Part shown: positions 1-64,000 of the stretch, piece by piece | Position numbering within the stretch: the first letter of the stretch is position 1 | Layout: every line of letters starts with the position of its first letter | Source of the DNA: a virus | Direction: 5' to 3' (one strand) | IMG/VR virus record: IMGVR_UViG_3300031552_000001 | Location: 1-64,000 of that record | DNA: 64,000 bases | Made by a program: the position numbers and the translations under genes | The notes under the pieces: generated by a model | Seen by the model: the letters and a program-made list of their open reading frames with translations, nothing else | Database searches by the model: none | Told to the model about the DNA's origin: nothing

Positions 1-81
1 CCCTACCAACCCGCGCGGTTGGGGGGTTAAAGGGGGGATGGGTAGTATGGTGATTTGTGCAAACTGCGCGGGTTGGTAGGG
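1..81. repeat. 16-bp perfect inverted repeat around a G-rich spacer
   Basis: CCCTACCAACCCGCGC (1-16) is the reverse complement of GCGCGGGTTGGTAGGG (66-81). Confidence 0.85.
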
Positions 82-123
82 TATAAGAGAGGTGGACAAA
101 TTACTCTATTTTAGGAGGCGCAT

Positions 124-855
124 ATGGGGCGCGAGGTTAGACGAGTTCCTTTAAGTTTCAATTGGCCGCTAGAGGTTGTGTGGGGAGGGTATTTGAATCC
201 GTATGACCGATGTAACGTGGAATGTCAGGCATGTAGGGGTAGCGGATTAGGCCCTGAGATGAGGCAGCTTCAAGACGACTGGTATGATTTAGCGAACACC
301 GGGCGGAAGTGGAGTGACAAACTTACACAAGACGAGGTTGATGCACTTGTTGAATACAATAGACTACGGATCTTTGACTCTAAAAGCAATAAGTGGGTAT
401 CGGTACCGCGTACAGCAGAAGAGGTCAACAAACTTAGCGGACTACACCACGATGCAATAAACATGTCTATTTGTTTAGAGACAAGAGCCAAGCGACTTGG
501 CATTTACAAAATGTGCGACAAATGCGGTGGCGAAGGGGTAATTTGGACGTCGGCCGAAGACAAGGCAAAATACGAAAGCGGGAAAGCGTCAGACCCGCCG
601 GTTGGAGAGGGATGGCAGCTTTGGGAGACTGTAAGTGAGGGGTCTCCGATTACTCCAGTATTTGCGACCTCAGAAGAGCTTATTGACTACATGACAAAGC
701 CAGGGCCCGCAGGGAGGAGAAAGCCATGGGCAACTGGGTATTCTCGAGAAGAGGCTGAGGCTTTAGTGAAAGACGGGTGGTGTCCATCATTCACGGCTAC
801 CAAAGGAAAGGTCTACAATGGCGCAGAGGGAATGGTAGCTGCCGACAAGAAATAG
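124..855 (+). CDS. hypothetical phage protein with two DnaJ-type CxxCxGxG zinc-finger motifs
   Basis: 243-aa ORF with AGGAGG SD; motifs CQACRGSG and CDKCGGEG. Confidence 0.75.
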   Translation: MGREVRRVPLSFNWPLEVVWGGYLNPYDRCNVECQACRGSGLGPEMRQLQDDWYDLANTGRKWSDKLTQDEVDALVEYNRLRIFDSKSNKWVSVPRTAEEVNKLSGLHHDAINMSICLETRAKRLGIYKMCDKCGGEGVIWTSAEDKAKYESGKASDPPVGEGWQLWETVSEGSPITPVFATSEELIDYMTKPGPAGRRKPWATGYSREEAEALVKDGWCPSFTATKGKVYNGAEGMVAADKK

Positions 856-866
856 AGGGCATAGAA

Positions 867-1109
867 GTGAAAGCAGAACCTTTCAACCCGTGGCTTTTGG
901 TGGTGTCTAAGGGGTGGAGGAGAAGAGAGTTTGTGCGCACAGTGGCAACTGCGTGTGAGAGGGAGGCGGGGAAGGAGCACGGGAAAGTGGTCGTTGTTGA
1001 CTGCCCTACGCAGGAGATGGCAGACGAATTTCTGCACTTGTACAAAGATCTTTATCCAGAGTTACCGGAACCTGAAATTCAACTCGGTGGAAGCGAGCAG
1101 GAGAATTGA
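867..1109 (+). CDS. hypothetical protein
   Basis: In-frame GTG of ORF 777-1109 after GAGGG; follows the previous gene. Confidence 0.45.
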   Translation: MKAEPFNPWLLVVSKGWRRREFVRTVATACEREAGKEHGKVVVVDCPTQEMADEFLHLYKDLYPELPEPEIQLGGSEQEN

Positions 1110-1114
1110 GAAAG

Positions 1115-1160
1115 CTCCTGGATGGCAAGGGGGGCTGAAGCCCCCCTTGCCATCCAGGAG
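1115..1160. repeat. 21-bp perfect palindrome with 4-nt loop (terminator/processing hairpin candidate)
   Basis: CTCCTGGATGGCAAGGGGGGC-TGAA-GCCCCCCTTGCCATCCAGGAG just after a stop codon. Confidence 0.8.
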
Positions 1161-1405
1161 AAACCAAATGCCCCCTCCGCTATAAGAATCTTATTACAGC
1201 CGGAGGGGAATAGTGCAGCAACGTCATGCAACTGCATGATATTACTAATGAAACGTCGATTTTCGCAAGAGGGCATTAGGGGAAATTCGCAACATCGGCA
1301 ACGGCATTTGAGGTGTTTTTTCCGTAATTCTTCTTGGTAACCGCATGCGGTTTTGCAGCGAGATAGCCTTGTGGCTGCGAAACCCTACTGTCCGCACAGT
1401 GAGGA

Positions 1406-1807
1406 GTGATGCCGATGAGTGATGCGAAGTACAGTATTCAATTAAACATACACGACGAGCCGGTAATCATGACGCCCGAATCTAAGGTGCTTCCTGGGCT
1501 TGTTGACGCGAAGAACAAACTTAACCAACAGCTCAACGAAATCAGGCGCTTGAAGAAGGAAATAAGGGAGCTCACTGAGAAAGACAAAAGAAGAAAGCGA
1601 GAGGACTACCCCTTAGACATGGAGATGCCGACCATATGCGTCTCGTGCGGTTCGTGGTTCGACTTAGACCAGGGGAAGCCGTGTTATGAATGCAATATAG
1701 TGTATTGTGACAACTGCGCTTCGTATAGCAGGGATAGTTCGTGGATATGCAAGCGATGCGCCCGGTGGAAACGTGAAGCACGACGCAAAAACAGCAATAA
1801 GAGCTGA
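1406..1807 (+). CDS. coiled-coil plus Cys-rich zinc-finger protein
   Basis: GAGGAG SD; CVSC...CYEC...CDNC...CKRC. Confidence 0.7.
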   Translation: MMPMSDAKYSIQLNIHDEPVIMTPESKVLPGLVDAKNKLNQQLNEIRRLKKEIRELTEKDKRRKREDYPLDMEMPTICVSCGSWFDLDQGKPCYECNIVYCDNCASYSRDSSWICKRCARWKREARRKNSNKS

Positions 1808-1896
1808 AGGGAGCTTTAGCTTAGGAATGCCAAGAGAGGGTGTTCACATCAAGTACTCGTAATTTGTGTAATGTCTATTGGACTGGAGGTTGCCTG

Positions 1897-2619
1897 ATGA
1901 CGAATAAGCCAGATTGCTACAAGTGTAAACACCGAAGAGGTACTCAATGGGGCCATCACTCATCGTGCGTTAACGGCAAAGCGTATGTGAAGGGTAACGC
2001 GCATGGTATACGCAACGGCTGGTTTTTATGGCCGATCAACTTTGACCCAGTTTGGCTTGATTCGTGTGATGGGTTCGATCTCGCCGACGCCAGCGAGAGC
2101 GTTCCGACAACGAAAGAGAAAAGAAAAGCGAAACGCAATGACAACAGACTGAGGAGCGATAAGAAAGAGCGCTCACGATGCGGACTGCGAATTAAAAGCA
2201 CCCATAAGCGAAATACCGAAGGCGATTTGTCTAAGGAGGTGGACAATGGCGGTCCTGTGAATCGCACTGAAGAGGAACTGTCACTGGGACAGTATTTAGG
2301 TTCCATACGCATCGCTAGGAACCTAACTTTACGCGCGGTAGAAAGGGCTACTCAGCGAGAGGTTTCTAATGCCTATCTCAGCCAACTTGAGCATGGCTTC
2401 ATTAAGAAGCCCTCACCTAACATCCTCTACAGCCTTGCAGAGGTCTACGAGGTGCCGTACGAGACGCTTATGGAGAAAGCGGGCTACCTAACTCGAAAGG
2501 CAGAACAGAAGTGTGAGCAGAAGCGTAAGTCTATACTTGCACTCGACAATACGTCCCTGACTCGAGAGGAAGAGGAAAAGCTACTTCTTTACCTAGCCTT
2601 CCTACGTTTCCGGAAGTAG
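1897..2619 (+). CDS. XRE-family HTH regulator, fused in frame to a small Cys/His N-terminal domain (possible independent start at GTG 2257)
   Basis: LGQYLGSIRIARNLTLRAVE...SNAYLSQLEHG...PSPNILYSLAEVYEV is a typical Cro/CI-type HTH; GGAGGT SD before 1897. Confidence 0.85.
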   Translation: MTNKPDCYKCKHRRGTQWGHHSSCVNGKAYVKGNAHGIRNGWFLWPINFDPVWLDSCDGFDLADASESVPTTKEKRKAKRNDNRLRSDKKERSRCGLRIKSTHKRNTEGDLSKEVDNGGPVNRTEEELSLGQYLGSIRIARNLTLRAVERATQREVSNAYLSQLEHGFIKKPSPNILYSLAEVYEVPYETLMEKAGYLTRKAEQKCEQKRKSILALDNTSLTREEEEKLLLYLAFLRFRK

Positions 2620-2626
2620 GGGATCA

Positions 2627-3612
2627 ATCTTTAGAGCACTAAGAATGAGTGCTTACCTGACTGTCATGTACATTTGAGGTGTTAAACAAGTGCACCTACA
2701 CAAACCGCAAAACTTAGAGTGCTAGTTTAGAGCACTCGCATATCTCGCCAAAAGTTAGAACTTAGGGTGCCAGTTAAGAGCACTCGCAAGGCGCTCAATC
2801 ATAGGGGCTTTGCTCCTACACACCACAAAACGACGCACATACCTTTCGGTAATTGAAATAAGAGCTCTGACCGCAGGTAATCTTTAGGGCGTTAAGAAAG
2901 AACGCTTACACAACGTGAGTTATGACAATAGTAGGCCTCAAAGAGACACAAATGAAAGGAACTTAGAGTGCTAGTTAAGAACACTCGCCAGGTGACGAAA
3001 TCTAATGTTAGGTGCGTCAATCAAGAGCGCGCACGTCCTGCAGGTGATCGTCTTTGGGGCACTAAATAAGAGCGCCCACAAAAGAAGGCCGGCCTATAGT
3101 CTGCGTTTTCAGAAGCTTATGGTTCATCTTTGGAGTGTTAAGTGAGGGCACTCACAAGAGGTGCATCGGTTATTCTTTGGGGGGTTAAGTAAGGGCCTCC
3201 ACTTCGCATCTTGAAGACTAACTTTGGGAAGCTACGTACGAGTTTCCACACCACACCATCGAAATGCTAAGAAATAGCACTCACGTTTCATAGTAATTAA
3301 ATAGGATAAACCGGCGCGAACGACATTTGAAGAGGCAATAAAGGCCTCTTACCCGTAGCAAAGGCCCTGTTTGCAGAACAGCAACAAAGAGTTCTGACCC
3401 ATTCTGGGTCTGTGGGCCCATATAAAGAATTGAGAACAGTAGTAATATTTGAAGGGCCGAAATAAGGGTTCTTATACGACAACTCGAATTGTGTTTGGAG
3501 TGTTAAACAAGAGCACTCACAGCTTGCGTACGACTTGTATTTGGAGTGCTAAATAAGAGCACTCACAAGACGTAAAAGTTAGAACTTAGAGTACCAGTTT
3601 AGAGCGCTCGCA
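2627..3612 (+). ncRNA. array of about 18 degenerate hairpin units (consensus YHTTTG-GAGTGCT-AANNAAG-AGCACTC-AC), candidate structured ncRNA
   Basis: No long ORF; stems start at 2634, 2677, 2717, 2765, 2887, 2966, 3012, 3057, 3133, 3180, 3227, 3262, 3330, 3374, 3452, 3498, 3544, 3589; substitutions mostly keep pairing via G.U on the + strand. Confidence 0.75.
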
Positions 3613-3687
3613 CGGAAAAGCATTCACACGGAGCTCGATCACGATAAAGGAACTTCGCTCATAGAGACTTAGAAAAAGGAGAAGAGT

Positions 3688-4188
3688 GTGGAATTCGAAC
3701 TTTTAAAAGCGAAAAGCCGCCCGCCGGACACTACTGGGAGGTATTTCATTGGAGAGAAGTGCGCCTACTTTTCAAATGGAGTCGTATGGCTGAACTGCCT
3801 AATAGACTACGTGGACTCCGACAACGAACTGGTTATTCAAATAAACGGAGAACGGCCGCATCCGCAACATTGGCTATCTTATGTATTAGAGGACTGTTCA
3901 CTAGAGGAGCTGGCAGAATTTGAGGGTATAGGAGAGCAGTTCGAGTGGATGATGCGTAATGGAGTTGTTCCGTACCAAGCCTTTTTGTTGAAGCTGGAGT
4001 TTTATGCAGGCCCCAATGACGATGGCTGGGAAGTGACCTATAGCATAAAAGATAGAGAGCCTATAAGCGATAGCGAAGCGTCTAAAGCCATACTGGAGCT
4101 TCTCCTAGACAGAACGAGGGCCCTATGGGCCGACAGAAGTGCCGTCGTCGACATCTTCATGGCCGACTGCGGGGTAATTATACAGTAG
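3688..4188 (+). CDS. hypothetical protein
   Basis: 166-aa ORF with AGGAG SD. Confidence 0.65.
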   Translation: MEFELLKAKSRPPDTTGRYFIGEKCAYFSNGVVWLNCLIDYVDSDNELVIQINGERPHPQHWLSYVLEDCSLEELAEFEGIGEQFEWMMRNGVVPYQAFLLKLEFYAGPNDDGWEVTYSIKDREPISDSEASKAILELLLDRTRALWADRSAVVDIFMADCGVIIQ

Positions 4189-4285
4189 GGTTAAGGTATT
4201 AAACCTCAAGGCACAACCCCTTCAGTCCTTAGATAAATAGTAACAAGACGCTAGGTACCTTTTAACGTGCCGGAAAGGGGGATGT

Positions 4286-4498
4286 ATGAAAAACGCTGAT
4301 GAGATGAAGGAACTGTTGATGAGGTTAGGCGCCTCTTCTGTCTTCCTTACTAATACAAGTATGCCAACAGCAGCAAAAACTGTAGGTTTATTATGCTGGT
4401 TAAGGAGAACAAGAGAGAACAACGACACTAAAGAGCTAAGGCGCCAATTGCTATTCCTTCACATAACTGGGGGTTTTGACTACGAGGAGAGAAAGTGA
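4286..4498 (+). CDS. hypothetical protein
   Basis: 70-aa ORF, GGGGG SD, GTGA overlap with next gene. Confidence 0.5.
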   Translation: MKNADEMKELLMRLGASSVFLTNTSMPTAAKTVGLLCWLRRTRENNDTKELRRQLLFLHITGGFDYEERK

Positions 4499-5202
4499 AG
4501 CGAAAAAACACGTACCTCACGGTGGATTTAGACTACTGGGATGTTGCAAGGAGTCCATGTGCCAGGGGTGTAGTTAAGAGGGTGCTCGATTTGAACATCC
4601 CTACTTCTCTATTCTTAGACCATCACTTGGTGCTTCGTGATTTTAGTGGAAGAAGCGCCGAGTTTTCAAAACTTATTAACGTAGATCAACACGATGACCT
4701 GGCCGGAGATACGGCAGATCCACTGAATGAGGCGAATTGGGTTAATTATGTTCCCTTTCGCAAAAACGCGGTCTACGAATGGCGCTTTCCAAGGGAAGAG
4801 TTTGCATGCTGTGACGGACATGACGGAGGCTTTACGTGGTACTTGAATAGGAGATTTAGGGGGGCGTATAGCAGGGCTTTTCATCGGGATCATCGCTTAT
4901 CCGTTTGTGGGTGGAAGGAGATTAGACGCGTAGAAGGGCTTAGTAGGATTAACTACACGAAAATTGCTAAGGCGTCGTTCGTTTTGAGCCCCGCTTATGT
5001 GTCAGTAGAGAAGATACGACCCGCCTTGATGCTACTTGCTGAAGCTAAAGGCGACGTGACATGCTCGAAATACGTAAAGTCCGCTCTCAATCGTTTATTG
5101 AACGGGAGTCCAACACTATTTAAGCGCAGCATGTTATCTTACAGAAAAAGAGCTGACCCTAGTTGCAAGTGCGGCAGAGGGCAAAACTGGGCTAGTCAGT
5201 AG
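4495..5202 (+). CDS. UPF0489-like / arginase-deacetylase-fold putative metallohydrolase
   Basis: Motifs TVDLDYW, DHH, INVDQHDD, LNEANWV. Confidence 0.55.
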   Translation: MKRKNTYLTVDLDYWDVARSPCARGVVKRVLDLNIPTSLFLDHHLVLRDFSGRSAEFSKLINVDQHDDLAGDTADPLNEANWVNYVPFRKNAVYEWRFPREEFACCDGHDGGFTWYLNRRFRGAYSRAFHRDHRLSVCGWKEIRRVEGLSRINYTKIAKASFVLSPAYVSVEKIRPALMLLAEAKGDVTCSKYVKSALNRLLNGSPTLFKRSMLSYRKRADPSCKCGRGQNWASQ

Positions 5203-5267
5203 GAGTGTTGGCGGGACTATCTAAGAGTTCCGACGTGTTTCCCATGAGAACGAAATAGGAGAGGAGT

Positions 5268-5474
5268 ATGGAATTCAAGGATGACGATGAGAAGGTGCTG
5301 AAAAACATCGAAAAGGAAATCAAGGGCGCTATAGCGCGCATCCTTACAAAACATGGGGATGCAGGGGCGCACTGGCAAGTGGAGGCTCTTCCAGAAAAGA
5401 TGGCTAGGGCTTCAATGTACATTTTGCGTGTTACCTCTGATGCCGTGGACGATGCAAAGAACAGCAGGCTATAA
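5268..5474 (+). CDS. hypothetical protein
   Basis: 68-aa ORF with GAGGAG SD. Confidence 0.6.
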   Translation: MEFKDDDEKVLKNIEKEIKGAIARILTKHGDAGAHWQVEALPEKMARASMYILRVTSDAVDDAKNSRL

Positions 5475-5499
5475 GAGGTTTGTTGAAAGGAGCGGTTTC

Positions 5500-5871
5500 A
5501 TGCTTGAAACGATCTTTTGTCTGCTATTCGGGTGGCATTGCCCGTCTGGGCCCGTGCTAGAAGCTTCAGACCCTACTGTGAACTCTGGGATCTATCAAGA
5601 CGAAGCAGGGCTTTACTGCTTTGTGGCGGATGGGGAAACAGTTGGGTGCTTTGCCTGCACGCTAACTACAGGGCACAGCAGGGAAGAATGTGCTTACGCA
5701 ATGGCTGAAATGGCCAATAAAGCTGGAATGGTGGCTAGTGTGTGCATAAGACGCAAACAGAAACCTGCGCGCGCGATCTCTGGTAACTGTAAGTGCTCCA
5801 ACGGGAAAGAAGAGTGCGTAGAAGTACACGTAATAAACGCTGTTGTCCAGAAGTTGCGTTTCGAGAAGTAA
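5500..5871 (+). CDS. hypothetical Cys-rich protein
   Basis: In-frame ATG of ORF 5353-5871 after AAGGAG. Confidence 0.55.
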   Translation: MLETIFCLLFGWHCPSGPVLEASDPTVNSGIYQDEAGLYCFVADGETVGCFACTLTTGHSREECAYAMAEMANKAGMVASVCIRRKQKPARAISGNCKCSNGKEECVEVHVINAVVQKLRFEK

Positions 5872-5882
5872 AGGAGACGATT

Positions 5883-6221
5883 ATGGGAATAAACGTAGAC
5901 TCTACACGAGAGAATCAAACTGATACGCATTTATACGTTTGCTCAGAGTGCGGCTGCCCGGAAGTGGAAGAGAGCGTGTGGGTGGATATAAACACAGGTA
6001 AGGAAACTGAGGAAGACTCGCCTTTAGGTTATTACTGGTGCCCTAATTGTGAGGCAAATGTAAAAAGAGTGTGCTTGGTTAATACAAAAACTGGGGAATG
6101 CCTAGACCATGAAGGCCACAACGTTAAGCCCAACTTTAACTGGAAGCAAAGCAATGAAAAAGAATCCCGGCCCGAGGAAGGTGAAGCAGCTTGCGAGAAA
6201 CATCGCAGCGTGTTGGGTTGA
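5883..6221 (+). CDS. small zinc-ribbon protein
   Basis: AAGGAG SD; CSECG...YWCPNCE. Confidence 0.6.
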   Translation: MGINVDSTRENQTDTHLYVCSECGCPEVEESVWVDINTGKETEEDSPLGYYWCPNCEANVKRVCLVNTKTGECLDHEGHNVKPNFNWKQSNEKESRPEEGEAACEKHRSVLG

Positions 6222-6415
6222 GTAGGCCCTAGATGGTGGAGGCTTGGAGGACTCTCTCGCCGCAAGAGGATTTGATGAAGAGGAGATAGGGCTACAGGTA
6301 GAGGAGGAGTTGAAGCGTCTCATTGAACGTATGACCTGCGGGAGTCAACGACAGAGAAGAAGGCAGTGAGCGCCGTAAGAGAAGCTCCAATGTGGAAACA
6401 TGAAATGAGGCACGT

Positions 6416-6820
6416 ATGAAAAAGCCAACAACGCACGTTGTTGCGACGGGTATTATTGTCCTTGCGTACATCGCATTTGTTTTCGTTATCTCGATACAAC
6501 TCGACACAATTACCGACCAGCTGGGAAAGCTTCAGCCTAGCATCTATGCGACAAATGGTAGAGCTCAATGGAAGCCTATTGAACCCATACCGGATACCAG
6601 TAATTTTAACAAAATGTACTCCGATTTTTACTACATCGACGCAGGTCGTGTGGTAATGAAGCTGCGAAGTCTGAACGAGGGAAAACCGGGTAAGGTAGTC
6701 GAGATTCGGCGAAGCGATGACGTTCTTTTAGGGTACGTGGTGATGTTTGAAGACGGGACGAGTGTGCTCATGGAAAGCTTTGATCACAGGTACTGGCAGG
6801 ACAGCAAGAGTAGTAACTAG
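6416..6820 (+). CDS. N-terminally membrane-anchored hypothetical protein
   Basis: Hydrophobic VVATGIIVLAYIAFVFVISI; GAGG SD. Confidence 0.6.
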   Translation: MKKPTTHVVATGIIVLAYIAFVFVISIQLDTITDQLGKLQPSIYATNGRAQWKPIEPIPDTSNFNKMYSDFYYIDAGRVVMKLRSLNEGKPGKVVEIRRSDDVLLGYVVMFEDGTSVLMESFDHRYWQDSKSSN

Positions 6821-6912
6821 AGGTATCGCCAAAAGTAGATAATCAATGAGGCGTTTCAGCCTCAAAACATCACCAATAACTTTTACACTTCACGCTCTCA
6901 AGGAGAGGTAGT

Positions 6913-7311
6913 ATGCGTGTGGCTCGTATGAAATTATCTCGCGTTGATAAAGATATGTTCAGACAGTTGTATTCCCTGAACAAGCGCCGCTACGGCGAGA
7001 TGCGAGATATGCTGATTAAAGAAAGAACAAATAAAACGGCTTATGTGTATCTGATTTTTGACGAGAAGGACAAGCGAAGGGTAATTGCTTGGGCTATTAG
7101 TGCGTGCAAACACCAGCGCTCTTGTCCAGTAGGTATGTTTTGGGTTCGTCGCTCGCATCGTCGTCAAGGATTCGGGAAAAAACTACTGACCGCAATCGAT
7201 CTAGATTCTAAACGTAGATGCCGTAAATGGTACTACTACGACCATGACTACCGATCGTGTGAGTTTTTTTCACACACGTCGAGGGGCAAGAGCATAGACA
7301 CTCGGAGGTGA
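6913..7311 (+). CDS. GNAT-family acetyltransferase
   Basis: Acetyl-CoA binding motif A: FWVRRSHRRQGFGKKLL. Confidence 0.7.
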   Translation: MRVARMKLSRVDKDMFRQLYSLNKRRYGEMRDMLIKERTNKTAYVYLIFDEKDKRRVIAWAISACKHQRSCPVGMFWVRRSHRRQGFGKKLLTAIDLDSKRRCRKWYYYDHDYRSCEFFSHTSRGKSIDTRR

Positions 7312-7317
7312 ATCCTG

Positions 7318-7776
7318 ATGAGCACTACGCCCGAAAAAAGAAAGTTTGAGGTTGGTGATGTCGTTGCGAAGTTTGAGTACAACTGGGAGCTTGTTATCAG
7401 AAAGGTCGTCAAATCTTTTAAGAGGTACGTGGTGCTTTCTGACGGGTCAAAATACTCGCACGGCGGCCATGAATGCCACAGCGGCTATATAAGTTCGTAC
7501 ATTACTATAGCATCGCCAGAGCACCTCGAGGCGTTCAGGAAAAAGCTTAAATGGGGGAAGATAGAAAAGAAATTCAACGAATTGAAAGGACGAAGAGGCG
7601 AAATGGAAATGGGCGTCCTTAATTCTTTGCTCCAAACTTTAGAGAATATTTCTAACCAGGTTGCCGCACAGGGCGGCAGGTGGGGTCAGCGTCGAAAAAC
7701 GCATATACATGGAAGCGGCACTGGCCCCACTTCACACAACAGGAGCCAAAGGAACAAAAAACATGGCACAGCATGA
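7318..7776 (+). CDS. hypothetical protein
   Basis: 152-aa ORF, GGAGGT SD. Confidence 0.55.
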   Translation: MSTTPEKRKFEVGDVVAKFEYNWELVIRKVVKSFKRYVVLSDGSKYSHGGHECHSGYISSYITIASPEHLEAFRKKLKWGKIEKKFNELKGRRGEMEMGVLNSLLQTLENISNQVAAQGGRWGQRRKTHIHGSGTGPTSHNRSQRNKKHGTA

Positions 7777-8077
7777 ACTGAAGCTATGGCCTGCGCCATT
7801 TGATGCCGTTGATAGAAATGAGAAGCGGTTCGAATATCGCAGAGATGATAGAGGCTTTGAGGTCGGTGATGTTCTCTTATTGCGTTGTTGGGATCCAGCA
7901 GCCAGTGTCTACACAGGACGAACTCTAAAGAGGCGCGTGACCTATATTGCTCGCGGGCCCATGTTCGATATCCCATTAGGCTACTGTATTATGTCAATTG
8001 AGCCGGAGGAAGAATGGCTAATTTTGATGAGGAACGATTCCCGAAGTGGGGGAAGTAAAGAGCAAATGGAAAAGTAA
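7763..8077 (+). CDS. ASCH/DUF3850-like (PUA fold) protein
   Basis: HELKLWPAPFDAV...KRFEYRRDDRGFEVGDVLLLRCW. Confidence 0.8.
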   Translation: MAQHELKLWPAPFDAVDRNEKRFEYRRDDRGFEVGDVLLLRCWDPAASVYTGRTLKRRVTYIARGPMFDIPLGYCIMSIEPEEEWLILMRNDSRSGGSKEQMEK

Positions 8078-8105
8078 AAACCCAACTGTAAGGAGCAAGG
8101 AAATC

Positions 8106-8306
8106 ATGACTGCTGAAAAGATTATCAAGATTCGATGCGATATACACAAAACTAACAAGTGCTATAGTTATATAGAAGTTGACTCAGAGGAGGTGTATGA
8201 GGCCCGGCAAATCGCAGCTAAAGAAGGGTGGAAGCACGACGGTGAGTATAGAGATGCGTGTCCCGAGTGCGTGGAGTTTTTGAGAGGGGTAAAGGTTTGG
8301 TGGTAG
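8106..8306 (+). CDS. small zinc-binding protein
   Basis: RCD...C and DACPEC motifs; AAGGA SD. Confidence 0.5.
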   Translation: MTAEKIIKIRCDIHKTNKCYSYIEVDSEEVYEARQIAAKEGWKHDGEYRDACPECVEFLRGVKVWW

Positions 8307-8351
8307 GCGCAGTATGAACTCATAAACACGGCTATAAGGAACAAAGAAACC

Positions 8352-8633
8352 ATGACAGAACAAAACCAAAACGAAGAGTGCGCCGAGGCGACCACTGTGT
8401 CTTTCATAACCGCTAAAGAGGCAAGGAGAAGGTCACTAGAAAGCATCAGGAAAGATATAGCAACTATGATAGACGAGGCGATAGACGAGCGCGACTATAA
8501 CCCAGAAATAGTTATCCCTAACGTATTTGTGGCTGAGATAACAAGTGCCCTTGAGTCGCCTGCACTTGGATATTCTGTAAAAGTAACTCCGACTGACGAT
8601 GAAAGCAGCATTCTTAGCATACGCTGGTGGTAA
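8352..8633 (+). CDS. hypothetical protein
   Basis: 93-aa ORF ending LGYSV...LSIRWW. Confidence 0.55.
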   Translation: MTEQNQNEECAEATTVSFITAKEARRRSLESIRKDIATMIDEAIDERDYNPEIVIPNVFVAEITSALESPALGYSVKVTPTDDESSILSIRWW

Positions 8634-8824
8634 CTATTTGCCTAACAGTCACCGTATAGAATTACAGCACTGTAACTGTTCTGCGAGGTTCCTCAATAAT
8701 GAGGGCCTTGCAGAGCTATTAAAGCCCCGACAATTCGGACGCCACGTGGGCGTCGGGCGCACACGCATAATGCGTGACCAAGTCCGATCAACACGGGCAA
8801 AAGACCCGCGAAGGAGAAATCATT

Positions 8825-9817
8825 ATGTTGGTACACGTACACGTAGATCATGCAGAAGCAATGAAGGCCGGTAAAGTTAGTGCTGGATACTTCGGGGTTA
8901 CGCTCACCGAAAGCGACATAGCACAACTCTCGATCGATGAAAGAGAAGAGCTGGCGAAATCTGAAAACATCGGCATATCAGATCCACCGCATCACGCGAT
9001 CGGGAAGGCGGTAAAAATAGGGATGTTTGTCTACCAAGACATTCCGATCCCAGATTCATCGATATGGTCGATCAAGAAATCACTCCGCTACAGGATCGAG
9101 CTAAGAAATAAGCTCGAGCAAGAAGAAAAAGAAGACCAATTAAAGGTAAAGGTCCAGCACGAAAAACGGTGCGCTGACTCTCTGGATTTCGCGAAGAAGT
9201 TTCTCGCTGCGTCGATTGGCGAGCAAATGTCTAGAACGTACTTCGAAGACGACGCTGCGAGTATTAGAGATGGCAAGATTTTGATTCGCGACAGTGATTG
9301 CTCGGTGGATCTTCTCCCCGACGACATCCGAGACGAATACACGGCCGCGCTCGACGAAACCATAGCGCTGGTCGCAAAGAGGACAGAAGAGCGAGCTAGG
9401 AAGTACACCGAAAGAAAGATTGCGCTGGAAAATGCAGAGAGAGAAGCTAAGGAAAAATACAACGCTGAACGGGCCGCATGGATCGCGGATCACGGGAGCA
9501 AACGGCTAAAGATGTTAGCTGCAGAAGGTATCCGACACAATGCGACGTACATCGAGGAGCGCATGGCCATCGAGCGACCAGGGTGGGAGCGATATGTTGA
9601 CATCTGTGGGGTGCACAAAGAGATTCGTGACGCGACGGAGGAGCAGCTAGACGCACTCACACAGGCTCGCGTTACCGATCCCCTTGCATATCTCTGCTGG
9701 ATTGCAGATGGCGGCCATCTTGAAGGATGCGTCCATAACACAAAGTGTGAAGAATTCATTCCAGGGCCAGCTCTTGCTTCCAACTTCCTCAAAGACATGA
9801 TCATCAAACGGATCTGA
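8825..9817 (+). CDS. hypothetical coiled-coil protein
   Basis: Long ORF (from 8774); AAGGAG SD before ATG 8825. Confidence 0.65.
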   Translation: MLVHVHVDHAEAMKAGKVSAGYFGVTLTESDIAQLSIDEREELAKSENIGISDPPHHAIGKAVKIGMFVYQDIPIPDSSIWSIKKSLRYRIELRNKLEQEEKEDQLKVKVQHEKRCADSLDFAKKFLAASIGEQMSRTYFEDDAASIRDGKILIRDSDCSVDLLPDDIRDEYTAALDETIALVAKRTEERARKYTERKIALENAEREAKEKYNAERAAWIADHGSKRLKMLAAEGIRHNATYIEERMAIERPGWERYVDICGVHKEIRDATEEQLDALTQARVTDPLAYLCWIADGGHLEGCVHNTKCEEFIPGPALASNFLKDMIIKRI

Positions 9818-9965
9818 ACACTCCCATCAAGGGACTCAGCCACCAGACGATACAGTTCTGACAATTACCTCTATGGAAGTGCCATAAGAGTTATGTAGAA
9901 CTGCGATTTTATACATTGGCAGGTGTCATTAAGACGCCTGACGAAGTCAAACCAGGAGTAGGGCT

Positions 9966-10325
9966 GTGGACAACAAGGAAATGAGAGCATTCGTTAACAG
10001 CGTCTTGTCTTGTTTTTCTGAGGAAGAGCTTGAGGCCGCTATGAAGGAGACTGACGACGAAAAGAGGTTAGATTTTTTCGTCAAGGGAGTAAACGCGTGG
10101 GTCACTAAACGTCTACAGGCGCTATTTCCTTGGGTAGAGCGCGTTGAAGTAGATAAGGTTTCCGGTGCCATAACAGTAGAGCACTCTTATCCAGAAGGGG
10201 TGAATATATCCTCTTATGTACGAGAGATTCTAGGAGAAAAACTACCGCAGGGCATACCCGTAGATATACGAGACGTAAGAGTGGCATCGTCCCACTTGAG
10301 CGAAAAAGTTGAGGAGGTTCCATGA
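9966..10325 (+). CDS. hypothetical protein, translationally coupled to the Cas12m-like gene
   Basis: AGGAG SD; ATGA overlap at 10322-10325. Confidence 0.6.
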   Translation: MDNKEMRAFVNSVLSCFSEEELEAAMKETDDEKRLDFFVKGVNAWVTKRLQALFPWVERVEVDKVSGAITVEHSYPEGVNISSYVREILGEKLPQGIPVDIRDVRVASSHLSEKVEEVP

Positions 10326-11818
10326 AAAGGAAGACCAGCTCTTTACCTAGCCGGACATATCGGTACCATGTGCGCTTGGACCGAAATGATGAAGCTGTAT
10401 TCGACCGGATAGGTGCCCAATGCAAGGAGTACTACGCTGCGTTGGTGAACATAGAGAACCAAAGAAGAGCCGCTACAGAAGAGTTCCTCATCCTCAAGTA
10501 CCCGACCTTTGCTTCTTTGAGGGAGGAAATGAGCGAGTTAGAGAAAAGAGTCAAGGAAAAGGGAGTAAGAAAAGCCCTTTTCGAAGTAGGGAAGTCTTTC
10601 TCCAAAATGCTAAAAGAGCTGGTGGCCAAAGAAGCGGAGAGTCTGAAGAAGTTCACTGCGGAAGCGGTTAGACAGAAGAAGATTATAAGGGCTAGGCTTT
10701 CTGGAGAAGGACTACCCTGGGGCTCGTATAGCAAAGTAGAAATGGCTTTTTTCGCTGCGTGTAGGAAAGGCGGAGCATTAACGTGTCGCGAGAAGGAAAC
10801 GGGAGAGTCTATTGCTGTTCAAATTCAATGTACCAAACCATGCACGGTAGACGGGCTACGGTCTGACAGAAGAATACAGATTTCTACGCCGCCAACTTCC
10901 GTTTGGAGTCTTAGCTGGGGAGAAAGGAAAAGAGCAGCAAGGACAGTAGGTAAAATAAGAATAGGAACACAACGACCAGGTAGAGAGCCTGTGTGGTTTC
11001 ATTTCGCGGTTACCTACCACAGACCTTTACCTGAAGACGCCACCTTAAAGTGGGCGTGGATAGGGAGATCTCCGAGGCATGGAAGAAGCACCTATCGGCG
11101 CTGTGTAGATAATAAAGAACGCTGGCGTAAAAGATACGAGTACTACCTTTACTTAACAGTAGAGTCTTCAGCGTTCATTTCTCCACTCAGAGCCCCCACA
11201 GGAAAAACAGCGGCAATAGACGTAGACGTAGAGGTAGAGAGCCATAAGGACGGCCGCCTATCCATAGGGGAGCTTACAGATAGTAATGAAAGAAGAGAGT
11301 CGATCTTCTTCAGTGAGCACCTCCTGAATAGATTTCAGAAGTGTGATGAGTTGCAGTCCATTCGGGACAAAAACCACAATAGACTTGTAGAAGATCTACG
11401 AGAAGTCGAAGAACTGCTCACAGCAGGGTTCAGAAAGTACCTACTGGGAGAAGAACATAGAATAAGCCATCTTCATCACCTAATAACCTATGAAACTTTG
11501 GAGAATAAGGAGCTTTCTGAGAAGCTGCACAAGTGGGCAAAACAAGACCGCCATTTGAACGCATGGAAGTCTGAACAACGGGCTAAGACCCTAAGACAGA
11601 GAAGAGAAAAATGGCAGTTGCTGGCTATCGAGTTGGCAGACTACTACGACGAGATAACTATAAGCGCTCCCGCCTCACTGACCGTAAGAGGGCACTGGGA
11701 TGGTAACTTTCAAAAGAAGTGTGCCGCTGCTGGAGAGTTTATAGACGTTCTTTCCTACCAAGCGTCGAAGAGAGGCTGCAAGATAGTAAAGGTGAAAAAG
11801 AATGTCACTGAAGGGTAA
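10322..11818 (+). CDS. Cas12m (type V-M/V-U1)/TnpB-like RNA-guided DNA-binding protein, predicted nuclease-dead, lacking the C-terminal Zn finger and RuvC-III
   Basis: Colinear motifs recalled from Cas12m: YYAALVNIENQRR, LPWGSYSKV, SIAVQIQ, PVWFHFAVTYHRPLPEDA, RuvC-I AAIDVD, DELQSIRD, WAKQDRHL...RAKTLRQRREKW, RuvC-II region ITISA without Glu, AAAGEF. Confidence 0.7.
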   Translation: MKRKTSSLPSRTYRYHVRLDRNDEAVFDRIGAQCKEYYAALVNIENQRRAATEEFLILKYPTFASLREEMSELEKRVKEKGVRKALFEVGKSFSKMLKELVAKEAESLKKFTAEAVRQKKIIRARLSGEGLPWGSYSKVEMAFFAACRKGGALTCREKETGESIAVQIQCTKPCTVDGLRSDRRIQISTPPTSVWSLSWGERKRAARTVGKIRIGTQRPGREPVWFHFAVTYHRPLPEDATLKWAWIGRSPRHGRSTYRRCVDNKERWRKRYEYYLYLTVESSAFISPLRAPTGKTAAIDVDVEVESHKDGRLSIGELTDSNERRESIFFSEHLLNRFQKCDELQSIRDKNHNRLVEDLREVEELLTAGFRKYLLGEEHRISHLHHLITYETLENKELSEKLHKWAKQDRHLNAWKSEQRAKTLRQRREKWQLLAIELADYYDEITISAPASLTVRGHWDGNFQKKCAAAGEFIDVLSYQASKRGCKIVKVKKNVTEG

Positions 11819-12092
11819 ACTACAATGTTGGTGGAAGAGAAGTCACGTAATAACAGAAGATATGACCACACAATCGCCGGTTCTATGCAAACGATGTGGG
11901 GTGAAGATTTATTACAAAAAGGAAGTGGTGCACCTGTTGCTTAAAGGAAAGCAATCAGCATGTGGCCTCACTACGGACGCTCTTCTTTCATGGCCTAAAG
12001 GGCATTGCTGGGTCGGCAAGTCTCAATGGGGGTATACTGAAGGATGCCTGCAATGTCCAAAGTGTGAAGAAGTTTACCGTAGTTCTAAATGA
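11802..12092 (+). CDS. small Zn-finger protein; possibly the detached C-terminal Zn-finger module of the Cas12m-like protein
   Basis: 17-nt overlap with the upstream gene in the +1 frame; CWWKRSH...SPVLCKRCGVKIY. Confidence 0.55.
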   Translation: MSLKGKLQCWWKRSHVITEDMTTQSPVLCKRCGVKIYYKKEVVHLLLKGKQSACGLTTDALLSWPKGHCWVGKSQWGYTEGCLQCPKCEEVYRSSK

Positions 12093-12108
12093 CCAGACTC
12101 TCATTCGG

Positions 12109-12147
12109 AGGGGACTATATTAAACTCTACCTTTAATATAGTCCCCT
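12109..12147. terminator. 16-bp perfect hairpin after the Cas12m-like operon (terminator or RNA scaffold)
   Basis: AGGGGACTATATTAAA-CTCTACC-TTTAATATAGTCCCCT followed by TCTTT. Confidence 0.55.
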
Positions 12148-12233
12148 TCTTTGCGCCATACTAACCCTACGTTTAATAAGAGGGCGAAAGTTTGTGCACC
12201 TAAACACTAGACAAGTATTTCAGGAGGTGGAAA

Positions 12234-12836
12234 ATGTGTAAACGGGGGTCAAAGAGGGCACTTGAGATAAAAATCCCTAGCTATAGATCTCAAACCCACA
12301 AGGCTTACATACAGAAAATTAACGTAGATTCCTGCCTCTACTGGGTAGTGAAAGCCCTAAACGAAATAGGGGTAAATACTACATATTCATGCTGCGGCCA
12401 CGGTGAGGGGTTGGGAAAGATATCCCTAGAGGACGGGCGACATCTTCTAATAACACCCGATTCTCAAGCCGCAAAAGAAATGGAGATGGCTTACGCGCCT
12501 CGCTGTGCTAGCGACAAAAAGTTAAAGCCTTCAAAGAAACAGGGTAATGCTAGGCGAGGCGTGAAATCAAAATGGCAAGGCTTGCATTCCTACCGTTACT
12601 CCAAAAGTCCTCTTGAATTAAAATTTGCCAAAGCATGGCAAAGCTACAACGAGAAACCGCACTCTGAAGGAATGCTAGACGCTCTGTTGGAAAGAGGCAC
12701 ACTTCCAAACGACTCTCCCCCTCTCACTGCTAAAACGGCAGCCAATACTATTATCCAATGGCTGGGAAGCCAGGCGGGTCAAGGCTTCCTGAGAGATGTA
12801 ATGAACGAGCAGAAGGGCACCAATGAGTTACCCTAA
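12234..12836 (+). CDS. hypothetical protein
   Basis: AGGAGGT SD; TTYSCCGH motif. Confidence 0.6.
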   Translation: MCKRGSKRALEIKIPSYRSQTHKAYIQKINVDSCLYWVVKALNEIGVNTTYSCCGHGEGLGKISLEDGRHLLITPDSQAAKEMEMAYAPRCASDKKLKPSKKQGNARRGVKSKWQGLHSYRYSKSPLELKFAKAWQSYNEKPHSEGMLDALLERGTLPNDSPPLTAKTAANTIIQWLGSQAGQGFLRDVMNEQKGTNELP

Positions 12837-13572
12837 AAGAGATACACCGAATCTTCAAAATTGCCCTCCTCCAGTTACCGACAGTTCTGTAAGAGAATCA
12901 TTTGCAAAAGATAAGGTATTGGACCTGAATTACGAGACTGTTGAAGAAAGGCTTACCGCCATGTTCGAACTGAAAAGTGAACATGGTGGCAAAAGGATCG
13001 GATGTTGCGACAAAGAGCAATGGGAGTTCGGCGGGCATGTTACGCTTGGAAGGCTGTGGACTTCTATATTCGTTTGTCTGAGTTGTAAGAAGGTAGCGTT
13101 TGTGGTGCTTCTCAAAGAAGCCTTTTACCGCACAGAAGACATAGGGTACGGTCTAGCGCTGTTTGGAACAATCTATGAAGAAGGAAAGATACAATTCGAA
13201 CTAGGGTATCGTGCAGTAAGAGTGGCAAACGGAACATTAGAGCGTATTACTGTATCTGACATAGCCGCTTCTATGCTTCCCACTTTAAAAAATCATGTGG
13301 AAAGTGAGTTAGCATTAGGGCTTTTGCAGCTCATATCTAGAAGACAACTTCAGTTTTCTGATTTCTGTAATAGCCCTCTGTTCCCTCTAAGGGACCTAAA
13401 GACCAAATGCAAAGAATCTGGGTGCGACGGCGTAGTTGTCGTTTCCAGAGACCCTGCTAATCTCACGCTTAATGTAGATATGATTTACTGTATTAAATGC
13501 GGAAAGAGGTACGTCTTAGATACCCAAGGGTTGACAGGAAAGGAGCTCGAACAAAAGCTCTACGGATTATGA
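12823..13572 (+). CDS. hypothetical Cys-rich protein
   Basis: 249-aa ORF with CxxC pairs. Confidence 0.6.
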   Translation: MSYPKRDTPNLQNCPPPVTDSSVRESFAKDKVLDLNYETVEERLTAMFELKSEHGGKRIGCCDKEQWEFGGHVTLGRLWTSIFVCLSCKKVAFVVLLKEAFYRTEDIGYGLALFGTIYEEGKIQFELGYRAVRVANGTLERITVSDIAASMLPTLKNHVESELALGLLQLISRRQLQFSDFCNSPLFPLRDLKTKCKESGCDGVVVVSRDPANLTLNVDMIYCIKCGKRYVLDTQGLTGKELEQKLYGL

Positions 13573-13830
13573 CAAAATGAGATATTTTGTTGTTATAAGA
13601 ACTTAGGAAAAGAATGTCAGTATTCTCTAATCTGCACGTTAGGAAAAGCTGGCATTCTGTGTGGTGTAGATGGCAATGGGGTCCTCTACACAAAGGTCCC
13701 TCGGTCTTCCTCACGTAAGACCGGGGGACTTACTCCCGCCTCCCCATACTAGCTTGTCATCTAAAGATCTCAGATAGCTGATAGTTCATAACCACTTTCT
13801 GATGCCCTTAGATGGGCCAAGGAGAACCCC

Positions 13831-14493
13831 ATGCAGTACTGCCCCACACACCGTCCCCATTTCACTTGTGTAGAAGAAGAAAAAGCGTATTTCCAAGCAA
13901 TCATTGAAGAGATACTTTGTCACTGCGCCGAAAAGAATGTGCGCGTACCTGAGATGCCAATCAAGCATGATGGCACCGGATTGTGGATCCATGTAAGAGA
14001 CGTTATCGGGTACCTCAACGCTCTAGGAGGCAAAGACTTCACAAGCCATCTCAGGTCGCTTGATGAGCGAGCAAGGAAAAGCAAAGCCGCATGGGAGAAA
14101 TGGGCTACTGTCCATTCTTCCGCAACGGTGAGGCGAGAGATTGAGGATTGCGCCCCCATAAGCTGGTCCAAAGTCCATTCAGACTTTCTGAAATGGTTAT
14201 GTCCAGCCGGTGAAGGGCTATCCACAAGACAAATCTTTCCGGCACCTCGCAATCATGAAAGATGCTCTGTGTACGACAACTACACAATTGGACTTCACGG
14301 AGTAATCAAGGCTCTAGTATCCTGCGCAGAACTGCCAGAAGAAACAACTGCCTCTGTTTCCGAACCCGTCACCTTTTCTTGCGAAGAGGACGGGGGTGTT
14401 ATCAAAAGAATTGGTGTGCGCGTGGTTGTGAAAGCCCCCCACCTGCTCGAGAACCTGGAAGCGGCTTACGTGATTTTGAACAATAGGCGCTAA
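13831..14493 (+). CDS. hypothetical protein
   Basis: 220-aa ORF with AAGGAG SD. Confidence 0.6.
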   Translation: MQYCPTHRPHFTCVEEEKAYFQAIIEEILCHCAEKNVRVPEMPIKHDGTGLWIHVRDVIGYLNALGGKDFTSHLRSLDERARKSKAAWEKWATVHSSATVRREIEDCAPISWSKVHSDFLKWLCPAGEGLSTRQIFPAPRNHERCSVYDNYTIGLHGVIKALVSCAELPEETTASVSEPVTFSCEEDGGVIKRIGVRVVVKAPHLLENLEAAYVILNNRR

Positions 14494-14617
14494 ACAAGCG
14501 GCTCGGACAAAAGCACTAGAGCAGTCTAGTACCGTTCCTACATGCAACTCACACAGCTCACATTGCTTCTCGTTTCGGGAGGCTCTGCATTCGTGTGTGA
14601 ATTCAAGGAGAACTTAG

Positions 14618-15034
14618 ATGGCAGTTCACTCTTTTCAACCAAGCGTCGAAGCAGCTCGCAAGGCGGCCTTAGAAAAGGCGTTCAGACTGGAAAAGACAGG
14701 GTATCAAATCCGCCCAAGAGAATTGGACCTTCTTCACTATGACTCGTCAACAAACGAGTCGTACAAAATAATATGGGAGGAGAAAATAAAATACTCTGAG
14801 AAAGAAGAACGGCGGATAGGGGTGGAGGAAAAGAAAGCGAACGGTTCCGCTCAGTTTCGCGCCATTGCCACAACCTGTGACGAATGTGACGTGGACCCTG
14901 AGTGGCGTGTGCGGTCAGACTGGAAGCAAACCTACGAAGAAGCCCTCAAGTTCGCTCGCAGAGTCAGTGGAGAAGGGGAAGCCTACGCAAAGAAAAAAGG
15001 CTATACCACTCCGAAAGATTTGGTAGCTAAATAG
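14618..15034 (+). CDS. hypothetical protein
   Basis: 138-aa ORF with AAGGAG SD. Confidence 0.6.
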   Translation: MAVHSFQPSVEAARKAALEKAFRLEKTGYQIRPRELDLLHYDSSTNESYKIIWEEKIKYSEKEERRIGVEEKKANGSAQFRAIATTCDECDVDPEWRVRSDWKQTYEEALKFARRVSGEGEAYAKKKGYTTPKDLVAK

Positions 15035-15039
15035 GACAA

Positions 15040-15085
15040 ATAAACAAAGGCGTTGAAGGGTTAAACCCTCGGCGCTTTTGTTTAT
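15040..15085. terminator. bidirectional intrinsic terminator-like hairpin
   Basis: ATAAACAAAGGCGTTGAAGGGT-TAA-ACCCTCGGCGCTTTTGTTTAT right after a stop codon. Confidence 0.65.
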
Positions 15086-15236
15086 CTATCTACGGGTTAT
15101 TTGCAGCTAACGAAAGTACGAACTGTTCATACTTCCTTATATAAATTCTCTGGCCAAGAAGGTTTAAACGGGAAAAGCCTCTGTAGGAAACCCAGATACT
15201 TGTACGGCACAGAGAGCTCTACACAAAGGTATACCA

Positions 15237-15929
15237 ATGAAGCATCTTGATGAATTAAAACGGTTCTATCGTCAGCTAGACGGGAAAGTAAAATACACAC
15301 TCAAGAGGGAGAAAATAAAAATCTCATGTAAACCAAAGTGCAATCACTGCTGCTCTCTGCTAACTACCATCCATGCGTTAGAAGGTGTCTTCCTAGCGCG
15401 CGAAGTGCTGCGACGAAAGGATTGGTGGTCTATCGCTAAAAAGGCCAGAGTGGCCGCTGTAAAGGGAGAAGAGGTAGGGGCTAGCAGAAGAGAGTACTTC
15501 AACGCAGGTATTCCATGCCCTCTTCTCGGAGAAACAGGCCTTTGCAGCCTTTATCAAAGCAGGCCGGCTGCATGCCGGCTGCACATGGTAGTTTCTGAAC
15601 CAGACCTTTGTAGCCCATCTAACCAAAATGCAACAACATGCGCCGTAAACACCTCTACATACCTGGCATTGTTTCTGAAGAGATGTATCGAGATTTCTGG
15701 AATCGAGATGGTAGTAGCGCCTTTACCCCTCATGTTGTTGTTTTGTATGGAGAGAGGAGCAACAAAAGAAAATAGTAAGGAACTTCTACCGCTGATTGAA
15801 GGGCTGCCCACCCCCATTCAATGGGCTATGCGTGCCGCTTCCAATGACGATTGGGGGAAGGAGTTGAGTACGTCAGAGCAAAACGCTATGCGGGCAGCTT
15901 ACCTACAAGTATTCAAAGATGGGGTGTAG
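15237..15929 (+). CDS. YkgJ-family cysteine-cluster (Fe-S/Zn-chelating) protein
   Basis: CKPKCNHCC...CPLL...CSLYQSRPAACR. Confidence 0.85.
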   Translation: MKHLDELKRFYRQLDGKVKYTLKREKIKISCKPKCNHCCSLLTTIHALEGVFLAREVLRRKDWWSIAKKARVAAVKGEEVGASRREYFNAGIPCPLLGETGLCSLYQSRPAACRLHMVVSEPDLCSPSNQNATTCAVNTSTYLALFLKRCIEISGIEMVVAPLPLMLLFCMERGATKENSKELLPLIEGLPTPIQWAMRAASNDDWGKELSTSEQNAMRAAYLQVFKDGV

Positions 15930-15935
15930 CCTTTC

Positions 15936-16247
15936 CTAAAAATCAGACGGGTCGGGGCCGCGACCAGTAAGGTCTAGCAAAATCTCTAGAGCTAAGGCAC
16001 TAAGATCTGCGTAAGTAGCGTCTAGCCTTCCGTCTCTCCTCCATAAAGCTTTTACGGTAGGCGATAAAGACCGGCCGTCTTCTGAAGAAGGGCCGTCGTA
16101 CGTAAACGATAAGACACACTCGCTCAACGTTCCTTCTTTTGCGTGCTTCAGTGCAGCCTCTAGATATTCCACCATTTCTGGAGGAACCTTTTCTCCGGTA
16201 GGAAAGGGAACCACTTTTATAGATCCTTGTTTTTTGACCTTCTTCAT
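15936..16247 (-). CDS. hypothetical protein
   Basis: 103-aa ORF. Confidence 0.5.
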   Translation of the reverse strand: MKKVKKQGSIKVVPFPTGEKVPPEMVEYLEAALKHAKEGTLSECVLSFTYDGPSSEDGRSLSPTVKALWRRDGRLDATYADLSALALEILLDLTGRGPDPSDF

Positions 16248-16301
16248 TTTTTCTGTGTAACGTGCAGCCTAGTTTTTGGCAAGGCACTTAAGGGAGAGTT
16301 C

Positions 16302-16829
16302 ATGAGTTCTAAATGCAGCCCCGATTGCCCTGGGTGGGGAGTTTTCAATGATACAAATGAAATACAAAGATGTGAGTCGTGTGCGAGATTTGACAGCGAC
16401 GAGGAAGCAGTCTCCCATGTTCTGAAACTAGAGTGGCTAGACTCTTTGAGGGGACTAAACGAAACAGTAAAAGCTGCACTGGGCGGCCTACCTCCCTTGT
16501 TAAGAATCTTGGAAGAGAAGGCAAAAGAAAACGGGTCAGATAAGTCTCACTATTTATTTACTAGGGCTAAAGACTACTTATCTGAACTAGAAGAGGCTCA
16601 ACGCGTTAGCAAAAGTGATTCTCTAAGACTAGAGTTTGCTAGGATACTGTCCGCGCTCGAGCAGTCGGTGACAAATAAACAAATTAATCATTTGATAAGT
16701 ACATTGGGCATAGAAGTAACTCGTCTGCGCTCAAGGTTCATGCTGGCGAAAACTTTGGTTCGAAATTCCGCAGAAGGGATTACAGAAGAAGAAAAAATAC
16801 TAGCTTCAGAGGGCAATAAACGAGACTGA
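16302..16829 (+). CDS. hypothetical protein with N-terminal Cys cluster
   Basis: AAGGGAG SD; CSPDCPGW...CESC. Confidence 0.55.
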   Translation: MSSKCSPDCPGWGVFNDTNEIQRCESCARFDSDEEAVSHVLKLEWLDSLRGLNETVKAALGGLPPLLRILEEKAKENGSDKSHYLFTRAKDYLSELEEAQRVSKSDSLRLEFARILSALEQSVTNKQINHLISTLGIEVTRLRSRFMLAKTLVRNSAEGITEEEKILASEGNKRD

Positions 16830-16853
16830 AAACTGGCTTATAAACGGCGGCTC

Positions 16854-17183
16854 TTACGGGCCGCCTCGTCTCTTGCTTCTAGCTGCACTCGCGGCACTGA
16901 CTTTATTTAGCTCCTCTGCGGCTTGCTCTACTGTCCTAGACAGCCCGTTCAAAAGATCTTTTACGTCAGCTTGAAAGTGCTCCATGGACTCTGTACCTTG
17001 CTTTACGGATGCCGCAAAGTGCTTCATATGTTCCCCTACAACCTTGGATACAACCATAGATACTCTACCTTCCAACAGAGTAATCCTCCTTTCTACATCC
17101 GCCATGCGCTGGTCTAGGCTGATCACCTTATTTTCAATAAAGTCGTCTTCAGACGGGGTCAAAGTGGAACAATGATCAGACAT
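16854..17183 (-). CDS. coiled-coil hypothetical protein
   Basis: AGGAG SD; heptad-like sequence. Confidence 0.55.
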   Translation of the reverse strand: MSDHCSTLTPSEDDFIENKVISLDQRMADVERRITLLEGRVSMVVSKVVGEHMKHFAASVKQGTESMEHFQADVKDLLNGLSRTVEQAAEELNKVSAASAARSKRRGGP

Positions 17184-17223
17184 CTAAAGACTCCTAGTGA
17201 AAGTAGTAAGGGCTTGCCAATAT

Positions 17224-17706
17224 CTACTTGATTACGCCCCCCACCGCTGAAGCAATCAACGAAGGCATGCCTTGAAACACTCTTGCCGCTTCTTCTATTC
17301 TAGATGCAAACACCTTATGGGTAGAGGTGGAAAGCTCGAAAAGGTACAACTGGGCTTCTTCATAATCTCCAGCCTCATACGCTTGCTGTGCGAGCGCTAA
17401 GTTTAACTGCTCTCTGCTTATAAGCCCTTGAGTTACCAACCAGTTACCAAACCTAACCTCGTAATACTCATCCGCCGCCTCAACAAGAAGTTTTTTCGGA
17501 ATTCCCATTCCTGCTAAGACATCTACAAGCCTACGCTTAGGGCGAACTGAAGAAGCCTCTACCCTTTTTTCTGTTCGCTGGTCAGCAGAGTTACCACGAC
17601 TTGAATAGCCGATTGTATTGCCGACAGCACTGCTGCCTGGGATACCAGGGCGTCCGCTATCTTCTTGTCCGTTTCTTGCCTCTGTTTTATGTCGTTGACC
17701 GTCCAT
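17224..17706 (-). CDS. MshEN-motif (c-di-GMP-binding-like) protein; true start uncertain, probably near 17560
   Basis: RFGNWLVTQGLISREQLNLALAQQ fits RLGxxLLxxGLIxxxxLxxxLxxQ. Confidence 0.6.
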   Translation of the reverse strand: MDGQRHKTEARNGQEDSGRPGIPGSSAVGNTIGYSSRGNSADQRTEKRVEASSVRPKRRLVDVLAGMGIPKKLLVEAADEYYEVRFGNWLVTQGLISREQLNLALAQQAYEAGDYEEAQLYLFELSTSTHKVFASRIEEAARVFQGMPSLIASAVGGVIK

Positions 17707-17909
17707 TGATAGTGCTCCCGTTGGATCTTTTCGAATTTTTCATCCCTCTTAACAATCTCCCGGTCTTTTTTTCCTACAGCTTTCCATAAGACATAGACAG
17801 CAATGCTCAACCCGGCTATGCACACGCAAGCACACAATATCACCGCGGCTATGACCCCTCCGCGCTCCAACATTGGAAGGGCTGCATGAGTAGTAGCTAC
17901 TGGGTCCAT
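17559..17909 (-). CDS. single-pass membrane protein (holin/antiholin-like)
   Basis: GGVIAAVILCACVCIAGLSIAVYVLW followed by a basic coiled coil. Confidence 0.5.
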   Translation of the reverse strand: MDPVATTHAALPMLERGGVIAAVILCACVCIAGLSIAVYVLWKAVGKKDREIVKRDEKFEKIQREHYQWTVNDIKQRQETDKKIADALVSQAAVLSAIQSAIQVVVTLLTSEQKKG

Positions 17910-17939
17910 GTTCTATTTACTTCCTCATAACGGGCGCTG

Positions 17940-18236
17940 CTATACAGGTACCCTCTCTAACTTACTCTTAAGAGCGCGTTCAGCCGCTTTTGCTAGTCGC
18001 TGTTTATTAATGCTTACACACCTTTTGCACATTTTCGTCTCTTTCCCTTCGGTACGGGTGAGACGGCTAAGCAATTGAACAAAGCTCTCTACGCTTTCTG
18101 CTGTAGCTGAAAACCACATACTTTTACGCTTTGCCTGACAAATAACAGTAACGGGCTCATCTCTCGACATGTCATCAGCGGATGCTATTTTGGTGACGTG
18201 CCATGTGCCCTTCAGGTCCATCCCAAAAACGATCAT
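17940..18236 (-). CDS. hypothetical protein
   Basis: ATGA-coupled to the upstream gene; CKRC motif. Confidence 0.5.
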   Translation of the reverse strand: MIVFGMDLKGTWHVTKIASADDMSRDEPVTVICQAKRKSMWFSATAESVESFVQLLSRLTRTEGKETKMCKRCVSINKQRLAKAAERALKSKLERVPV

Positions 18237-18760
18237 TCGATACCTACAGGGATTAGCGTTCGATCAGAATAAGTTGCGCAGTCAGCCACACTCATTGACT
18301 TCTTGTACGATCCCGACATGGTGACCAGAACAGTACCCGGAGTTCGTACAAAAGAGGTCTCAATAACAGGTCCGTTCGACAATTCAGATGCAATGTTACG
18401 GACAAACGAATCGAAACCGGCGACTTCTCCATTTACTAAGCAGAATGGATCCCAGCGCGTAAATTGTGTGCCAGGCTCCCCACCAGGAGTATACGGCCTG
18501 CCCGCAGCGAGGAGGGCCTGTATAGCGGCGCCTGTTATGGGATCGTACGTATACGTCGTACAACACACCTGTTCGCCAACGTGGGCACAGTCAACGTGAT
18601 TTATTCGCTCTGCCACTACTCCGCTGGGGGCTCTAGCCATCACACTCGTAACGAATGTGCTACGTTGGGTGGGCGTAAGCTGAACAGGAGTTATGGGCCA
18701 CGCCACTTGAGGCTCGCCCGGGGCAGAAACAAAAATAGACAAAGCAATAATAGCAATCAT
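18233..18760 (-). CDS. putative secreted Cys-containing protein
   Basis: N-terminus MIAIIALSIFVSAPG. Confidence 0.55.
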   Translation of the reverse strand: MIAIIALSIFVSAPGEPQVAWPITPVQLTPTQRSTFVTSVMARAPSGVVAERINHVDCAHVGEQVCCTTYTYDPITGAAIQALLAAGRPYTPGGEPGTQFTRWDPFCLVNGEVAGFDSFVRNIASELSNGPVIETSFVRTPGTVLVTMSGSYKKSMSVADCATYSDRTLIPVGIE

Positions 18761-18769
18761 GGTATCCCT

Positions 18770-19624
18770 CTAGAAGAAAGTACAAGCAGTTGTTTCATCG
18801 GTCGCGCGGACCCAATCATACGTCGAATCATCTGTGATGCCGTGACAAACGCAAACCTCTGCTGGAGCACCGTCGTCTGTATCATTGATGTACCAGCGTT
18901 GTGGGCCTGCTGTGGTTGCGTCGCAGGCGTACGGCTCGGCGGGCGCATCGTTTTCGATCATGCCGTCGCCAATTGGCTTCCAGCCGGTGTTGCCGGTGCC
19001 AGATACTTTTTGCCAGAAGGTCTTTCCATACCCTCCGGTCGACACACTAAAAATTGATCCTATGCCGGCTGTAACCGAGCCTTCTGGCTCGGTGGCCGTC
19101 ATCTGCCACGAGGGGTAAGTTAGTTTGCCAATCCCTATCGCATCTCCATATATGACGCGTGCAACTATATCCGCATACGCGGAATCGTCCCCGGATCGAA
19201 ACCATATTTGCGCTCCAGATTTTTTGATCATCGGGCAAGCCGCTGTAGTGCATCCAAGCTGGATGCCCGTGAAGTCAGTTCCGGCGTTGTTGATAAGGAG
19301 AATGTATCCATCTACTGGGGATCGCATAAGAGATCTGCTGGCCCAACCAAGTCGAAAATCTGACAAAAAGTACGCGCCGGATATGTCCCAATAGACAGTA
19401 GGGGTTCCGCCGACGTACAGCCTAACCAAATCGTCAGACGGCGCAATCCAATACGTGTCGAGATCAGCGTCGAGCGTGAGCCTGTTGCCCGACAGGTTAA
19501 TGTCGCCGGACACGGTGCCACCCGAACTGAAATCAGGGGGCGTATACTCATATTGTATGGGCCCGCCAAAAGCAGCAGAGGGCTGCATCAGCCAGAACAA
19601 AACTAAAAGAAGGGCTCTTTTCAT
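18770..19624 (-). CDS. signal-peptide protein with a tail-fibre/tailspike-like motif
   Basis: MKRALLLVLFWLMQPSAAFG; PEGSVTAGIGSIF...FWQKVSGTGNTGW. Confidence 0.6.
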   Translation of the reverse strand: MKRALLLVLFWLMQPSAAFGGPIQYEYTPPDFSSGGTVSGDINLSGNRLTLDADLDTYWIAPSDDLVRLYVGGTPTVYWDISGAYFLSDFRLGWASRSLMRSPVDGYILLINNAGTDFTGIQLGCTTAACPMIKKSGAQIWFRSGDDSAYADIVARVIYGDAIGIGKLTYPSWQMTATEPEGSVTAGIGSIFSVSTGGYGKTFWQKVSGTGNTGWKPIGDGMIENDAPAEPYACDATTAGPQRWYINDTDDGAPAEVCVCHGITDDSTYDWVRATDETTACTFF

Positions 19625-19626
19625 TC

Positions 19627-20136
19627 CTATTTACCGCCTTTCACAGCCATTCCTACGTTCACTGTAAGGCTTTCATCGCCATCCGCCCCAGTAGGAACAA
19701 AATCGCACCCCACAATGGGGAAGCCCTCTATGTCCGCCCTAAACTCATAGCACGTAAGGCCTACACCAGGATCTTTGAACCACTTTCCATCAGTGAGCTC
19801 ACATACACCGTCTACGTACGTTTTGCATACTTGTACGGTATAAGGCTGGCCTCCTGATGTGTGATAGGCACTACAAGTAGACCTGAGGTCACTGACACTG
19901 CCATTAGCGTCATTGACGCACGCATACACTACCATGAGGCCATAAATCCCCATTATCGCAGGGGAGGATACTGACACAGTAAAACTTCTCGTCGTGGACA
20001 GGTCCAGGCCGTCGATTACAGTTCCTTTAAATTCATAGGCGTTTTTGGGGCCGGCTACTGCCATAGCGTGTGAGGGAAAAAGCAATACTATCGCCGCAAG
20101 AAGGCAAAGTAGGAATTTGTAGGGCGTGTTCGGCAT
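19627..20136 (-). CDS. putative secreted Cys-rich protein
   Basis: AGGAGG SD; KFLLCLLAAIVLLFPSHAMA signal peptide. Confidence 0.6.
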   Translation of the reverse strand: MPNTPYKFLLCLLAAIVLLFPSHAMAVAGPKNAYEFKGTVIDGLDLSTTRSFTVSVSSPAIMGIYGLMVVYACVNDANGSVSDLRSTCSAYHTSGGQPYTVQVCKTYVDGVCELTDGKWFKDPGVGLTCYEFRADIEGFPIVGCDFVPTGADGDESLTVNVGMAVKGGK

Positions 20137-20242
20137 AAGTCCTCCTAGTGACCCATTTTCGTGGTAAGTAGGGAGTTCACTCGCTGAGTGTAGCTCATTA
20201 ACCGCCGTGTAAGAATCACAAGTTGTATGAAAGGAGAAAGAG

Positions 20243-20476
20243 ATGTCATCAGGCTATGAGGATACCGTAGATGTAGAATTCGACGAACTAATTCGACAGT
20301 CAAGTAAGGCGTTTCTTATCAGTGTGGAGGGGAAGGAAACGTGGGTAGCCAAAAGCAGGACAGAGAACTCCGAGGAGCTCGAAAATCAGCTCTTACTTCC
20401 TCCTGAAGACAGAAGCGTCTTCACCATCATTGTTCCTAGATGGTTAGCTAAAGACAATGGATGGTGCGATGAATGA
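20243..20476 (+). CDS. small beta-barrel-like phage protein
   Basis: AAGGAG SD; KAFLI...ETWVAKS...IIVPRWLAKDNG. Confidence 0.6.
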   Translation: MSSGYEDTVDVEFDELIRQSSKAFLISVEGKETWVAKSRTENSEELENQLLLPPEDRSVFTIIVPRWLAKDNGWCDE

Positions 20477-20477
20477 G

Positions 20478-20654
20478 TCACGCCGCTTTAGCTCTCACTA
20501 AAGACGGAGGGCGCATGCCCCACTGCTTAGCAAGACGACGAATGTGTTCTTTAAGAACATCACTCTGACTTGAAGCCCATTCTTGCTTTAGCTGCTGGAG
20601 CATTTTCCTCTGAGTCTCGGCTATGGCATCCCTCGGCACTACTTGGGTACTCAC
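20478..20654 (-). CDS. 58-aa protein missed by the ORF track (MSTQVVPRDAIAETQRKMLQQLKQEW...RAKAA)
   Basis: AAGGAGGT SD before GTG on the minus strand, open to TGA at 20478-20480. Confidence 0.6.
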   Translation of the reverse strand: MSTQVVPRDAIAETQRKMLQQLKQEWASSQSDVLKEHIRRLAKQWGMRPPSLVRAKAA

Positions 20655-20796
20655 GGTACACCTCCTTATACTCGTTAGAATACCACACTTAGTTCTATTT
20701 GTGTTGCTAAAAGCGTACTACATACATATAAATACACCGAAGGACATGTCGTCCTTATTTCAATTTCCGGCGTAAGAGCCAGTAAGGGAGACTAAA

Positions 20797-20997
20797 ATGG
20801 CTGAAGCTATTGTAGTGAACCAGAAGCAAAAGGAAGTATTAAACAAAGTTATGAAGCTCGGAGGAAAGGTGAGCCTAGCCGAAGTAGACAAACGAACGGC
20901 AGGAGCGCTAGAAACCCGAGGCTTAGTAAAGCTCAGCGAGAACAAGAAGGGGCAGTTTGTATCCCTGACGGCAAAAGGGAAGAAGCTCCTCAACTAA
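20797..20997 (+). CDS. small winged-helix-like protein
   Basis: LETRGLVKL...FVSLTAKGKKLL. Confidence 0.55.
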   Translation: MAEAIVVNQKQKEVLNKVMKLGGKVSLAEVDKRTAGALETRGLVKLSENKKGQFVSLTAKGKKLLN

Positions 20998-21038
20998 TTG
21001 TTTCTAGTTCAATCATCGACAATGGAAATATGAAAGAA

Positions 21039-21129
21039 AGCAGCACAGCCGGCGCCGTTTAACTGCCTTACCTACCTGGAGTGTCTACTCAATGGAGAGA
21101 TTACCTTACGATTCGCCGGCTGTGCTGCT
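21039..21129. repeat. 16-bp inverted repeat enclosing 59 nt (candidate small RNA)
   Basis: AGCAGCACAGCCGGCG (21039-21054) / CGCCGGCTGTGCTGCT (21114-21129), intergenic. Confidence 0.7.
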
Positions 21130-21179
21130 CTCGAAATGTACTACTCTTTAATTTCCTAGTCAAACTGTTCCCAACGCGT

Positions 21180-21428
21180 TCATTCTACTCGGGGGGCAGG
21201 TTTCTTTCGCTTAGACTTAATGAACTCATACGCTTCTAGAAAATCCGGGTTAGAAGAGAGTTCCAGCAGCCTTTTATAGTCCAAGATAATTGCTTGGATG
21301 ACCCCTTGAAGGGGCGGTCGAACTCTTCGCTTCGACTTTTTCTCCATAAGCCGTTGCAGTGTTCTCAAGAAGCGCAGTTCTTTCTCTTCAAGTCGTATGA
21401 AAGTTCTTATACCTTTAGGTAACGGCAT
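21180..21428 (-). CDS. ribbon-helix-helix-like DNA-binding protein
   Basis: AAGGAAG SD; RTFIRLEEKELRFL...LQGVIQAII. Confidence 0.45.
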   Translation of the reverse strand: MPLPKGIRTFIRLEEKELRFLRTLQRLMEKKSKRRVRPPLQGVIQAIILDYKRLLELSSNPDFLEAYEFIKSKRKKPAPRVE

Positions 21429-21509
21429 GACACTTCCTTATTTGGTAGCTAAAAAGTGTATCTACATAGTAGATTTCTTCACTCTAACGGAAAGGTAGAG
21501 GACTAGCCA

Positions 21510-21815
21510 ATGCCCAAGGACGAAGAAAGTATTCCCATCGAGATGACTGTAGATAATTTGGACACGCCCCAGGCGGCATCTACTTTAGCGGTACTTGCTG
21601 TCTTAGGCCTGAAAAAGTACGGGAGAGTTACTTTTGTAGTTCGGCCAGATCGAGGGGTAGCTTTTGCTAACCCGGCGCACGTAGACATTCACCCAGACGC
21701 AATAGAAGACTTAGCAGACCGGCCGCTTAGATTTGTTAGGCCCCTACTTGGAGATGGAAAACCGAAGTTTGTAGCTTGGAAAGACGGGGTGTTGTGGGAA
21801 GTAGAAATCGAATAG
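21510..21815 (+). CDS. hypothetical protein
   Basis: GAGGA SD, 101 aa. Confidence 0.55.
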   Translation: MPKDEESIPIEMTVDNLDTPQAASTLAVLAVLGLKKYGRVTFVVRPDRGVAFANPAHVDIHPDAIEDLADRPLRFVRPLLGDGKPKFVAWKDGVLWEVEIE

Positions 21816-21867
21816 CGGCTAGAACAACGGCCCTTATGTGAGAACTCACAAACAAACGGAGACCAGA

Positions 21868-22740
21868 ATGACCGTGAAGCCAAAAACAAAGAACAGAGGG
21901 AAGACCTTAGTGGCGTTGGTAAGTCAACTCGAAGTAGATAAGATCTTAAACGTTGAGCAGCCAAAAGACTTGGATGTGCTGGCTGACTCTATAAAGGCCC
22001 TCGGCGTAAGGCATAAACTTCAAGTAAGAAGAAAAAAAGGGAGCGATAAACTCTACATCATCGACGGAAGACGAAGATTCCTCGCTGCGAGCAAGGCCGG
22101 GCTTCGAAAAATAGAGGTAGTAGACCATGGGTACATGAAGGATGTTGATGCGATAACATTAGGGCACGCAGAAAACTTCCTACGCCGCAAAAACAGCAAA
22201 AAGGAAACCATTCACGCCTGTCGACTCCTCCGCAGTGAAAAATTAACTCACAAGGAAATAGCATCTAGGCTATTCTTGGGGGAGTCTACAGTTAGTGAAT
22301 ACCTGTCCATTTCTCGAGCATCGCCCAAAGTAAAAGAAGCTGTAGTCAAAAAGAAGTCAGAAGGCGGAGTGAGTATAAAAGAGGGCCTAAAGATTGCACA
22401 ACTAGGGAGGGAACAGCAAGACGAAGAGATACAAAAGAAGACAAAAGGAGTCGAACAACCAGCTAAGAGGGCTCAGTTACCCAAAATACTAACAAATAAG
22501 GCCGAGGTTACACCCCTTAGCCAAAATATGGGGGTTTTAATGCCAGGGGAAAAACTAAGAAACGACTACCGTCTAGCTTCCGACTACAAGGAGAGATGCC
22601 AAAAGCTGGAAGTTGAAGTTCAAAAACGGCTCAGAATGAACCCTAGCAACGCCAAACTTCAAGGAATGAGTTTAGCTATTGGAGTGCTGCGAGGAAAACT
22701 CACAGTAGAGGAGTCCCTTATCAACTGGGGCAAAATATAA
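21868..22740 (+). CDS. parB: ParB/RepB/Spo0J-family protein
   Basis: LADSIKALGV...IIDGRRRFLAA (GxxRxxA), ENFLRRK, HTH LTHKEIASRLFLGESTVSEYL. Confidence 0.85.
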   Translation: MTVKPKTKNRGKTLVALVSQLEVDKILNVEQPKDLDVLADSIKALGVRHKLQVRRKKGSDKLYIIDGRRRFLAASKAGLRKIEVVDHGYMKDVDAITLGHAENFLRRKNSKKETIHACRLLRSEKLTHKEIASRLFLGESTVSEYLSISRASPKVKEAVVKKKSEGGVSIKEGLKIAQLGREQQDEEIQKKTKGVEQPAKRAQLPKILTNKAEVTPLSQNMGVLMPGEKLRNDYRLASDYKERCQKLEVEVQKRLRMNPSNAKLQGMSLAIGVLRGKLTVEESLINWGKI

Positions 22741-22762
22741 GAGGTTTCTCTGATTTATGATG

Positions 22763-22819
22763 ATGTAGTCAAATGTAGTCATTCCTCGCCGAGTGAGGAA
22801 TGACTACATTTGACTACAT
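22763..22819. promoter_or_regulatory. 25-bp perfect palindrome with tandem ATGTAGTC subrepeats (parS-like/operator candidate)
   Basis: ATGTAGTCAAATGTAGTCATTCCTC-GCCGAGT-GAGGAATGACTACATTTGACTACAT, 22 nt after the parB stop. Confidence 0.55.
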
Positions 22820-22848
22820 GGTTCATGAAAGGTCACATGGAGCGCGTA

Positions 22849-23319
22849 ATGTCATCTTTTATTCAGAAGGTAGAGCCTGTTTTGGACCCGTCCGTAAGAG
22901 CCCTTTGTGCTAAAGCGTATGATGGACATCCGAAGGGGTGCCCGAATTTCCGAAAGAGAGAAACATGCCCTCCGTATGCTCCTTTATTTGAGGAAGTATT
23001 CAATCTCTCATATCCAGTGTATGCGATTGGAGAGAAGTTCAATCTAAAAGCTCATGAGGATAAGATGAGAGAGCTCCATCCGGAGTGGTCTTACAGACAA
23101 CTTACGTGCTGCTTGTACTGGCAAGGAAGCGTAAGAAAAAGGCTGAAAGAAGAGATTAAGAAGTTTCAAGCGGAGAGGGCAGGATTTATCTGTACGGACT
23201 GTCCAGAAGCTTTGGGGGTAAATGTCACAGCCACTTTAGGTTCTGTAGGAATAAAGCTAGAATGGCCGCCAACAACTTACGTCGTCAAAGTAGCATTTTG
23301 TGGGGCGCCAAAAGGATAA
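22849..23319 (+). CDS. DUF2284-like predicted metal-binding protein
   Basis: CAKAY...GCPNF...TCPPYAP...CPEALGVNVTATL. Confidence 0.7.
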   Translation: MSSFIQKVEPVLDPSVRALCAKAYDGHPKGCPNFRKRETCPPYAPLFEEVFNLSYPVYAIGEKFNLKAHEDKMRELHPEWSYRQLTCCLYWQGSVRKRLKEEIKKFQAERAGFICTDCPEALGVNVTATLGSVGIKLEWPPTTYVVKVAFCGAPKG

Positions 23320-23364
23320 GAGCAGCCGCTAGGTAAGCCCATTGCAAAGCTAAGGAGGACCGGC

Positions 23365-23895
23365 ATGAAATTATTATTATTAGATGTCGACGGAGTAGTC
23401 GCAGATTTCATAAGAGGGATGGAAGAAAAAGCGGGGTTTAAATTTACTGAAGAGCAGCTGAAAACCTTTTATTGCGACCGGCAAGTAAGTCCTACTAAAA
23501 GGTCTAAGATTTATGAAATCGCCAGAGACCCTTCCTTCTGGGAGAGTCTGCCTCTTATAGAGGGCGCAAAAGAAGGACTCAGACATCTGAACGCGTTAGG
23601 GTACAAAATTACTTGGGTAACTAGCCCGTGGAAAGGCTGCGAGGGGTGGGAGGAGGCTCGTAAGGCGTGGCTAAACAAACACTTTGACATCGACCGTATG
23701 GGACAAGAGGTAAAGGTGATGTCCGACAAGTCCGAGGTGGACGGGGATATTTTCATTGACGATAAAGTAGACAACATACGAGATTGGAAAAAGAACCATA
23801 GTAAAGGCAGAGCCTATATTTATGACGCTCCCTCCAATAAAAACTTTCACAACGCCCCTAGATTCACGTGGGGGAAAGTGAAAGAGCTGTTATGA
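23365..23895 (+). CDS. 5'(3')-deoxyribonucleotidase, HAD superfamily (NT5C-like)
   Basis: LLDVDGVVADF, WVTSPW, DIFIDDK. Confidence 0.88.
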   Translation: MKLLLLDVDGVVADFIRGMEEKAGFKFTEEQLKTFYCDRQVSPTKRSKIYEIARDPSFWESLPLIEGAKEGLRHLNALGYKITWVTSPWKGCEGWEEARKAWLNKHFDIDRMGQEVKVMSDKSEVDGDIFIDDKVDNIRDWKKNHSKGRAYIYDAPSNKNFHNAPRFTWGKVKELL

Positions 23896-24341
23896 ATCCT
23901 TTGCGCGTACCGTGGGGGAAGAAACCGCCTACTAAAAAAGAGAAGTCGGCTTCCCCGCCTTTCATAGGAATAAAAAACGAGGCGGCTAGAGAAAACAGAG
24001 ATGCTTCTAGTTTCGTGTCCATTTCTGTTCGCGGAGTAAAAGGAGCTCCGAATGGGAGCTATCTTCTTCCTTGGAGCGAAGGGGCTTGTTTAAAGTACTA
24101 TCTATCTCAAATAAACCTCATTACGGCTGCTATACACTCTGCAATTCTCGACGACGCATATCCAGAAGAGGGTAGGTTAAGATTAAGATACGTACCCAAA
24201 AATAACTCTCGCATTAAACTAGGAGCTCCGTCGGTAGGCGCCGCGCTGCAATACCAAAGATCTTCTCACGATGCCCAAAGAATAGCCTATCGCATGGGCG
24301 GCGGAACAAAAGTCGTAGAGATGCCTTTGAGTAAAAGATGA
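23892..24341 (+). CDS. hypothetical protein
   Basis: ATGA overlap with the upstream gene. Confidence 0.55.
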   Translation: MNPLRVPWGKKPPTKKEKSASPPFIGIKNEAARENRDASSFVSISVRGVKGAPNGSYLLPWSEGACLKYYLSQINLITAAIHSAILDDAYPEEGRLRLRYVPKNNSRIKLGAPSVGAALQYQRSSHDAQRIAYRMGGGTKVVEMPLSKR

Positions 24342-24416
24342 AGAAGTAGCGAAATACCTCTTGTCTTGACGGTATAAGAACCTCGAACATTAACTTCTAA
24401 CTTTACGGAGACAGAA

Positions 24417-25538
24417 ATGTTAATTCATCACACCGCAGAGGACTATGGGTCGGCAGCACAAAAAGCAGCAGATTGGGCAGTAAAAAAGCTTGATAGGATT
24501 ATAGCCGAAGGGAAAAATAGGGCGATTTCTACGATAGGAGAAGTTCAGAATAACCAGCCGAAAGATTATTTGGTGCCGTCATCTACCCTTAGATTTATGG
24601 CCAACAACAACGCCCTCGAGGCGAGATGGGGTTCCTCTGAACAGTTCAAAATACACCCCCATGCTCTAGAACAAGTGGGTGAGCGATGCGGTATGCCCAA
24701 CCCAAAGAAAGTTATGAACTGGATAATGGATGATGATTCAGGTGTCGGGGCCTCTGAACTTGCCGAAATCCTGAACCGCAAATTTACCAGCCAAAAAGAT
24801 AAGAGGTTTCTTGTAAGGTCTGTAAACGGACAAGAGGTACGTGGATTTCTGAGCGACAGGTACAGGAGATTAGATTCTGCCCCTCTTGTAGAGTCTTTTA
24901 TTGCACGAGCCATTGAGCACGGAGCTCTGCCTATCGAGGGTAAGGCGTTGGATACGAAGTTCTACCTAAAGGTAGTGCTACCGCACATTCTGGAGCCCCT
25001 TCCGGGAGAAGTTATGCTGTGGGGGGTCCAGTTGAAAAACAGTGACTTTGGAGACGGAAAACTGGATGTTTCAGGTTTTATTTATAGACTTAGATGCACG
25101 AATTTGCTGATGGGAGAAAACGGGTTCTCGAAAGTTCATCTTGGTGGGCGACTCGACGAAAACTTGGAGTTCAGCGAGAGAACCTACGAGCTTGATACTA
25201 AAACTATGGCCTCTGCTGTAATGGATGTAGTCGATTCTGTTCTTGAGCCGAGTAACGTGAAGAAGAGCGTAGAGGCTATACAATGTCTCGCAAAAAAAGA
25301 AACCGATTCAGATGCTGTGCTAAAGGTTCTTCGAAACAAGTCTAAGCTAACAAAGGGAGAAGCAGAAGAAGTAGCTAAGATCTTTAATAGCGCAGAAATA
25401 GAAAAACTTCCTCCAGGGCAGAACGCTTGGAGACTAAGCAATGCTATAGCTTTATTGTCACAACAGTGCGAGCCCCGTCGACAACTGGAGCTTGAAGAAG
25501 TAGCGGGAGAGGTAGCTGGGCTACGAAAGGCAGCATAA
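24417..25538 (+). CDS. DUF932/DUF945-like protein
   Basis: VRGFLSDRYRRLDS, NSDFG, YRLRCTN, NAWRLSNAI. Confidence 0.7.
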   Translation: MLIHHTAEDYGSAAQKAADWAVKKLDRIIAEGKNRAISTIGEVQNNQPKDYLVPSSTLRFMANNNALEARWGSSEQFKIHPHALEQVGERCGMPNPKKVMNWIMDDDSGVGASELAEILNRKFTSQKDKRFLVRSVNGQEVRGFLSDRYRRLDSAPLVESFIARAIEHGALPIEGKALDTKFYLKVVLPHILEPLPGEVMLWGVQLKNSDFGDGKLDVSGFIYRLRCTNLLMGENGFSKVHLGGRLDENLEFSERTYELDTKTMASAVMDVVDSVLEPSNVKKSVEAIQCLAKKETDSDAVLKVLRNKSKLTKGEAEEVAKIFNSAEIEKLPPGQNAWRLSNAIALLSQQCEPRRQLELEEVAGEVAGLRKAA

Positions 25539-25553
25539 AGACAGGAGACCCTA

Positions 25554-25862
25554 ATGGTAGAGTCTGAAGAGTTTACGCGCGAAGTAGAGGTGTTCAAATA
25601 CAGAGAGACGAAAGAACCTGTAATTACCCCAAAGACAACTTGGGAGCCGATCCCTCTACACGAACTGAAAAAGGGGGATATCTTTCGGGTATTCGACGTG
25701 AGAGCAGATGGGAAAAAGCGTCCGGACCGGGTGTTGAACGGGCAGCCTGCGGTGTACGTCGCAGCAGTAGATGGAAAATTGGTTCCGAGGCCCACACTAG
25801 CAGAAGTGCGCGCAGACCCAGTGAATGGATTCTTCTTCGACGAAGTAAAAGTTAGGTGTTAG
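25554..25862 (+). CDS. hypothetical protein
   Basis: AGGAG SD, 102 aa. Confidence 0.55.
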   Translation: MVESEEFTREVEVFKYRETKEPVITPKTTWEPIPLHELKKGDIFRVFDVRADGKKRPDRVLNGQPAVYVAAVDGKLVPRPTLAEVRADPVNGFFFDEVKVRC

Positions 25863-25863
25863 G

Positions 25864-27918
25864 ATGAACGTAGACCAGATATTCAAAAAAGACGGGCCCT
25901 TGTCAAAATATTGGCCCAACTACCTGCCGAGGCCGGGGCAGGTTGCTTTAGCGAAAGCCGTAGAAGGCGCTCTAAAAGATGAACGGCACCTATTGGCTGA
26001 AGGGCCTTGCGGTACCGGAAAGTCTTTGGCCTATGGAATACCCGCAGCTATCAAAGTGCTAACAGATAAAAGCACGGTGGTTATCGCTACTGCGAATATA
26101 GCTCTTCAAGAGCAACTCCTCAAAAAGGACCTGCCTCTCATAGCAAATGTAATGTCAGACATAGAACTAGGAGACTTGAAATTCTTTTCTAGGAAGGGAA
26201 TGGGGAACTATGTATGTCTATATAAGCTAAAAGAGCTAACGCTAAACCCTAAAGAAGCTTGGGCAAAAACTCTTTGGAAGTGGGTAGAGAAGTCTGATGT
26301 GGGAGACAAAGAGGAGCTTCCCGTAGACTATCATGAGCTTTGGCATCACATAGCGGCCAACCAAAATGAGTGTGCCAAAGAGTCCTGTAGGTTCATAGAC
26401 AAGTGCTATGCCTTCCGGGCTAAAGAAGAGATTGAACGATCTGGGCCCTGTATCGTGGTAACCAATTATCATCTTCTTTACGCAGATAGTTTAGTAAAAG
26501 GGGCCACTCAAGGGTACGTAAAGCTCTTACCAGACCACAGTGTAACGATAGCCGATGAGGCCCACGAGATGGCGGATATCGCAAGGTCTTTTCAAGGGTT
26601 CGACATCTCCATGAACAGTTTCATGTGGTTGATAAGGAAACTTGGAAAACTAATAAAAAGACCCGACACCAAAAATTCAGTGGCAGTACTGATGGATACC
26701 GCAAGAGAGTTTTTTGATGATGTGGTTAAATACTACCACTCGCATTCGCCCATCCTAAAGGCCCCTTTAGGCTTTGGACGTGAGTTCCTTACCGCCCTAG
26801 CAAGCACGGCCGACTTAGTAAAGAAAGAATCCTGTACGGAAAAGGATGAAACTAAACAAGCCTTACTAGATTGCTTATTTTCATACATGCACAAGAAGAA
26901 CTCTCAGCTATCTAGTATATGTTTTGGGGGTACCAATACAGGTATTCTACCAGACCTCCTGGATTTGAGTCTTCCTCTCAATGAAGACAACGACGAGGAG
27001 GACGAGAAACTAGAAGAGGGGTCCGTATATTACTTAGAGTATGCTGGAAAGGAGAAGCCGATCCGTCTGTGTAGCCAAGTTATAGAGGTGCAAGATTTTA
27101 TTCGAGACCACATACTCGATTCCAGCACACTGATAGTTACGTCCGCTACGCTATCTACTAACGGCAATTTCGAGTTCATAGCCGAGGAGCTGGGGCTAGA
27201 TCCTGACGAATACGCCTCGCTGATAGCGCCTAGCCCATTCAACGCTAGAAATATGCTTGTCGTAGTGCCCAACAGCTTCCCACCTCCTCAAAATAAGGAC
27301 GACCACATACTGGCCGTATCAAAAACTATAAAGGAAGTGGTAACTGAACTAGGTGGTAGGTCTATGGCACTGTTTACTAGCTATAGATCTTTGGAATATG
27401 CCGCAAAACACCTCGAGTCTACTCTTGTTGGAATAGAGCTTTTAGTCCAAGGAAAGTTGCCTAGAGGAAAGGTAGTCCAGAGACTAAAGGAAAACGAGAA
27501 AAGCCTTATCTTGGCCACTGCGTCCTTTTGGCAAGGCATAGATATACCAGGTCGGTCATTGAGCTGTCTGTTCATAGAAAAATTTCCTTTTGCTCCCCCT
27601 ACGGACCCCGTTGTGTCCTATATGGGAGACCTGTGGTTAAAGAAAACAGGAAATAGCTTTTCTTCCTTCATGAACTATAGTGTACCCAAAGCTGTAATTG
27701 CTCTAAAACAAGGAGTGGGGAGGCTTATACGACAAGAGTCTGACTACGGAGTTGTTGTCTTGTTTGATAACAGGTTGGTTACAAAAAACTACGGTGCGCA
27801 CTTTGAGTGTGCGTTTCCAAACGACCACTTCCGGTCATCGAAGATTTCCTCGATAACTAAGTTCATACAAGAGCAGGATGCGAGGGTACTCCATGAGCGT
27901 GACAGAAAAGAGGAGTGA
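25864..27918 (+). CDS. dinG: DinG/YoaA-family Fe-S ATP-dependent 5'-3' helicase
   Basis: Q-motif RPGQ, Walker A GPCGTGKS, Fe-S Cys cluster, DEAH, TSAT, FWQGID, QGVGRLIR. Confidence 0.93.
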   Translation: MNVDQIFKKDGPLSKYWPNYLPRPGQVALAKAVEGALKDERHLLAEGPCGTGKSLAYGIPAAIKVLTDKSTVVIATANIALQEQLLKKDLPLIANVMSDIELGDLKFFSRKGMGNYVCLYKLKELTLNPKEAWAKTLWKWVEKSDVGDKEELPVDYHELWHHIAANQNECAKESCRFIDKCYAFRAKEEIERSGPCIVVTNYHLLYADSLVKGATQGYVKLLPDHSVTIADEAHEMADIARSFQGFDISMNSFMWLIRKLGKLIKRPDTKNSVAVLMDTAREFFDDVVKYYHSHSPILKAPLGFGREFLTALASTADLVKKESCTEKDETKQALLDCLFSYMHKKNSQLSSICFGGTNTGILPDLLDLSLPLNEDNDEEDEKLEEGSVYYLEYAGKEKPIRLCSQVIEVQDFIRDHILDSSTLIVTSATLSTNGNFEFIAEELGLDPDEYASLIAPSPFNARNMLVVVPNSFPPPQNKDDHILAVSKTIKEVVTELGGRSMALFTSYRSLEYAAKHLESTLVGIELLVQGKLPRGKVVQRLKENEKSLILATASFWQGIDIPGRSLSCLFIEKFPFAPPTDPVVSYMGDLWLKKTGNSFSSFMNYSVPKAVIALKQGVGRLIRQESDYGVVVLFDNRLVTKNYGAHFECAFPNDHFRSSKISSITKFIQEQDARVLHERDRKEE

Positions 27919-28093
27919 AACGGAAGTTATTTTGTTTCACCTTACTAGTGTAATAGGGTTATGCCAGACGCCAAGAGAACATTGGACACCAGAAGACACC
28001 TTGGCGCTCAGAAGGGCCCAGTCTTTCGTTCAAAAAATCAGAGGGGAACTCAGTGAAAGCAGAAACTCGAAAGAGAATTCAACAGTTGCTTGA
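27893..28093 (+). CDS. hypothetical protein
   Basis: 66-aa ORF overlapping the helicase end. Confidence 0.35.
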   Translation: MSVTEKRSETEVILFHLTSVIGLCQTPREHWTPEDTLALRRAQSFVQKIRGELSESRNSKENSTVA

Positions 28094-28247
28094 CTCTCTG
28101 CCAAAAGGAAGAAAATTCAGTAAGCTGAAGAGCGAATTTCAAAGAAAAGGGTTCTTATCAAAAAGAGAAATCAGGGAACTTTACGGACTAAAAGCAGGTA
28201 CGCTTACCCCTGACATCCACTCTGAAAAATAACAAAGGAGAATCAAC

Positions 28248-28892
28248 GTGAGTCTGTTTATAGCAATAGAGGGTATAGACTGTTCGGGTAAGAAAGTTCA
28301 AAGCGAATTGCTAGCTGCCGCGTTAGGTGCAGAGCTGTTCTCTTTTCCTGACTACTCTACAGAAAGCGGCAAAGTGCTGCGGTCTTACCTCGATAGAAAA
28401 TGGCATGTATGCGACCCGCAAAATGAGCTAAATTCCTACGTAGAAACATTCGCCTACCAGTCATTTCAAACTCTTAACAGGCTGGAAAAAGTTCCTGCCA
28501 TACAAAAGGCATTAAAGTACGGAGATGTGGTAGCTGACAGGTGGACCAAGAGCGGGGAGGTGTACGGACCTGTCTTTGGATTAGACAAGCAGTATATTCA
28601 TGATGTTCAAGTCACTTTGCCTCGTCCACATCTAAACATTCTACTAGATATAGACTGGGAAACTTCTGTAAAAAGAAAGCCAAAGAAAAGAGACGTGTAC
28701 GAAGCTTCCGAAGCGCTAATGCGGGCTGCATCTAACCAGTACAAGAAAGAATGGGAAGGGCACACTTGGCATGGGGTTACAGCTACAGATTGGCAGGTGA
28801 TCGACGGCAATAAATCTATAGACGAAGTTCATCGAGAAATTCTTCTATTGGTAAAAAATAGACTAGAATTCATGCGAACTTACGGAAAGTGA
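28248..28892 (+). CDS. tmk: thymidylate kinase
   Basis: FIAIEGIDCSGK P-loop, SFP, VVADRW, LPRP...ILLDID, IDGNKSIDEV. Confidence 0.88.
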   Translation: MSLFIAIEGIDCSGKKVQSELLAAALGAELFSFPDYSTESGKVLRSYLDRKWHVCDPQNELNSYVETFAYQSFQTLNRLEKVPAIQKALKYGDVVADRWTKSGEVYGPVFGLDKQYIHDVQVTLPRPHLNILLDIDWETSVKRKPKKRDVYEASEALMRAASNQYKKEWEGHTWHGVTATDWQVIDGNKSIDEVHREILLLVKNRLEFMRTYGK

Positions 28893-28916
28893 GTACGCTT
28901 CAAGGAAGGGGTAGAC

Positions 28917-29420
28917 ATGACTCTTATAATCTGGTGCGTTCTTTTGAATTGGTCTCCGTTCTTGCTGTTTTGGATTTATCCAGTAGGGATGATGTTAGTT
29001 TTTAAAGACTTCAAGTTTACCGGGTTTGAAGGCCCCTTTGCTAAATTCGAGTTAGTGAAAGAGGGAGTGGAACCCTGGCATCAGAAACTATGGAAAGATT
29101 GGGCAGGAGTGGGGTTGCCGGGGTTCCTTTGTTATAAAGTACCGCTCTTTAAACTAAAAGATTCAGACTGCAGACTCGCGTGGATAGTAAGAACAGTTAA
29201 GCATGAGAAGGTTCATTGCCGGCAATGGTTAGCGCTGGGCCTCCTGTTTCCAGTTTCCTACTACATACACGCGCTTTTCATACTTCTATTCAAAAAAGAT
29301 AAACACGCCTACTTGGACTGTTGGGCAGAAAGGGCGGCAAGAGAATATGCGGAGCAGAAGGTCGACATTCCCAAAGAAGAGTGGCCGCAAGGGCCAACGG
29401 ACAGGTGGCCTTGGTGGTAA
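28917..29420 (+). CDS. membrane-associated HExxH zincin-like protein
   Basis: VKHEKVHCRQW, hydrophobic segments, WAERAA. Confidence 0.55.
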   Translation: MTLIIWCVLLNWSPFLLFWIYPVGMMLVFKDFKFTGFEGPFAKFELVKEGVEPWHQKLWKDWAGVGLPGFLCYKVPLFKLKDSDCRLAWIVRTVKHEKVHCRQWLALGLLFPVSYYIHALFILLFKKDKHAYLDCWAERAAREYAEQKVDIPKEEWPQGPTDRWPWW

Positions 29421-29620
29421 CCTTACAAAAGTACCTAAAAACTAGGCCGCCGTTGCGACCAGCGCTTGTTATGGCAGAAGAATTTGTACTTAAACGCCTC
29501 CGTTTAATGCCCTATTGTGCGGGTGAAAAAGAACCCTCCGTATTCGGTATAAAAGTAGTGAAAGGTCTTTTGCTCTTGACTTCCTGATAGACAAGAGTAA
29601 TTTCACTTTCATTAGGTAAT

Positions 29621-29754
29621 GGGGCTGTTGACCAATGGTTAGGTCACTTTCCAGTCAAGAAAGAGCAAACACCGTTCGGTCCCTCGGTTCTTTTTAAGAA
29701 CCAACACAGCTAGAACAAACAAGCAATATGCAGGTTCGAATCCTGTCAGCCCCT
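29621..29754 (+). ncRNA. tRNA-like RNA 1 with ~65-nt insert between anticodon-like arm and T arm
   Basis: Acceptor GGGGCTG/CAGCCCC, D arm with GG, stem CTTTC-CAGTCAA-GAAAG, T arm GCAGG-TTCGAAT-CCTGT. Confidence 0.75.
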
Positions 29755-29783
29755 CCTTACCTAGTTTTGATCTCTGAATTTTT

Positions 29784-29919
29784 GGGGGTGTAGCCGAATT
29801 GGAATAGGCGCTTTCACAAGGGAGAAAGAAATGCACACCGTTCGGTTACTCGGCCTTCTACCGAAAGCCAACATACACGAACAAACAAGCACATGGAGGT
29901 TCGAATCCTCCCGCCCCCG
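29784..29919 (+). ncRNA. tRNA-like RNA 2 with conserved insert
   Basis: Acceptor GGGGGTG/CGCCCCC, TAGCCGAATTGGAATAGGC, CTTTC-ACAAGGGA-GAAAG, GGAGG-TTCGAAT-CCTCC. Confidence 0.75.
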
Positions 29920-29957
29920 CATTTTACGTAGTTTGCTTTATCAGTAGTAAGAATTAC

Positions 29958-30094
29958 GCCCCTGTAGCCAAAATGGTAAAGGCACTTGAAATTCTAATCA
30001 AGACAAAGACCCCGTTCTGGCACTCAGCTTTTTAAGAAGCTAACCGCAAGGAACAAACAAGCGTATGGAGGTTCGAATCCTTCCAGGGGCGCCA
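29958..30094 (+). ncRNA. tRNA-like RNA 3 with conserved insert and encoded CCA
   Basis: Acceptor GCCCCTG/CAGGGGC then GCCA, TAGCCAAAATGGTAAAGGC, CTTGA-AATTCTAA-TCAAG, GGAGG-TTCGAAT-CCTTC. Confidence 0.78.
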
Positions 30095-30098
30095 CTTT

Positions 30099-30221
30099 GG
30101 GGGAAGACTGGGCACGGTGCCCACCAGGTATGGGACTTGGACTCCGTTCTAAACCTCGGCTTCTTTAGAGAAGCCAACTAGTAGAACATACATGCAATCG
30201 GTTCGACTCCGACTCCCCCCA
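30099..30221 (+). ncRNA. tRNA-like RNA 4 with conserved insert and long D-stem
   Basis: GGGGGA/TCCCCC, TGGGCA-CGG-TGCCCA, insert CCGTTC...CTCGGCTTC...GAAGCCAAC...GAAC, TCGG-TTCGACT-CCGA. Confidence 0.65.
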
Positions 30222-30320
30222 CCTCTTCGATGTTTGGGTGCGCAACAAGAGGCGCTCACACGCAAATTTTTTAATTTGCTCCACCCACAAGCTTCTCTCC
30301 TCGCGCACCCGTCTCAAGAC

Positions 30321-30354
30321 GGCCTGAGTAAGCGTACCTCCGCTTACTCAGGCC
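30321..30354 (+). promoter_or_regulatory. 14-bp perfect hairpin between the tRNA-like array and the TROVE-like gene
   Basis: GGCCTGAGTAAGCG-TACCTC-CGCTTACTCAGGCC. Confidence 0.55.
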
Positions 30355-30434
30355 ATTCTACTTTCGACCTTCTTTAACTCAGACTTTTATCGTGGTAATA
30401 CGTGCCTCAATTTTTCTTTCACATGGAGACCAGC

Positions 30435-32321
30435 ATGGACCAACAGCAAACCCAAACAAGAACAGAAGCACTCGGTCCCGCCGAGAGGGTGATTCAGTCC
30501 CTCCTTCAGTACTCTGACCATATTTACCACGGCCGGCCAGGTTGTGTTCGTAAAAATGAGTCAGAGCCGGCAGGAGTAAAATGGGGGCCTGTTATCTGGA
30601 AAGAGGAGGGCGGAGAAAAGGTTGTATACGAGACTGTAAAAGTAGGAAGGCGGTCTGAGAGGAAAAAAATAGGAGTCCTCAAACCCGACCTCAAAATAAA
30701 AGACGGCCGAAGGGTAATAGGGGAATATAGAAAACCTGGGCTGTACAAAGAGCTAGCGGCGCACTGTTACGAGAAAATAGCTGAAGTATGGAAACTGGAC
30801 AATGAGTTTGCGGCCAGGTGGGCAAGCTGGGCGTTTACCCAAGAACACAGGGACTTAAAGGTGTTGCTTTGCGCTTTTATGCTCGTTCAAAGCCGTAAGG
30901 GAGATCCTGTCATCGAGGATGGAAAAATCCTATTCAAGGATGAGGATTACAGAGATGTCGGCGAGGCTATGTGTCTAACTCGCGCCAAGTTGGATTTAAA
31001 CCCAAAGCTGCTACTGAGAGTAGGCGAAGTGCTGGCTCTCGAAGACATCGCTAAAATCAACCGGAAAATGGGTTTCAATGTATCGGCACGAAAACCTGTA
31101 CTGGGTCGGTATTACAAAGTAGTCACAAAGTGGCTGAAGTACCGAGAAGAGAACATCCCTCTGTTACAAGGGCTAGTAAAAGCAGGATTTAGAACTACTG
31201 TAATGCGGCTTTCCCGAAAAGTCGGTTACAAGCCATCTTCCCCCTCGTTCTTTGAACTCTTGAAGTGGAGGCAAGTTCAGGCCAAAGACGGGCGCAGAAC
31301 TATAGCAATAGGTCAAAAGTTTGAGTCCGAGTCCTGGAAGGGCTTAAAAGAGGAACAAATTTGCGAGATAATCGTTTCAGAAAAACCCAACTGGAAAAGA
31401 TTAGTGGGCATGCTTCCTGTTGAAGTAGGGGTTACTCAAGCTATTGTTACTGCCGCGGTGGAGGCGGGCTGTCTTTCCAATCAGGACTTAATTATCCTTA
31501 CTCCTACCCTTGAGGAGCTAGGGTTACTGAAGGTTCCTGCTGTTCACGATAGGTGGAAGGAGGCAGTTAACAACGCGGAGAACCAAAGAGCTTCCAACAT
31601 TGCGAAAAACGTAAGAACGAAAGAAGCTAAAGACGGGCTGCAGGAGGCTTCTGATAGGGCCGCTGAGAAGGTTTTTAAAGAAGCAACCAAAGATCTAAGA
31701 GTCTACTGTATCGTCGATAAGTCAGGCTCCATGGATGGCGCTCTGGAAAGGGCGCAAGAATACCTCACCCGATTCCTCGGCGGGTTTCCACTAGACAGAC
31801 TTCATGTTTCTGTCTTCACCACAATGGGAACGGAAATACACATTCGTAGTGCAAAAGCTGCCGCAGTTAAACAAGCCTTTGCCGGTCATTCAGCAGGAGG
31901 AGGTACTTGCTACGCTGCAGGTGTGAAGGCTTTAAGTCACCATAAGCCATTAGACAATGAGGACACCTTAATGCTGTTTGTAGGTGATGAAGAAGACTCT
32001 GGGGTGAGCAATTTAGTGAATGAAATTAAAAAGTCGGGTATTCGCCCTTCGGCTTTTGGCCTTTTAAAAGTAGCAGGGTATGGCTTCGCAGGAGGAGGAG
32101 GAAATATAGTAACTCAAGCTGCTCGGCTACTGGACATTCCGTGCTTTCCCATACAAGAGGGTATGTTTACTTCAAACGACCCATATGCGGTCACTCGAAT
32201 TTTGAGGAACCTCATCGCTTCTACTCCAGTAGGTGCGAAAAGTACTCGAGTCTCGTCTAGGAAATCTCTCATAGAGGAGATTCTAGCCACCAAGCTGCTA
32301 AAAAAACCTGTTTGGGCATAG
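30435..32321 (+). CDS. divergent TROVE/Ro60-like helical domain plus C-terminal vWA domain
   Basis: vWA MIDAS IVDKSGSM, GGTCY, FVGDEE; helical N-terminus with TROVE-like DNEFAARWASWA and VMRLSRKVGYKP. Confidence 0.65.
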   Translation: MDQQQTQTRTEALGPAERVIQSLLQYSDHIYHGRPGCVRKNESEPAGVKWGPVIWKEEGGEKVVYETVKVGRRSERKKIGVLKPDLKIKDGRRVIGEYRKPGLYKELAAHCYEKIAEVWKLDNEFAARWASWAFTQEHRDLKVLLCAFMLVQSRKGDPVIEDGKILFKDEDYRDVGEAMCLTRAKLDLNPKLLLRVGEVLALEDIAKINRKMGFNVSARKPVLGRYYKVVTKWLKYREENIPLLQGLVKAGFRTTVMRLSRKVGYKPSSPSFFELLKWRQVQAKDGRRTIAIGQKFESESWKGLKEEQICEIIVSEKPNWKRLVGMLPVEVGVTQAIVTAAVEAGCLSNQDLIILTPTLEELGLLKVPAVHDRWKEAVNNAENQRASNIAKNVRTKEAKDGLQEASDRAAEKVFKEATKDLRVYCIVDKSGSMDGALERAQEYLTRFLGGFPLDRLHVSVFTTMGTEIHIRSAKAAAVKQAFAGHSAGGGTCYAAGVKALSHHKPLDNEDTLMLFVGDEEDSGVSNLVNEIKKSGIRPSAFGLLKVAGYGFAGGGGNIVTQAARLLDIPCFPIQEGMFTSNDPYAVTRILRNLIASTPVGAKSTRVSSRKSLIEEILATKLLKKPVWA

Positions 32322-32334
32322 ATAAGTTCTATTC

Positions 32335-32369
32335 ATACAGCGGGTTATCTTTAAAGATGCCCGCTGTAT
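32335..32369 (+). terminator. intrinsic terminator-like hairpin
   Basis: ATACAGCGGG...CCCGCTGTAT then TTC. Confidence 0.55.
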
Positions 32370-32399
32370 TTCAATTTGACCCTGTGGGAGGGTTCGACA

Positions 32400-33350
32400 A
32401 TGTCGTGGAAAGAGCTGTTGTCAAAGACAAAGCAAGAGGTTTTACCTTGGTTTGGTTTGTCAACAATCCATAATGCCTATCGGTCGTGGACTCTAGTTGG
32501 AGATAGTCCGCTTGAGCATGGGTGGTACAAATTCGATGTTACGGCAGGCCGAGCTGCTACTTTGGCAAGTCCAGAACCCCAACCAGGTAATCTGGAGTGG
32601 GCAGACGGCCAACAGAAGATAAAAGGATATGTTGTAGGGGGTAGATTTATACCCGACGGCCGCCGCGTTATAACAGACCCCTCAAAACTGGTACAACAGA
32701 CACAGCCTCTCTACTGTATAGAACCGGGGCTAGAAAGGTTCGCTAGGGCAACTGCCGTTCTGGACAGGCATACCTACCTAGTTTTCATGCAGCAGGAGTT
32801 TCCGGAGGCTGCCGATGAAGAAGTAACGATAGCCTACCGAGAGCGCAGATCTTCTTTAAAAGGAATTAAAGGAGTAACTCCTGCTCTCGACCTCGCCTTT
32901 AGATGGATGACGCATCAACGGAATGTTGTCGAAGAACGTAGGCGCCAACTCGAGCTCTTACGAGAGGAGGAAGAAAAGAAGATAGCTGAAGCTGAAAGGT
33001 ACCAAAAGCTACTAAAAGAATCCGGAAGCGCCGTAGGCAGAAGAGCGATTGCGGAGCAGGATTTTGAGACTGCGGCAAGGGAGGCGTTGAATATCTCAGG
33101 TGCTACGCTTCTGGACGCTAGACCATCTAAAAACAGAGGGGAAATGGTAGTTCAGTACAGATTCGACCACAGGGGTTTGGAGTGCGTAGTGGACGCAAAA
33201 ACCCTTAGAGTGATTGACGCTGGAATCTGTCTTACTGACGAATACACGGGCGAAAAGGGAGATGCCCGTTTCACTCTTGAGTCTCTACCCGGAGTGGTCC
33301 GGGAAGCCATTCGAGCTGGTTCGCTGGTGGTATGGAGGCATGCAGATTGA
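32400..33350 (+). CDS. hypothetical protein of the vWA/ubiquitin-like cluster
   Basis: GGAGGG SD; central coiled coil; C-terminal DAGICL motif. Confidence 0.7.
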   Translation: MSWKELLSKTKQEVLPWFGLSTIHNAYRSWTLVGDSPLEHGWYKFDVTAGRAATLASPEPQPGNLEWADGQQKIKGYVVGGRFIPDGRRVITDPSKLVQQTQPLYCIEPGLERFARATAVLDRHTYLVFMQQEFPEAADEEVTIAYRERRSSLKGIKGVTPALDLAFRWMTHQRNVVEERRRQLELLREEEEKKIAEAERYQKLLKESGSAVGRRAIAEQDFETAAREALNISGATLLDARPSKNRGEMVVQYRFDHRGLECVVDAKTLRVIDAGICLTDEYTGEKGDARFTLESLPGVVREAIRAGSLVVWRHAD

Positions 33351-34371
33351 GGCAACGACCGTGCTGACAGAGAAAGAAAGAATACTAAAGTCTACAAGGC
33401 CTGAAGAGTTGTTTCCTGGCAACCTAGAAACGGCCAAAGACGAGTACAAGAAGTTAGCCAGAAAGTGGCATCCAGACTTTCAAAACGGAAGCACTTCCGT
33501 AATGTCTCACATAAATAAGCTGTATGACGAGGCAGTACTTCTCATCCAGGCTGGTAAATGGCCAAAGAGGGGCATCTTACGGCTCAATAAAGAGATCGCA
33601 GGGACTATTTCCTTTCGGTTTCTTGCAAGTAGGCCCTTTAGCTTAGGTCACCTATATTTAGGGGAAACTCACCTCTCATATCTTGTAGAAAAAAAGCATT
33701 TACGGTTCGCCGAACGGTCACTTTCTGCGACTGAAAGTTTTCGATATGCCAACCACAAGATGGAGTCAGAGATCTCTAAATACCTGCCTAATAACGTAAC
33801 TCCTTATCTACTAAAAGACAGTCGATGCTTGATAAAAATACCAAAAGTGAAAGAAATGCTATGCCTTAGAGACGTTCTTTCCTTTTACGGAAAACGCCTA
33901 AAGATGGAAGAAGTCGCTTGGATAGGAAGCGGCATGCACAACATTGCATGCTACCTATATTGGGCTGGGATTGTGCATTCCAACTTCTCTTTGGACTCGG
34001 TTTTTATCAACCCATCTACTCATGACGTTGCTCTCCTTGGGGAGTGGTGGTTTGCCTCAAGGCGAGGCGAAAGGCTAAGACACTTGCCTGCTAGAACTGT
34101 GCATTTTCTTCCGTGGGAAGTGCAGGTCCGTAAGGAAGCGACCTACCTCATAGATCTAGAGACCATAAGAGCTACTCTCAGAGAATTAATGGGAGACATC
34201 ACAGGTAAAGACATCGAGTGCAACCCCTTATCGGAATGGGCGCAGACTCCTGCCACTAAAAAGCCCAATAAAGAATACGCTAATTGGCATAGTGCCATCA
34301 AAAAAACCTTCGGGAGACGAAGGTTTGTAAAAATGGCTCTCAATTCGGAAACTTTATATTCGAGTAAGTAG
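33340..34371 (+). CDS. J-domain (HPD) fused to a degenerate protein-kinase-like domain
   Basis: AKDEYKKLARKWHPD; IVHSNFSLDSVFI...VALLGEWWF resembles kinase subdomains VIb-VII without catalytic Asp residues. Confidence 0.7.
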   Translation: MQIEATTVLTEKERILKSTRPEELFPGNLETAKDEYKKLARKWHPDFQNGSTSVMSHINKLYDEAVLLIQAGKWPKRGILRLNKEIAGTISFRFLASRPFSLGHLYLGETHLSYLVEKKHLRFAERSLSATESFRYANHKMESEISKYLPNNVTPYLLKDSRCLIKIPKVKEMLCLRDVLSFYGKRLKMEEVAWIGSGMHNIACYLYWAGIVHSNFSLDSVFINPSTHDVALLGEWWFASRRGERLRHLPARTVHFLPWEVQVRKEATYLIDLETIRATLRELMGDITGKDIECNPLSEWAQTPATKKPNKEYANWHSAIKKTFGRRRFVKMALNSETLYSSK

Positions 34372-34415
34372 TAAACGTCCCCTCTAACAGGAGCAAGGCT
34401 CTAAAGGAAAAGAAC

Positions 34416-35339
34416 ATGGGCGGCGGTCGATTTGATCCTACAGACTGGAATGATTATTCAACCAGCAGAGGCTACGATAAGCCTACTACAAAAGCAGCTG
34501 ACATCTACAAAAGGGGGGATATATTTAAGGACTTTGACCCCAAAAATCTGAAAGACGGAATTAGGGAGTCAAGAGATTCAGAAGACAACCCTAACTCTAC
34601 TCCTATCATTGTGGGGTTGGATGTCACCGGCTCTATGTTTACGGTACTAGAGACCATGGCAAAAAGGGGGTTAAAGACCTTATTTGAGGAAATCTACAGC
34701 AGAAAACCCGTAGAAGACCCTCACGTCCTTTGCGCTGCTATAGGCGACGCGTACTGCGATGGTGCTCCTTTGCAAGTTACTCAGTTCGAGGCAGATTTGA
34801 GAATCGCTGAGCAGCTAGAAAAGCTGTACCTGGAAGGTGGAGGCGGAGGGAATGACTCCGAAGGGTACTCTTTGTTGCACTACTTTGCAGCAAAACACAC
34901 GTCTTGTGACTCTTTCGAGAAGAGGAAGAAAAAGGGGTACCTATTCACTATCGGCGACGACGGCCCCACCCCAAAAGTGATGCCAGAGCACGCAAAAGCA
35001 GTATTCGGGGATGACATTGAGGAGGCGCTTTCTTGCCAGCAGATCCTTACCCTGGCTTCTCGTCAATGGGAGATATTCCATCTGATAGTCCAGGAAGGGG
35101 GCACCGCAGATAGGGCCATGGACGGCAGATGGAAAAAACTACTTGGAGAGCGGGCTTTGGTTTTGAGAGATCATCAAAAGATGGCTGAGGTCATAGTGTC
35201 CACGCTACAAGTAGTCGAGGGCGCCAACCAAGACGCAGTCGTAGACTCGTGGAGCGGAAGCACTGCGATGGTAGTAAAAGACGCAATTCAGAACCTTTCC
35301 AAAAGAGATCAATCCTCTTCTGAAATAGTCACTCTCTGA
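34416..35339 (+). CDS. vWA-domain protein
   Basis: MIDAS-like LDVTGSM, EGGGGGNDSEGY, FTIGDD. Confidence 0.85.
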   Translation: MGGGRFDPTDWNDYSTSRGYDKPTTKAADIYKRGDIFKDFDPKNLKDGIRESRDSEDNPNSTPIIVGLDVTGSMFTVLETMAKRGLKTLFEEIYSRKPVEDPHVLCAAIGDAYCDGAPLQVTQFEADLRIAEQLEKLYLEGGGGGNDSEGYSLLHYFAAKHTSCDSFEKRKKKGYLFTIGDDGPTPKVMPEHAKAVFGDDIEEALSCQQILTLASRQWEIFHLIVQEGGTADRAMDGRWKKLLGERALVLRDHQKMAEVIVSTLQVVEGANQDAVVDSWSGSTAMVVKDAIQNLSKRDQSSSEIVTL

Positions 35340-35373
35340 CTATCTCCCAGATATGAATAATGCAGTAGGGTAA

Positions 35374-35417
35374 CGACATGCGGGAAGTAAGCTGCTTTTC
35401 GCATGTCGCTTCTTTTT
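35374..35417 (+). terminator. intrinsic terminator
   Basis: CGACATGCG...CGCATGTCG followed by CTTCTTTTT. Confidence 0.65.
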
Positions 35418-35449
35418 CGTTGAAACCTATTTCCAAAAGGATGTAGTCA

Positions 35450-36634
35450 ATGAAGCTGACAGCAGTAATAGGGGCAAACTACGGAGATGAAGGAAAAGGC
35501 CGCGTAGTTGACTACTTCTCAAACAAAGGCTCTTTGGTCGTACGGTTTAACGGTGGAGCCCAAGCAGGGCATACTGTAGTCACCAAAGTAGGCCGTAGAC
35601 ATGTTTTTAGGCATTTCGGCTCTGGCACATTCAAAAATGCGCCCACCTATCTTTCTAGGCACTTCATAGTTAACCCCGTACTTTTTCGTCCGGAGTATCA
35701 GCAATTATATGCGTTAGCGTTAGATACAAATGTCGTTGCGCACCCCGAATGTATCGTTACCACGCCCTGGGATATGTTTCTCAATCAGTCCTGTGAGAAG
35801 AGCAAATGCGTCTCTCACAGAGGAAGCTGCGGGTGTGGAATAAACGAGACAGTAGTGAGGAATCAGTCGAAGTTTAAACTCACCCTTAGAGACCTAAGCA
35901 GCCCAAACCTGCCAAGTACGTTATTTTCAATAAAAGACGAGTGGGTTCCGCACAGGGTGTCGGAACTGGGGCTTAGTTACGGAGAACTCTCTTCTTTGAT
36001 AAGAGAACCTGAGTGGGCTTATCGATTCTTGGATGACTGTAGGTTTTTCTTGAAAAAGTGCAGGGTTCTCCCCTTACATGAAGGGGATACCTCTCCTAAC
36101 TTTTCCAGCTTTCCTGATGCAAAACACGTCATCTTTGAAGGTGCTCAGGGTCTACGGTTAGACGAGTTAGGTCGCGATTTTCCTTTTGTTACTAGATCTC
36201 GGACGGGCCTCCCTAACGTATTGGACATTATTAGAAAAGAAGGGTTTAACGACACTCTGGATGTCGTATACGTTACGCGCCCCTATCTCACTCGTCACGG
36301 TGCCGGTCCGCTGAATAACGAACTTACGGCTCCGCCTTACGCAGGAATTACTGAAAGGACTAATGTTTTCAACGCTAATCAAGGCCCCTTTCGATATGCT
36401 TGGTTAGATATAGACGCGCTAGCAAGAACTACTAAAGAAGACCTAAGCCTAGCGACTGACGTAAAAACAAACCCGAAATTTGCTATAACATGTTTGGACC
36501 AAATGCCCCGTACTTTTTCTGTCATAGCGGAGGGTAAATTGGTGATGGTCACTGCCAAAAAATTGGCATCTATGCTTTCGGACCGTACTGGCATAGAAGT
36601 GTGTATGATGACGCCCCCTCCTTCTCCTATCTAA
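35450..36634 (+). CDS. purA: adenylosuccinate synthetase-like protein (PurA-type active site)
   Basis: GANYGDEGKG, RFNGGAQAGHTV, IFEGAQG, TRHGAGP. Confidence 0.88.
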   Translation: MKLTAVIGANYGDEGKGRVVDYFSNKGSLVVRFNGGAQAGHTVVTKVGRRHVFRHFGSGTFKNAPTYLSRHFIVNPVLFRPEYQQLYALALDTNVVAHPECIVTTPWDMFLNQSCEKSKCVSHRGSCGCGINETVVRNQSKFKLTLRDLSSPNLPSTLFSIKDEWVPHRVSELGLSYGELSSLIREPEWAYRFLDDCRFFLKKCRVLPLHEGDTSPNFSSFPDAKHVIFEGAQGLRLDELGRDFPFVTRSRTGLPNVLDIIRKEGFNDTLDVVYVTRPYLTRHGAGPLNNELTAPPYAGITERTNVFNANQGPFRYAWLDIDALARTTKEDLSLATDVKTNPKFAITCLDQMPRTFSVIAEGKLVMVTAKKLASMLSDRTGIEVCMMTPPPSPI

Positions 36635-36751
36635 AAATAACCCGACACTCGGCCTTCAGCGCAGGCATTTTCATCTAGAACAGTCGGGTTCAATTAGTCT
36701 ATTTTGGCGCTGTGCCGCAGATTGGTAGTCATTCTAAAAAAGAGGTTTATC

Positions 36752-38743
36752 ATGAAACAGGTTACTTGGGTTTTTCTGTGTTTGAGCATCGTGTCGTGTT
36801 CGAGCGGCACGCTGTTCGTTCCTTTAGAGTCAAATCCGTGTGACTCGTGTGAAGAAGGAGAGGTTTGCAGCCAAGGCGAATGCATTTCTCCAATTGATTG
36901 TGAAGAGTTAGGGGGTGTTGTGGTCAAGGGGGGCGGCGCATGCCAGCTATGCGGCGACTTTGAGGTGGTGGGTACAGAAGAGTGCGATGATGGGGAAGAA
37001 ACCGAATTTTGCAACTCAGACTGCACTTTTACTGAGTGCGGGGACGCCATAGTGAACTTTGCCTCAGGAGAAGAGTGCGATGATGGAGAAAATAATGGCA
37101 GGTATCAAGGATGCACAAAAGAGTGCACAATTTCTCCTTACTGTGGAGGAGACAGTGCCGCGGTAGCTTGTGACGATCACGACGCATGTACAGTTGATGC
37201 TTGCAGTTACGACGGATGCACAAACACCTTCTCGTCTGACTTATGTCACCACCTTGCGTTCGACGTGGCGCCTATGAAGACAGTGTTCGTAGGTATGACC
37301 TGGCCGACGTTTTCTGTGCGAGTGGAGAATTCTCTGGGCTACCCGGTAAACATTTCCTCTCCTGTTACCTTAGTCTTATCAGGGGCGCTCAACAGAACCA
37401 TCGAAGCTACCCTCGTAGAAGGAGGTGCTTACTTCTCGACTCTTGCAGCATTCAAGATTGGAGCTGTAAGCATAGAAGCTAGCGTGCCTCTTATAGGCTC
37501 CACGTCAAGAACTGTTGCAGTTATTGACCCCTCTCCAGAGTGCAAGCTGGACGATGATTGCGATTTGGGTTTTGTGTGTAATGAGAATTGGGGAATTTGC
37601 GCGCTTCCTAACTGCAAATCTCAACCGGACTTCACTCCCTGTGAAGTAATAACAGACCCCGACCGCTCCTACGATATTTGCTTGGGGGGTAAATGCGAAT
37701 CTCCTGGCTGTGGAGAAGGTAACTGTAATTCTCCGGGGCCCAATTTCAAGATACCGGATACAGGAGCGGTGCTTTGTTATGGAGAGGATTCAGAAATTCC
37801 CTGCCCTAGTGAAGAAGAGGCCTATTATCTACAAGATGCTCAACAGGGGTGGGATTTTACCCATTCTGCGCCAGAAAGGTTCTCGATAGATGTGTCGTCT
37901 GGAAATAAAGTGATAACAGATACTATCACTAATTTGATGTGGGAAGGCTGCACTCAAGGTTATGACAACTGCTCTGACCTAGGTGGGGTTTGCGGTCCTA
38001 TGTGCGACTGGAGTGAATCTATAGCTTATTGTGATTCTTTAATGTGGGGAGGGTACACAGATTGGAGGTTGCCTAATTCCCAGGAACTTCTGTCTATTAT
38101 CGACTACCGCCATCTCACTCCGGCGCTAGACAAAGAAGTGTTCGACGACTTAGGTGTATACCCTGGCGCGATGTATTGGACATCTGACAGCTCTCTATAC
38201 GAAAAATCTATGGGGCTCACAGTAGATTTTCGAGATGGGGAGACGTCAGTTCAAGATAAAAGCCACGAAATTCCTACTCGTTGCGTAAGAGGGCGCCCTC
38301 ATCTCATAAACTACAATAGGTTTGAAAAAACAGAAGGAGCGTATCCCACGGTTTTAGATACTACTACGGGGCTGATGTGGCAGGGTTGTTTAGCTAGCTC
38401 TAATTCCGTCTGTAACCCTAATTACACCTCCAAATATCGATGGGATGGAGCTTTGTTCTATTGCGAAAATTTAGAATGGGGAGGCTATAGTGATTGGCGG
38501 CTCCCTAATGTAAAAGAAACACACAGTTTGATAAATCACAGAGAGCGTTCGAGAGTCGACTCCACTATGTTTCCTATGGTGTCCAATCAGTCCCTAATTT
38601 GGACATCTACGCCATCTCCAAAAATTAGTGGAGGATCGTCTACAAAAAAAGAGGCATGGAGGGCGCTTTTCGGCTCTTACGACAGTATAAGTTCTGGCAG
38701 CAAGGAAGAGATGCTTGAAGTCATGTGCGTAAGAGACCCATAA
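36752..38743 (+). CDS. Cys-rich putative lipoprotein with DUF4215-like repeats and two Lcl/DUF1566 domains
   Basis: Lipobox-like LSIVSC; CGD...EECDDG repeats; TNLMWE...YTDWRLPNSQEL and TGLMWQ...YSDWRLPNVKE. Confidence 0.8.
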   Translation: MKQVTWVFLCLSIVSCSSGTLFVPLESNPCDSCEEGEVCSQGECISPIDCEELGGVVVKGGGACQLCGDFEVVGTEECDDGEETEFCNSDCTFTECGDAIVNFASGEECDDGENNGRYQGCTKECTISPYCGGDSAAVACDDHDACTVDACSYDGCTNTFSSDLCHHLAFDVAPMKTVFVGMTWPTFSVRVENSLGYPVNISSPVTLVLSGALNRTIEATLVEGGAYFSTLAAFKIGAVSIEASVPLIGSTSRTVAVIDPSPECKLDDDCDLGFVCNENWGICALPNCKSQPDFTPCEVITDPDRSYDICLGGKCESPGCGEGNCNSPGPNFKIPDTGAVLCYGEDSEIPCPSEEEAYYLQDAQQGWDFTHSAPERFSIDVSSGNKVITDTITNLMWEGCTQGYDNCSDLGGVCGPMCDWSESIAYCDSLMWGGYTDWRLPNSQELLSIIDYRHLTPALDKEVFDDLGVYPGAMYWTSDSSLYEKSMGLTVDFRDGETSVQDKSHEIPTRCVRGRPHLINYNRFEKTEGAYPTVLDTTTGLMWQGCLASSNSVCNPNYTSKYRWDGALFYCENLEWGGYSDWRLPNVKETHSLINHRERSRVDSTMFPMVSNQSLIWTSTPSPKISGGSSTKKEAWRALFGSYDSISSGSKEEMLEVMCVRDP

Positions 38744-38765
38744 CGCAAATTGTGTTTTGGGTTGT

Positions 38766-38810
38766 TATCGAGGAGGGCATAGCCCGTAAGGCAGCCTCCT
38801 CGATATTTTC
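38766..38810 (+). terminator. intrinsic terminator
   Basis: TATCGAGGAGG...CCTCCTCGATA then TTTT. Confidence 0.6.
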
Positions 38811-38847
38811 TAGACTTATTGAGTTGTATCTCCTCTATGAGAGTTAG

Positions 38848-39096
38848 ATGAGAAAAACACCAAAAGACACCCCAGGCCTTAAAGCTTGCGGGTGTAAAAA
38901 TTCGAACGTGTTAACTTGTTATGTTTATGATGCTAGCTTTACTGGTGTCCGAGAGCATTACGTACAGTGTCAGTCTTGCGGAAGTGGAACAAGAGTGACT
39001 TCCACTAAAGCTGAAGCTCAGCGCTTATGGAATATTAGACAGCTACAATGGATAAACCCAAAGAAATGGCGTTTTAAAGAGGGTAAAGAATGCTAG
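38848..39096 (+). CDS. Lar-like (restriction alleviation) zinc-finger protein
   Basis: CGC...YVQCQSCGSGT...AEAQRLWN. Confidence 0.6.
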   Translation: MRKTPKDTPGLKACGCKNSNVLTCYVYDASFTGVREHYVQCQSCGSGTRVTSTKAEAQRLWNIRQLQWINPKKWRFKEGKEC

Positions 39097-39485
39097 AAGC
39101 GGCTGCTGTGTTTGATTTAAACTTCAACGAGTTTTATGGACATTATCCTGACGGAAGAACCGACTCTTGGATACCTGACTCTCGATCTTTGTGGGAATTT
39201 ATTTGGGAGCACCGAGTAGAAGTAGGGGGAGTCGCCCACACGCATCCGTGGGATGGGGAGGCTTATCCGTCACAAACAGACATAACCACGTTCGCTGCCA
39301 TAGAAACAGGGCTCGGTAAAAGACTTCTGTGGCCAATTATTACTATGACAGAAACTAGATGTTTCTCATTCAACAAACTAATGCGAGAGTACACAGATAC
39401 TTTGTTTCTCATTAACATTCCGCAGCATACAGAGGCATTACGTATTCTTGCGGAAAACCTGCGACAAAAGTCGCTAGGAGGATAA
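39090..39485 (+). CDS. JAB/MPN+ (Mov34) metallopeptidase
   Basis: JAMM motif AHTHP...YPSQTD. Confidence 0.85.
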   Translation: MLEAAAVFDLNFNEFYGHYPDGRTDSWIPDSRSLWEFIWEHRVEVGGVAHTHPWDGEAYPSQTDITTFAAIETGLGKRLLWPIITMTETRCFSFNKLMREYTDTLFLINIPQHTEALRILAENLRQKSLGG

Positions 39486-39486
39486 C

Positions 39487-39774
39487 ATGGGTGGAATGGA
39501 TTTGGTACCGATTGTAACCGAGTTGTCTTCAGCAAGGCTCACTGTTACCTATAAAGGAGAACAGGGGGACCTGCCGGACAGCGTAGAGTATGACACGCCC
39601 GACGATGTCATAAAACAAATAGCGAAAGAGTCCATTCGTGGCGGGTATGTGCCAGGGATTTCAGCAGACCCGGACGCGGAGTTTGATGACTTTGTAGTGG
39701 ATAGATTTTCTGCTAGAGAGGGCGCTCCTATACCTCGGATCAGCCTCAGGCCGAAAACTCCGTTCGGCAGTTAG
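39487..39774 (+). CDS. ubiquitin-like (beta-grasp) protein candidate
   Basis: 95 aa, directly after JAB, ends ...SLRPKTPFGS. Confidence 0.55.
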   Translation: MGGMDLVPIVTELSSARLTVTYKGEQGDLPDSVEYDTPDDVIKQIAKESIRGGYVPGISADPDAEFDDFVVDRFSAREGAPIPRISLRPKTPFGS

Positions 39775-39807
39775 TATCTTCTCAAAAGTAAAACACAAGG
39801 AGAATCT

Positions 39808-40125
39808 ATGGCCGGATTCTTATTGTTATTCAAACGGTTGTTTAGAAAGCCGCACCCTCTCTTAGACTATTACCATTGCGACAGAGCAAAAAAGCGTATG
39901 GATGACTACGAAAAGCTTAGAGCTAAAAGAGTGTTGCCCTCATCTTCCGTATCTACTGTAGCCCTGTCTCAGTACACGCAGCAGGCAGCGAATATCGTAG
40001 AAAGAGAAGGTAAGGAGTACGCTCCGAGTCTGGAAAACGAGGTGCGCTTGCTGTCACTGCTAGTTAGAGAGCTGTTGGGCGAGGTTATATACCTTCACGA
40101 CCACTTAAACCGCCATGTCAGATAA
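39808..40125 (+). CDS. hypothetical protein
   Basis: AAGGAG SD. Confidence 0.5.
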   Translation: MAGFLLLFKRLFRKPHPLLDYYHCDRAKKRMDDYEKLRAKRVLPSSSVSTVALSQYTQQAANIVEREGKEYAPSLENEVRLLSLLVRELLGEVIYLHDHLNRHVR

Positions 40126-40432
40126 AAAATGCTCCCACACTTGGGAGCTACAACTTAGATTCTCTAGTCCTCCCGGTAAAGGCTCCATACAACGCTTTCG
40201 ATGCGCCTTGTGTGGAGCTTGGGGGTACAATAATCCTCCATACCGAATGGTCATCGCTTCGTATAAAGGCCCTATCTTAAATCCTCCACAACACTGGGAT
40301 CGAGAGTCTTTCTCCGATCCTAGTCTGTCAATGCAGGATATCGAAGTTACAGAGTATACAACTGCTAGAGAACTTGAACGAGACAAACCTATAGGGTGGT
40401 CTCTCCCGGATAAATGGAGTGAGCCTAAATGA
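40115..40432 (+). CDS. small zinc-binding protein
   Basis: CSHTW...FRCALCGAWG. Confidence 0.5.
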   Translation: MSDKKCSHTWELQLRFSSPPGKGSIQRFRCALCGAWGYNNPPYRMVIASYKGPILNPPQHWDRESFSDPSLSMQDIEVTEYTTARELERDKPIGWSLPDKWSEPK

Positions 40433-40662
40433 AACATAGCCAGACTGCCTCCTACAACAACCTTTCCGGCAAAGTAATTCATGTCGGCGTAGGGATTCAT
40501 GCCGTTGTAAAGGAATTTTGCAGGGAACGTAACTTACACATGAGAAACTTTACAGAAGAGGCTCTAGATAGAGCTATGTTTGTGACAAAAGAAGAAGAAA
40601 GTTACGAAACTGAGCATAGAAAGAACAAAAATGAAGAAAAGACATCTGTCTCTGCCGATTGA
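40429..40662 (+). CDS. ribbon-helix-helix-like regulator
   Basis: KVIHVGVGIHAVVKEFCRERNLHMRNFTEEAL. Confidence 0.5.
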   Translation: MKHSQTASYNNLSGKVIHVGVGIHAVVKEFCRERNLHMRNFTEEALDRAMFVTKEEESYETEHRKNKNEEKTSVSAD

Positions 40663-41452
40663 GTGCGGAGAAAAAACTTGTGCTTCTCAAAAAGGAAAGT
40701 TCTGCGAGTTTTTGTATGTAGAGAGATTTGGTACAACCCCCTTCTGCAAATTGTTTTCTGAACAGTTAAGAATAAAGGGGCATGTTCCCTTGGAAGAGGT
40801 AGACGGGTGGTTGCAGCGTCATCCAAGGTGTCTCGAGCTCGAAAGCAAGTTAGAGGCCCTGCCTTTAGAAAACTTCTCGGATAAAAATATCCGACTTTTC
40901 GGAAACGAGTTGTCTCTTACAGGGGCCTTATTCTCGAGTAATGAGGAAGGGTACATCTGCTTATTTCCTACTCAAAAAGCGCCACCTAACATAGCAGTCA
41001 TGCCATTAGATATTGAGGAGTGGAAACACCTTCTCAAGCAATTAGACACTCAAGAGGTGGAAGTAATTCAAACCGCTTCAGATGGAACGGTTACCAAAGC
41101 AATTTTGAGAAAAAGTCAGAGACTTATCGAACAGAGGGTCTCCTGGAGTGTATTTCGACGAGACAGCTACCGTTGCAGGTATTGTGGCGCCACTGGGGTT
41201 CCGCTGACCGTAGACCATTTAGTTCTATGGGAAGAAGGGGGGCCCAGCACAGAAGATAACCTCCTTACTGCCTGCCGCCCCTGCAATAAGACTAGAGGTA
41301 ACTTGCCATATGAAGAATGGCTTAAACACCCTTACTACCTTGAGAAAGCACGCAACGGCCTCTCGAGAGGACAGCAATGCGCCTTAGCGGCTATTGTGCC
41401 TCGCCTAAAAGACATTGAGCGTAGAGTGTCCAAACGTTCAACAAGAAAATGA
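40631..41452 (+). CDS. HNH endonuclease-domain protein (McrA-like)
   Basis: VFRRDSYRCRYCG...LTVDHLV...GG...NLLTACRPCNKTRG. Confidence 0.88.
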   Translation: MKKRHLSLPIECGEKTCASQKGKFCEFLYVERFGTTPFCKLFSEQLRIKGHVPLEEVDGWLQRHPRCLELESKLEALPLENFSDKNIRLFGNELSLTGALFSSNEEGYICLFPTQKAPPNIAVMPLDIEEWKHLLKQLDTQEVEVIQTASDGTVTKAILRKSQRLIEQRVSWSVFRRDSYRCRYCGATGVPLTVDHLVLWEEGGPSTEDNLLTACRPCNKTRGNLPYEEWLKHPYYLEKARNGLSRGQQCALAAIVPRLKDIERRVSKRSTRK

Positions 41453-41464
41453 CAGGAGATTTTT

Positions 41465-42040
41465 ATGATAGTCATTGTTGGATTAGGCGCTTTGGGCTCT
41501 CACTTGGCTTTAGTTTTAAGGAACCACAAAGAGGGGCTACATCTAATTGATTTCGATAGAGTGGACTCTCATAACACTCAAGCTCAGTTCCACGGTGTAA
41601 GAGATATTCGACTCAAAAAATCGGAGTCTTTGAAGAAGAATCTATTTGGGCTATTTGGCTCAAAAGTACTGGCTACCCCCCATAGAGTAGAAGAAACCAA
41701 CGCAGAGACACTGCTTTCTTCCAACGAGGTCGTAGCAGATTGTACAGACAACTACGTTGCTCGGCAGCTCATACAAAAAGTATGTACCAAACTGCCCGTG
41801 CCATGCCTACACGGAGCTCTTTCAGGTGATGGGCTGTTTAGCCGAGTAGTGTGGGATGAGCACTTTACAGAAGCGGACAGGGAGGACGAAGAGGGCGGTG
41901 CTACTTGCGAGAATGGAGAAAGGCTACCATTCTTCTCTTTCGTCAGCTCTTTTATGGGAGGGGAAATACAGCACTTTCTGAAAACTGGCCAGAAGAGGAG
42001 TTTTCAGCTTACCTCTTCTTCAGTTCTTCGACTTGCTTAG
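41465..42040 (+). CDS. ThiF/MoeB/E1-like adenylyltransferase
   Basis: VGLGALGS, IDFDRV..HN, KK, DCTDN. Confidence 0.9.
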   Translation: MIVIVGLGALGSHLALVLRNHKEGLHLIDFDRVDSHNTQAQFHGVRDIRLKKSESLKKNLFGLFGSKVLATPHRVEETNAETLLSSNEVVADCTDNYVARQLIQKVCTKLPVPCLHGALSGDGLFSRVVWDEHFTEADREDEEGGATCENGERLPFFSFVSSFMGGEIQHFLKTGQKRSFQLTSSSVLRLA

Positions 42041-42044
42041 CTTA

Positions 42045-42073
42045 GAAGAGAGTGAGTATTTCTCACTCTCTTC
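42045..42073. terminator. bidirectional terminator between convergent blocks
   Basis: GAAGAGAGTGAG-TATTT-CTCACTCTCTTC. Confidence 0.75.
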
Positions 42074-42086
42074 AATTTTTTAGCCC

Positions 42087-42371
42087 TTAGACTTCCGGAT
42101 GTTCCAGCTCCTCTACAATGGGTTCATCGGCTTCTGTTTCTTCGCAGCGATAGGGTTTTTCGTCATCTTGCATAGCGTAAGCAAATCCTCGAGCCTTAAT
42201 GACGAATTTAGCTTCCGCCTTCGAATCTGATAAACAAACTTCGGCGTCAACAAAATCAATTTCCATACCTGCAGAGCGGAAGGTCTCTAGAATGGGAGAA
42301 ATAAACTCTGAAGGGGTTACTTTCTTTGAAGAGGTTTGAGGTAAATCAATAACGGCCTTTTTACGAGGCAT
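42087..42371 (-). CDS. hypothetical acidic protein
   Basis: AAGGA SD, 94 aa. Confidence 0.55.
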   Translation of the reverse strand: MPRKKAVIDLPQTSSKKVTPSEFISPILETFRSAGMEIDFVDAEVCLSDSKAEAKFVIKARGFAYAMQDDEKPYRCEETEADEPIVEELEHPEV

Positions 42372-42762
42372 GATCTGGTCCTTTGTAAAAGTTCGTGTTT
42401 GGCTTCACAATCGCTGCTTTTAATTTCACCAACGGTCTTGCCTGTCAAGATACGAAGGGGGCCCCAGCCAGGCGGCCAGAACCTAGCTGGGGCGCGCAGG
42501 GCTCAGGGAGACCAGACCCTTATACCCCGCGCCGTTTACGGTGAAGGTGGGCCTATCCTAGGAGCGTAAGCTCTCGAACTTTCCAATTTTTTTAGCTTGG
42601 CTCTAGGAGCAGATAAGTTTTGGAGTCTGCCGTCCGTGCCTGCAGGGTTAGACGTTAGAAGGTGAGCTCCCCCGTTTCCGGCAAGACCTGGTATACCGGG
42701 CACGCTAGCGGATTCCTTTAACAGAATACCGCTAGCTCTAGACGCCCTAAGCAGTTTCACGA

Positions 42763-43491
42763 TTACAGCCCTATAGCAGAGCCTTCAGACGCCCCCAAAG
42801 ACACTAACGGCAGCGCACTAACCGCCACGGCATATGCCCGTTCAAACTGAACGGCCGCGTTTTCTTGGATCACAGTACCTTGCGCGTCCGTAGCCATAGT
42901 GTGGTTCGGAATATAGCAAGATTCCATGTAACAGGAACCGACAGTATCCTCATTGCTGTCTCGCAGGTACAACATCATGCCTACAGGCTGCGAAAAGAGG
43001 TCGGACGCTAAGTTAAGATACAGGTTTTCATAACCCGGCGCTACCTTCACGTCATGAGGGTTAGCTACAGTCAACGCCCCTACATTATCTGCCCCTATAA
43101 CAGAGGGGATAATTGTAGGAGGGAACAGGTCTTGGTAGTACGCATACAGCACGCGCAGCAGAGAAGGGCCGTGGTACATGACCCTGCTCAAGCCCAACTG
43201 TCCCACGGTATGCCCTGAGACAAAAAAACTCCTCTGAGACCCGATTTCCCAGATTCGATTAAACTGTCTGTTGTGGCTCAAGCTAAAGTTTTGAACGATA
43301 CCGAGCGGATACACGATATCATCCACGGCTCCGCTTGTTGCCCCCGTTCCAGCCAACGTCCCTACACCAATATTAGCTAATCTAGGAGGGCCTGCGGCTA
43401 ACATAGTGAAGGAGGCGTTAAGAAATTGACCGTCCACCAGACCGCTCTGCACATACCGTTGATACGGTTGCCATTCACTGAAGCGAGCCAT
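42763..43491 (-). CDS. tail tube protein
   Basis: Downstream of the sheath; LGIVQNFS...NRIWEIGS...GQLGLSRV...CYMESCYI beta-rich pattern. Confidence 0.6.
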   Translation of the reverse strand: MARFSEWQPYQRYVQSGLVDGQFLNASFTMLAAGPPRLANIGVGTLAGTGATSGAVDDIVYPLGIVQNFSLSHNRQFNRIWEIGSQRSFFVSGHTVGQLGLSRVMYHGPSLLRVLYAYYQDLFPPTIIPSVIGADNVGALTVANPHDVKVAPGYENLYLNLASDLFSQPVGMMLYLRDSNEDTVGSCYMESCYIPNHTMATDAQGTVIQENAAVQFERAYAVAVSALPLVSLGASEGSAIGL

Positions 43492-43546
43492 ATGAGGTCT
43501 CCTTTACGATTAAGGTGTGTCGCAACGCTAACATAATGACCTTACA

Positions 43547-44851
43547 TCAAGTTACGATACCTAACGTAAGGGCGTTCGAGCGGTGACCGTTACTCACTAC
43601 CACAAGGGAGGCAGAGTCGCCGTTAGCAGAGCCCGTAAAGTCGCTGACTGCCATGGCGATTGCTGTATCCGTAATGGTACCGTTAACGGTCTGTTCAAGA
43701 TTGTTGACTAGTACTTCGACTCCTGACCCTACACCGCCTGCAAGTGGGGTAGCCGCTGCCACAACAACGGGATCTCCGCCGCCGCCGGAAACAGCAACTT
43801 GCACGAGGGCATGTGCCGCAGCATAAGCGTCGACGGCCGCTTTCACGTCTGCGGCAGTGGAGGTGCCCGTATTGAGCGTAACAGTAATCGCCGTACCCAC
43901 TACAGCAACAGATAGGGCACCACCAGTTGCCAGTTCGACCGTAATGGAATTACCAGGCGTACCTGGACGGTTGGCACTAAAAGCTAGAGAAGCGGCCCCC
44001 GTACCAAAAGTATACGAAGCAAAAGACTGCCCCTGGAGAAAATTATCTCCGGCAATTGCCGCGGCAACGGGAGACCCTGCAATACTCACAGAAGTGCCTC
44101 CTGTTACTTTACCGATAAGCGGATAGTCCGCTTCTGGGGTACGGATAGCCAGACTCAGAGTGTTTGTAAGACGACCATTGGTACGCACTTGGAGAGCCGC
44201 AGAGTCGGCATCTGAAATCCCGCTCAAGTCAAAAATGGCTGTAAAGCCCGTAGCCGTAACTGCGGAGACCACGGTTTGGTCGACGCCGTTTAACAGGACT
44301 TCAAAGCCCGAGCCCACTCCACCAGAAAGAGCTGTTGCAACTGCATCAAGTACGGTACCACCGCCACCGCCAGAGACAGCCACTTGCACGAGGGCATGAG
44401 CGTCCGCATCGGCGTCAATAGCGGCCTTCACCGCAGCAGCCGTAGAACCCGCGGCCGCTAAGGTCACAGTAATAGCGGTGCCTACAACTGCAACGGAAAG
44501 AGCTCCGACGCCAGTAGTCAAAGCCACTGTAATGCTGTTTCCGTCAGTGCCGGGTCGATTAGCAGTGAATGCCAAAGAGGCGGTAGTCAGCCCCAAGGTC
44601 AAAGTAGCCGCAACCTGGTCTTGAAGAAGGTCGGAACCTACAACACCGTATGTGGCAGTAGGGTCTTGCTTATCAATAGCGCCTCCCCCTACCACCTGAG
44701 TAAGTTGAGGATATCCAGAGAGCGACTCAAGGGTGACCATAGCCTCCTCTACGTCATCTCGAAGATCTTGGACTTCCGCCTGTAAACCGCCACTTCCTCG
44801 AACCAAATGAGGCTTGTCAGGGCCCTTTGAACCGAATGCCTTTGATGCCAT
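43547..44851 (-). CDS. virion structural protein with an internal ~190-aa duplication
   Basis: ASLAF(T/S)ANRPGT.GNSITV.L...ALSVAVVGTAITVTL...AHALVQVAVSGGGG occurs twice. Confidence 0.65.
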   Translation of the reverse strand: MASKAFGSKGPDKPHLVRGSGGLQAEVQDLRDDVEEAMVTLESLSGYPQLTQVVGGGAIDKQDPTATYGVVGSDLLQDQVAATLTLGLTTASLAFTANRPGTDGNSITVALTTGVGALSVAVVGTAITVTLAAAGSTAAAVKAAIDADADAHALVQVAVSGGGGGTVLDAVATALSGGVGSGFEVLLNGVDQTVVSAVTATGFTAIFDLSGISDADSAALQVRTNGRLTNTLSLAIRTPEADYPLIGKVTGGTSVSIAGSPVAAAIAGDNFLQGQSFASYTFGTGAASLAFSANRPGTPGNSITVELATGGALSVAVVGTAITVTLNTGTSTAADVKAAVDAYAAAHALVQVAVSGGGGDPVVVAAATPLAGGVGSGVEVLVNNLEQTVNGTITDTAIAMAVSDFTGSANGDSASLVVVSNGHRSNALTLGIVT

Positions 44852-44911
44852 GATTTTCTCCTTAGAGCTAAAAATTGGCGAGAGGGCCCGCCAGTTTTTC
44901 GTTAATTATGA

Positions 44912-45265
44912 CTACTCTTCCTCAAAGGCCTCTTCATCAAGACCCTCTTCATCGATTTCGTCTTCATCTTCGCACTCAAGTTTATTGAGTATCCCCTCTT
45001 TGCACAAAGCCTCTCCGAGTTCTTCATCACACACTACCTGAATAAAATGAGCATCCGCGTGCTCTATCTCTAAACCCTGGTCTGACGCCAACTCTGACAT
45101 TCGGTCTAAGGTATCCGCAGCACTCCTTAGCAATTCCGCATAGGCTGTAAAAGCTTCGGCATCTGCATTAGAAACCCCATTAGACTTCGCATGCTCCAAA
45201 CAGTAGCCTAGGTCATCACCCTGTTTAAAGTACGGAAGGTGCAACTCGTAAGATTTAGAAGTCAT
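44912..45265 (-). CDS. hypothetical acidic protein
   Basis: 117-aa ORF. Confidence 0.6.
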   Translation of the reverse strand: MTSKSYELHLPYFKQGDDLGYCLEHAKSNGVSNADAEAFTAYAELLRSAADTLDRMSELASDQGLEIEHADAHFIQVVCDEELGEALCKEGILNKLECEDEDEIDEEGLDEEAFEEE

Positions 45266-45283
45266 TTAGTCTTTCTCTCTTCA

Positions 45284-46093
45284 CTACACTGTAACCATGA
45301 TGCTAATTCTTCTTTTACCACGTCCGATAGGTCGTGGGATTGAAGTAAAAACTTGAGCCGCTAGTTTTTGGTCGTACTCGTGACCAGGAGGATGCCCCTG
45401 GCCTCGCCGAGCCCTCCTATCCATCACTTCTAAATTCTCTGGTCGGTTGTCCGACCGATTTCCGTTCCTGTGATGAACTATTTCCCAATCCTCTAAATAG
45501 CGCCCAAGCGCCTGCTCCATTACCAAGCGGTGCTCGAGCATAAGCCCCGACTTCTGTGCTCTTGGGTGCCCTTCTGGAGCCCAAACTAAAACGTAACCCT
45601 GTTTGTCGTAACGAGGCTCCGTCCTCCTCGGGCGACCTGCGGGTAATCGATCTCTTAACCTGTTCCCTTGAGTGTCGATCCGACCTTTCCTTTTTAGTTC
45701 GGCATGACAACCACACATGCCCCGACTGATAGCCCTCTTTGAGCACCCAGGCACTAAGCAAAGGGTCTGAGGACCCTTTTCTCGTAACCGCAACACCTTG
45801 AGTTCTTCCCCCCGTTTTCTTTGCTGCCAATGACCAGTGCAAAGACCGTCTCCGCAAGGACGGTTTGTGCAGCCATCTACTAAGCATTGGGCTCCTGGCC
45901 CGTAACTGCCCACCCGTTTGAATGGTCGAAGTTGTTTTCCAGTTTCCCAATCGAAGATACTCCGTAAGGCATAAATGTAATGACGATGGCAAAAACCCCG
46001 GCTCCCTCCCTTTATAGTATTTTCGCACCCCTCTGCTTTGCATACTGGCCACGGTTCTTTTCTTTTAGGTCGTCCTGGATGTCGTAAATTCAT
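45284..46093 (-). CDS. free-standing HNH homing endonuclease with CxxxGC repeats
   Basis: EHRLVMEQALGRYL...VHHRNGNRSDNRPENLE; CKAEGC, CLVDGC, CLVPGC; AAGGAGGT SD. Confidence 0.88.
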   Translation of the reverse strand: MNLRHPGRPKRKEPWPVCKAEGCENTIKGGSRGFCHRHYIYALRSIFDWETGKQLRPFKRVGSYGPGAQCLVDGCTNRPCGDGLCTGHWQQRKRGEELKVLRLREKGPQTLCLVPGCSKRAISRGMCGCHAELKRKGRIDTQGNRLRDRLPAGRPRRTEPRYDKQGYVLVWAPEGHPRAQKSGLMLEHRLVMEQALGRYLEDWEIVHHRNGNRSDNRPENLEVMDRRARRGQGHPPGHEYDQKLAAQVFTSIPRPIGRGKRRISIMVTV

Positions 46094-46124
46094 AGTGACC
46101 TCCTTGGTCACTATTATTATACCA
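46092..46124 (-). promoter_or_regulatory. extended -10 promoter (TGGTATAAT) plus SD-occluding hairpin of the HNH gene
   Basis: Minus strand TGGTATAATA-ATAGTGACC-AAGGA-GGTCACTAT-G. Confidence 0.6.
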
Positions 46125-46133
46125 CAATTGACG

Positions 46134-49100
46134 TTAGATTATTAGGGTCAGCCTCAAATAGTTCGCAGGGAAGGGAACGTCGATCGTGACGTCCACCAGA
46201 ATAGTGTCAGGAGCGCTAGCATCTTGAATCAAATTATTGACGTCTGCGCCAATAAGAACCCCTGACTCAATAAGAAAGTTAAGCTGCCCCTGCACAACCG
46301 TCGATAAACTATCCAGAAACCCTTGTGTGATATTAGAGCGGCCTATGAAGTTGCGAAGACCTGCCCGCATAAACTTTGCGGTAAAGTCCACGACCTTAGT
46401 AATCGACAGCTCCCTGGTTTCAATCGATGAGTTGTCAGTAGACAGTTGGTGTCTGCAAATAACAGGCGCCCCTACCGCATCCCGTACCAGAATATAAACC
46501 CCGCCTGCGGCGATGATATTAAGATGCGTATTGGTAAACTTATCGTTTGAGCCAATAGGGCGCGTTAATCCGGTAATGGGGAAGTTAGTAAATCCCTGCT
46601 GTGGAGGCTGCTGCCCTACCATGCCCACAATACAAGCCGTGGCATAGTAACCGCTTACAGACTGCTCCAATCCAGTGACGTTAATTGCCACTTGATCTGG
46701 GAACACATAATAGCCTCGACGGAAGCCATAAGCCTGAGCAGATTCTTGAATCGTAGAGGCAATAGCTGCCCTGTCTGGGCGGGTAGTACCAGAAAGAAGT
46801 AGTTGCTCGCCCCTAATAAAGACGCTCCAATCATCACTGATGACTGTAGTGGGGAACGCATCGCTGCTGTAGAAGGAATCCTCGTTTCCATCCCCAGCAG
46901 CAAACGTAGTACGAAGAGTGAGAGTAGTTCCGGCAGTGACCTTCTGGACAAGGTAATACTTATCGTCGTCTCCGATATCTAAGTACACCTCGTTATCGAT
47001 TTCGCCCGTAGTGGGGTTAATATCGAGATTGGGGTCAATTCCAGCGGCAATAAGAGCCGGAGCGAGGTTGACATCGACAGTGCACTCATTCGCGGTGGCT
47101 GTAGTATTGAGGTCCGTACCAGATCCTACAATCTCAGGATTTGCCCTATCCGGCATAGGAGGATTAAAGAAGTAAATCCTTTCCCCCTTCTGCTCAGGCT
47201 CCGACATCGCGTTAACATGCGTCAAAAACGCCTGATGCACCGTGCTGAGCTGAGAAGCAGTAGCTAGCGCATATACTTCCTCATTCTCCAAAAAGTCTGC
47301 GCATCGAGCGTACCCTGCGGGGGTGCCGTCAGGAGCATCAGCGGAAACCTCCGGCACACCAATTGCGGCCACAGAAGTAGCTGTTGCGTTTAACAACGCC
47401 AAGTAAGCCATAAGTGCGCCGGGGTTATCAGTGCTTATAGGGTCAGCGGCCTCTTCAAGCGTAGAGATGTCGTCGATAGTCAAAAGAGCCGGATTATCAG
47501 CATCCGGACTCAAATCTAGACGAAGACCCTTATACGCAATGACTATCGGAGCAAACCCTGGGTTGAACGGGGTTCCGGTCAGCCCATCCCGAAGTATCTG
47601 GCTTTGAACAACTGCATTTCCAGAAATGTCTATAGCCAAGTCTGGTGCGGGCCTGCCATCTCCAACTGTAGAACTGGATCCCGTAAAGCCAAGAATGGTA
47701 TTGGCAGTCCCGGCGCCAATAAGTATCTTCGACGCTTCTCCAACCTTTACGCTGGTCAGCTTCAATGCGGGGGGACTAGAGCTGCTAGCTGCCGCAATAT
47801 TCGGAGTGAGTTCATTGATTCTATCCACAATAGAATCAAGAGAAGTTCCGTTGTCGTCCTCATCCTTCTGAAGCGTAACACTCCAAACTTTCGGATTACT
47901 GTCTAGCGACCACTCAAACGTTTTACCGTTCAAATCGGCATCAGTACCCGTAACCGGGCTGCCGTCAACAGCAAAAAGAGTGTCTGTTCCACCTGTAACT
48001 TGAACGCTAGCGGTGCTACCGACGTTCTCGTTCCTGGTACGGAACGCCAGGTAAGTACCAGCCGCGTCCTCCACGCCGGTAACAAGCGCGGTATACGCCT
48101 CAGTATAGACTGCCTGGGAATTCCAGTCCGCGACCGCAGCAGCTATTGTTGCATGAGCCGCCGCCCAAGTAATTGTTTCCGAACTTTTAGCGACTCCCAG
48201 ATAAGTAGGAGTGTAGATTACCGTTTGACCTGACGTTCTGGCCGTAAAGGCAGCGGAGGCCACCTTTATTGCAGGCAAGCCCGGGCGGTACCGTATATTC
48301 TCACCGACGTCTGAAAGAGGAAGAGAAGTAAAGCCTAAATCCGAAGCTACAGTCGAGGCGGCAACTGTTATAGCGGCATCACTTCCAGTATTAGCCGCAA
48401 GAGTTCTGAACCCAAGATGCGTAGCTACGGCAGCGTCAACTTCGTCCCCGACATCATTGGAGGCGTACGTTTCAAAATTCGTAGCCTGCGCGTTAATTTG
48501 AGCTATAGCGTAGGCTAACGTACTCCAAGAGTCAGCTCCAACTCCCGTACCCGAGCTGACCGTTTCAGTAGATTGAGCCACGCCGCTCACGGTTACGTCT
48601 ACCGAGATACTTTCACTCGGAGACGACGTACCAGAAAAAGCGCTTTGAGGCACCACGTACGGCCTGCTGGCTGCTACAGCGGCTACGGTGCCTGTGACAG
48701 TCGCGGCCGCGCTGGCACTCGGAGCAGGATATACGAGGTTGTTGGCTTCTATCCATACTCTTCGAGGGGCAAACTTAGCCCCCTGGGATATAATGTTTTG
48801 CTCTACTTCCATTGTTAGTAGAGCGCTTTCCACTGTAGCCACTTGGCCTATAGCAATTCCATCGGCGATTAAATCATCGCCTACTGCAATACTGTCACTC
48901 AAGAAGTTTGGAGCAGTAATGTAGGCCGTACCGAGAGAAGACACCGTCCCCTGCTGGTTTCCAACATATACCGCAAGCCGGGGGCTAGTGTAATCTCCGT
49001 CACTATCGTCTACGGCGTAAAAGCCTGAACCCACCGCGATAGTATCATCTGCGGCACTGAAGCCCAACCTTGTAGCTCCCACATTGGCAGAGCCTTCTTT

Positions 49101-49766
49101 TCTTACAACAACAGAGGCTCCAGCACCGTAGTTCGTAGAGGTAAGAACAAGAACCCCTGTTCCTCCTGTTGCGGACCTAGAAGCCAAGCCGGGAACCAAA
49201 GCATTGATTTGGTCGATTACCTCGTCAAGAGTTAGGACACCCCCCGGCGTAGAAGCAGCGAAAGTTACCGTGATGTTACCCGACGTAGGTAAGGTGCCGG
49301 ACGTGGGAGGCAGTGCAGTGTGCCCATCAAGCAACAGGATAAGGGTTCTACCGTCTAGGTCGTAACCACCTCCTGTACCTGTTTCAGTAGAAGTCCCCTC
49401 TACGTACGGCTGCAAAGAAACGGTAGGGTCAAGGTAGCTTTTAAGAAATGCAGACTCTCTTGATAGCTCCCTGAGCTCTCCTCCAAATTCAAAGAATACG
49501 CGCACCGTATCCTCTAGCACGTCCACTTCATCAATGTTATCTCGAGGAGAAGGGAAAGACGACTGGAGGACGGTCTGCTCAAGTTGCTCATATAAAGAGC
49601 TTATCTTGGCATCACTATTTACCGTGCCGTCACTTTGAAGCGCTTCGATAACTTCAAAGAATGGGGCTATTACGCAAGGAACTAGCGTAGGAGTAACTAT
49701 AGTGGGAGACGTGGATGCGAACTCTTGCACCACTTCGACCCCGGGTCGGGGGAGTTCAGTAGCCAT
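46134..49766 (-). CDS. contractile tail sheath protein (very large)
   Basis: C-terminal sheath motifs TRELSITKVVDF...FIGR...DTILVDVTIDVPFPANYLRLTL. Confidence 0.85.
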   Translation of the reverse strand: MATELPRPGVEVVQEFASTSPTIVTPTLVPCVIAPFFEVIEALQSDGTVNSDAKISSLYEQLEQTVLQSSFPSPRDNIDEVDVLEDTVRVFFEFGGELRELSRESAFLKSYLDPTVSLQPYVEGTSTETGTGGGYDLDGRTLILLLDGHTALPPTSGTLPTSGNITVTFAASTPGGVLTLDEVIDQINALVPGLASRSATGGTGVLVLTSTNYGAGASVVVRKEGSANVGATRLGFSAADDTIAVGSGFYAVDDSDGDYTSPRLAVYVGNQQGTVSSLGTAYITAPNFLSDSIAVGDDLIADGIAIGQVATVESALLTMEVEQNIISQGAKFAPRRVWIEANNLVYPAPSASAAATVTGTVAAVAASRPYVVPQSAFSGTSSPSESISVDVTVSGVAQSTETVSSGTGVGADSWSTLAYAIAQINAQATNFETYASNDVGDEVDAAVATHLGFRTLAANTGSDAAITVAASTVASDLGFTSLPLSDVGENIRYRPGLPAIKVASAAFTARTSGQTVIYTPTYLGVAKSSETITWAAAHATIAAAVADWNSQAVYTEAYTALVTGVEDAAGTYLAFRTRNENVGSTASVQVTGGTDTLFAVDGSPVTGTDADLNGKTFEWSLDSNPKVWSVTLQKDEDDNGTSLDSIVDRINELTPNIAAASSSSPPALKLTSVKVGEASKILIGAGTANTILGFTGSSSTVGDGRPAPDLAIDISGNAVVQSQILRDGLTGTPFNPGFAPIVIAYKGLRLDLSPDADNPALLTIDDISTLEEAADPISTDNPGALMAYLALLNATATSVAAIGVPEVSADAPDGTPAGYARCADFLENEEVYALATASQLSTVHQAFLTHVNAMSEPEQKGERIYFFNPPMPDRANPEIVGSGTDLNTTATANECTVDVNLAPALIAAGIDPNLDINPTTGEIDNEVYLDIGDDDKYYLVQKVTAGTTLTLRTTFAAGDGNEDSFYSSDAFPTTVISDDWSVFIRGEQLLLSGTTRPDRAAIASTIQESAQAYGFRRGYYVFPDQVAINVTGLEQSVSGYYATACIVGMVGQQPPQQGFTNFPITGLTRPIGSNDKFTNTHLNIIAAGGVYILVRDAVGAPVICRHQLSTDNSSIETRELSITKVVDFTAKFMRAGLRNFIGRSNITQGFLDSLSTVVQGQLNFLIESGVLIGADVNNLIQDASAPDTILVDVTIDVPFPANYLRLTLII

Positions 49767-49809
49767 TTTTAACACCTTTCAACAAGTCGCAGTGTTCTGT
49801 AGCCATAAT

Positions 49810-50592
49810 TTACTCCTCTCCTTCAAACTTCGCATCCTTCACGACTTGCGAGAAGGTGGACTCTGGAGGTTGTGTACTCACAGGATGGACAGGCCGCCCA
49901 TAAATAGACGCCCGGCGAATCTGCGCAGCTTCTCCTGCGCTAAACCGTTTACCGGCTGGTGATACGTTCATTGTCATAAACATTTGCCTAAACGTTACCG
50001 ATGGGTCTCTTATAAGCCACTGGGGCTGCCAATAGAACGGGATAGTTACCACCCGGGATATGATCTTCTCTTCGGGCAGTGGGCCCGTGTATGCGGTAGG
50101 ACCCGACTCGGGAGATATGGCATGGTTCATCCCTACTTGATGTAAGCCGCCCCCTTTTATGATAATACGCCTATATACGTTAGTGGCATAGGAACAATAC
50201 CAAGCTATTCTACTTGCAAGTAGCCCATCTCTGCTTTGACAGTGATAGGTCATTGTCGAGGGAAATAGGTCTGTATGGGTTCTTTCTCCCGTCGACATCA
50301 CCTTTTGCCGCATAAGCTGGTCTATAGCTAAAACAGCCCACTTACCTTCCCCAAACACACATGTTATGTGTGGTTTTTTCTCTACAGCCTCTAACCTAGG
50401 CTTCTGGTCGGTAATAATGAGTTCTGTAGTCTCTTCGTTAGGCCTCCACTTCCAGCCCGTTCCCTCTGGAGCCTCTCGAAAATAGTTCTGCAAAAAATAC
50501 ACGAACACCCGCGTGATTTGCAGCATGGGGTCTTCCGCGAGGCTCAGGTCTGAGCCCCTCTCATACCCTCTAACTGTTTCGCTTGACGGCAT
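49810..50592 (-). CDS. tail terminator/completion-like protein
   Basis: Position just upstream of the sheath; 260 aa. Confidence 0.4.
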   Translation of the reverse strand: MPSSETVRGYERGSDLSLAEDPMLQITRVFVYFLQNYFREAPEGTGWKWRPNEETTELIITDQKPRLEAVEKKPHITCVFGEGKWAVLAIDQLMRQKVMSTGERTHTDLFPSTMTYHCQSRDGLLASRIAWYCSYATNVYRRIIIKGGGLHQVGMNHAISPESGPTAYTGPLPEEKIISRVVTIPFYWQPQWLIRDPSVTFRQMFMTMNVSPAGKRFSAGEAAQIRRASIYGRPVHPVSTQPPESTFSQVVKDAKFEGEE

Positions 50593-50926
50593 TCTGCTCT
50601 ACCTGATTCGCTCTTCTAAGAGCTTCCATAGTTGCGAACGAGCTAAGAGCTCCTAGTACCCCTATCGCCTTTCCTACTCGAGCTTTAGTAGTTGCGCTCC
50701 ACGGTTGAGGTAAAAGCCTAGAAAGATACTTATGGCCCAAAACGGCACCCCCTGCTGCTCCTAAACCGTACCCTAAACCGTACCCTATTCCACTTTTGAG
50801 CCGCTTCTTTACTTGCAGACCTAAATTAGGTTGAAAGGACACCCCTTCCTCATTAGATTTTTCCGCCTCCTCTGCCTCCTTAATAAGCAGCAGTTCTTCA
50901 ACAAATGACGAAAAACTTGGAGACAT
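50570..50926 (-). CDS. glycine-zipper virion protein
   Basis: GIGYGLGYGLGAAGGAVLG; FVEELLLIKEA. Confidence 0.55.
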   Translation of the reverse strand: MSPSFSSFVEELLLIKEAEEAEKSNEEGVSFQPNLGLQVKKRLKSGIGYGLGYGLGAAGGAVLGHKYLSRLLPQPWSATTKARVGKAIGVLGALSSFATMEALRRANQVEQNAVKRNS

Positions 50927-50928
50927 TT

Positions 50929-51807
50929 CTACTCTTCCAGAAGATCTTTTATGGGGGATACAAAGTCAGCTTGCGGACACATCGGCCTTGTCATCGATCG
51001 AGCCGGGGAGAACGAGCTAGATACGTCAAAGTTTACAGGCACCTTGAATTTGATATCATCCTTGGGTAGAGCCCACAGTTTCATTTCTTGCCGCACTACG
51101 CTTCTCAGTTTCTCAGTGACAGGAACGTCCTTAACCAACCACCGTTTGTTTTCAGCCTCTACAATCATATCCTTTGGTTTGATGGGCGGGAAGGCTGATG
51201 TTCTGGCAGTGGTCATTACGAACTGATGTTCTTCAAAGTCAGTCCTTTGCACACTTTTAGGAGAGGGGTCGATTTGTATGTAGAATCTTATAGGTTTCGC
51301 AAAGCCGCCGACGTAAGTGGTATCAAAACAGGTCGCACAATTTTGATGGGTAGCCCTGCCGATCGTATTACCTTTTGGCCCCAAGTCATAGCAGTTACTA
51401 CATCGTTGTCCGAAGGTGAGAGCAGGAAACAAGAACGCTACTCTTCCCGTAAACTCCTGGAGCAAAAGAGACTCTCTTCTTCGAAATTCTAAGCCCAAAA
51501 GATCTGGCTCTGCCTCTAACCAAACAGGACCAAATTCTTGTGTCTCTCCAGTTTCGCGTAAAACAGAACGTATCTTGTAATAGTAGTTTCTCCAACGATG
51601 GAACTGGTGAACTCCAGGGTCTCTAAAAGAGTACGTATTGTAGAAAGGGCCCGCTATCACACTGAAAGGCCCAGCGGCTCCGTCTACGCTCCGAAGAACG
51701 TAAAAATCGTAACCCTCTAGCTCTTCGGTAGTATCCGCAATCTCCCAAAATAAATCCAGGTAGTCGATGGAGAATGAGCGGACATAGAGTTTAGTTACCG
51801 TAATCAT
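50929..51807 (-). CDS. neck/head-closure-like protein
   Basis: Fn3-like N-terminus, RCSNCYD...CATCFDTTYVGG, PPIKPKDMIVE...RWLV. Confidence 0.55.
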   Translation of the reverse strand: MITVTKLYVRSFSIDYLDLFWEIADTTEELEGYDFYVLRSVDGAAGPFSVIAGPFYNTYSFRDPGVHQFHRWRNYYYKIRSVLRETGETQEFGPVWLEAEPDLLGLEFRRRESLLLQEFTGRVAFLFPALTFGQRCSNCYDLGPKGNTIGRATHQNCATCFDTTYVGGFAKPIRFYIQIDPSPKSVQRTDFEEHQFVMTTARTSAFPPIKPKDMIVEAENKRWLVKDVPVTEKLRSVVRQEMKLWALPKDDIKFKVPVNFDVSSSFSPARSMTRPMCPQADFVSPIKDLLEE

Positions 51808-52143
51808 CTAGCCGCCAAACATACGAGTTAGCCAACCCTTCTTAAACCGATTCAAGACAATCTTACGATATTCAGGCTTCATACTCTCAAGTATGCTGAC
51901 TGTAATATTGGGGTTGTCTATTGCCTCCTGTATGCCTCTTTTGAAGCCAAACATCGCCCGATCAATGTTACCCGATGAGGTTAAACCTCCAGTCAGAGCG
52001 CCCATACTGGCTCCAGTGGCCCCGCCTACAAGAGCATTACGAAACCTGTTTTCGCCCTCGCCGGTAATAGCCCCAACTGTCGCGCCTCCAGCTCCACCTA
52101 AAGCGACGCCTTTTGCTACGGGGGTTGATAGGACACTGGTCAA
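51808..52143 (-). CDS. glycine-zipper virion protein
   Basis: GVALGGAGGATVGAITG...ALVGGATGASMGALTGG. Confidence 0.55.
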   Translation of the reverse strand: MTSVLSTPVAKGVALGGAGGATVGAITGEGENRFRNALVGGATGASMGALTGGLTSSGNIDRAMFGFKRGIQEAIDNPNITVSILESMKPEYRKIVLNRFKKGWLTRMFGG

Positions 52144-52178
52144 GGTATTAAGTACCCCGCCCGTTTTAGCCAGTGCCC

Positions 52179-54068
52179 CTACTGAGGGCCCTCTTCACTC
52201 TCTCTAGGAAACTGATTTGCCCCAAACCCTTGAGTAAGACCCTGGACGTATCCATGCCCCGCTCCGGCACCAAACGCTCTGCGCGCTCGAAGCATCGACA
52301 AAAGCTTATCGGCTACCGCTTCTTCGGCACCTTCTGCCTGACCAACTCTTCTACCATACAGACCGCCGAGCGCGGCTCCGCCTAATGCGCCTACTCCGGC
52401 AGCTAGAGGAGCTTTAGCTTTCAAAAGCTTACCCACACCAAAACCAGCGCCTGCTCCTAGAGCCCCGCCTCCTAGTCCTCCGGCAACAGTGCCTCGCCTA
52501 CCCCACTGCTGAGCTCTTCCCTCTATGTCCTCTCGCTCTTGAGCGTTTTGAATAGCCTCTTCTATCTCTCCTGGGCTTAGAGCAGGCTGGCCGGTTACGT
52601 TAGGCATGAAAGTACCTTCAGCCATTTTTGCCATTATTCTGCCCGCCGCGTCACCTACTTCCATCAAAGAAGAGACTTTGGCGGCCCCGCTCTTGTCTAA
52701 ATACTTCTTTCCCTTTTGCGCCGCAAGCCAACCAGGATCCGTGGTTCCTTCCGCTTCTGCCTGTTGTACTATTCTTTCTACTTCTTCGGGTGTGGCGGGC
52801 CTCCCTTCTGGCTCATCTATAAAACTTGCGGGGAGGCCCATACCGAATGCAGCGCCCAATAGGCCTCCGGCAACACCTCCACCAAAAGTCCTAGCAATTC
52901 TACTGGGCAAAGTCCTGCCCCCTTTATATCCTAAATATCCTCCAAGACTGCTTCCCGCTAGACCTCCAAGAATTGATCCTACATTCAAGGAGCGCAATTG
53001 TTTTTCAGAAAAATGCCTAAACTGCTTATCGTCCGCTGTCTTAGATTGATTAGATGCCAAAGCCCCCACACCAAAGCCCGCCGCTCCAGCGGTTCCCATA
53101 GCTACCCCCGGATGGGCCTTAGCCGTTTGCATGACGGATTTACCCACTCCTGCGCCGCCCTGCCTGGCAGCTTGAAATGTACCAGCCACTTGTTGAGCTT
53201 TTCCCTTAGCTGCCCCTATAGCGGGCTTAACCGCGCTTACTGCTTTGGAGCCTATGCTCTTCAAAGCCGGTACCGCTGCACTAAGGTTGAAAGCAAGTTT
53301 AGTGTACCCGTCCTTCTCAAGCTTAACAAGCGCCTTATCTATATCACCCCCACAGCTGCCAAAAGCAGCAGCAAAGCATTCAACGGATGCAGACTTGTCT
53401 TTCGTTAAAGGGCCCTTATAGGGAGGACCTTGATGTTGCTTACCAGGCTTGCCTTGGCGAGAGGCGATTCTAGCCTTCATACCTGCCGGCATGTCCGGGT
53501 GATCGCGCTTCAAAGCGCTGTAAATCTCTTTTACTTTCTTAGGGCGATCTTGCTCAGTAAAATGAGGCATGTCCCTTTTGGCGGCCGTTTTGTAGTTAGG
53601 CAAAATTTGCGCTACCGAGGGGGCGTTAGTGGCCAAGTTTTTCAAACCCCCTACTGTCTTACCTGCGCCTTTAGCTAGCTTGGCCGCTCCGGGTATGGGA
53701 ATAGCGGCTGTTTTTGCCCCAACAGGGATTCCCATTGGGCCTTTTCCTTTTCCGCGCCCTTTTCCTTTACCTTCTCCTTGAGAACGGAGCTTACCCCCAG
53801 GGCAAGAGGCAGCAGCTTTCTTTACTCTTCCGCACTCGCACTGAAAGATACTTCCAAGCTTTGTCATCTGCCCCCCGCAGCCGCCACAGACATCTTCTGG
53901 CAAAGCCACCCCTGCCAACTTGGCTAGCTCCTCCACAGAAGCCGATTTTAAAAAGCGAGCGTCTTCCTCTTCTCGAGCAGCTTTCTTAGCCAACTCTTCT
54001 AAATGAGCGTCGAGCCTGCGTTGAGTTCCCGCATACTTTACCAATTCTTCAATGTAACTCTCAAGCAT
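52179..54068 (-). CDS. large Gly/Ala/Lys-rich putative internal head/ejection protein
   Basis: 629 aa, multiple glycine zippers and K-x-A motifs. Confidence 0.65.
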   Translation of the reverse strand: MLESYIEELVKYAGTQRRLDAHLEELAKKAAREEEDARFLKSASVEELAKLAGVALPEDVCGGCGGQMTKLGSIFQCECGRVKKAAASCPGGKLRSQGEGKGKGRGKGKGPMGIPVGAKTAAIPIPGAAKLAKGAGKTVGGLKNLATNAPSVAQILPNYKTAAKRDMPHFTEQDRPKKVKEIYSALKRDHPDMPAGMKARIASRQGKPGKQHQGPPYKGPLTKDKSASVECFAAAFGSCGGDIDKALVKLEKDGYTKLAFNLSAAVPALKSIGSKAVSAVKPAIGAAKGKAQQVAGTFQAARQGGAGVGKSVMQTAKAHPGVAMGTAGAAGFGVGALASNQSKTADDKQFRHFSEKQLRSLNVGSILGGLAGSSLGGYLGYKGGRTLPSRIARTFGGGVAGGLLGAAFGMGLPASFIDEPEGRPATPEEVERIVQQAEAEGTTDPGWLAAQKGKKYLDKSGAAKVSSLMEVGDAAGRIMAKMAEGTFMPNVTGQPALSPGEIEEAIQNAQEREDIEGRAQQWGRRGTVAGGLGGGALGAGAGFGVGKLLKAKAPLAAGVGALGGAALGGLYGRRVGQAEGAEEAVADKLLSMLRARRAFGAGAGHGYVQGLTQGFGANQFPRESEEGPQ

Positions 54069-55626
54069 AGTAGTCTCCGTGCTCTAAATGATTGGAATGA
54101 CCCGCCGCAGCAGAGCTTCCTAACCCTACCCCGCTAAGAATGGCCGCTCCTCGAAGATAGTTACCTACGTTAGTAGAGTCTTTGGCCGCCTCTTCTACGA
54201 CTTTTCCAGAAGCAGATGAAGGAGCCCTCTTGGTTGCATTGCGGATAGAGGATAATATGCCTGCTTTTTTAAGAATGCCGTCCGCCCACGACACATAAAA
54301 GCTCGCGACCTCTTGTTCTTTAGAGGGAGAGCTAAAAGCTAGCTTCTGTATGTTTGGGAAGTTTGTAGCTACTTTTAAGGCCAAGTGCCAGGGATCTAAC
54401 CCACTGGCTTCTGCAAGCTTACAAAAACCTTGACCCAGTCCTTCTTTGTCCGAAAAGCTCTTATCCAAGCTATAATTAAAGAACTCTAGCGCCGCGTGTT
54501 TTTGAAGAGGAGGGCCATACTTTTGGTAGAGAAGCCCTAACGCATGATCTAAAGAAGCCTGCTTGATGTCGTCCTTACATCTAGCATCTGCCACCTTTGC
54601 CTTAGCCGACTTTTGTTTTGTGAGTAGCTCTCCTTTAGGCTTACCCCTCAGCGCGCCATAAATAGAGCTGCCAGCTAACCCCCCGGAAACTCCGCCTACT
54701 ACGGCCCCACCATAGCCTTGTGTGATCTTACTGAGGAGAGTACTGCCTGTCCTCTGCCCCAGGTAACCTAACAGCCCTCCCCCAATAAGACCACCGGCTC
54801 CCCTTGCTATCAACTCTGCAAGATCCTGCCTCGAAGAAATTGGTTTTGTACTTGGGGCTTCAGCTATCTTATCGACTCGGGCATTTGAGCTCATGGCCTC
54901 ATCCTCCATCTTCTCTAAACGGGTGTAGTAATCGGGAATTTCAGACAAATGATCTCTAGCTATTTCTTTAGCTACCAAAGGAGACTGCGTGTGCTCTTTC
55001 TCTATCTTCTTTCCCATAGCTAATTGCTTAGAAGAGAAGTCAGAGTTAGGACGATAGTCGGCCTTACCTCCCGTAAGGGCTTCTTTAGCCGCTTTGATAA
55101 AGGCCACCTTGTCCGCTAACGAAGCAGTAATAGCTCCTGCCCCTAAGCCCCCTGCTCCGGCGCCTATCTCCAAACCAGTTCGGTATCGCTGCAATACATT
55201 TCTGCCCTCCTCGGCTGCCGCTCCTGTAAGGGGGGCCCCCTTCTTCCATCCTAGTCCTACAAGTTTCTTAGCGACCGGCTTGCCTAATATATGCTGACTA
55301 GCTTTTCGTGCGCCAATACCTCCTGCCGCACCGAGAGCAGCGCCCGTTAAGGCGCCGCGAAGCTTACCCCCCTCTCTAGAACTCGCAGCCCCAGCAAGTC
55401 CTCCCAAACCAGCCCCAGTCAGGCCCGCAGCGAGCCTTCCAAACCCCTCTTTGAGCATTTCGCTGCCTTTTTTCTCGGTATCCGCCTTAGAACTTTGAGG
55501 CATCTTACGGACGGCGAGCATGATAACGTCATCTAAAGCAGGTGCTGCCTTTTCTGCCATCTCTAAAAAAGAGGCTTTTTTAACGCGCAATCCAGCCTTG
55601 TCTAAGTAATCGCCCCACTTTCCCAT
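54061..55626 (-). CDS. putative internal head protein with glycine zippers and a DUF5661-like domain
   Basis: MGKKIEKEHT...AKEIARDHLSEIPDYYTRLEKME. Confidence 0.65.
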   Translation of the reverse strand: MGKWGDYLDKAGLRVKKASFLEMAEKAAPALDDVIMLAVRKMPQSSKADTEKKGSEMLKEGFGRLAAGLTGAGLGGLAGAASSREGGKLRGALTGAALGAAGGIGARKASQHILGKPVAKKLVGLGWKKGAPLTGAAAEEGRNVLQRYRTGLEIGAGAGGLGAGAITASLADKVAFIKAAKEALTGGKADYRPNSDFSSKQLAMGKKIEKEHTQSPLVAKEIARDHLSEIPDYYTRLEKMEDEAMSSNARVDKIAEAPSTKPISSRQDLAELIARGAGGLIGGGLLGYLGQRTGSTLLSKITQGYGGAVVGGVSGGLAGSSIYGALRGKPKGELLTKQKSAKAKVADARCKDDIKQASLDHALGLLYQKYGPPLQKHAALEFFNYSLDKSFSDKEGLGQGFCKLAEASGLDPWHLALKVATNFPNIQKLAFSSPSKEQEVASFYVSWADGILKKAGILSSIRNATKRAPSSASGKVVEEAAKDSTNVGNYLRGAAILSGVGLGSSAAAGHSNHLEHGDYYA

Positions 55627-55638
55627 TAAAATCTCCGA

Positions 55639-55770
55639 CTATGCCCAAAAGAGAAGTATATACTTGCCGGGACGTTCAAAGATTGCTTGTATGTTAGAAG
55701 GGATGATGCTGTTATCATTCACAAAGCTCACAAGATCGCCAATCGACTCGAACATGTTGTAGTAAAGCAT
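55639..55770 (-). CDS. 43-aa protein missed by the ORF track (MLYYNMFESIGDLVSFVNDNSII...YILLFWA)
   Basis: AAGGAAG SD, fills the intergenic gap, ends TAG. Confidence 0.5.
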   Translation of the reverse strand: MLYYNMFESIGDLVSFVNDNSIIPSNIQAIFERPGKYILLFWA

Positions 55771-55891
55771 AAAGGCTTCCTTTTTCTACAAAGAGGTCAA
55801 TAAATTACCTTACGCTCTGTAGATGGGGGTGAGTGTACCCTTTCTCTTTTACTGATAGAAGCCATAGCAGCAAACTAAATCTTCGCCCCTT

Positions 55892-56416
55892 TTACACATA
55901 GCCAAAAAAAGCGTTCACAAAATACAGCTCGCTGTGTACCCCACTTCGATTAGGCCCAAGCAGGTTTTCTATATTTATGGCCACCAAAATTCTCTGCTTC
56001 TTCCGTTCGTACTCTGACTTCATCATGCTTATCCAAGATGCAATAAGCTGGGGGTTTTCTGTTTGTACGTTCTGCCCTCCGTCTGAGTATGAAATGTGAT
56101 TACGAAGATGTAAGATACCCAAAGACTCAAGGGCGGTGATTACCACCCCTCGAGTAAAGACGCTGACGAACCCTCGTTCTATTATCATTTGGAGATCTTG
56201 CCCTATGAACGGAGGGGTCGACATCCAATCGCTAAGGGTATCAATAACCGCCCACTGTAAATGTCTTGGACTATGATCGTACCCTGCTGTAAGACGATTC
56301 AATTCAGGATAATCCCGCATGAATCTACGGGTGTATTCTGCAAGCTTTTTTATGAGAGGATCGTTTAGTTCAACGAACCCGGAGGTTGTTCCTTCGTCTG
56401 TGATAGCATAGGTCAC
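55892..56416 (-). CDS. head-tail adaptor (neck) protein candidate
   Basis: Helical protein in the head-tail block; MRDYPELNRL...LRNHISYSDGG. Confidence 0.55.
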   Translation of the reverse strand: MTYAITDEGTTSGFVELNDPLIKKLAEYTRRFMRDYPELNRLTAGYDHSPRHLQWAVIDTLSDWMSTPPFIGQDLQMIIERGFVSVFTRGVVITALESLGILHLRNHISYSDGGQNVQTENPQLIASWISMMKSEYERKKQRILVAINIENLLGPNRSGVHSELYFVNAFFGYV

Positions 56417-56419
56417 TTG

Positions 56420-56863
56420 TTACCACCGCCTGTTGCCCTTCTTGCCCCGCTCCTTGTGTTTGATGCCTTCTGCGGATTCTTCAGACTCAATAGGCTCGGA
56501 CGCTTCTTCTTCTTCAATTTGAGGAGCTTCTTTTTCCTCAATCTCTACCGGAACTTCTTTAGCGGGTGCTGCTTCCTCCTTCGAGGGCTCCTCCTTTGAA
56601 GGCTCGGGTTTCGGGCTCGTTCTATGATGCTCGGCCTTCACCACGATCTTTTTCGTTTTCTGCAAATAAGAAGGAGGTTCTTTTCCGACATACAAGAGCT
56701 TGCCTATCTCGTCCTTATGAATTTTGTGAGCCGTCTTCAACAGCTCCTCATCCACTTGCATGGATTTCCCTGGGTACAGTAGTTTCCCTAAAACCAGAAG
56801 GTTTTGTGGCACTACCGGCGTAGCCGGATTGTTGGTGACGTTCCAAATACGGGTCATTGCCAT
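56420..56863 (-). CDS. hypothetical protein
   Basis: AGGAG SD, acidic tail. Confidence 0.6.
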   Translation of the reverse strand: MAMTRIWNVTNNPATPVVPQNLLVLGKLLYPGKSMQVDEELLKTAHKIHKDEIGKLLYVGKEPPSYLQKTKKIVVKAEHHRTSPKPEPSKEEPSKEEAAPAKEVPVEIEEKEAPQIEEEEASEPIESEESAEGIKHKERGKKGNRRW

Positions 56864-56866
56864 AAC

Positions 56867-57736
56867 TTACTCCTGCTCCTCTGCTTCAGCAGCATCCAGA
56901 ATGGCGTCGATTACCGCCTGTTTGTTGGACAGCTTTTCGGGAGACTCGACTCCGTAAAGAGTAGCCATTTCGTTAAGCTCGTTACGGCTTTGCTGACGGA
57001 GATCTTCTTCTGACAGGACAGTGGAGTCCTCGTCATTTACTTCCTCTTCTTCGGCTTTTGCAGCTTCGTCTTCCTCTTGAGACCAATTCTTCCCCGGGTC
57101 TTCATCTTCGCCCTGACTTTCGTTAGCAGGGGCCTCTTGGTTTTCTTGAGTCGTAGGTTTACCTTCGGGATCTTTTAGGTCTTCACCGTTGGGATCTTCG
57201 TTGGGATCTTCTTTTTCTTCCCACACTTTCTTATCTGTCGTATCGGCGAAAAGAGGCTCGAGAAGCGTTTTGTCGATTTTTAAGTCATCCTTGTAGTCCT
57301 TAGAGAGCCTGGCTCCCAAGTCCGCAAGTTGATCTACAGTAAGCGCCTGTAGACTGTCAGGTCTGCAAATTTCTGCAGTGCCGGACCGTACACTAGCAAG
57401 CAGTGTATTGAAATTACGAAAAAGGTCTGTAAACGACACTTCAGTGTACCTATCGCCCTTACAACGAATATGACGGCCGTCATCTAACATCAAGCGCTGT
57501 TTTCTCTGACCAGGTCGGCCGGCACGATGAACCTTGGTTCTGGCACTGTACCCTAAATGCCTAACCATGACGTAATCCAAGGGCCGAGGCTTAGCCTCCT
57601 TAACCTCTTCTTTGGCAGAAGGGTTCTTCTCATACTTCTCTTCCTCAGGAGCATAGCCTTCTTCTGGTCTAGAAACTTCCTCGTTGCTCACCACACCCTC
57701 TTGTTTCTGAAGGGGTTCTTCATTTACCGATACCAT
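56867..57736 (-). CDS. acidic protein with C-terminal Rho-N/HeH-like motif
   Basis: LRQQSRNELNEMATLYGV...NKQAVIDAIL. Confidence 0.6.
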   Translation of the reverse strand: MVSVNEEPLQKQEGVVSNEEVSRPEEGYAPEEEKYEKNPSAKEEVKEAKPRPLDYVMVRHLGYSARTKVHRAGRPGQRKQRLMLDDGRHIRCKGDRYTEVSFTDLFRNFNTLLASVRSGTAEICRPDSLQALTVDQLADLGARLSKDYKDDLKIDKTLLEPLFADTTDKKVWEEKEDPNEDPNGEDLKDPEGKPTTQENQEAPANESQGEDEDPGKNWSQEEDEAAKAEEEEVNDEDSTVLSEEDLRQQSRNELNEMATLYGVESPEKLSNKQAVIDAILDAAEAEEQE

Positions 57737-57737
57737 T

Positions 57738-58568
57738 TTAGGCCTCCTTTAGGCGGCGCTCAGTTTCATGAGGGCACTCACCAAAATGCGCTTTGGCACA
57801 ATTGCAGTTCCAGCATAACACTTGGAACCCGGGTGGGTAGCTGTTGTTCTTGAGCCACCGATACATCTCCACCACATAACCGTGCTTCTTCTTAATAGAG
57901 CGTCTATGCTCTGCGCCATCATTATTAACATGGTCGATAGTAAGAAATTCGAAAATAGTTTCTCCGCAGCATGCACAGACAGGGCCACCATAGGCGTCGA
58001 ATGCTTGAAGCTTAAGGAGCCTTTTTCTTTCTCTACCGACTGATCGGTTACGCTCTCCATTCTTATGGTATCTGTCCCTAGCTTTAGCCTTACAAGCTGA
58101 ACATAAGCTGATTTCAGTAGTCTTAAGAGGCTTACGGCAATGGAAGCACTTTCGATTTTCTTGAAGCTTAGCGTGGTATTCCTTAACGTAGCTTCGAGTG
58201 CACTCTTTACACCTAGTCCGGCCCGCAGCAGTAGATGAGGAGTAAAACTTCTCGATAGGCAAATATTGCTGATGCCCACTACACCACTGAGTGCCTTCTG
58301 AAGCAGCCCTCTTAATAAGTTCTTGCTCCGATAAAACGTAGTTCTTTTTATACCAGCGTTTGGTGTAGCTTCTGCACCTCTCGCAGTAAACCTTTCGGCC
58401 GTCGTTTCTAGGCTTGTTACATCTAGGGCAATACCCGGAAGATTTAAGACTCTCTCTACGCTTGTTGTACGTAGCTTTTCTACACGACTTGCACTGATTA
58501 TACCCCGGGTAGAAAGCATCGACCGCAAGCTCTTTTCCACAAGTTGAACAAACTTTCAATTCGAGCAT
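57738..58568 (-). CDS. HNH endonuclease with multiple CxxC zinc fingers, inserted after the capsid gene
   Basis: CACCGE...LTIDHVNNDG...QVLCWNCNCAK. Confidence 0.85.
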   Translation of the reverse strand: MLELKVCSTCGKELAVDAFYPGYNQCKSCRKATYNKRRESLKSSGYCPRCNKPRNDGRKVYCERCRSYTKRWYKKNYVLSEQELIKRAASEGTQWCSGHQQYLPIEKFYSSSTAAGRTRCKECTRSYVKEYHAKLQENRKCFHCRKPLKTTEISLCSACKAKARDRYHKNGERNRSVGRERKRLLKLQAFDAYGGPVCACCGETIFEFLTIDHVNNDGAEHRRSIKKKHGYVVEMYRWLKNNSYPPGFQVLCWNCNCAKAHFGECPHETERRLKEA

Positions 58569-58630
58569 GGCATAAGCCTCCTTCGAGGTCCTTATGCCAT
58601 GCCATACAATTACTTGTCACCCAGTATTGT

Positions 58631-59758
58631 TTAATATTGGGATACTGAAGGGTAATGAAGCCCTGAATCAACTCGGTTATTCTCGGCACCGAGATCTTCC
58701 TCGGACGCCGGCAACTTCGCAGCGTATCCAGTGTCTTCATCACTCGGCTTCACAGAACCTCGGTAAAGCTCAAGCTTACGGCACGCGGCAATATTTACGA
58801 TGCCCATGCCGATATCTTCCCAACTTTGCCACGTGATGACGTTCGCAATCTTGTCGATATAGAACTTGGTGTTGTTGAGAATGTAGAACTTGCCAAAGAA
58901 CTGCGGCGCAGTGAAGATGTAGATGTTCCCTGTTCGGAGAATGTCTGTCTTCACTGTACGAACAACCTTACGGCCCAGCAGGGTATTATACTTGTACCCG
59001 TCAACGACCGTCTCAGACGTGATCTTGTCACCGAAGTCCTCGAGCGTCCATTGAAGAACGTCATCGTGGTCACCTTCAGTGATAAGTATACGTTCTGAGC
59101 GCAAGCGGTTGTTATCAAGCAGCTTAAACAGGTTAACGAAGTCAGGCCGCTGTACAGGACGAACCGTAAAATCTGTACCGTCAGCCGCCAGTGCCAACTC
59201 ACCCTTCACAACAGACACTACTTGAGCAGTAGCGCTACCAGCTCGGATATTGGTGGCGTTGTAGGCAGTACCAGTACTGTTGGTTTCTACCTGAAGCGCC
59301 TGAATTCCAGACTCGATATGACGGGTGAACTCCCTGTCTTCGATTTCCTGGATATCTTTCACCGAGTTGTCTTCAATGACTTTGGTGATAGGCATTTCGT
59401 AGGCCAAAAGCTCCTGTTCTGTCTTCTCAAATTTCTCCGAAGAGATAGTGAAGAAGGGAATCTCAGCCTTAGGCGCGCGAATGAACCGAGCAGTAGGCTG
59501 ATCACGGAAGGTGATAGCCATTGCGCGGCTCTGAGGCTCCACATCCACAATCTTGACGAGAGTGTCGTGGTTAACAGACCTCTGACAGTCCGCCCGGGTT
59601 ACCTGCTCCGGAGGAATAATGTGACGAGAATACGCAACTTCGCGCAATCGATCGCGAATCCACGAACCGCCGTATTCAGCAATCTTGTCTTTGCCTTCCT
59701 GCGTATCCAACCGTTGGTTGAACATCTCGAGTGTTGCTTGGACCATACTCATAGTCAA
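58631..59758 (-). CDS. major capsid protein
   Basis: 375 aa after decoration/scaffold genes; HK97-like order PKAEIPFFTISS...IQEIEDREF...YNTLLGRKVV...QSWEDIGMGI. Confidence 0.75.
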   Translation of the reverse strand: MTMSMVQATLEMFNQRLDTQEGKDKIAEYGGSWIRDRLREVAYSRHIIPPEQVTRADCQRSVNHDTLVKIVDVEPQSRAMAITFRDQPTARFIRAPKAEIPFFTISSEKFEKTEQELLAYEMPITKVIEDNSVKDIQEIEDREFTRHIESGIQALQVETNSTGTAYNATNIRAGSATAQVVSVVKGELALAADGTDFTVRPVQRPDFVNLFKLLDNNRLRSERILITEGDHDDVLQWTLEDFGDKITSETVVDGYKYNTLLGRKVVRTVKTDILRTGNIYIFTAPQFFGKFYILNNTKFYIDKIANVITWQSWEDIGMGIVNIAACRKLELYRGSVKPSDEDTGYAAKLPASEEDLGAENNRVDSGLHYPSVSQY

Positions 59759-59800
59759 TCTCCTTGTCCTTTCGTTGAGGTTCTCAGTTAGCTACAAGAG

Positions 59801-60253
59801 CTACACTCGGATGAACCGCAAGAAGTTGTTGTTGCTCGCTGGCAGCCGCGTGACATAGCCAATAATGTGACCTGTGGTGTAAATCTTCAGGCCCCTTAGC
59901 CATGTAGAAGTACCAACAGTTACTGTTGAAACTTCCAAAGCGGCCCCCACTGTCAGAGAAGTAGAGCTCATAATCAGCGTGTCTGCCTCATACGGCCCAA
60001 GGTACAAGAACGGGCCCTTCTGAAGGGCTTGGGTCTCGTACCTTCCGCGTTCTGCGAAATACGCAAACGACGGTACTTCTGCAGGAGTGGCAGAACCCCG
60101 CGCCATCTTGTAAGACGTATCGAGCTCTAAGAACTCTCCGTCAAGCAAAGGCTGCGCGTTTGTAGGGTTCAAAAGAGCAGGCGCTGCCAGCTCGAAAGGA
60201 CGACGTTGAATCGTCTGAAACTCACTCACCAGTTTGATGTTTTGAACTGCCAT
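59801..60253 (-). CDS. capsid decoration/cement protein candidate
   Basis: 150-aa beta-rich ORF immediately upstream of the MCP. Confidence 0.5.
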   Translation of the reverse strand: MAVQNIKLVSEFQTIQRRPFELAAPALLNPTNAQPLLDGEFLELDTSYKMARGSATPAEVPSFAYFAERGRYETQALQKGPFLYLGPYEADTLIMSSTSLTVGAALEVSTVTVGTSTWLRGLKIYTTGHIIGYVTRLPASNNNFLRFIRV

Positions 60254-60295
60254 TTCTTAACCTCCAAGATTTCTGCGTTGTGTCCTTAAACCAGC

Positions 60296-60652
60296 TCAGG
60301 AAGCGGGGTCCTCACCGCTAATGATGAACTGTTCAAAGGAAGATAAGCTGCCGCTACCCGCTAGTTCGTCGGGGTTACCAAATATGCGGCCCTGAGGAGC
60401 CGCAAGCTTGATAGCCTCTTCAGTGACATCGAGGCTGGGAACTACTTCTAGAGCCGCCACTTTTTGCTCAAAAGTGAGGTCTGTAGAAAGCCCTTTTTCC
60501 TCCATATCCCTAGCAATTTTTTCCATCCTGCCTTTTTTCTCATAACTTGCCACTTTCTCTGAGAGAGTGTTCCGCTCTGAGGTTAAGGCTTCGATGGCGG
60601 CCCCTGCCTGCTTTAGGAGAGAAGCCGCGTCTTGAGTGCTAATCTTTTTCAT
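60296..60652 (-). CDS. scaffold-like head protein
   Basis: Coiled coil, K-x-A motifs, ends LSSFEQFIISG. Confidence 0.55.
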   Translation of the reverse strand: MKKISTQDAASLLKQAGAAIEALTSERNTLSEKVASYEKKGRMEKIARDMEEKGLSTDLTFEQKVAALEVVPSLDVTEEAIKLAAPQGRIFGNPDELAGSGSLSSFEQFIISGEDPAS

Positions 60653-60671
60653 AGACTTTGTTCCTCTCAGG

Positions 60672-62189
60672 CTAGGCCATCATAGGAGAAGGGGGTGGAT
60701 TTGCGCCGGCAGGGGCACTTGCGCCCATACCAAACTGTTGAAGCTTCTCCGTATCCTCCGCTCCGGCTTCTGGGGCTGCTCCAGATTCTGGGCCAGCTTC
60801 AGCGCCTCCGGCCTCTCCAGCCAAAAGCTCCTGCGCCGCAGCAATGTCCTCGGGAGTCACACCGGCAAGTACAGCAGCTAACGCCGCTTCCATCTCTTGA
60901 TTCTCCTCCGGTAAAGCCTCAGGAGCAACTGCTCCTTCAGCTCCCGCAGGAGGTGGAGGTGGAGCGCCGCCTTCCCCCATAGGGGGTGCTTCGCCTGCTG
61001 CTTTCTTCACCAGCATAGCAATCCTCTGACGTACTTCGGGCGAGGATGACGCCAGTTTCTTGAGCAACTCTCTTGTCGCAGAAATCTTTACACCCGCAGC
61101 GGGGGTGTTATCCAACGACTCTTGGAGAGTATGATCGTGAGCCGAAGACTGCATCGGCTCAGTCAAAAGCTCTGACAAAGCTCCTTTATTCTGTTGCTTG
61201 GCTTTACCCTTGGTTGCGTTGATAGCCGCTTCATTACTAGCAAGCAGATCTCGGCCGCCGCCTTCGCCAGAAGTAGGAGCAGAACTTCGAGGCGTATTAC
61301 TGCCTGCCTCAGACCCTTGAGACTGAACGCTAGGTACGCCAGGCTCAGACTGCAAAATAGGCTCGGACCCAGCAGAAACTTGTGCAGGATCTTCGTCATT
61401 TCCCGCAAATTTCTGAATCAGGGCCGCGGCTGAATCCAACGGAATGCCAGAAGCTGCGGCCTTTGCCATAAGAACTTTTGCTCTCTTGGCCTGTGCAAAC
61501 TTCTGACGTAAGACCTCAGCTTCCTTACCAGATACCCGGTCCAATACTCGAGCAGCCCTATCTGATGCTGTCTTGCTGCCGGTGGACTCGTCTCCACCAG
61601 GCTGCTTCAACAAATCCTCAGGCTGAGGCGGAAGCATCATGCCCTTGTTAGTTTCCAGAGCGTTAGCGGCATCATTAGGATTAGGCTTCTCATCCGGAGT
61701 AACAGACTTCGGCGGTTGATTTGACGATGTCGCCTCGCCGCTCTCGCCTGCGTCCAAAGAGGTGCCTGGAGTGTTGGCCCCTGAAGACGGAATAGCATTA
61801 CCCGCCCCCACTCCCGTTCCGGAGTTATCTGGGGTTACAGTAGAAGGAGGAATAGAGTCGGGATTCGCCTCAGTGGTCTGATGCGCCTTATCCCCTCCTT
61901 CAAATGCTTTCTTAATGAGCGCTTGATTGATAGCCGCATATTCTGCCAGTTTCTCTTCTGGAGTCTGCGAATAATCAATCAAATGCAAGTTTCCCGCAAG
62001 ATGCTTACATGCAGAAGCGAGCTTGCTCAAATACTCATTGCTAAGGTTGGTCTCTACAGAAGGCTTGGCCAAAGGCTGCGACGTAATCGCCGCTCTCTTC
62101 TCAACACTCCGGGAAGACTCGCTAGCAAGCTTCTCCTTAGTGTCGCCAAGCACCTGACGGACCATCTCGTTAACCGACATACTCATCAT
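60672..62189 (-). CDS. low-complexity scaffold/internal head protein
   Basis: 505 aa Pro/Gly/Ser/Glu-rich with many K-x-A motifs. Confidence 0.6.
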   Translation of the reverse strand: MMSMSVNEMVRQVLGDTKEKLASESSRSVEKRAAITSQPLAKPSVETNLSNEYLSKLASACKHLAGNLHLIDYSQTPEEKLAEYAAINQALIKKAFEGGDKAHQTTEANPDSIPPSTVTPDNSGTGVGAGNAIPSSGANTPGTSLDAGESGEATSSNQPPKSVTPDEKPNPNDAANALETNKGMMLPPQPEDLLKQPGGDESTGSKTASDRAARVLDRVSGKEAEVLRQKFAQAKRAKVLMAKAAASGIPLDSAAALIQKFAGNDEDPAQVSAGSEPILQSEPGVPSVQSQGSEAGSNTPRSSAPTSGEGGGRDLLASNEAAINATKGKAKQQNKGALSELLTEPMQSSAHDHTLQESLDNTPAAGVKISATRELLKKLASSSPEVRQRIAMLVKKAAGEAPPMGEGGAPPPPPAGAEGAVAPEALPEENQEMEAALAAVLAGVTPEDIAAAQELLAGEAGGAEAGPESGAAPEAGAEDTEKLQQFGMGASAPAGANPPPSPMMA

Positions 62190-62209
62190 TTTGACGGTCT
62201 CCTTTAGGT

Positions 62210-62479
62210 TTACACGAGCGGCGGCGGCGTCGACTTTACAGCACCACCGATGCCGGTAGCCGCCATTGGCGCGTTTGAGTGAACCATGGTGTAGTTTGTT
62301 GGCTGAGCTGGCTTAGGTTTCGGCAAAGAGTTCCCTTTACCGATACCAGAAGAGGGAAGTGGCTTGCCTATAACATTTCCGCCCATACCGCCTACTGCGG
62401 GTTTAGTGAATTTCATCACATTGCCCTCGGCGATTTTTTGAAGCTCATCTGTAAAGGAAGCCAACATTCTCTCGTACAT
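62210..62479 (-). CDS. hypothetical head-block protein
   Basis: In-frame ATG at 62479; SFTDELQKIAE. Confidence 0.5.
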   Translation of the reverse strand: MYERMLASFTDELQKIAEGNVMKFTKPAVGGMGGNVIGKPLPSSGIGKGNSLPKPKPAQPTNYTMVHSNAPMAATGIGGAVKSTPPPLV

Positions 62480-62480
62480 T

Positions 62481-63194
62481 TTAGCCCGCTCTCTTTGCCT
62501 CCACTGCGGCCACATCTATGCCAGCGTTAGCCAACATCTCAGCGGCTCTTTGGTTCACGGCCGCTGCCAGCTTCTCTTCATCCGAAGAGCGCAGCAACCC
62601 GTGCGCTTCGGCCCACGCCGCCGCACGTTTCTCGGCAAGAATGTCTATTGCGCTCTTCTTTCCTGGCGTGGAAGCGGCCTCCTTAACAACAGGGCTAGGC
62701 CCGCCCTCACCGCTCTTGGCAGAAGCCTGCTTCTCTATCTTGCACTTTTCGTTCCAGAAGGCGTGTGCCATTTGCCTGCCCAAGTAATCTGCTTGAGCAA
62801 CTTTCTCTTCGAAAGACTCCTCGCCTGAATTAGCGGTATCCAAAGCCTTGAGTTCAGCCAAAGCAGCCTCCTTCAAAGCCTCTTCCTCACCCTTCTCAAG
62901 CTCTTTCTCCTCTTCTTTCTTCTCTTTTGCAGCAGATTCAGATTTCTCGTCGGCAATTCCCTCAAAGTCAGGTGCTTCGCCTGCGGCCTCTTTTACCAGA
63001 GCGCTATCTTTTCCAAAGATCTCTGCTGCAACTTTTACCACAGTGCTTCCATCAAGCTTGTCGATGTCCACACCTTCTGCCCTCAAAGCCTCGTCCAAAA
63101 GCTGGATTTCAGCCAACTTCTCTACGTCCGAAGAGTCGCGAGGGGCACCAATCGACTCTCGTGTACCGTACATTTCTGCCAAAAAAGCGTTCAT
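62481..63194 (-). CDS. scaffold-like acidic head protein
   Basis: AAGGAG SD; K-x-A rich; QADYLGRQMAHAF. Confidence 0.6.
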   Translation of the reverse strand: MNAFLAEMYGTRESIGAPRDSSDVEKLAEIQLLDEALRAEGVDIDKLDGSTVVKVAAEIFGKDSALVKEAAGEAPDFEGIADEKSESAAKEKKEEEKELEKGEEEALKEAALAELKALDTANSGEESFEEKVAQADYLGRQMAHAFWNEKCKIEKQASAKSGEGGPSPVVKEAASTPGKKSAIDILAEKRAAAWAEAHGLLRSSDEEKLAAAVNQRAAEMLANAGIDVAAVEAKRAG

Positions 63195-63283
63195 GCTAAC
63201 TTCTCCTTGATGTGTTAGGTTTATCTCTCAGGCTTAATAGGCAAGTCACCAAGGATGAGCTGTCCTCTATGCCCCACGCCTGG

Positions 63284-64000
63284 CTACACTCCTCGAGCAA
63301 CATACTGCCCTCCCCGCCACATTTTATCCCCGGCGTCCAACGCACGGTCTACTACACCACGAGTTTTAGGGTCTCTAAGCAAAGCCCCCAGCCCGCTCAC
63401 TGCTGCCATTGAAGTAAGCCAAGGATGCTCTGCTACCAGTGAACCTAATAAACCGACATCTTCCCCTCGCGCCATCGACCGACGCTTGTGAGCCGAATAC
63501 AGTAAAGCTAAGGGCACGGACCCTAACACCAACGTTAGAGTTCTTCTGTCTAACCCTAAAGGAGACGCAGTCTTGCTAAACATATCTTCAGTGCTTAAAC
63601 CTAGAGTTCTGGCATGAAGCTCCGGATGGCTTACTATTGCTTTTGGTAATTCGCTTGCCAATTTCATGATCTCTTTTCTGTACCAAGTGTATGCGGATGC
63701 AATCTTGGAGAGAAGAGGAGAATCTACTTCGGAGGACGAATGGTGAGAAGCGGGCTTTGATGTAATAATCTTCCCTATTCGACGCCGCACAACCGGCCCC
63801 GTATATGACTTGTCTTCCAAAAAGGGCAGAAGCCTCTCGAGCAGGGTCTCATCAAATTGGGAAGAATCTAAAGGAGCACAAGGAGCTTCACTGCTGTCAT
63901 TTTGCGCAGCTACTGCTCCAGCATTATCTAACTTGTCTGCAAGGTCGCCCTTTCCTATATGCACCAAAATGATGCGCTGAAACTCCTCGGGCTTTAAAGC
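63284..64000 (-). CDS. 3' part of a head-block protein (frame open past the window end)
   Basis: Frame reads ALKPEEFQRIILVHIGKG... from base 64000. Confidence 0.6.
   Translation of the reverse strand, partial: ALKPEEFQRIILVHIGKGDLADKLDNAGAVAAQNDSSEAPCAPLDSSQFDETLLERLLPFLEDKSYTGPVVRRRIGKIITSKPASHHSSSEVDSPLLSKIASAYTWYRKEIMKLASELPKAIVSHPELHARTLGLSTEDMFSKTASPLGLDRRTLTLVLGSVPLALLYSAHKRRSMARGEDVGLLGSLVAEHPWLTSMAAVSGLGALLRDPKTRGVVDRALDAGDKMWRGGQYVARGV

What the first reader, a model, noticed from the sequence alone, without database searches (positions are those of the whole stretch)
29621..30221. Four tandem tRNA mimics, each with a conserved ~65-nt insert carrying a second anticodon-like loop
Seen: each unit has an acceptor stem, a D arm with GG and a canonical TTCGAAT/TTCGACT T arm (unit 3 ends GCCA), but the 'anticodon' loops lack U33 or have 8 nt. 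The variable region is replaced by CCGTTC-N5-CTC-[stem-loop]-AAC-N5..7-GAAC-A(A/T)ACA(A/T)GC. GTTC pairs with GAAC, and the inner stems covary (GGTTC/GAACC, GGC/GCC, AGCTT/AAGCT, GGCTTC/GAAGCC). Units 1 and 3 display C-TTTTTAA-G, a tRNA-Lys(UUU)-like loop. The scaffolds look derived from different tRNAs (Asp/Glu-like, Leu/Tyr-like, Sec-like long D stem) while the insert is shared. Established: bacterial Y RNAs (YrlA) mimic tRNA and lie beside Ro60 genes, and PrrC and PARIS AriB cut tRNA-Lys(UUU). Inference: a new Y-like RNA class, possibly RNase P/Z-processed decoys for anticodon nucleases or Ro60 tethers.
Basis: partly seen in the sequence, partly recalled or inferred. Interest (0 to 1): 0.88.

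Follow-up and report, generated by a model that had tools for sequence, protein, structure and literature searches.

The report
tRNA-shaped Y RNAs beside phage Ro60
Four tRNA look-alikes in a 192-kb phage each carry the same folded 55-base "handle", and this handle most likely lets them work as Y-RNA-type partners of the very diverged Ro60-like protein encoded just downstream.

Summary
Four tandem tRNA-shaped genes (29621-30221, + strand) each carry one conserved insert between the anticodon arm and the T arm. These are the only four copies in the 192-kb phage genome.

The insert is a structured module: CCG, helix P1, NCUC, helix P2 with a tetraloop, AAY, P1', then YUACAAGC. Both helices covary strongly in 21 relatives. 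The "second anticodon loop" is not real, because P2 closes to a tetraloop.

In related huge phages and in Myxococcota chromosomes the same module occurs in three topologies:
- inside a tRNA, as here;
- as a terminal stem around a circularly permuted tRNA, which is the YrlA topology;
- as a terminal stem around a whole tRNA-like RNA or a small hairpin. The window has one of these at 30236-30310.

Myxobacterial copies carry the YrlA motif GNCGAAG in the module's internal loop. They lie just upstream of a 38%-identical homologue of the window's next gene.

That gene (30435-32321) has no Pfam TROVE hit. Its model nevertheless matches Ro60 best, both full length and with the N-terminal part alone.

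Best reading (about 0.6): these are Y-RNA-like partners of a divergent Ro60. This is a new variant of a known system, and binding is untested. Earlier notes of this scan describe the same protein-RNA pairing on other genomes.

The parts
29621..29754 (+). Unit 1: tRNA-shaped RNA. Acceptor 29621-27 with 29747-53; D arm 29630-45; anticodon arm 29647-63 with loop CAGTCAA (A33); module 29668-29724; T arm 29730-46.
   Evidence: Model R1 131 bits; module model R2 27.3 bits; fold z -3.6.
29784..29919 (+). Unit 2: tRNA-shaped RNA with an 8-nt 'anticodon' loop ACAAGGGA; module 29834-29890.
   Evidence: Rfam tRNA 36.1 bits with a 73-nt insertion; R2 20.3 bits.
29958..30094 (+). Unit 3: tRNA-shaped RNA with an 8-nt loop AATTCTAA and an encoded CCA; module 30008-30062.
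   Evidence: Rfam tRNA 47.1 bits, model positions 1-71 with the insertion; R2 30.4 bits.
30099..30221 (+). Unit 4: Sec/allo-tRNA-like scaffold with an 8-bp acceptor stem (one A.C mismatch), a long D stem with a short loop and a 4-bp T stem; loop TATGGGA (A33); module 30140-30195.
   Evidence: R1 42.1 bits; R2 31.7 bits. The same subfamily occurs in L008:3621, L030:9298 and L013:9058.
30236..30310 (+). Fifth element: the same module with its ends open. An 8-bp terminal stem (GGGTGCGC/GCGCACCC) is followed by the AAC and CCUC internal loop, P1, and the tail TCACACGC. It encloses only a 7-bp A/U hairpin instead of a tRNA, so it is a minimal Y-RNA-like form.
   Evidence: Fold -29.2 kcal/mol, z -4.7. 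It matches the open-stem pattern of about 36 relatives, with P1 paired 6 of 7. It sits at the same position as the tRNA-bearing open form L008:3762-3882.
30321..30354 (+). 14-bp terminator-like hairpin that closes the RNA array before the protein gene.
30435..32321 (+). Divergent Ro60-like protein (628 aa): a beta-rich N-terminal piece, a helical-repeat TROVE-like domain, and a C-terminal vWA domain. It is the likely partner of the RNAs.
   Evidence: VWA_2 at 25 bits, just under Pfam's cut-off of 27. Full-length model: top Foldseek hits are Ro60 (1yvp, E 1.7e-7 over 575 columns; also 9kop, 9l5y, 2nvo). N-terminal 418 aa alone against 48,161 chains: the top three are Ro60 proteins (Z 9.4, 9.2, 7.6; next 6.4). 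vWA domain Z 16.4.

Best explanation
The four units are tRNA-shaped, Y-RNA-like non-coding RNAs.

The roughly 55-nt insert is a conserved handle. It consists of helix P1, an internal loop with CUC on one strand and AAY on the other, helix P2, and the single-stranded leads CCG and YUACAAGC. It corresponds to the Ro60-binding terminal stem of bacterial YrlA RNAs.

I infer the following steps:
1. The array is transcribed as one unit ending at the hairpin at 30321-30354.
2. Host tRNA enzymes cut it into RNAs of about 135 nt, because the acceptor, D and T elements are intact.
3. The divergent Ro60-like ring protein encoded next door binds each RNA through the handle.
4. The tRNA-like body then acts as the tether or gate, as in known Ro60-Y RNA particles. 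It could bring tRNA-handling or RNA-decay enzymes to the ring, or control which RNAs enter it.

Shown here: the structure of the module, its three topologies, its kinship with YrlA-type RNAs, the Ro60-like fold of the protein, and the linkage of RNA and gene.

Inferred only: transcription, processing, binding, and the tether or gate role.
For: 1. The module is a selected structure. P1 and P2 covary (85% paired against 59% in shuffles; covariation score 0.79 against 0.26; 0 of 500 shuffles reach it; slid controls at most 0.26). CTCG and ACA.G are invariant.
2. The module model R2 finds 64 copies in 45 related loci, all on the strand of the protein gene. About 56 of them sit in a full tRNA body.
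3. The same module occurs with open ends. It encloses a circularly permuted tRNA (T arm, closed acceptor stem, D arm, anticodon arm), a whole tRNA-like RNA, or a small hairpin. Forty candidates have P1 paired at least 6 of 7, against 8.4 in shuffles. Folds give z -3.7 to -4.7.
4. The permuted form L013:8683-8777 hits Rfam YrlA at 30.1 bits (E 5e-5), aligned T arm, closed stem, D arm. YrlA's conserved YUAY (PMC4201824) matches the YUAC of the tail.
5. Copies in genomes labelled Myxococcus (L238) and Archangium (L186, L230), and in four further prokaryote records whose titles I did not see (L262, L268, L271, L277), carry GCCGAAG, which is YrlA's GNCGAAN0-1G, in the module's internal loop.
6. In four of those seven loci (L238, L262, L271, L277) a homologue of the protein (38-39% identity) lies 0.1-1.1 kb downstream on the same strand.
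7. The protein folds like Ro60. Language-model features also point to TROVE, as a lead only.
8. In five whole phage records of 188-536 kb, all modules lie in the 10-kb locus of this gene, while tRNAs spread over 30-50 kb. In this phage the three normal tRNAs are 150 kb away.
9. Of 10 contigs found by RNA motif alone, 8 encode the protein. The other two are fragments, 5% and 27% complete.
10. The RNAs do not look like decoders. Only about 16 of 45 clear anticodon loops have 7 nt with U33. Three units lack the anticodon arm altogether.
11. The tRNA core is kept. Levitt-type 15:48 pairs occur in 27 of 36 units, against 19 expected.
12. Precedent: phage phiLo Ro60 has Y-like RNA genes just upstream of its gene (PMC12135203).
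Against: - No Pfam TROVE or DUF2828 match and no PDB sequence match to Ro60.
- Foldseek finds nothing significant with the N-terminal model alone. The Ro60 alignments have large rmsd (11-13 A), and Z values of 8-9 are only moderate for helical repeats.
- The window's RNAs lack the GNCGAA motif and give no YrlA hit.
- The termini of units 1-4 are in the acceptor stem, unlike any described Y RNA.
- Gene and module are both traits of one phage clade, so co-occurrence is partly phylogenetic.
- In one complete 436-kb genome, five modules lie 232 kb from the gene.
- GenBank relative Rctr197k has the gene but no closed module by R2.
- A37-A38 and 5-bp anticodon stems are mostly kept. That hints at some selection on the anticodon arm.
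Confidence: 0.6

Rival explanations
1. They are working tRNAs with a giant extra arm. They would be charged (for example by a synthetase that reads a long variable arm) and used in translation, perhaps for unusual decoding with 8-nt loops.
For: Complete cloverleaf and tertiary-pair signals. Unit 3 and several relatives encode CCA. Some relatives have canonical loops such as CTGTTAA and CTTCCAC. A37-A38 are mostly kept.
Against: All four window units lack a normal loop (A33 or 8 nt). Only about a third of relatives have a 7-nt loop with U33. Three units have no anticodon arm. The same module occurs on permuted RNAs with a closed acceptor stem, which cannot be charged, and on non-tRNA hairpins. 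I infer that an arm of about 14 bp may not fit the ribosome.
Confidence: 0.12
2. The module is a processing signal rather than a functional arm. It would be an intron in units 1-4, and the joined ends of permuted or leader-trailer precursors in relatives, cut and ligated as archaeal and algal bulge-helix-bulge substrates are.
For: The three topologies (inside a tRNA, around a permuted tRNA, around a whole tRNA) mirror the known range of bulge-helix-bulge substrates. Removing the stretch from AGCAAACA to ACAAGC from unit 1 would leave a 73-nt cloverleaf.
Against: Removal would not repair the abnormal anticodon loops. The residues left after the tail vary from 0 to 5 nt, giving impossible variable loops in many units. 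The loop is a 4x4 internal loop, not two 3-nt bulges 4 bp apart. Rfam finds no group I or ribozyme family, and the genome has no RtcB. I did not search the genome for a splicing endonuclease. Some payloads are not tRNAs. Permuted YrlA RNAs are known to be stable end products (PMC4201824).
Confidence: 0.1
3. They are decoys or sponges for host tRNA-targeting defence nucleases or other tRNA-binding factors, and act independently of the neighbouring protein.
For: The loops look like anticodon loops on the 3' side but are altered at positions 32-33, near where some anticodon nucleases cut (established knowledge). They sit in phage tRNA regions. Phage tRNA arrays are thought to counter tRNA cleavage.
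Against: No bias toward Lys, Tyr or other known target anticodons. The conserved part is the handle, not the anticodon arm, which can be lost. The chromosomal myxobacterial copies beside the same protein argue for a housekeeping ribonucleoprotein.
Confidence: 0.1

Closest known systems
YrlA Y RNAs with Rsr/Ro60 (Rfam RF02553; Chen et al. 2014, PMC4201824; Wang et al. 2018, 10.1101/312249)
   Same: A tRNA-like domain with conserved T and D arms joined to a bulged stem. The RNA is encoded next to, and on the strand of, a Ro60-type gene. YUAY precedes the T arm. Relatives with permuted order (T arm, closed acceptor stem, D arm) give a sub-threshold YrlA hit. Myxobacterial relatives carry GNCGAAG in the stem's loop.
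   Different: In units 1-4 the termini are in the acceptor stem (true tRNA topology), and the stem is a closed hairpin in the variable region. A full anticodon arm is kept. The window lacks GNCGAA and has AAY with CUC instead. No Rfam hit. The partner protein is not recognised as TROVE by sequence.
Thermus phage phiLo Ro60 with Yrl1 and Yrl2 (PMC12135203; PDB 9KOP, 9L5Y)
   Same: A phage-encoded Ro60 with small RNA genes directly upstream. 9l5y is the best structural match of the N-terminal domain (Z 9.4).
   Different: The phiLo RNAs are stem-bulge-stem Y RNAs with CGAA and without a tRNA body. The proteins share only about 15% identity. The window protein has an extra beta-rich N-terminal piece.
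Class II, Sec and allo-tRNAs with long variable arms
   Same: An extra arm emerges between the anticodon and T arms. Unit 4 has an 8-bp acceptor stem, a 4-bp T stem and a long D stem.
   Different: The arm is about 55 nt with two helices, a conserved internal loop and 8-13-nt conserved single-stranded flanks, against 10-25 nt. The anticodon loops are abnormal.
Intron-containing and circularly permuted tRNA genes of archaea and red algae (bulge-helix-bulge processing)
   Same: The element occurs inside tRNAs, around permuted tRNAs and around whole tRNAs.
   Different: No bulge-helix-bulge geometry. No RtcB ligase was found in the genome, and I did not search for a splicing endonuclease. Excision would not give canonical tRNAs.

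Membership tests
tRNA (RF00005) | Cloverleaf with acceptor, D, anticodon and T arms, scoring above Rfam's gathering score | tested here: inconclusive
   Units 3 and 2 score 47.1 and 36.1 bits (gathering score 29) with a 60-73-nt insertion. Units 1 and 4 are not reported. ARAGORN finds none.
tRNA (RF00005) | 7-nt anticodon loop with U33 and a purine at position 37 | tested here: not met
   The loops are CAGTCAA, ACAAGGGA, AATTCTAA and TATGGGA: A33 or 8 nt in all four.
YrlA (RF02553) | Match to the covariance model at the gathering score (69 bits) | tested here: not met
   No hit in 29400-30500 at E up to 10. The permuted relative L013:8683-8777 reaches 30.1 bits.
YrlA (RF02553) | 5' and 3' ends pair to form the Ro60-binding stem, and the acceptor-like stem is closed | tested here: not met
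   Units 1-4 have their ends in the acceptor stem. The feature is met in permuted relatives, and the terminal stem is met by the window's fifth element at 30236-30310.
YrlA (RF02553) | GNCGAAN0-1G motif near the 5' end (PMC4201824) | tested here: not met
   The window has AAC after P2. GCCGAAG is present at the equivalent place in the Myxococcus and Archangium copies and in four further prokaryote records.
YrlA (RF02553) | Conserved T and D arms with tRNA tertiary pairs | tested here: met
   T loop TTCGA, GG in the D loop, and A15:U48 or G15:C48 in 27 of 36 units.
YrlA (RF02553) | Encoded beside a Ro60 orthologue | tested here: met
   The array ends 214 nt before a Ro60-like gene on the same strand. 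The linkage recurs in phages and Myxococcota.
Ro60/TROVE protein (PF05731) | Sequence match to the TROVE domain | tested here: not met
   No Pfam hit at E up to 10 in 16 family members. The six-frame genome search is empty. Profile against PDB sequences: only vWA.
Ro60/TROVE protein (PF05731) | Helical-repeat ring domain followed by a vWA domain | tested here: inconclusive
   Ro60 proteins are the top full-length Foldseek hits (E 1.7e-7) and the top three of 48,161 chains for the N-terminal part (Z 9.4, 9.2, 7.6). However, rmsd is 11-13 A, ring closure is not modelled, and Foldseek finds nothing significant with the N-terminal model alone.
Group I or bulge-helix-bulge tRNA intron | Group I core, or two 3-nt bulges separated by a 4-bp helix | tested here: not met
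   No Rfam intron or ribozyme family. The module has one 4x4 internal loop between 7-8-bp and 6-bp helices.

The most novel reading that the evidence does not exclude
The units are a previously undescribed class of Y RNA that keeps true tRNA topology with free acceptor ends. They could be processed, CCA-tailed and perhaps charged like tRNAs while docked on a Ro60-like ring.

Together with the permuted and minimal forms in relatives, they would record how YrlA-type Y RNAs arose from tRNAs that acquired a Ro60-binding arm.

In this phage clade the particle would work with the nearby ubiquitin-like conjugation genes (JAB, ThiF/E1) as an RNA-surveillance or counter-defence machine.
Probability: 0.25. 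Interest if true: 0.85.

Novelty: new variant of a known kind. Interest (0 to 1): 0.7.

Why it matters
Ro60-Y RNA particles are conserved from bacteria to humans. How Y RNAs arose, and what their tRNA-like parts do, remains open.

This family shows one protein-binding handle mounted on tRNA bodies in three topologies. One of these leaves the tRNA ends free. The partner is a Ro60 relative too diverged for sequence methods to recognise.

The family is abundant in huge soil and sediment phages. It also occurs in cultivable Myxococcus and Archangium strains, so binding, processing and function are directly testable. It adds an RNA family that is absent from Rfam, and a large protein family (more than 1,700 homologues) that is currently annotated only as vWA or hypothetical.

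Tried and rejected
I rejected this as spurious, because the same tail would give every unit the same anticodon.
- blastn of the array against 50,697 GenBank phages found no match.
- The exact window motif scanned in IMG/VR found only one true relative (L002) and chance hits (L001, L007).
- Pfam, PHROGs and PDB sequence searches gave only vWA for the neighbouring protein.
- VIA re-ranking of the full-length model was swamped by vWA domains. Foldseek found nothing significant with the N-terminal model alone.
- No RtcB in the genome.
- No sigma-70-like promoter upstream of the array.
[quoted passage not shown] It fits some units but not L024 or L017, so I dropped it.
- Rfam found no YrlA in seven further loci when they were searched together. 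The one hit there spans two adjacent tRNAs and is an artefact of T-arm-then-D-arm order.
- Complex prediction was not used, because it does not take RNA.

Full report
**What is there**

The window is the first 64 kb of a 192-kb IMG/VR phage record. Between a thymidylate-kinase gene region and a 628-aa gene lie four tandem units on the + strand: 29621-29754, 29784-29919, 29958-30091 and 30099-30221.

Each unit has a 7-8-bp acceptor stem, a D arm with GG, a 5-bp 'anticodon' stem and a canonical T arm. Each also carries an insert of about 55 nt, plus flanks, between the anticodon and T arms.

- ARAGORN sees no tRNA.
- Rfam's tRNA model matches units 3 and 2 end to end around a 60-73-nt insertion.
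- No other Rfam family, YrlA included, matches at E up to 10.
- The insert motifs occur nowhere else in the genome.
- The phage's three ordinary tRNAs are 150 kb away.

**The insert is a conserved structured module**

I fetched 51 related loci through the downstream protein and found many more units.

The consensus runs: CCG, P1 (7-8 bp), NCUC, P2 (6 bp, G-C closed, tetraloop), AYCN, P1', YWACAMGY, then 0-5 nt before the T stem.

On 21 sequences, 85% of cells pair (59% in shuffles). Thirteen of 14 pairs show changes on both sides. The covariation score is 0.79 against 0.26, reached by 0 of 500 shuffles, and slid controls reach at most 0.26.

A covariance model of the module alone (R2) finds:
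- 64 copies in 45 loci, all on the strand of the protein gene;
- the four window units, at 20-32 bits;
- nothing else in the 192-kb genome.

In the window P1 is shortened to GTTC/GAAC plus a few pairs. P2 closes to a 3-4-nt loop, so the 'second anticodon loop' is not supported.

**These are tRNA-shaped, but they do not look like decoders**

About 56 of the 64 modules sit in a complete tRNA body, with a 7/7 acceptor match and a TTCGA T loop. Levitt-type 15:48 pairs are kept in 27 of 36 units, against 19 expected.

Of 45 clear anticodon arms, only about 16 have a 7-nt loop with U33. Nine have A33, five C33 and two G33. Many loops have 6, 8 or 9 nt.

Three relatives have no anticodon arm at all: L039:8901, L027:2260 and L017:3693. 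All four window units are abnormal.

**The same handle occurs in three topologies**

Relatives also carry the module with open ends.

- One form reads: 5' P2 strand, AAY, P1 strand, YUACAAGC, T arm, acceptor stem closed by a loop, D arm, anticodon arm, linker, P1 strand, NCUC, P2 strand 3'. Examples are L013:8676-8807 and L028:9553-9690. This is a circular permutation of the window's units, and it is the topology of YrlA.
- In another form the open stem encloses a whole tRNA-like RNA (L008:3762-3882, L024:3780-3902).
- In a third it encloses only a small hairpin.

P1 complementarity in these forms far exceeds shuffled partners: 40 candidates against a mean of 8.4. Folds have z of -3.7 to -4.7.

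The window has a minimal open form at 30236-30310, followed by a 14-bp terminator-like hairpin.

**Kinship with YrlA**

The permuted form L013:8683-8777 hits Rfam YrlA at 30.1 bits, E 5e-5. This is below the gathering score of 69. The alignment covers the T arm, the closed stem and the D arm.

YrlA's conserved YUAY before the V/T region (PMC4201824) corresponds to the YUAC of the tail.

A motif scan of 185,579 prokaryote genomes found permuted copies in Myxococcus sp. CA023, Archangium violaceum and related records. In these the module's internal loop reads GCCGAAG, which fits YrlA's Rsr-associated GNCGAAN0-1G motif. The phage AAY is the degenerate equivalent.

**The partner protein**

The gene at 30435-32321 has only a borderline vWA match by sequence.

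- Its AlphaFold model (pLDDT 74) has Ro60 proteins as the best full-length Foldseek hits: 1yvp at E 1.7e-7 over 575 columns, then phage phiLo Ro60 and D. radiodurans Rsr.
- The N-terminal 418 aa alone (pLDDT 78) were aligned to 48,161 representative chains. The top three were Ro60 proteins (Z 9.4, 9.2, 7.6), and the next match had Z 6.4.
- Foldseek found nothing significant with the N-terminal model alone, and rmsd values are large.

I therefore call the protein Ro60-like by fold and architecture, not a proven TROVE member.

**Linkage of RNA and gene**

- In five whole phage records (188-536 kb), every module lies in the 10-kb locus of this gene, although tRNAs spread over 30-50 kb.
- A protein-blind RNA-motif scan of IMG/VR returned at least 112 loci. 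Of 10 contigs new to the session, 8 encode the protein. The other two are 5% and 27% complete.
- Distances between module and gene are usually 3-20 kb. Once, five modules also lie 232 kb away.
- Three of five gene-bearing records without a module within 4 kb have modules 4-9 kb away. GenBank phage Rctr197k has none by R2.
- In four prokaryote loci (one labelled Myxococcus), a 38-39%-identical homologue lies 0.1-1.1 kb downstream of the RNA on the same strand.

This recurrence at low protein identity is the best evidence that the link is more than clade synteny.

**Interpretation**

The most economical reading is a Ro60-Y RNA type particle. The module is the protein-binding handle, and the tRNA-like body is the tether or gate. 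Units 1-4 are a topological variant with free tRNA ends.

Published precedent exists for Y-like RNA genes directly upstream of a phage Ro60 gene (phiLo, PMC12135203), and for tRNA mimicry by YrlA (PMC4201824).

Transcription, processing, binding and function are inferred, not shown. Rivals remain open at lower odds: true tRNAs with a giant arm, a splicing or processing signal, and nuclease decoys.

**Relation to earlier notes of this scan**

Other agents reported the same kind of Ro60-like protein with handle-bearing tRNA-mimic RNAs on other genomes. In this clade they also reported a linked ubiquitin-like gene set. Here I confirmed only that JAB (39090-39485) and ThiF/E1 (41465-42040) genes are present downstream.

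Noticed in passing
window 30236-30310: A fifth, minimal member of the RNA family. The module has open ends (an 8-bp terminal stem, the AAC and CCUC loop, P1, and the tail TCACACGC) and encloses only an A/U hairpin. Its counterpart in relative L008:3762-3882 encloses a tRNA-like RNA.
   Followed up: yes
window 29630-29682, 29792-29848, 29967-30022; L008:3410-3470: In units 1-3 and the closest relative, CCGTT plus the next 4-5 nt is complementary to the 5' half of the D arm including G18-G19 (for example GACC.AATGG with CCGTT.GGTC). The variable part covaries in all four. The minimum-energy folds use this pairing instead of the D stem. This may be an alternative conformer. It is not seen in more distant relatives.
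   Followed up: partly
L039:8901-9009, L027:2260-2366, L017:3693-3751 region: Family members with acceptor, D and T arms plus the module, but no anticodon arm at all.
   Followed up: partly
L024:3780-3902, L027:2508-2634, L030:9444-9568, L038:8801-8926, L015:2524-2651: The tRNA-like RNAs enclosed by open module stems share a conserved loop CUAUNAA/CUAAUAG with A at the wobble position. This looks like a distinct non-decoding subfamily.
   Followed up: no
window 39090-39485 and 41465-42040: Prok-JAB (26.9 bits) and ThiF/E1 (76 bits) genes lie 7-10 kb downstream of the Ro60-like gene. An HNH endonuclease gene (40631-41452) lies between them. Earlier notes of the scan link such ubiquitin-like sets to this Ro60-like family.
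   Followed up: partly
window 35450-36634: An adenylosuccinate-synthetase-family gene whose best PHROG is the PurZ-type (2-aminoadenine pathway) synthetase. Whether this phage makes Z-DNA was not examined.
   Followed up: no
   Followed up: yes
L238:4722-4847 with 5925-7634; L277:852-980 with 1104-2813: Permuted tRNA-plus-module RNAs with a GCCGAAG loop lie directly upstream of a 38%-identical homologue of the Ro60-like protein. L238 is from the cultured isolate Myxococcus sp. CA023, which makes it a tractable host for experiments. I did not see the record title for L277.
   Followed up: partly
window 36704-38743: A 679-aa protein with two Lcl C-terminal domains (172 bits), downstream of the PurA-like gene.
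   Followed up: no

Follow-up and report, generated by a model that had tools for sequence, protein, structure and literature searches.

A conserved five-gene phage cassette with a predicted ubiquitin-like precursor, a JAB peptidase, and a minimal E1: a probable Ubl activation and conjugation module

Known systems that combine a ubiquitin-like protein with a JAB peptidase or an E1

Recent work has established that prokaryotes use ubiquitin-like (Ubl) conjugation against phages, in the form of CBASS Cap2/Cap3, Bil, and Bub, and eukaryotic viruses are known to exploit ubiquitin. A widespread phage-side set of Ubl, E1, and JAB would show that bacterial viruses also use Ubl chemistry. BilABCD is a bacterial anti-phage ubiquitination-like system, occurring as types I and II, that consists of the Ubl BilA, the E2 BilB, the JAB enzyme BilC, and the E1 BilD. 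In type II BilA, a universally conserved Gly is followed by nonconserved residues, and BilC is the enzyme that cleaves it (10.1101/2023.09.26.559546). Experimentally, the Bil JAB trims after the Gly and also deconjugates (10.1101/2023.09.26.559546). Bil is found in bacterial defence islands, and BilD-type E1s combine an inactive (IAD) and an active (AAD) adenylation domain with an inserted CYS domain and exceed 400 aa.

Archaeal SAMP/UbaA/HvJAMM1 and Thermus TtuB/TtuC are E2-independent Ubl systems with a dual use, as sulfur carriers and in conjugation. Their parts are a small beta-grasp modifier, a JAMM protease, and a MoeB-type E1 of one domain whose loop carries a cysteine; neither an E2 nor an E3 takes part. 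The modifiers, SAMPs and TtuB, have GG at the C terminus and are used in addition for Moco and for tRNA thiolation, pathways whose acceptor enzymes are present. In the siderophore operons PdtF/G/H and QbsC/D/E, and in CysO/Mec+, a JAB protein trims the C terminus of a beta-grasp carrier, which a ThiF/MoeB-type E1 then adenylates (PMC1779556). The vWA-MoxR-FtsH ternary conflict systems contain an embedded Ubl conjugation set, with a predicted link between the vWA protein and JAB, E1, and Ubl (Kaur et al. 2020, PMC7159879). Phages themselves encode a JAB and Ubl pair in lambda, namely TAPI (the Ubl, with a C-terminal Gly) and TAPK (JAB fused to NlpC/P60) (PMC1779556). The lambda pair lies in the tail module, by tip protein J, and has no E1.

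A five-gene cassette of large phages

How does the present locus compare? The window, meaning the whole stretch analyzed, covers positions 1 to 64,000 of IMG/VR record IMGVR_UViG_3300031552_000001, an environmental phage genome of 192 kb. It holds a five-gene cassette that is split by insertions in this phage:

30402..32321, + strand: cassette gene 1, a 639-aa protein with a C-terminal vWA domain (Pfam VWA_2)
32376..33350, + strand: cassette gene 2, a 324-aa protein of no known family
33214..38743, + strand: four-gene block of a J-domain protein, a vWA protein, a PurA-like enzyme, and a Cys-rich Lcl_C protein (Pfam)
39090..39485, + strand: cassette gene 3, a JAB/JAMM metallopeptidase of 131 aa (Prok-JAB, PF14464)
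39487..39774, + strand: cassette gene 4, a predicted beta-grasp ubiquitin-like precursor of 95 aa (LRPKTPFG, the Gly at 94, and a one-residue tail, Ser95)
39808..40662, + strand: three small ORFs of 105, 105, and 77 aa, located between Ubl and E1 and outside the core cassette
40631..41452, + strand: HNH endonuclease of 273 aa (PF01844, E 2.4e-11)
41465..42040, + strand: cassette gene 5, a minimal ThiF/MoeB-type E1 of 191 aa (ThiF, PF00899, E 3.3e-21)
42045..42073, + strand: terminator-like hairpin, 5 nt past the E1 stop (stem of 12 bp, then a T run; from a consensus scan only)

The same order (vWA protein, 324-aa cysteine protein, JAB, Ubl, and E1) recurs in 61 loci, mostly on phage contigs of 110 to 618 kb, and the relatives come from at least 60 uncultured phage or metagenome contigs. 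Since this order holds even though the proteins of different loci share only 40 to 60% identity, the pattern is far beyond chance. The 324-aa protein is present in 61/61 loci, JAB in 60/61, the vWA protein (upstream) in 58/61, and the E1 in 57/61; among the four loci lacking an E1 are L018 and L032, which end just past the Ubl gene. JAB adjoins the Ubl gene in 60 of the 61 loci, lying just upstream in 59 of these 60 and just downstream in L059. Within 8 kb on either side of the cassette, no family other than the five is conserved among the 61 loci. These observations support reading JAB, Ubl, and E1 as a single conserved functional unit. No description of such a cassette turned up in the literature searched.

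In many relatives, the E1 gene begins only 20 to 300 bp past the Ubl gene. The sequence-only reading had placed the E1 1.7 kb later, and that gap is real, but it is a local insertion made up of the three small ORFs and the HNH gene. The small ORFs match no family and have no homologue in any of 60 related loci; the HNH gene is probably a mobile element of the homing type. The four-gene block parts cassette genes 1 and 2 from genes 3 to 5 in this phage only, and its genes have no homologues in the related loci. The cassette as a whole belongs to a + strand block of nonstructural genes, with thymidylate kinase, a helicase, and PurA, and the hairpin past the E1 gene marks the end of this block. 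The genes for the tail sheath and major head proteins lie on the opposite strand.

The predicted modifier and its enzymes

The AlphaFold model of the 95-aa protein (pLDDT 84) has the order beta-beta-alpha-beta-beta. Its top Foldseek and VIA rows are nearly all beta-grasp proteins (SUMO, UBL domains, PB1, ISG15, Fubi, and staphylokinase), and the BilA-BilC entry 8tyx is among them. The scores are weak (E of 0.1 or more, Z of 5.0 or less), so the assignment rests on the topology and the consistency of the hits. The modeling, which had been proposed as a check of the sequence-only reading, comes out on the side of a beta-grasp fold for 39487-39774, as a prediction. The protein matches no Pfam family, and its own family comprises 323 clusters at 50% identity.

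It had also been pointed out that the protein ends in FGS, so that the loss of one residue would expose a Gly. The gene indeed ends CCG TTC GGC AGT TAG (PFGS-stop), and 203 of 205 family members retain the Gly of LRPKTPFG (Gly94), whereas position 95 is unconserved. What follows the conserved Gly in the family is an unconserved tail of 0 to about 170 aa: none in 17 of the 205 sequences, 1 aa in 64, 2 to 19 aa in 59, and at least 20 aa in 63. The residue before it is F in 176 sequences, Y in 18, and L or V in 10, and it is never G. Two basic residues, R88 and K90, precede the near-invariant terminal Gly. Sequence comparison, the strongest of the new evidence, thus supports a precursor with a conserved Gly and a disposable tail. 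Many of the tails of 20 to 170 aa have Zn-ribbon-like motifs of their own.

The peptidase gene ends 1 nt ahead of the Ubl ATG, which has an AGGAGG 6 nt ahead of it, and from this arrangement the two genes appear to be translationally coupled. As the sequence-only reading had it, 39090-39485 encodes a JAMM peptidase: the protein matches Pfam Prok-JAB above the curated cut-off (E 4.6e-6), and its motif, E...HxH...SxxD, is intact (E3, H50, H52, S61, and D64). The motif residues are at least 90% conserved among 42 to 44 homologues and align, weakly (E 0.4), with the motif of Rpn11. The protein is predicted to be a Ubl-processing protease and is possibly a deconjugase as well. Why keep it where there is nothing to trim? 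In three loci (L026, L029, and L034), JAB is present beside a Ubl that ends exactly at the Gly, which suggests a role beyond trimming.

The third enzyme, described earlier as a standalone E1-like protein with a late Cys (GATCE), fits that description. Among solved structures, MoeB comes closest to it (1jw9, E 3.5e-16, with MoeB residues 33-212 aligned), and its closest relatives by sequence are the sulfur-carrier enzymes MoeB, ThiF, and Uba4. The invariant residues include G6xG8ALG11S12, D29, K52, D92, D95, R100, and C148. C148, the Cys of GATCE, is invariant in 40 E1 sequences and aligns with the MoeB Cys187 loop; the only other invariant Cys is C93. All 45 orthologues are single-domain proteins of 189 to 207 aa. 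Compared with MoeB, about 30 N-terminal and about 40 C-terminal residues are absent, so the competence of the enzyme is an assumption. It has no CxxC Zn site: the stretch opposite MoeB CYRC contains no Cys, and the chain stops short of the second CxxC. Nor does it have a fused rhodanese domain.

The cassette thus resembles Bil in its beta-grasp Ubl with a conserved Gly and nonconserved residues, its dedicated JAB, and its same-operon E1 (10.1101/2023.09.26.559546). Unlike Bil, it is carried by phages, its E1 is a single MoeB-like domain of about 190 aa, it has no recognizable UBC-fold E2, its Ubl is a separate family with an FG end and tails of up to about 170 aa, and it has two extra obligatory partners in the vWA and 324-aa proteins. 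With SAMP/UbaA and TtuB/TtuC it shares the single-domain MoeB-type E1, the loop Cys, the small modifier, and the JAMM protease, but it is viral and vWA-linked, its Ubl ends in FG, and the genome shows no thiolation enzyme of the rhodanese or PP-loop families. Like PdtF/G/H, QbsC/D/E, and CysO/Mec+, it pairs JAB and a beta-grasp protein with a ThiF/MoeB-type E1; in contrast to ThiS/MoaD systems, the Ubl has no C-terminal Gly-Gly and the E1 lacks the Zn site of two CxxC motifs of the MoeB/ThiF type. The linkage of a vWA protein to JAB, E1, and Ubl recalls the vWA-MoxR-FtsH systems, but those are bacterial, and the cassette lacks their AAA+ ATPases (MoxR and FtsH), their RING-type E3, their Ubl-E2 fusion, and their effector domains. 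As in lambda, a phage encodes both JAB and Ubl; here, however, the JAB stands alone, there is an E1, and the neighboring genes are nonstructural.

Conjugation, its partner proteins, and other readings

We consider it probable that the cassette is a phage-encoded module for Ubl activation and conjugation. The route that we infer, leading from cleavage through adenylation and thioester formation to the conjugation of targets and a benefit to the phage, would run as follows. The beta-grasp protein would be made as a precursor, and the zinc peptidase encoded upstream would cut after Gly94, removing one Ser here and up to about 170 residues in relatives. The minimal MoeB-type E1, presumably a homodimer, would bind ATP-Mg and adenylate the exposed Gly94 carboxylate, and Cys148, in the loop equivalent to that of MoeB Cys187, would probably accept the Ubl as a thioester. 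From there the Ubl might pass to a target lysine with no intermediary, in the manner of archaeal SAMP/UbaA, which has no E2, or via the invariant Cys285 of the 324-aa protein. The always-linked vWA protein would be the likely target or substrate recruiter, and JAB may also undo conjugates.

Is there an E2? The sequence-only reading had found neither a recognizable E2 nor sulfur-relay genes, and this now holds across the 192-kb genome for the families tested. No canonical E2 or E3 is recognizable, and UQ_con has no match in the genome, though this is a weak blank, as the same search matched no control genome. The region 32400-33350, which had been singled out as an unassigned candidate, proves to be a core cassette gene at 32376-33350. 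Its 324-aa product has an N-terminal tandem OB-like beta domain, a helix of about 50 residues, and an alpha/beta domain at the C terminus. In this last domain C270 and C285 (GICL) are invariant, and Cys285 lies in a loop after a four-stranded sheet in the model (pLDDT 92). The protein has no Pfam or PDB sequence match and no Atlas support, and Foldseek returns nothing significant; VIA gives Z 5.5 to the Mpa OB inter-domain and, for the C-terminal domain, weak RWD/UEV/FANCL rows only (Z 3.8-4.4). It is a candidate carrier, acceptor, or adaptor, and as an E2 it is only a candidate.

The other partner has about 420 N-terminal residues, unassigned to any domain, ahead of its vWA domain. VWA_2 matches 34 of 34 members of its family (best E 2e-10), which counts at least 1719 clusters at 90% identity, with vWA as the sole annotation. 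The set had been described as embedded in a Ro60-like/vWA module; the vWA linkage stands, but the Ro60-like part is only a possibility: Pfam TROVE (PF05731) was not detected in the genome (even at E 10), in any of the 34 family members, or in the Pfam annotation of 120 homologues. A PDB sequence search with the 639-aa protein finds vWA proteins only. Upstream of the cassette, at 29784-30091, are tRNA-like elements.

A bolder version of the conjugation proposal, which we offer as a tentative possibility, is that these uncultured jumbo phages encode a complete tagging pathway of their own, in which the Ubl family is new and the E1, at about 190 aa, is the smallest known. Here the 324-aa OB-plus-cysteine protein would be a Ubl carrier of a new non-UBC class, an E2 analogue, and the substrate selector or tagged platform would be the vWA protein, perhaps as a Ro-like ring that binds RNA and works with the tRNA-like RNAs encoded upstream. 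If true, no earlier ubiquitin-like conjugation system would be known from a bacterial virus, and this one would be coupled to an RNP; an RNA-binding Ro-like vWA partner would link Ubl tagging to viral RNA surveillance. The cassette in any case offers a minimal E1 for mechanistic work and a new Ubl family in which cleavable C-terminal fusions occur naturally, and its two obligatory partners may show how target choice works in the absence of a canonical E2 or E3.

Could the same proteins move sulfur instead? After trimming by JAB and adenylation of Gly94 by the E1, a host persulfide donor would convert the Ubl to a thiocarboxylate, from which the sulfur would go to a base in RNA or to a small molecule; possible recipients are the tRNA-like RNAs, with the 324-aa OB-fold two-cysteine protein as the transfer platform. 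The kinship of the E1 with MoeB, ThiF, and Uba4 fits this reading, as do the tRNA-like elements and the weak similarity of the OB-like N-terminal domain of the 324-aa protein to RNA-binding OB/CSD proteins, together with its two invariant cysteines. Moreover, operons of JAB, a ThiS/MoaD-like protein, and an E1 are known in thio-siderophore synthesis and sulfur assimilation, and those of the PdtF/G/H type include JAB trimming of a tailed beta-grasp protein (PMC1779556). Against it, searches of the complete 192-kb genome for two families, the rhodaneses and the PP-loop enzymes (ATP_bind_3; TtuA/NcsA/TilS-type), find neither, and since the E1 also lacks the Zn site, a sulfur-carrier role becomes less likely. 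The E1 has no rhodanese fused to it, the 61 loci conserve no gene beyond the five, and the Ubl ends in FG rather than the GG of ThiS, MoaD, Urm1, and TtuB. The tails of 20 to 170 aa, many of them Zn-ribbon-like, are nearer to Ub-fusion precursors than to the short extensions of sulfur carriers. We regard sulfur transfer as unlikely.

Quite improbable, in our estimate, is a noncovalent role, in which the beta-grasp protein would be an adaptor or chaperone of the vWA protein (e.g., by MIDAS binding), JAB would only free fused partners, as proposed for lambda TAPI/TAPK, and the E1-like enzyme would act elsewhere, e.g., on RNA, as TcdA does. One Ubl fold row (8ql1, Z 4.6) indeed shows a UBL domain in complex with a MIDAS domain, TcdA-type tRNA dehydratases are among the PDB matches of the E1 profile (E 2e-10), and tail assembly offers known examples of phage JAB and Ubl pairs that lack an E1 (PMC1779556). 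However, MoeB scores far above TcdA, the E1 accompanies the Ubl in 57 of 61 loci, a near-invariant terminal Gly after basic residues is a requirement of E1 adenylation, and the cassette lies outside the tail module, with no NlpC/P60 partner domain on its JAB. That the phage proteins jam or reverse host Ubl immunity (Bil, Bub, or type II CBASS) rather than tag phage-chosen targets, with JAB stripping host conjugates or the Ubl acting as a decoy for a host E1/E2, deserves little credence: host Ubl systems that attack phage are established (PMC10097602, 10.1101/2023.09.26.559546) and the E1 has weak PADLOC matches to CBASS E1-E2 models, but the kinship of Ubl, JAB, and E1 with Bil and Cap proteins is only distant (in PADLOC, JAB reaches E 0.005 and the Ubl has no hit), and a simple anti-defence gene would have no need of an E1, a vWA protein, and a cysteine protein of its own, kept with it in a fixed-order cassette of five genes across 61 loci.

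The HNH gene that interrupts the cassette here is found in other loci as well. Its cluster is present in 26 of the 61, and the position of close orthologues, seen in about 14 loci, varies between the gap separating gene 2 from JAB and the gap separating Ubl from E1.

Setting and distribution of the cassette

The source virus record is 192,137 bp long and complete by CheckV; its first 64 kb make up the window. The virus is a contractile-tailed phage, with tail-sheath-like and major-head-like genes on the minus strand. On the plus strand, the five-gene cassette ends a non-structural block that also encodes thymidylate kinase, a helicase, and a PurA-like enzyme.

Features of the cassette region and its surroundings
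29784-29919 and 29958-30091, plus: two Rfam tRNA matches (36 and 47 bits; 134-136 nt)
30402-32321, plus: 639-aa vWA protein
32376-33350, plus: 324-aa protein
33214-38743: first interruption (J-domain protein, second vWA protein, PurA-like enzyme, Lcl_C protein)
38848-39096, plus: 82-aa Cys-rich ORF, overlapping the JAB start by 7 nt
39090-39485, plus: JAB peptidase, 131 aa (Pfam Prok-JAB, above the curated cut-off)
39487-39774, plus: ubiquitin-like (Ubl) candidate, 95 aa, terminus PFGS-stop
39808-41452: second interruption (three orphan ORFs and an HNH gene)
40631-41452, plus: HNH endonuclease gene
41465-42040, plus: E1, 191 aa (ThiF PF00899, E 3.3e-21)
42045-42073: strong terminator-like hairpin, directly 3' of the E1 gene
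46134-49775, minus: tail-sheath-like gene
58631-59758, minus: major-head-like gene

The JAB, Ubl, and E1 ORFs lie exactly where the sequence-only reading had placed them, and its observation of this trio is confirmed and strengthened by what follows. An AGGAGG stands ahead of the Ubl ATG, which falls just 1 nt past the JAB stop. The 82-aa Cys-rich ORF matches Lar-type restriction-alleviation zinc ribbons below threshold (E 2e-4) and is not conserved among related loci. The two tRNA-like elements, just upstream of the vWA gene, are about twice the length of a normal tRNA, and ARAGORN called no tRNA in the window. In the uncultured Virus Rctr197k, six annotated tRNAs occupy the equivalent position upstream of the vWA orthologue (locus L001, 366-996).

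How widespread is the cassette? The window region has no blastn match among GenBank phages, and by tblastn the cassette occurs in 1 of 50,697 GenBank phage records, that of Rctr197k; no cultured phage was found to carry it. Scanning with the Ubl alignment was far more productive, yielding 48 loci in IMG/VR, mostly on contigs of 110-618 kb, and 11 in a collection of one genome per prokaryotic species. All 11 of the latter (L053-L063) are on contigs of metagenome-assembled genomes (MAGs), 4-155 kb long, in bins assigned to Myxococcota including Sorangium (four or five of the 11), "Deltaproteobacteria," Gemmatimonadota, Schekmanbacteria, and others. This placement may reflect host range or phage contigs that were mis-binned; PHROG scans of the cassette flanks in five MAG contigs did not discriminate between the two. 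Two further hits of a single-sequence Ubl scan of viruses (L003 and L004; 33% identity over 53 residues) were set aside, there being no cassette at either.

A gene-neighbourhood survey, which the sequence-only reading had proposed as a check, recovered the same order of vWA protein, 324-aa protein, JAB, Ubl, and E1 in the 59 loci plus Rctr197k (tblastn with the window proteins). The genes are often less than 100 bp apart, for example in L021, L027, L052, L058, and L063. When all ORFs of 70 aa or longer from 61 loci (the 60 related ones and the window) were clustered against one another, the 324-aa and Ubl families were present in 61/61 loci, JAB in 60, the vWA protein in 58, and E1 in 57. E1 is absent where loci are cut short (L018 and L032), and in L036 and L048 it is missing despite sequence past the Ubl gene. 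The only other recurrent clusters were antisense shadows and the HNH endonuclease (26 loci).

The Ubl candidate and its peptidase

By sequence, the 95-aa protein matched no family in Pfam, NCBIfam, PHROGs, PADLOC, or the PDB. With a 15-sequence alignment as input, AlphaFold gives it a model of pLDDT 84 and topology beta-beta-alpha-beta-beta. Fold searches with this model are weak (Foldseek E at least 0.1, with no PDB row at E 0.001 or better; best VIA-align Z 5.0), though the rows are almost all beta-grasp: SUMO/Smt3, the hPLIC2 and parkin UBLs, ISG15, and Fubi, along with PB1 domains, staphylokinase, and the BilC-BilA complex 8tyx. The Atlas's own model retrieves PB1 and related rows. The proposed beta-grasp fold is thus upheld with moderate confidence, as a prediction from the model.

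The most telling comparison concerns the C terminus. Among the first 15 homologues the motif LRPKTPFG is invariant, the residues past the Gly vary, and one protein stops at the Gly itself. In 43 viral loci the residue after the Gly is essentially random; 3 lack a tail, 22 have one of 1 aa, and the longest tail is 61 aa. The Rctr197k orthologue, annotated as 166 aa, has an extension of 61 residues past PFG. Searched with a family profile, 1.84 billion representative proteins yielded 323 clusters (E 0.001 or better). When 205 sequences were aligned jointly, Gly94 was retained in 203 and position 95 was unconserved; 17 had no tail, 64 a tail of 1 aa, 59 one of 2-19 aa, and 63 one of at least 20 aa, the longest being about 170 aa. 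Judged by comparison of sequences, a conserved Gly followed by a variable tail is the decisive comparative signal. Just upstream, R88, P89, and K90 are 93-97% conserved in the same alignment, recalling the basic tail of ubiquitin that is read by its E1.

The tails have some features of their own. Several precursors share one of about 45 residues, roughly ...LGC.L....G...ITTPEG..WD.T.P (L015 from 8211 onward, L001 7920-8420, and the Ubl homologues P0071 and P0161), and this similarity suggests one small domain fused repeatedly after the cleavage Gly. Others contain CxxC...CxxC motifs resembling zinc ribbons, and in P0161 a zinc ribbon is inserted within the beta-grasp domain.

A peptidase of the right type is encoded next door. 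The JAMM catalytic residues E3, H50, H52, S61, and D64 of JAB are either invariant or conserved in at least 90% of 42-44 orthologues, and in a family profile this motif aligns, weakly, with the JAMM motif of Rpn11. The Ubl BilA of the bacterial anti-phage Bil system (type II) likewise has a universally conserved Gly ahead of non-conserved residues, and BilC, its JAB neighbour, cuts after that Gly in vitro (10.1101/2023.09.26.559546). Why keep the peptidase where there is nothing to trim? JAB is present in L026, L029, and L034 although the Ubl there stops at Gly, and its retention suggests that it probably also deconjugates. The sole exceptions found to the JAB-then-Ubl arrangement are L059 (8001-8536), in which Ubl precedes JAB, and L061, which has the four other cassette genes and no JAB match.

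The E1 and the function of the cassette

The closest solved relative of the E1 is E. coli MoeB (E 3.5e-16). Among the invariant residues of the E1 family are the G6xG8ALG11S12 loop, R19, D29, Q41, K52, D92, C93, D95, R100, and C148. The family profile aligns to MoeB residues 33-212. In this alignment C148 is matched to the MoeB loop ALTC(187), no Cys stands opposite the CYRC zinc motif, and E1 stops short of the second CxxC. The profile alignment thus finds no Zn site, rhodanese domain, UFD, CYS domain, or counterpart of the first ~30 MoeB residues. At 189-207 aa in 45/45 orthologues, the family is far shorter than MoeB (249 aa) or ThiF (251 aa). Because of this alignment span, the missing zinc motifs, and the short length, E1 is predicted to be a stripped-down MoeB-like adenylation domain. 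It begins at the GxGxxG strand and ends shortly after the Cys loop; the invariant R19-N20 after the glycine loop might stand in for the absent arginine-bearing N-terminal helix. A distant ThiF mini-E1 relative (34% identity over 148 residues) is encoded by an uncultured 595-kb phage (GenBank LR756511.1, 280760-281194), with no Ubl or vWA-protein match there at the thresholds used.

What, then, does the cassette do? The most likely reading, and one we hold to be probable, is that it is a phage-borne module of a new family for Ubl processing, activation, and conjugation. Alternatively, the Ubl could carry sulfur. E1 is nearest to MoeB, ThiF, and Uba4, and sulfur carriers trimmed by JAB exist (PMC1779556). 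Against this, the terminus is FG, with GG never seen in the 205-sequence alignment; E1 lacks a fused rhodanese domain and the Zn site; the complete 192-kb genome contains no rhodanese or PP-loop thiolase; no biosynthetic gene is conserved beside the cassette in the 61 loci; and the long, domain-bearing Ubl tails are like those of Ub-fusion precursors. Because host enzymes could provide the sulfur, this alternative keeps some small probability, but it is unlikely. Two others are rejected: a tail-assembly role like that of the lambda TAPI/TAPK pair, as JAB is free-standing and the cassette lies outside the tail module, and a relationship to CBASS Cap2/Cap3, PADLOC having matched E1 only distantly to CBASS E1-E2 models.

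Full-text literature searches found no description of a five-gene cassette of this kind to set beside the preferred reading of a conjugation module. Iyer et al. (2021) noted ROT/TROVE proteins in some jumbo phages, without noting JAB, E1, or Ubl there, and an Asgard virus preprint describes one virus with a Ro60 gene and ThiF genes, the two not being linked. Kaur et al. (2020; PMC7159879) predicted vWA-linked Ubl systems in bacteria, which differ in including MoxR, FtsH, and a RING-type E3.

Partner proteins and insertions

The 639-aa protein had been labelled Ro60-like. A C-terminal vWA domain is indeed present in 34/34 family members tested, and the family comprises at least 1719 clusters at 90% identity. 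The Pfam TROVE domain, on the other hand, was not detected in the genome, the 34 members, or the precomputed annotation of 120 homologues, and a PDB sequence search matches vWA proteins only, so the Ro60 part of the label is unconfirmed.

The 324-aa protein has no family by sequence in Pfam, NCBIfam, PHROGs, PADLOC, or the PDB. Its model (pLDDT 92; no Foldseek PDB row at E 0.001 or better) has a beta-rich N-terminal half, a helix of ~50 residues, and a C-terminal domain that runs from helices through a four-stranded sheet and a loop to a final helix. VIA scores the N-terminal half at Z 5.5 against the double-OB inter-domain of the proteasomal ATPase Mpa. Is the C-terminal domain an E2? VIA gives weak rows to the Ctf19-Mcm21 RWD (Z 4.4), the Fanconi core complex (3.9), and the Tsg101 UEV (3.8), surrounded by equal-scoring unrelated folds, while the Atlas returns only DsbC_N and YbjN-like rows (TM about 0.5). 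No E2 signal for the protein came from Foldseek, Pfam, the Atlas, or sequence search of the PDB. The Pfam UQ_con search, empty for the genome, was empty for every control genome too and so carries no information. Two Cys residues are invariant, C270 and, within GICL, C285. The protein is an obligatory cassette partner with a plausible catalytic Cys and at most a candidate E2.

In the window, the cassette is split by two interruptions. The four genes of the first (33214-38743) and the three orphan ORFs of the second (39808-41452) do not recur among related loci. The HNH gene of the second has orthologues of 42-54% identity (e.g., L018 6961-7539, L019 6999-7574, L006 8422-9003, and L045 9060-9602), which sit in different phages either between the 324-aa and JAB genes or between Ubl and E1. 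This pattern of sites is typical of a mobile, free-standing homing endonuclease, here one that would target the conserved cassette. Within the first interruption, the product of the plus-strand gene at 33214-34371 weakly matches the J-domain, and the gene at 34416-35339, also plus, encodes another vWA-type protein, for which Pfam gives nothing at E 0.01. The presence of a second vWA gene beside a vWA-linked cassette may be no coincidence.
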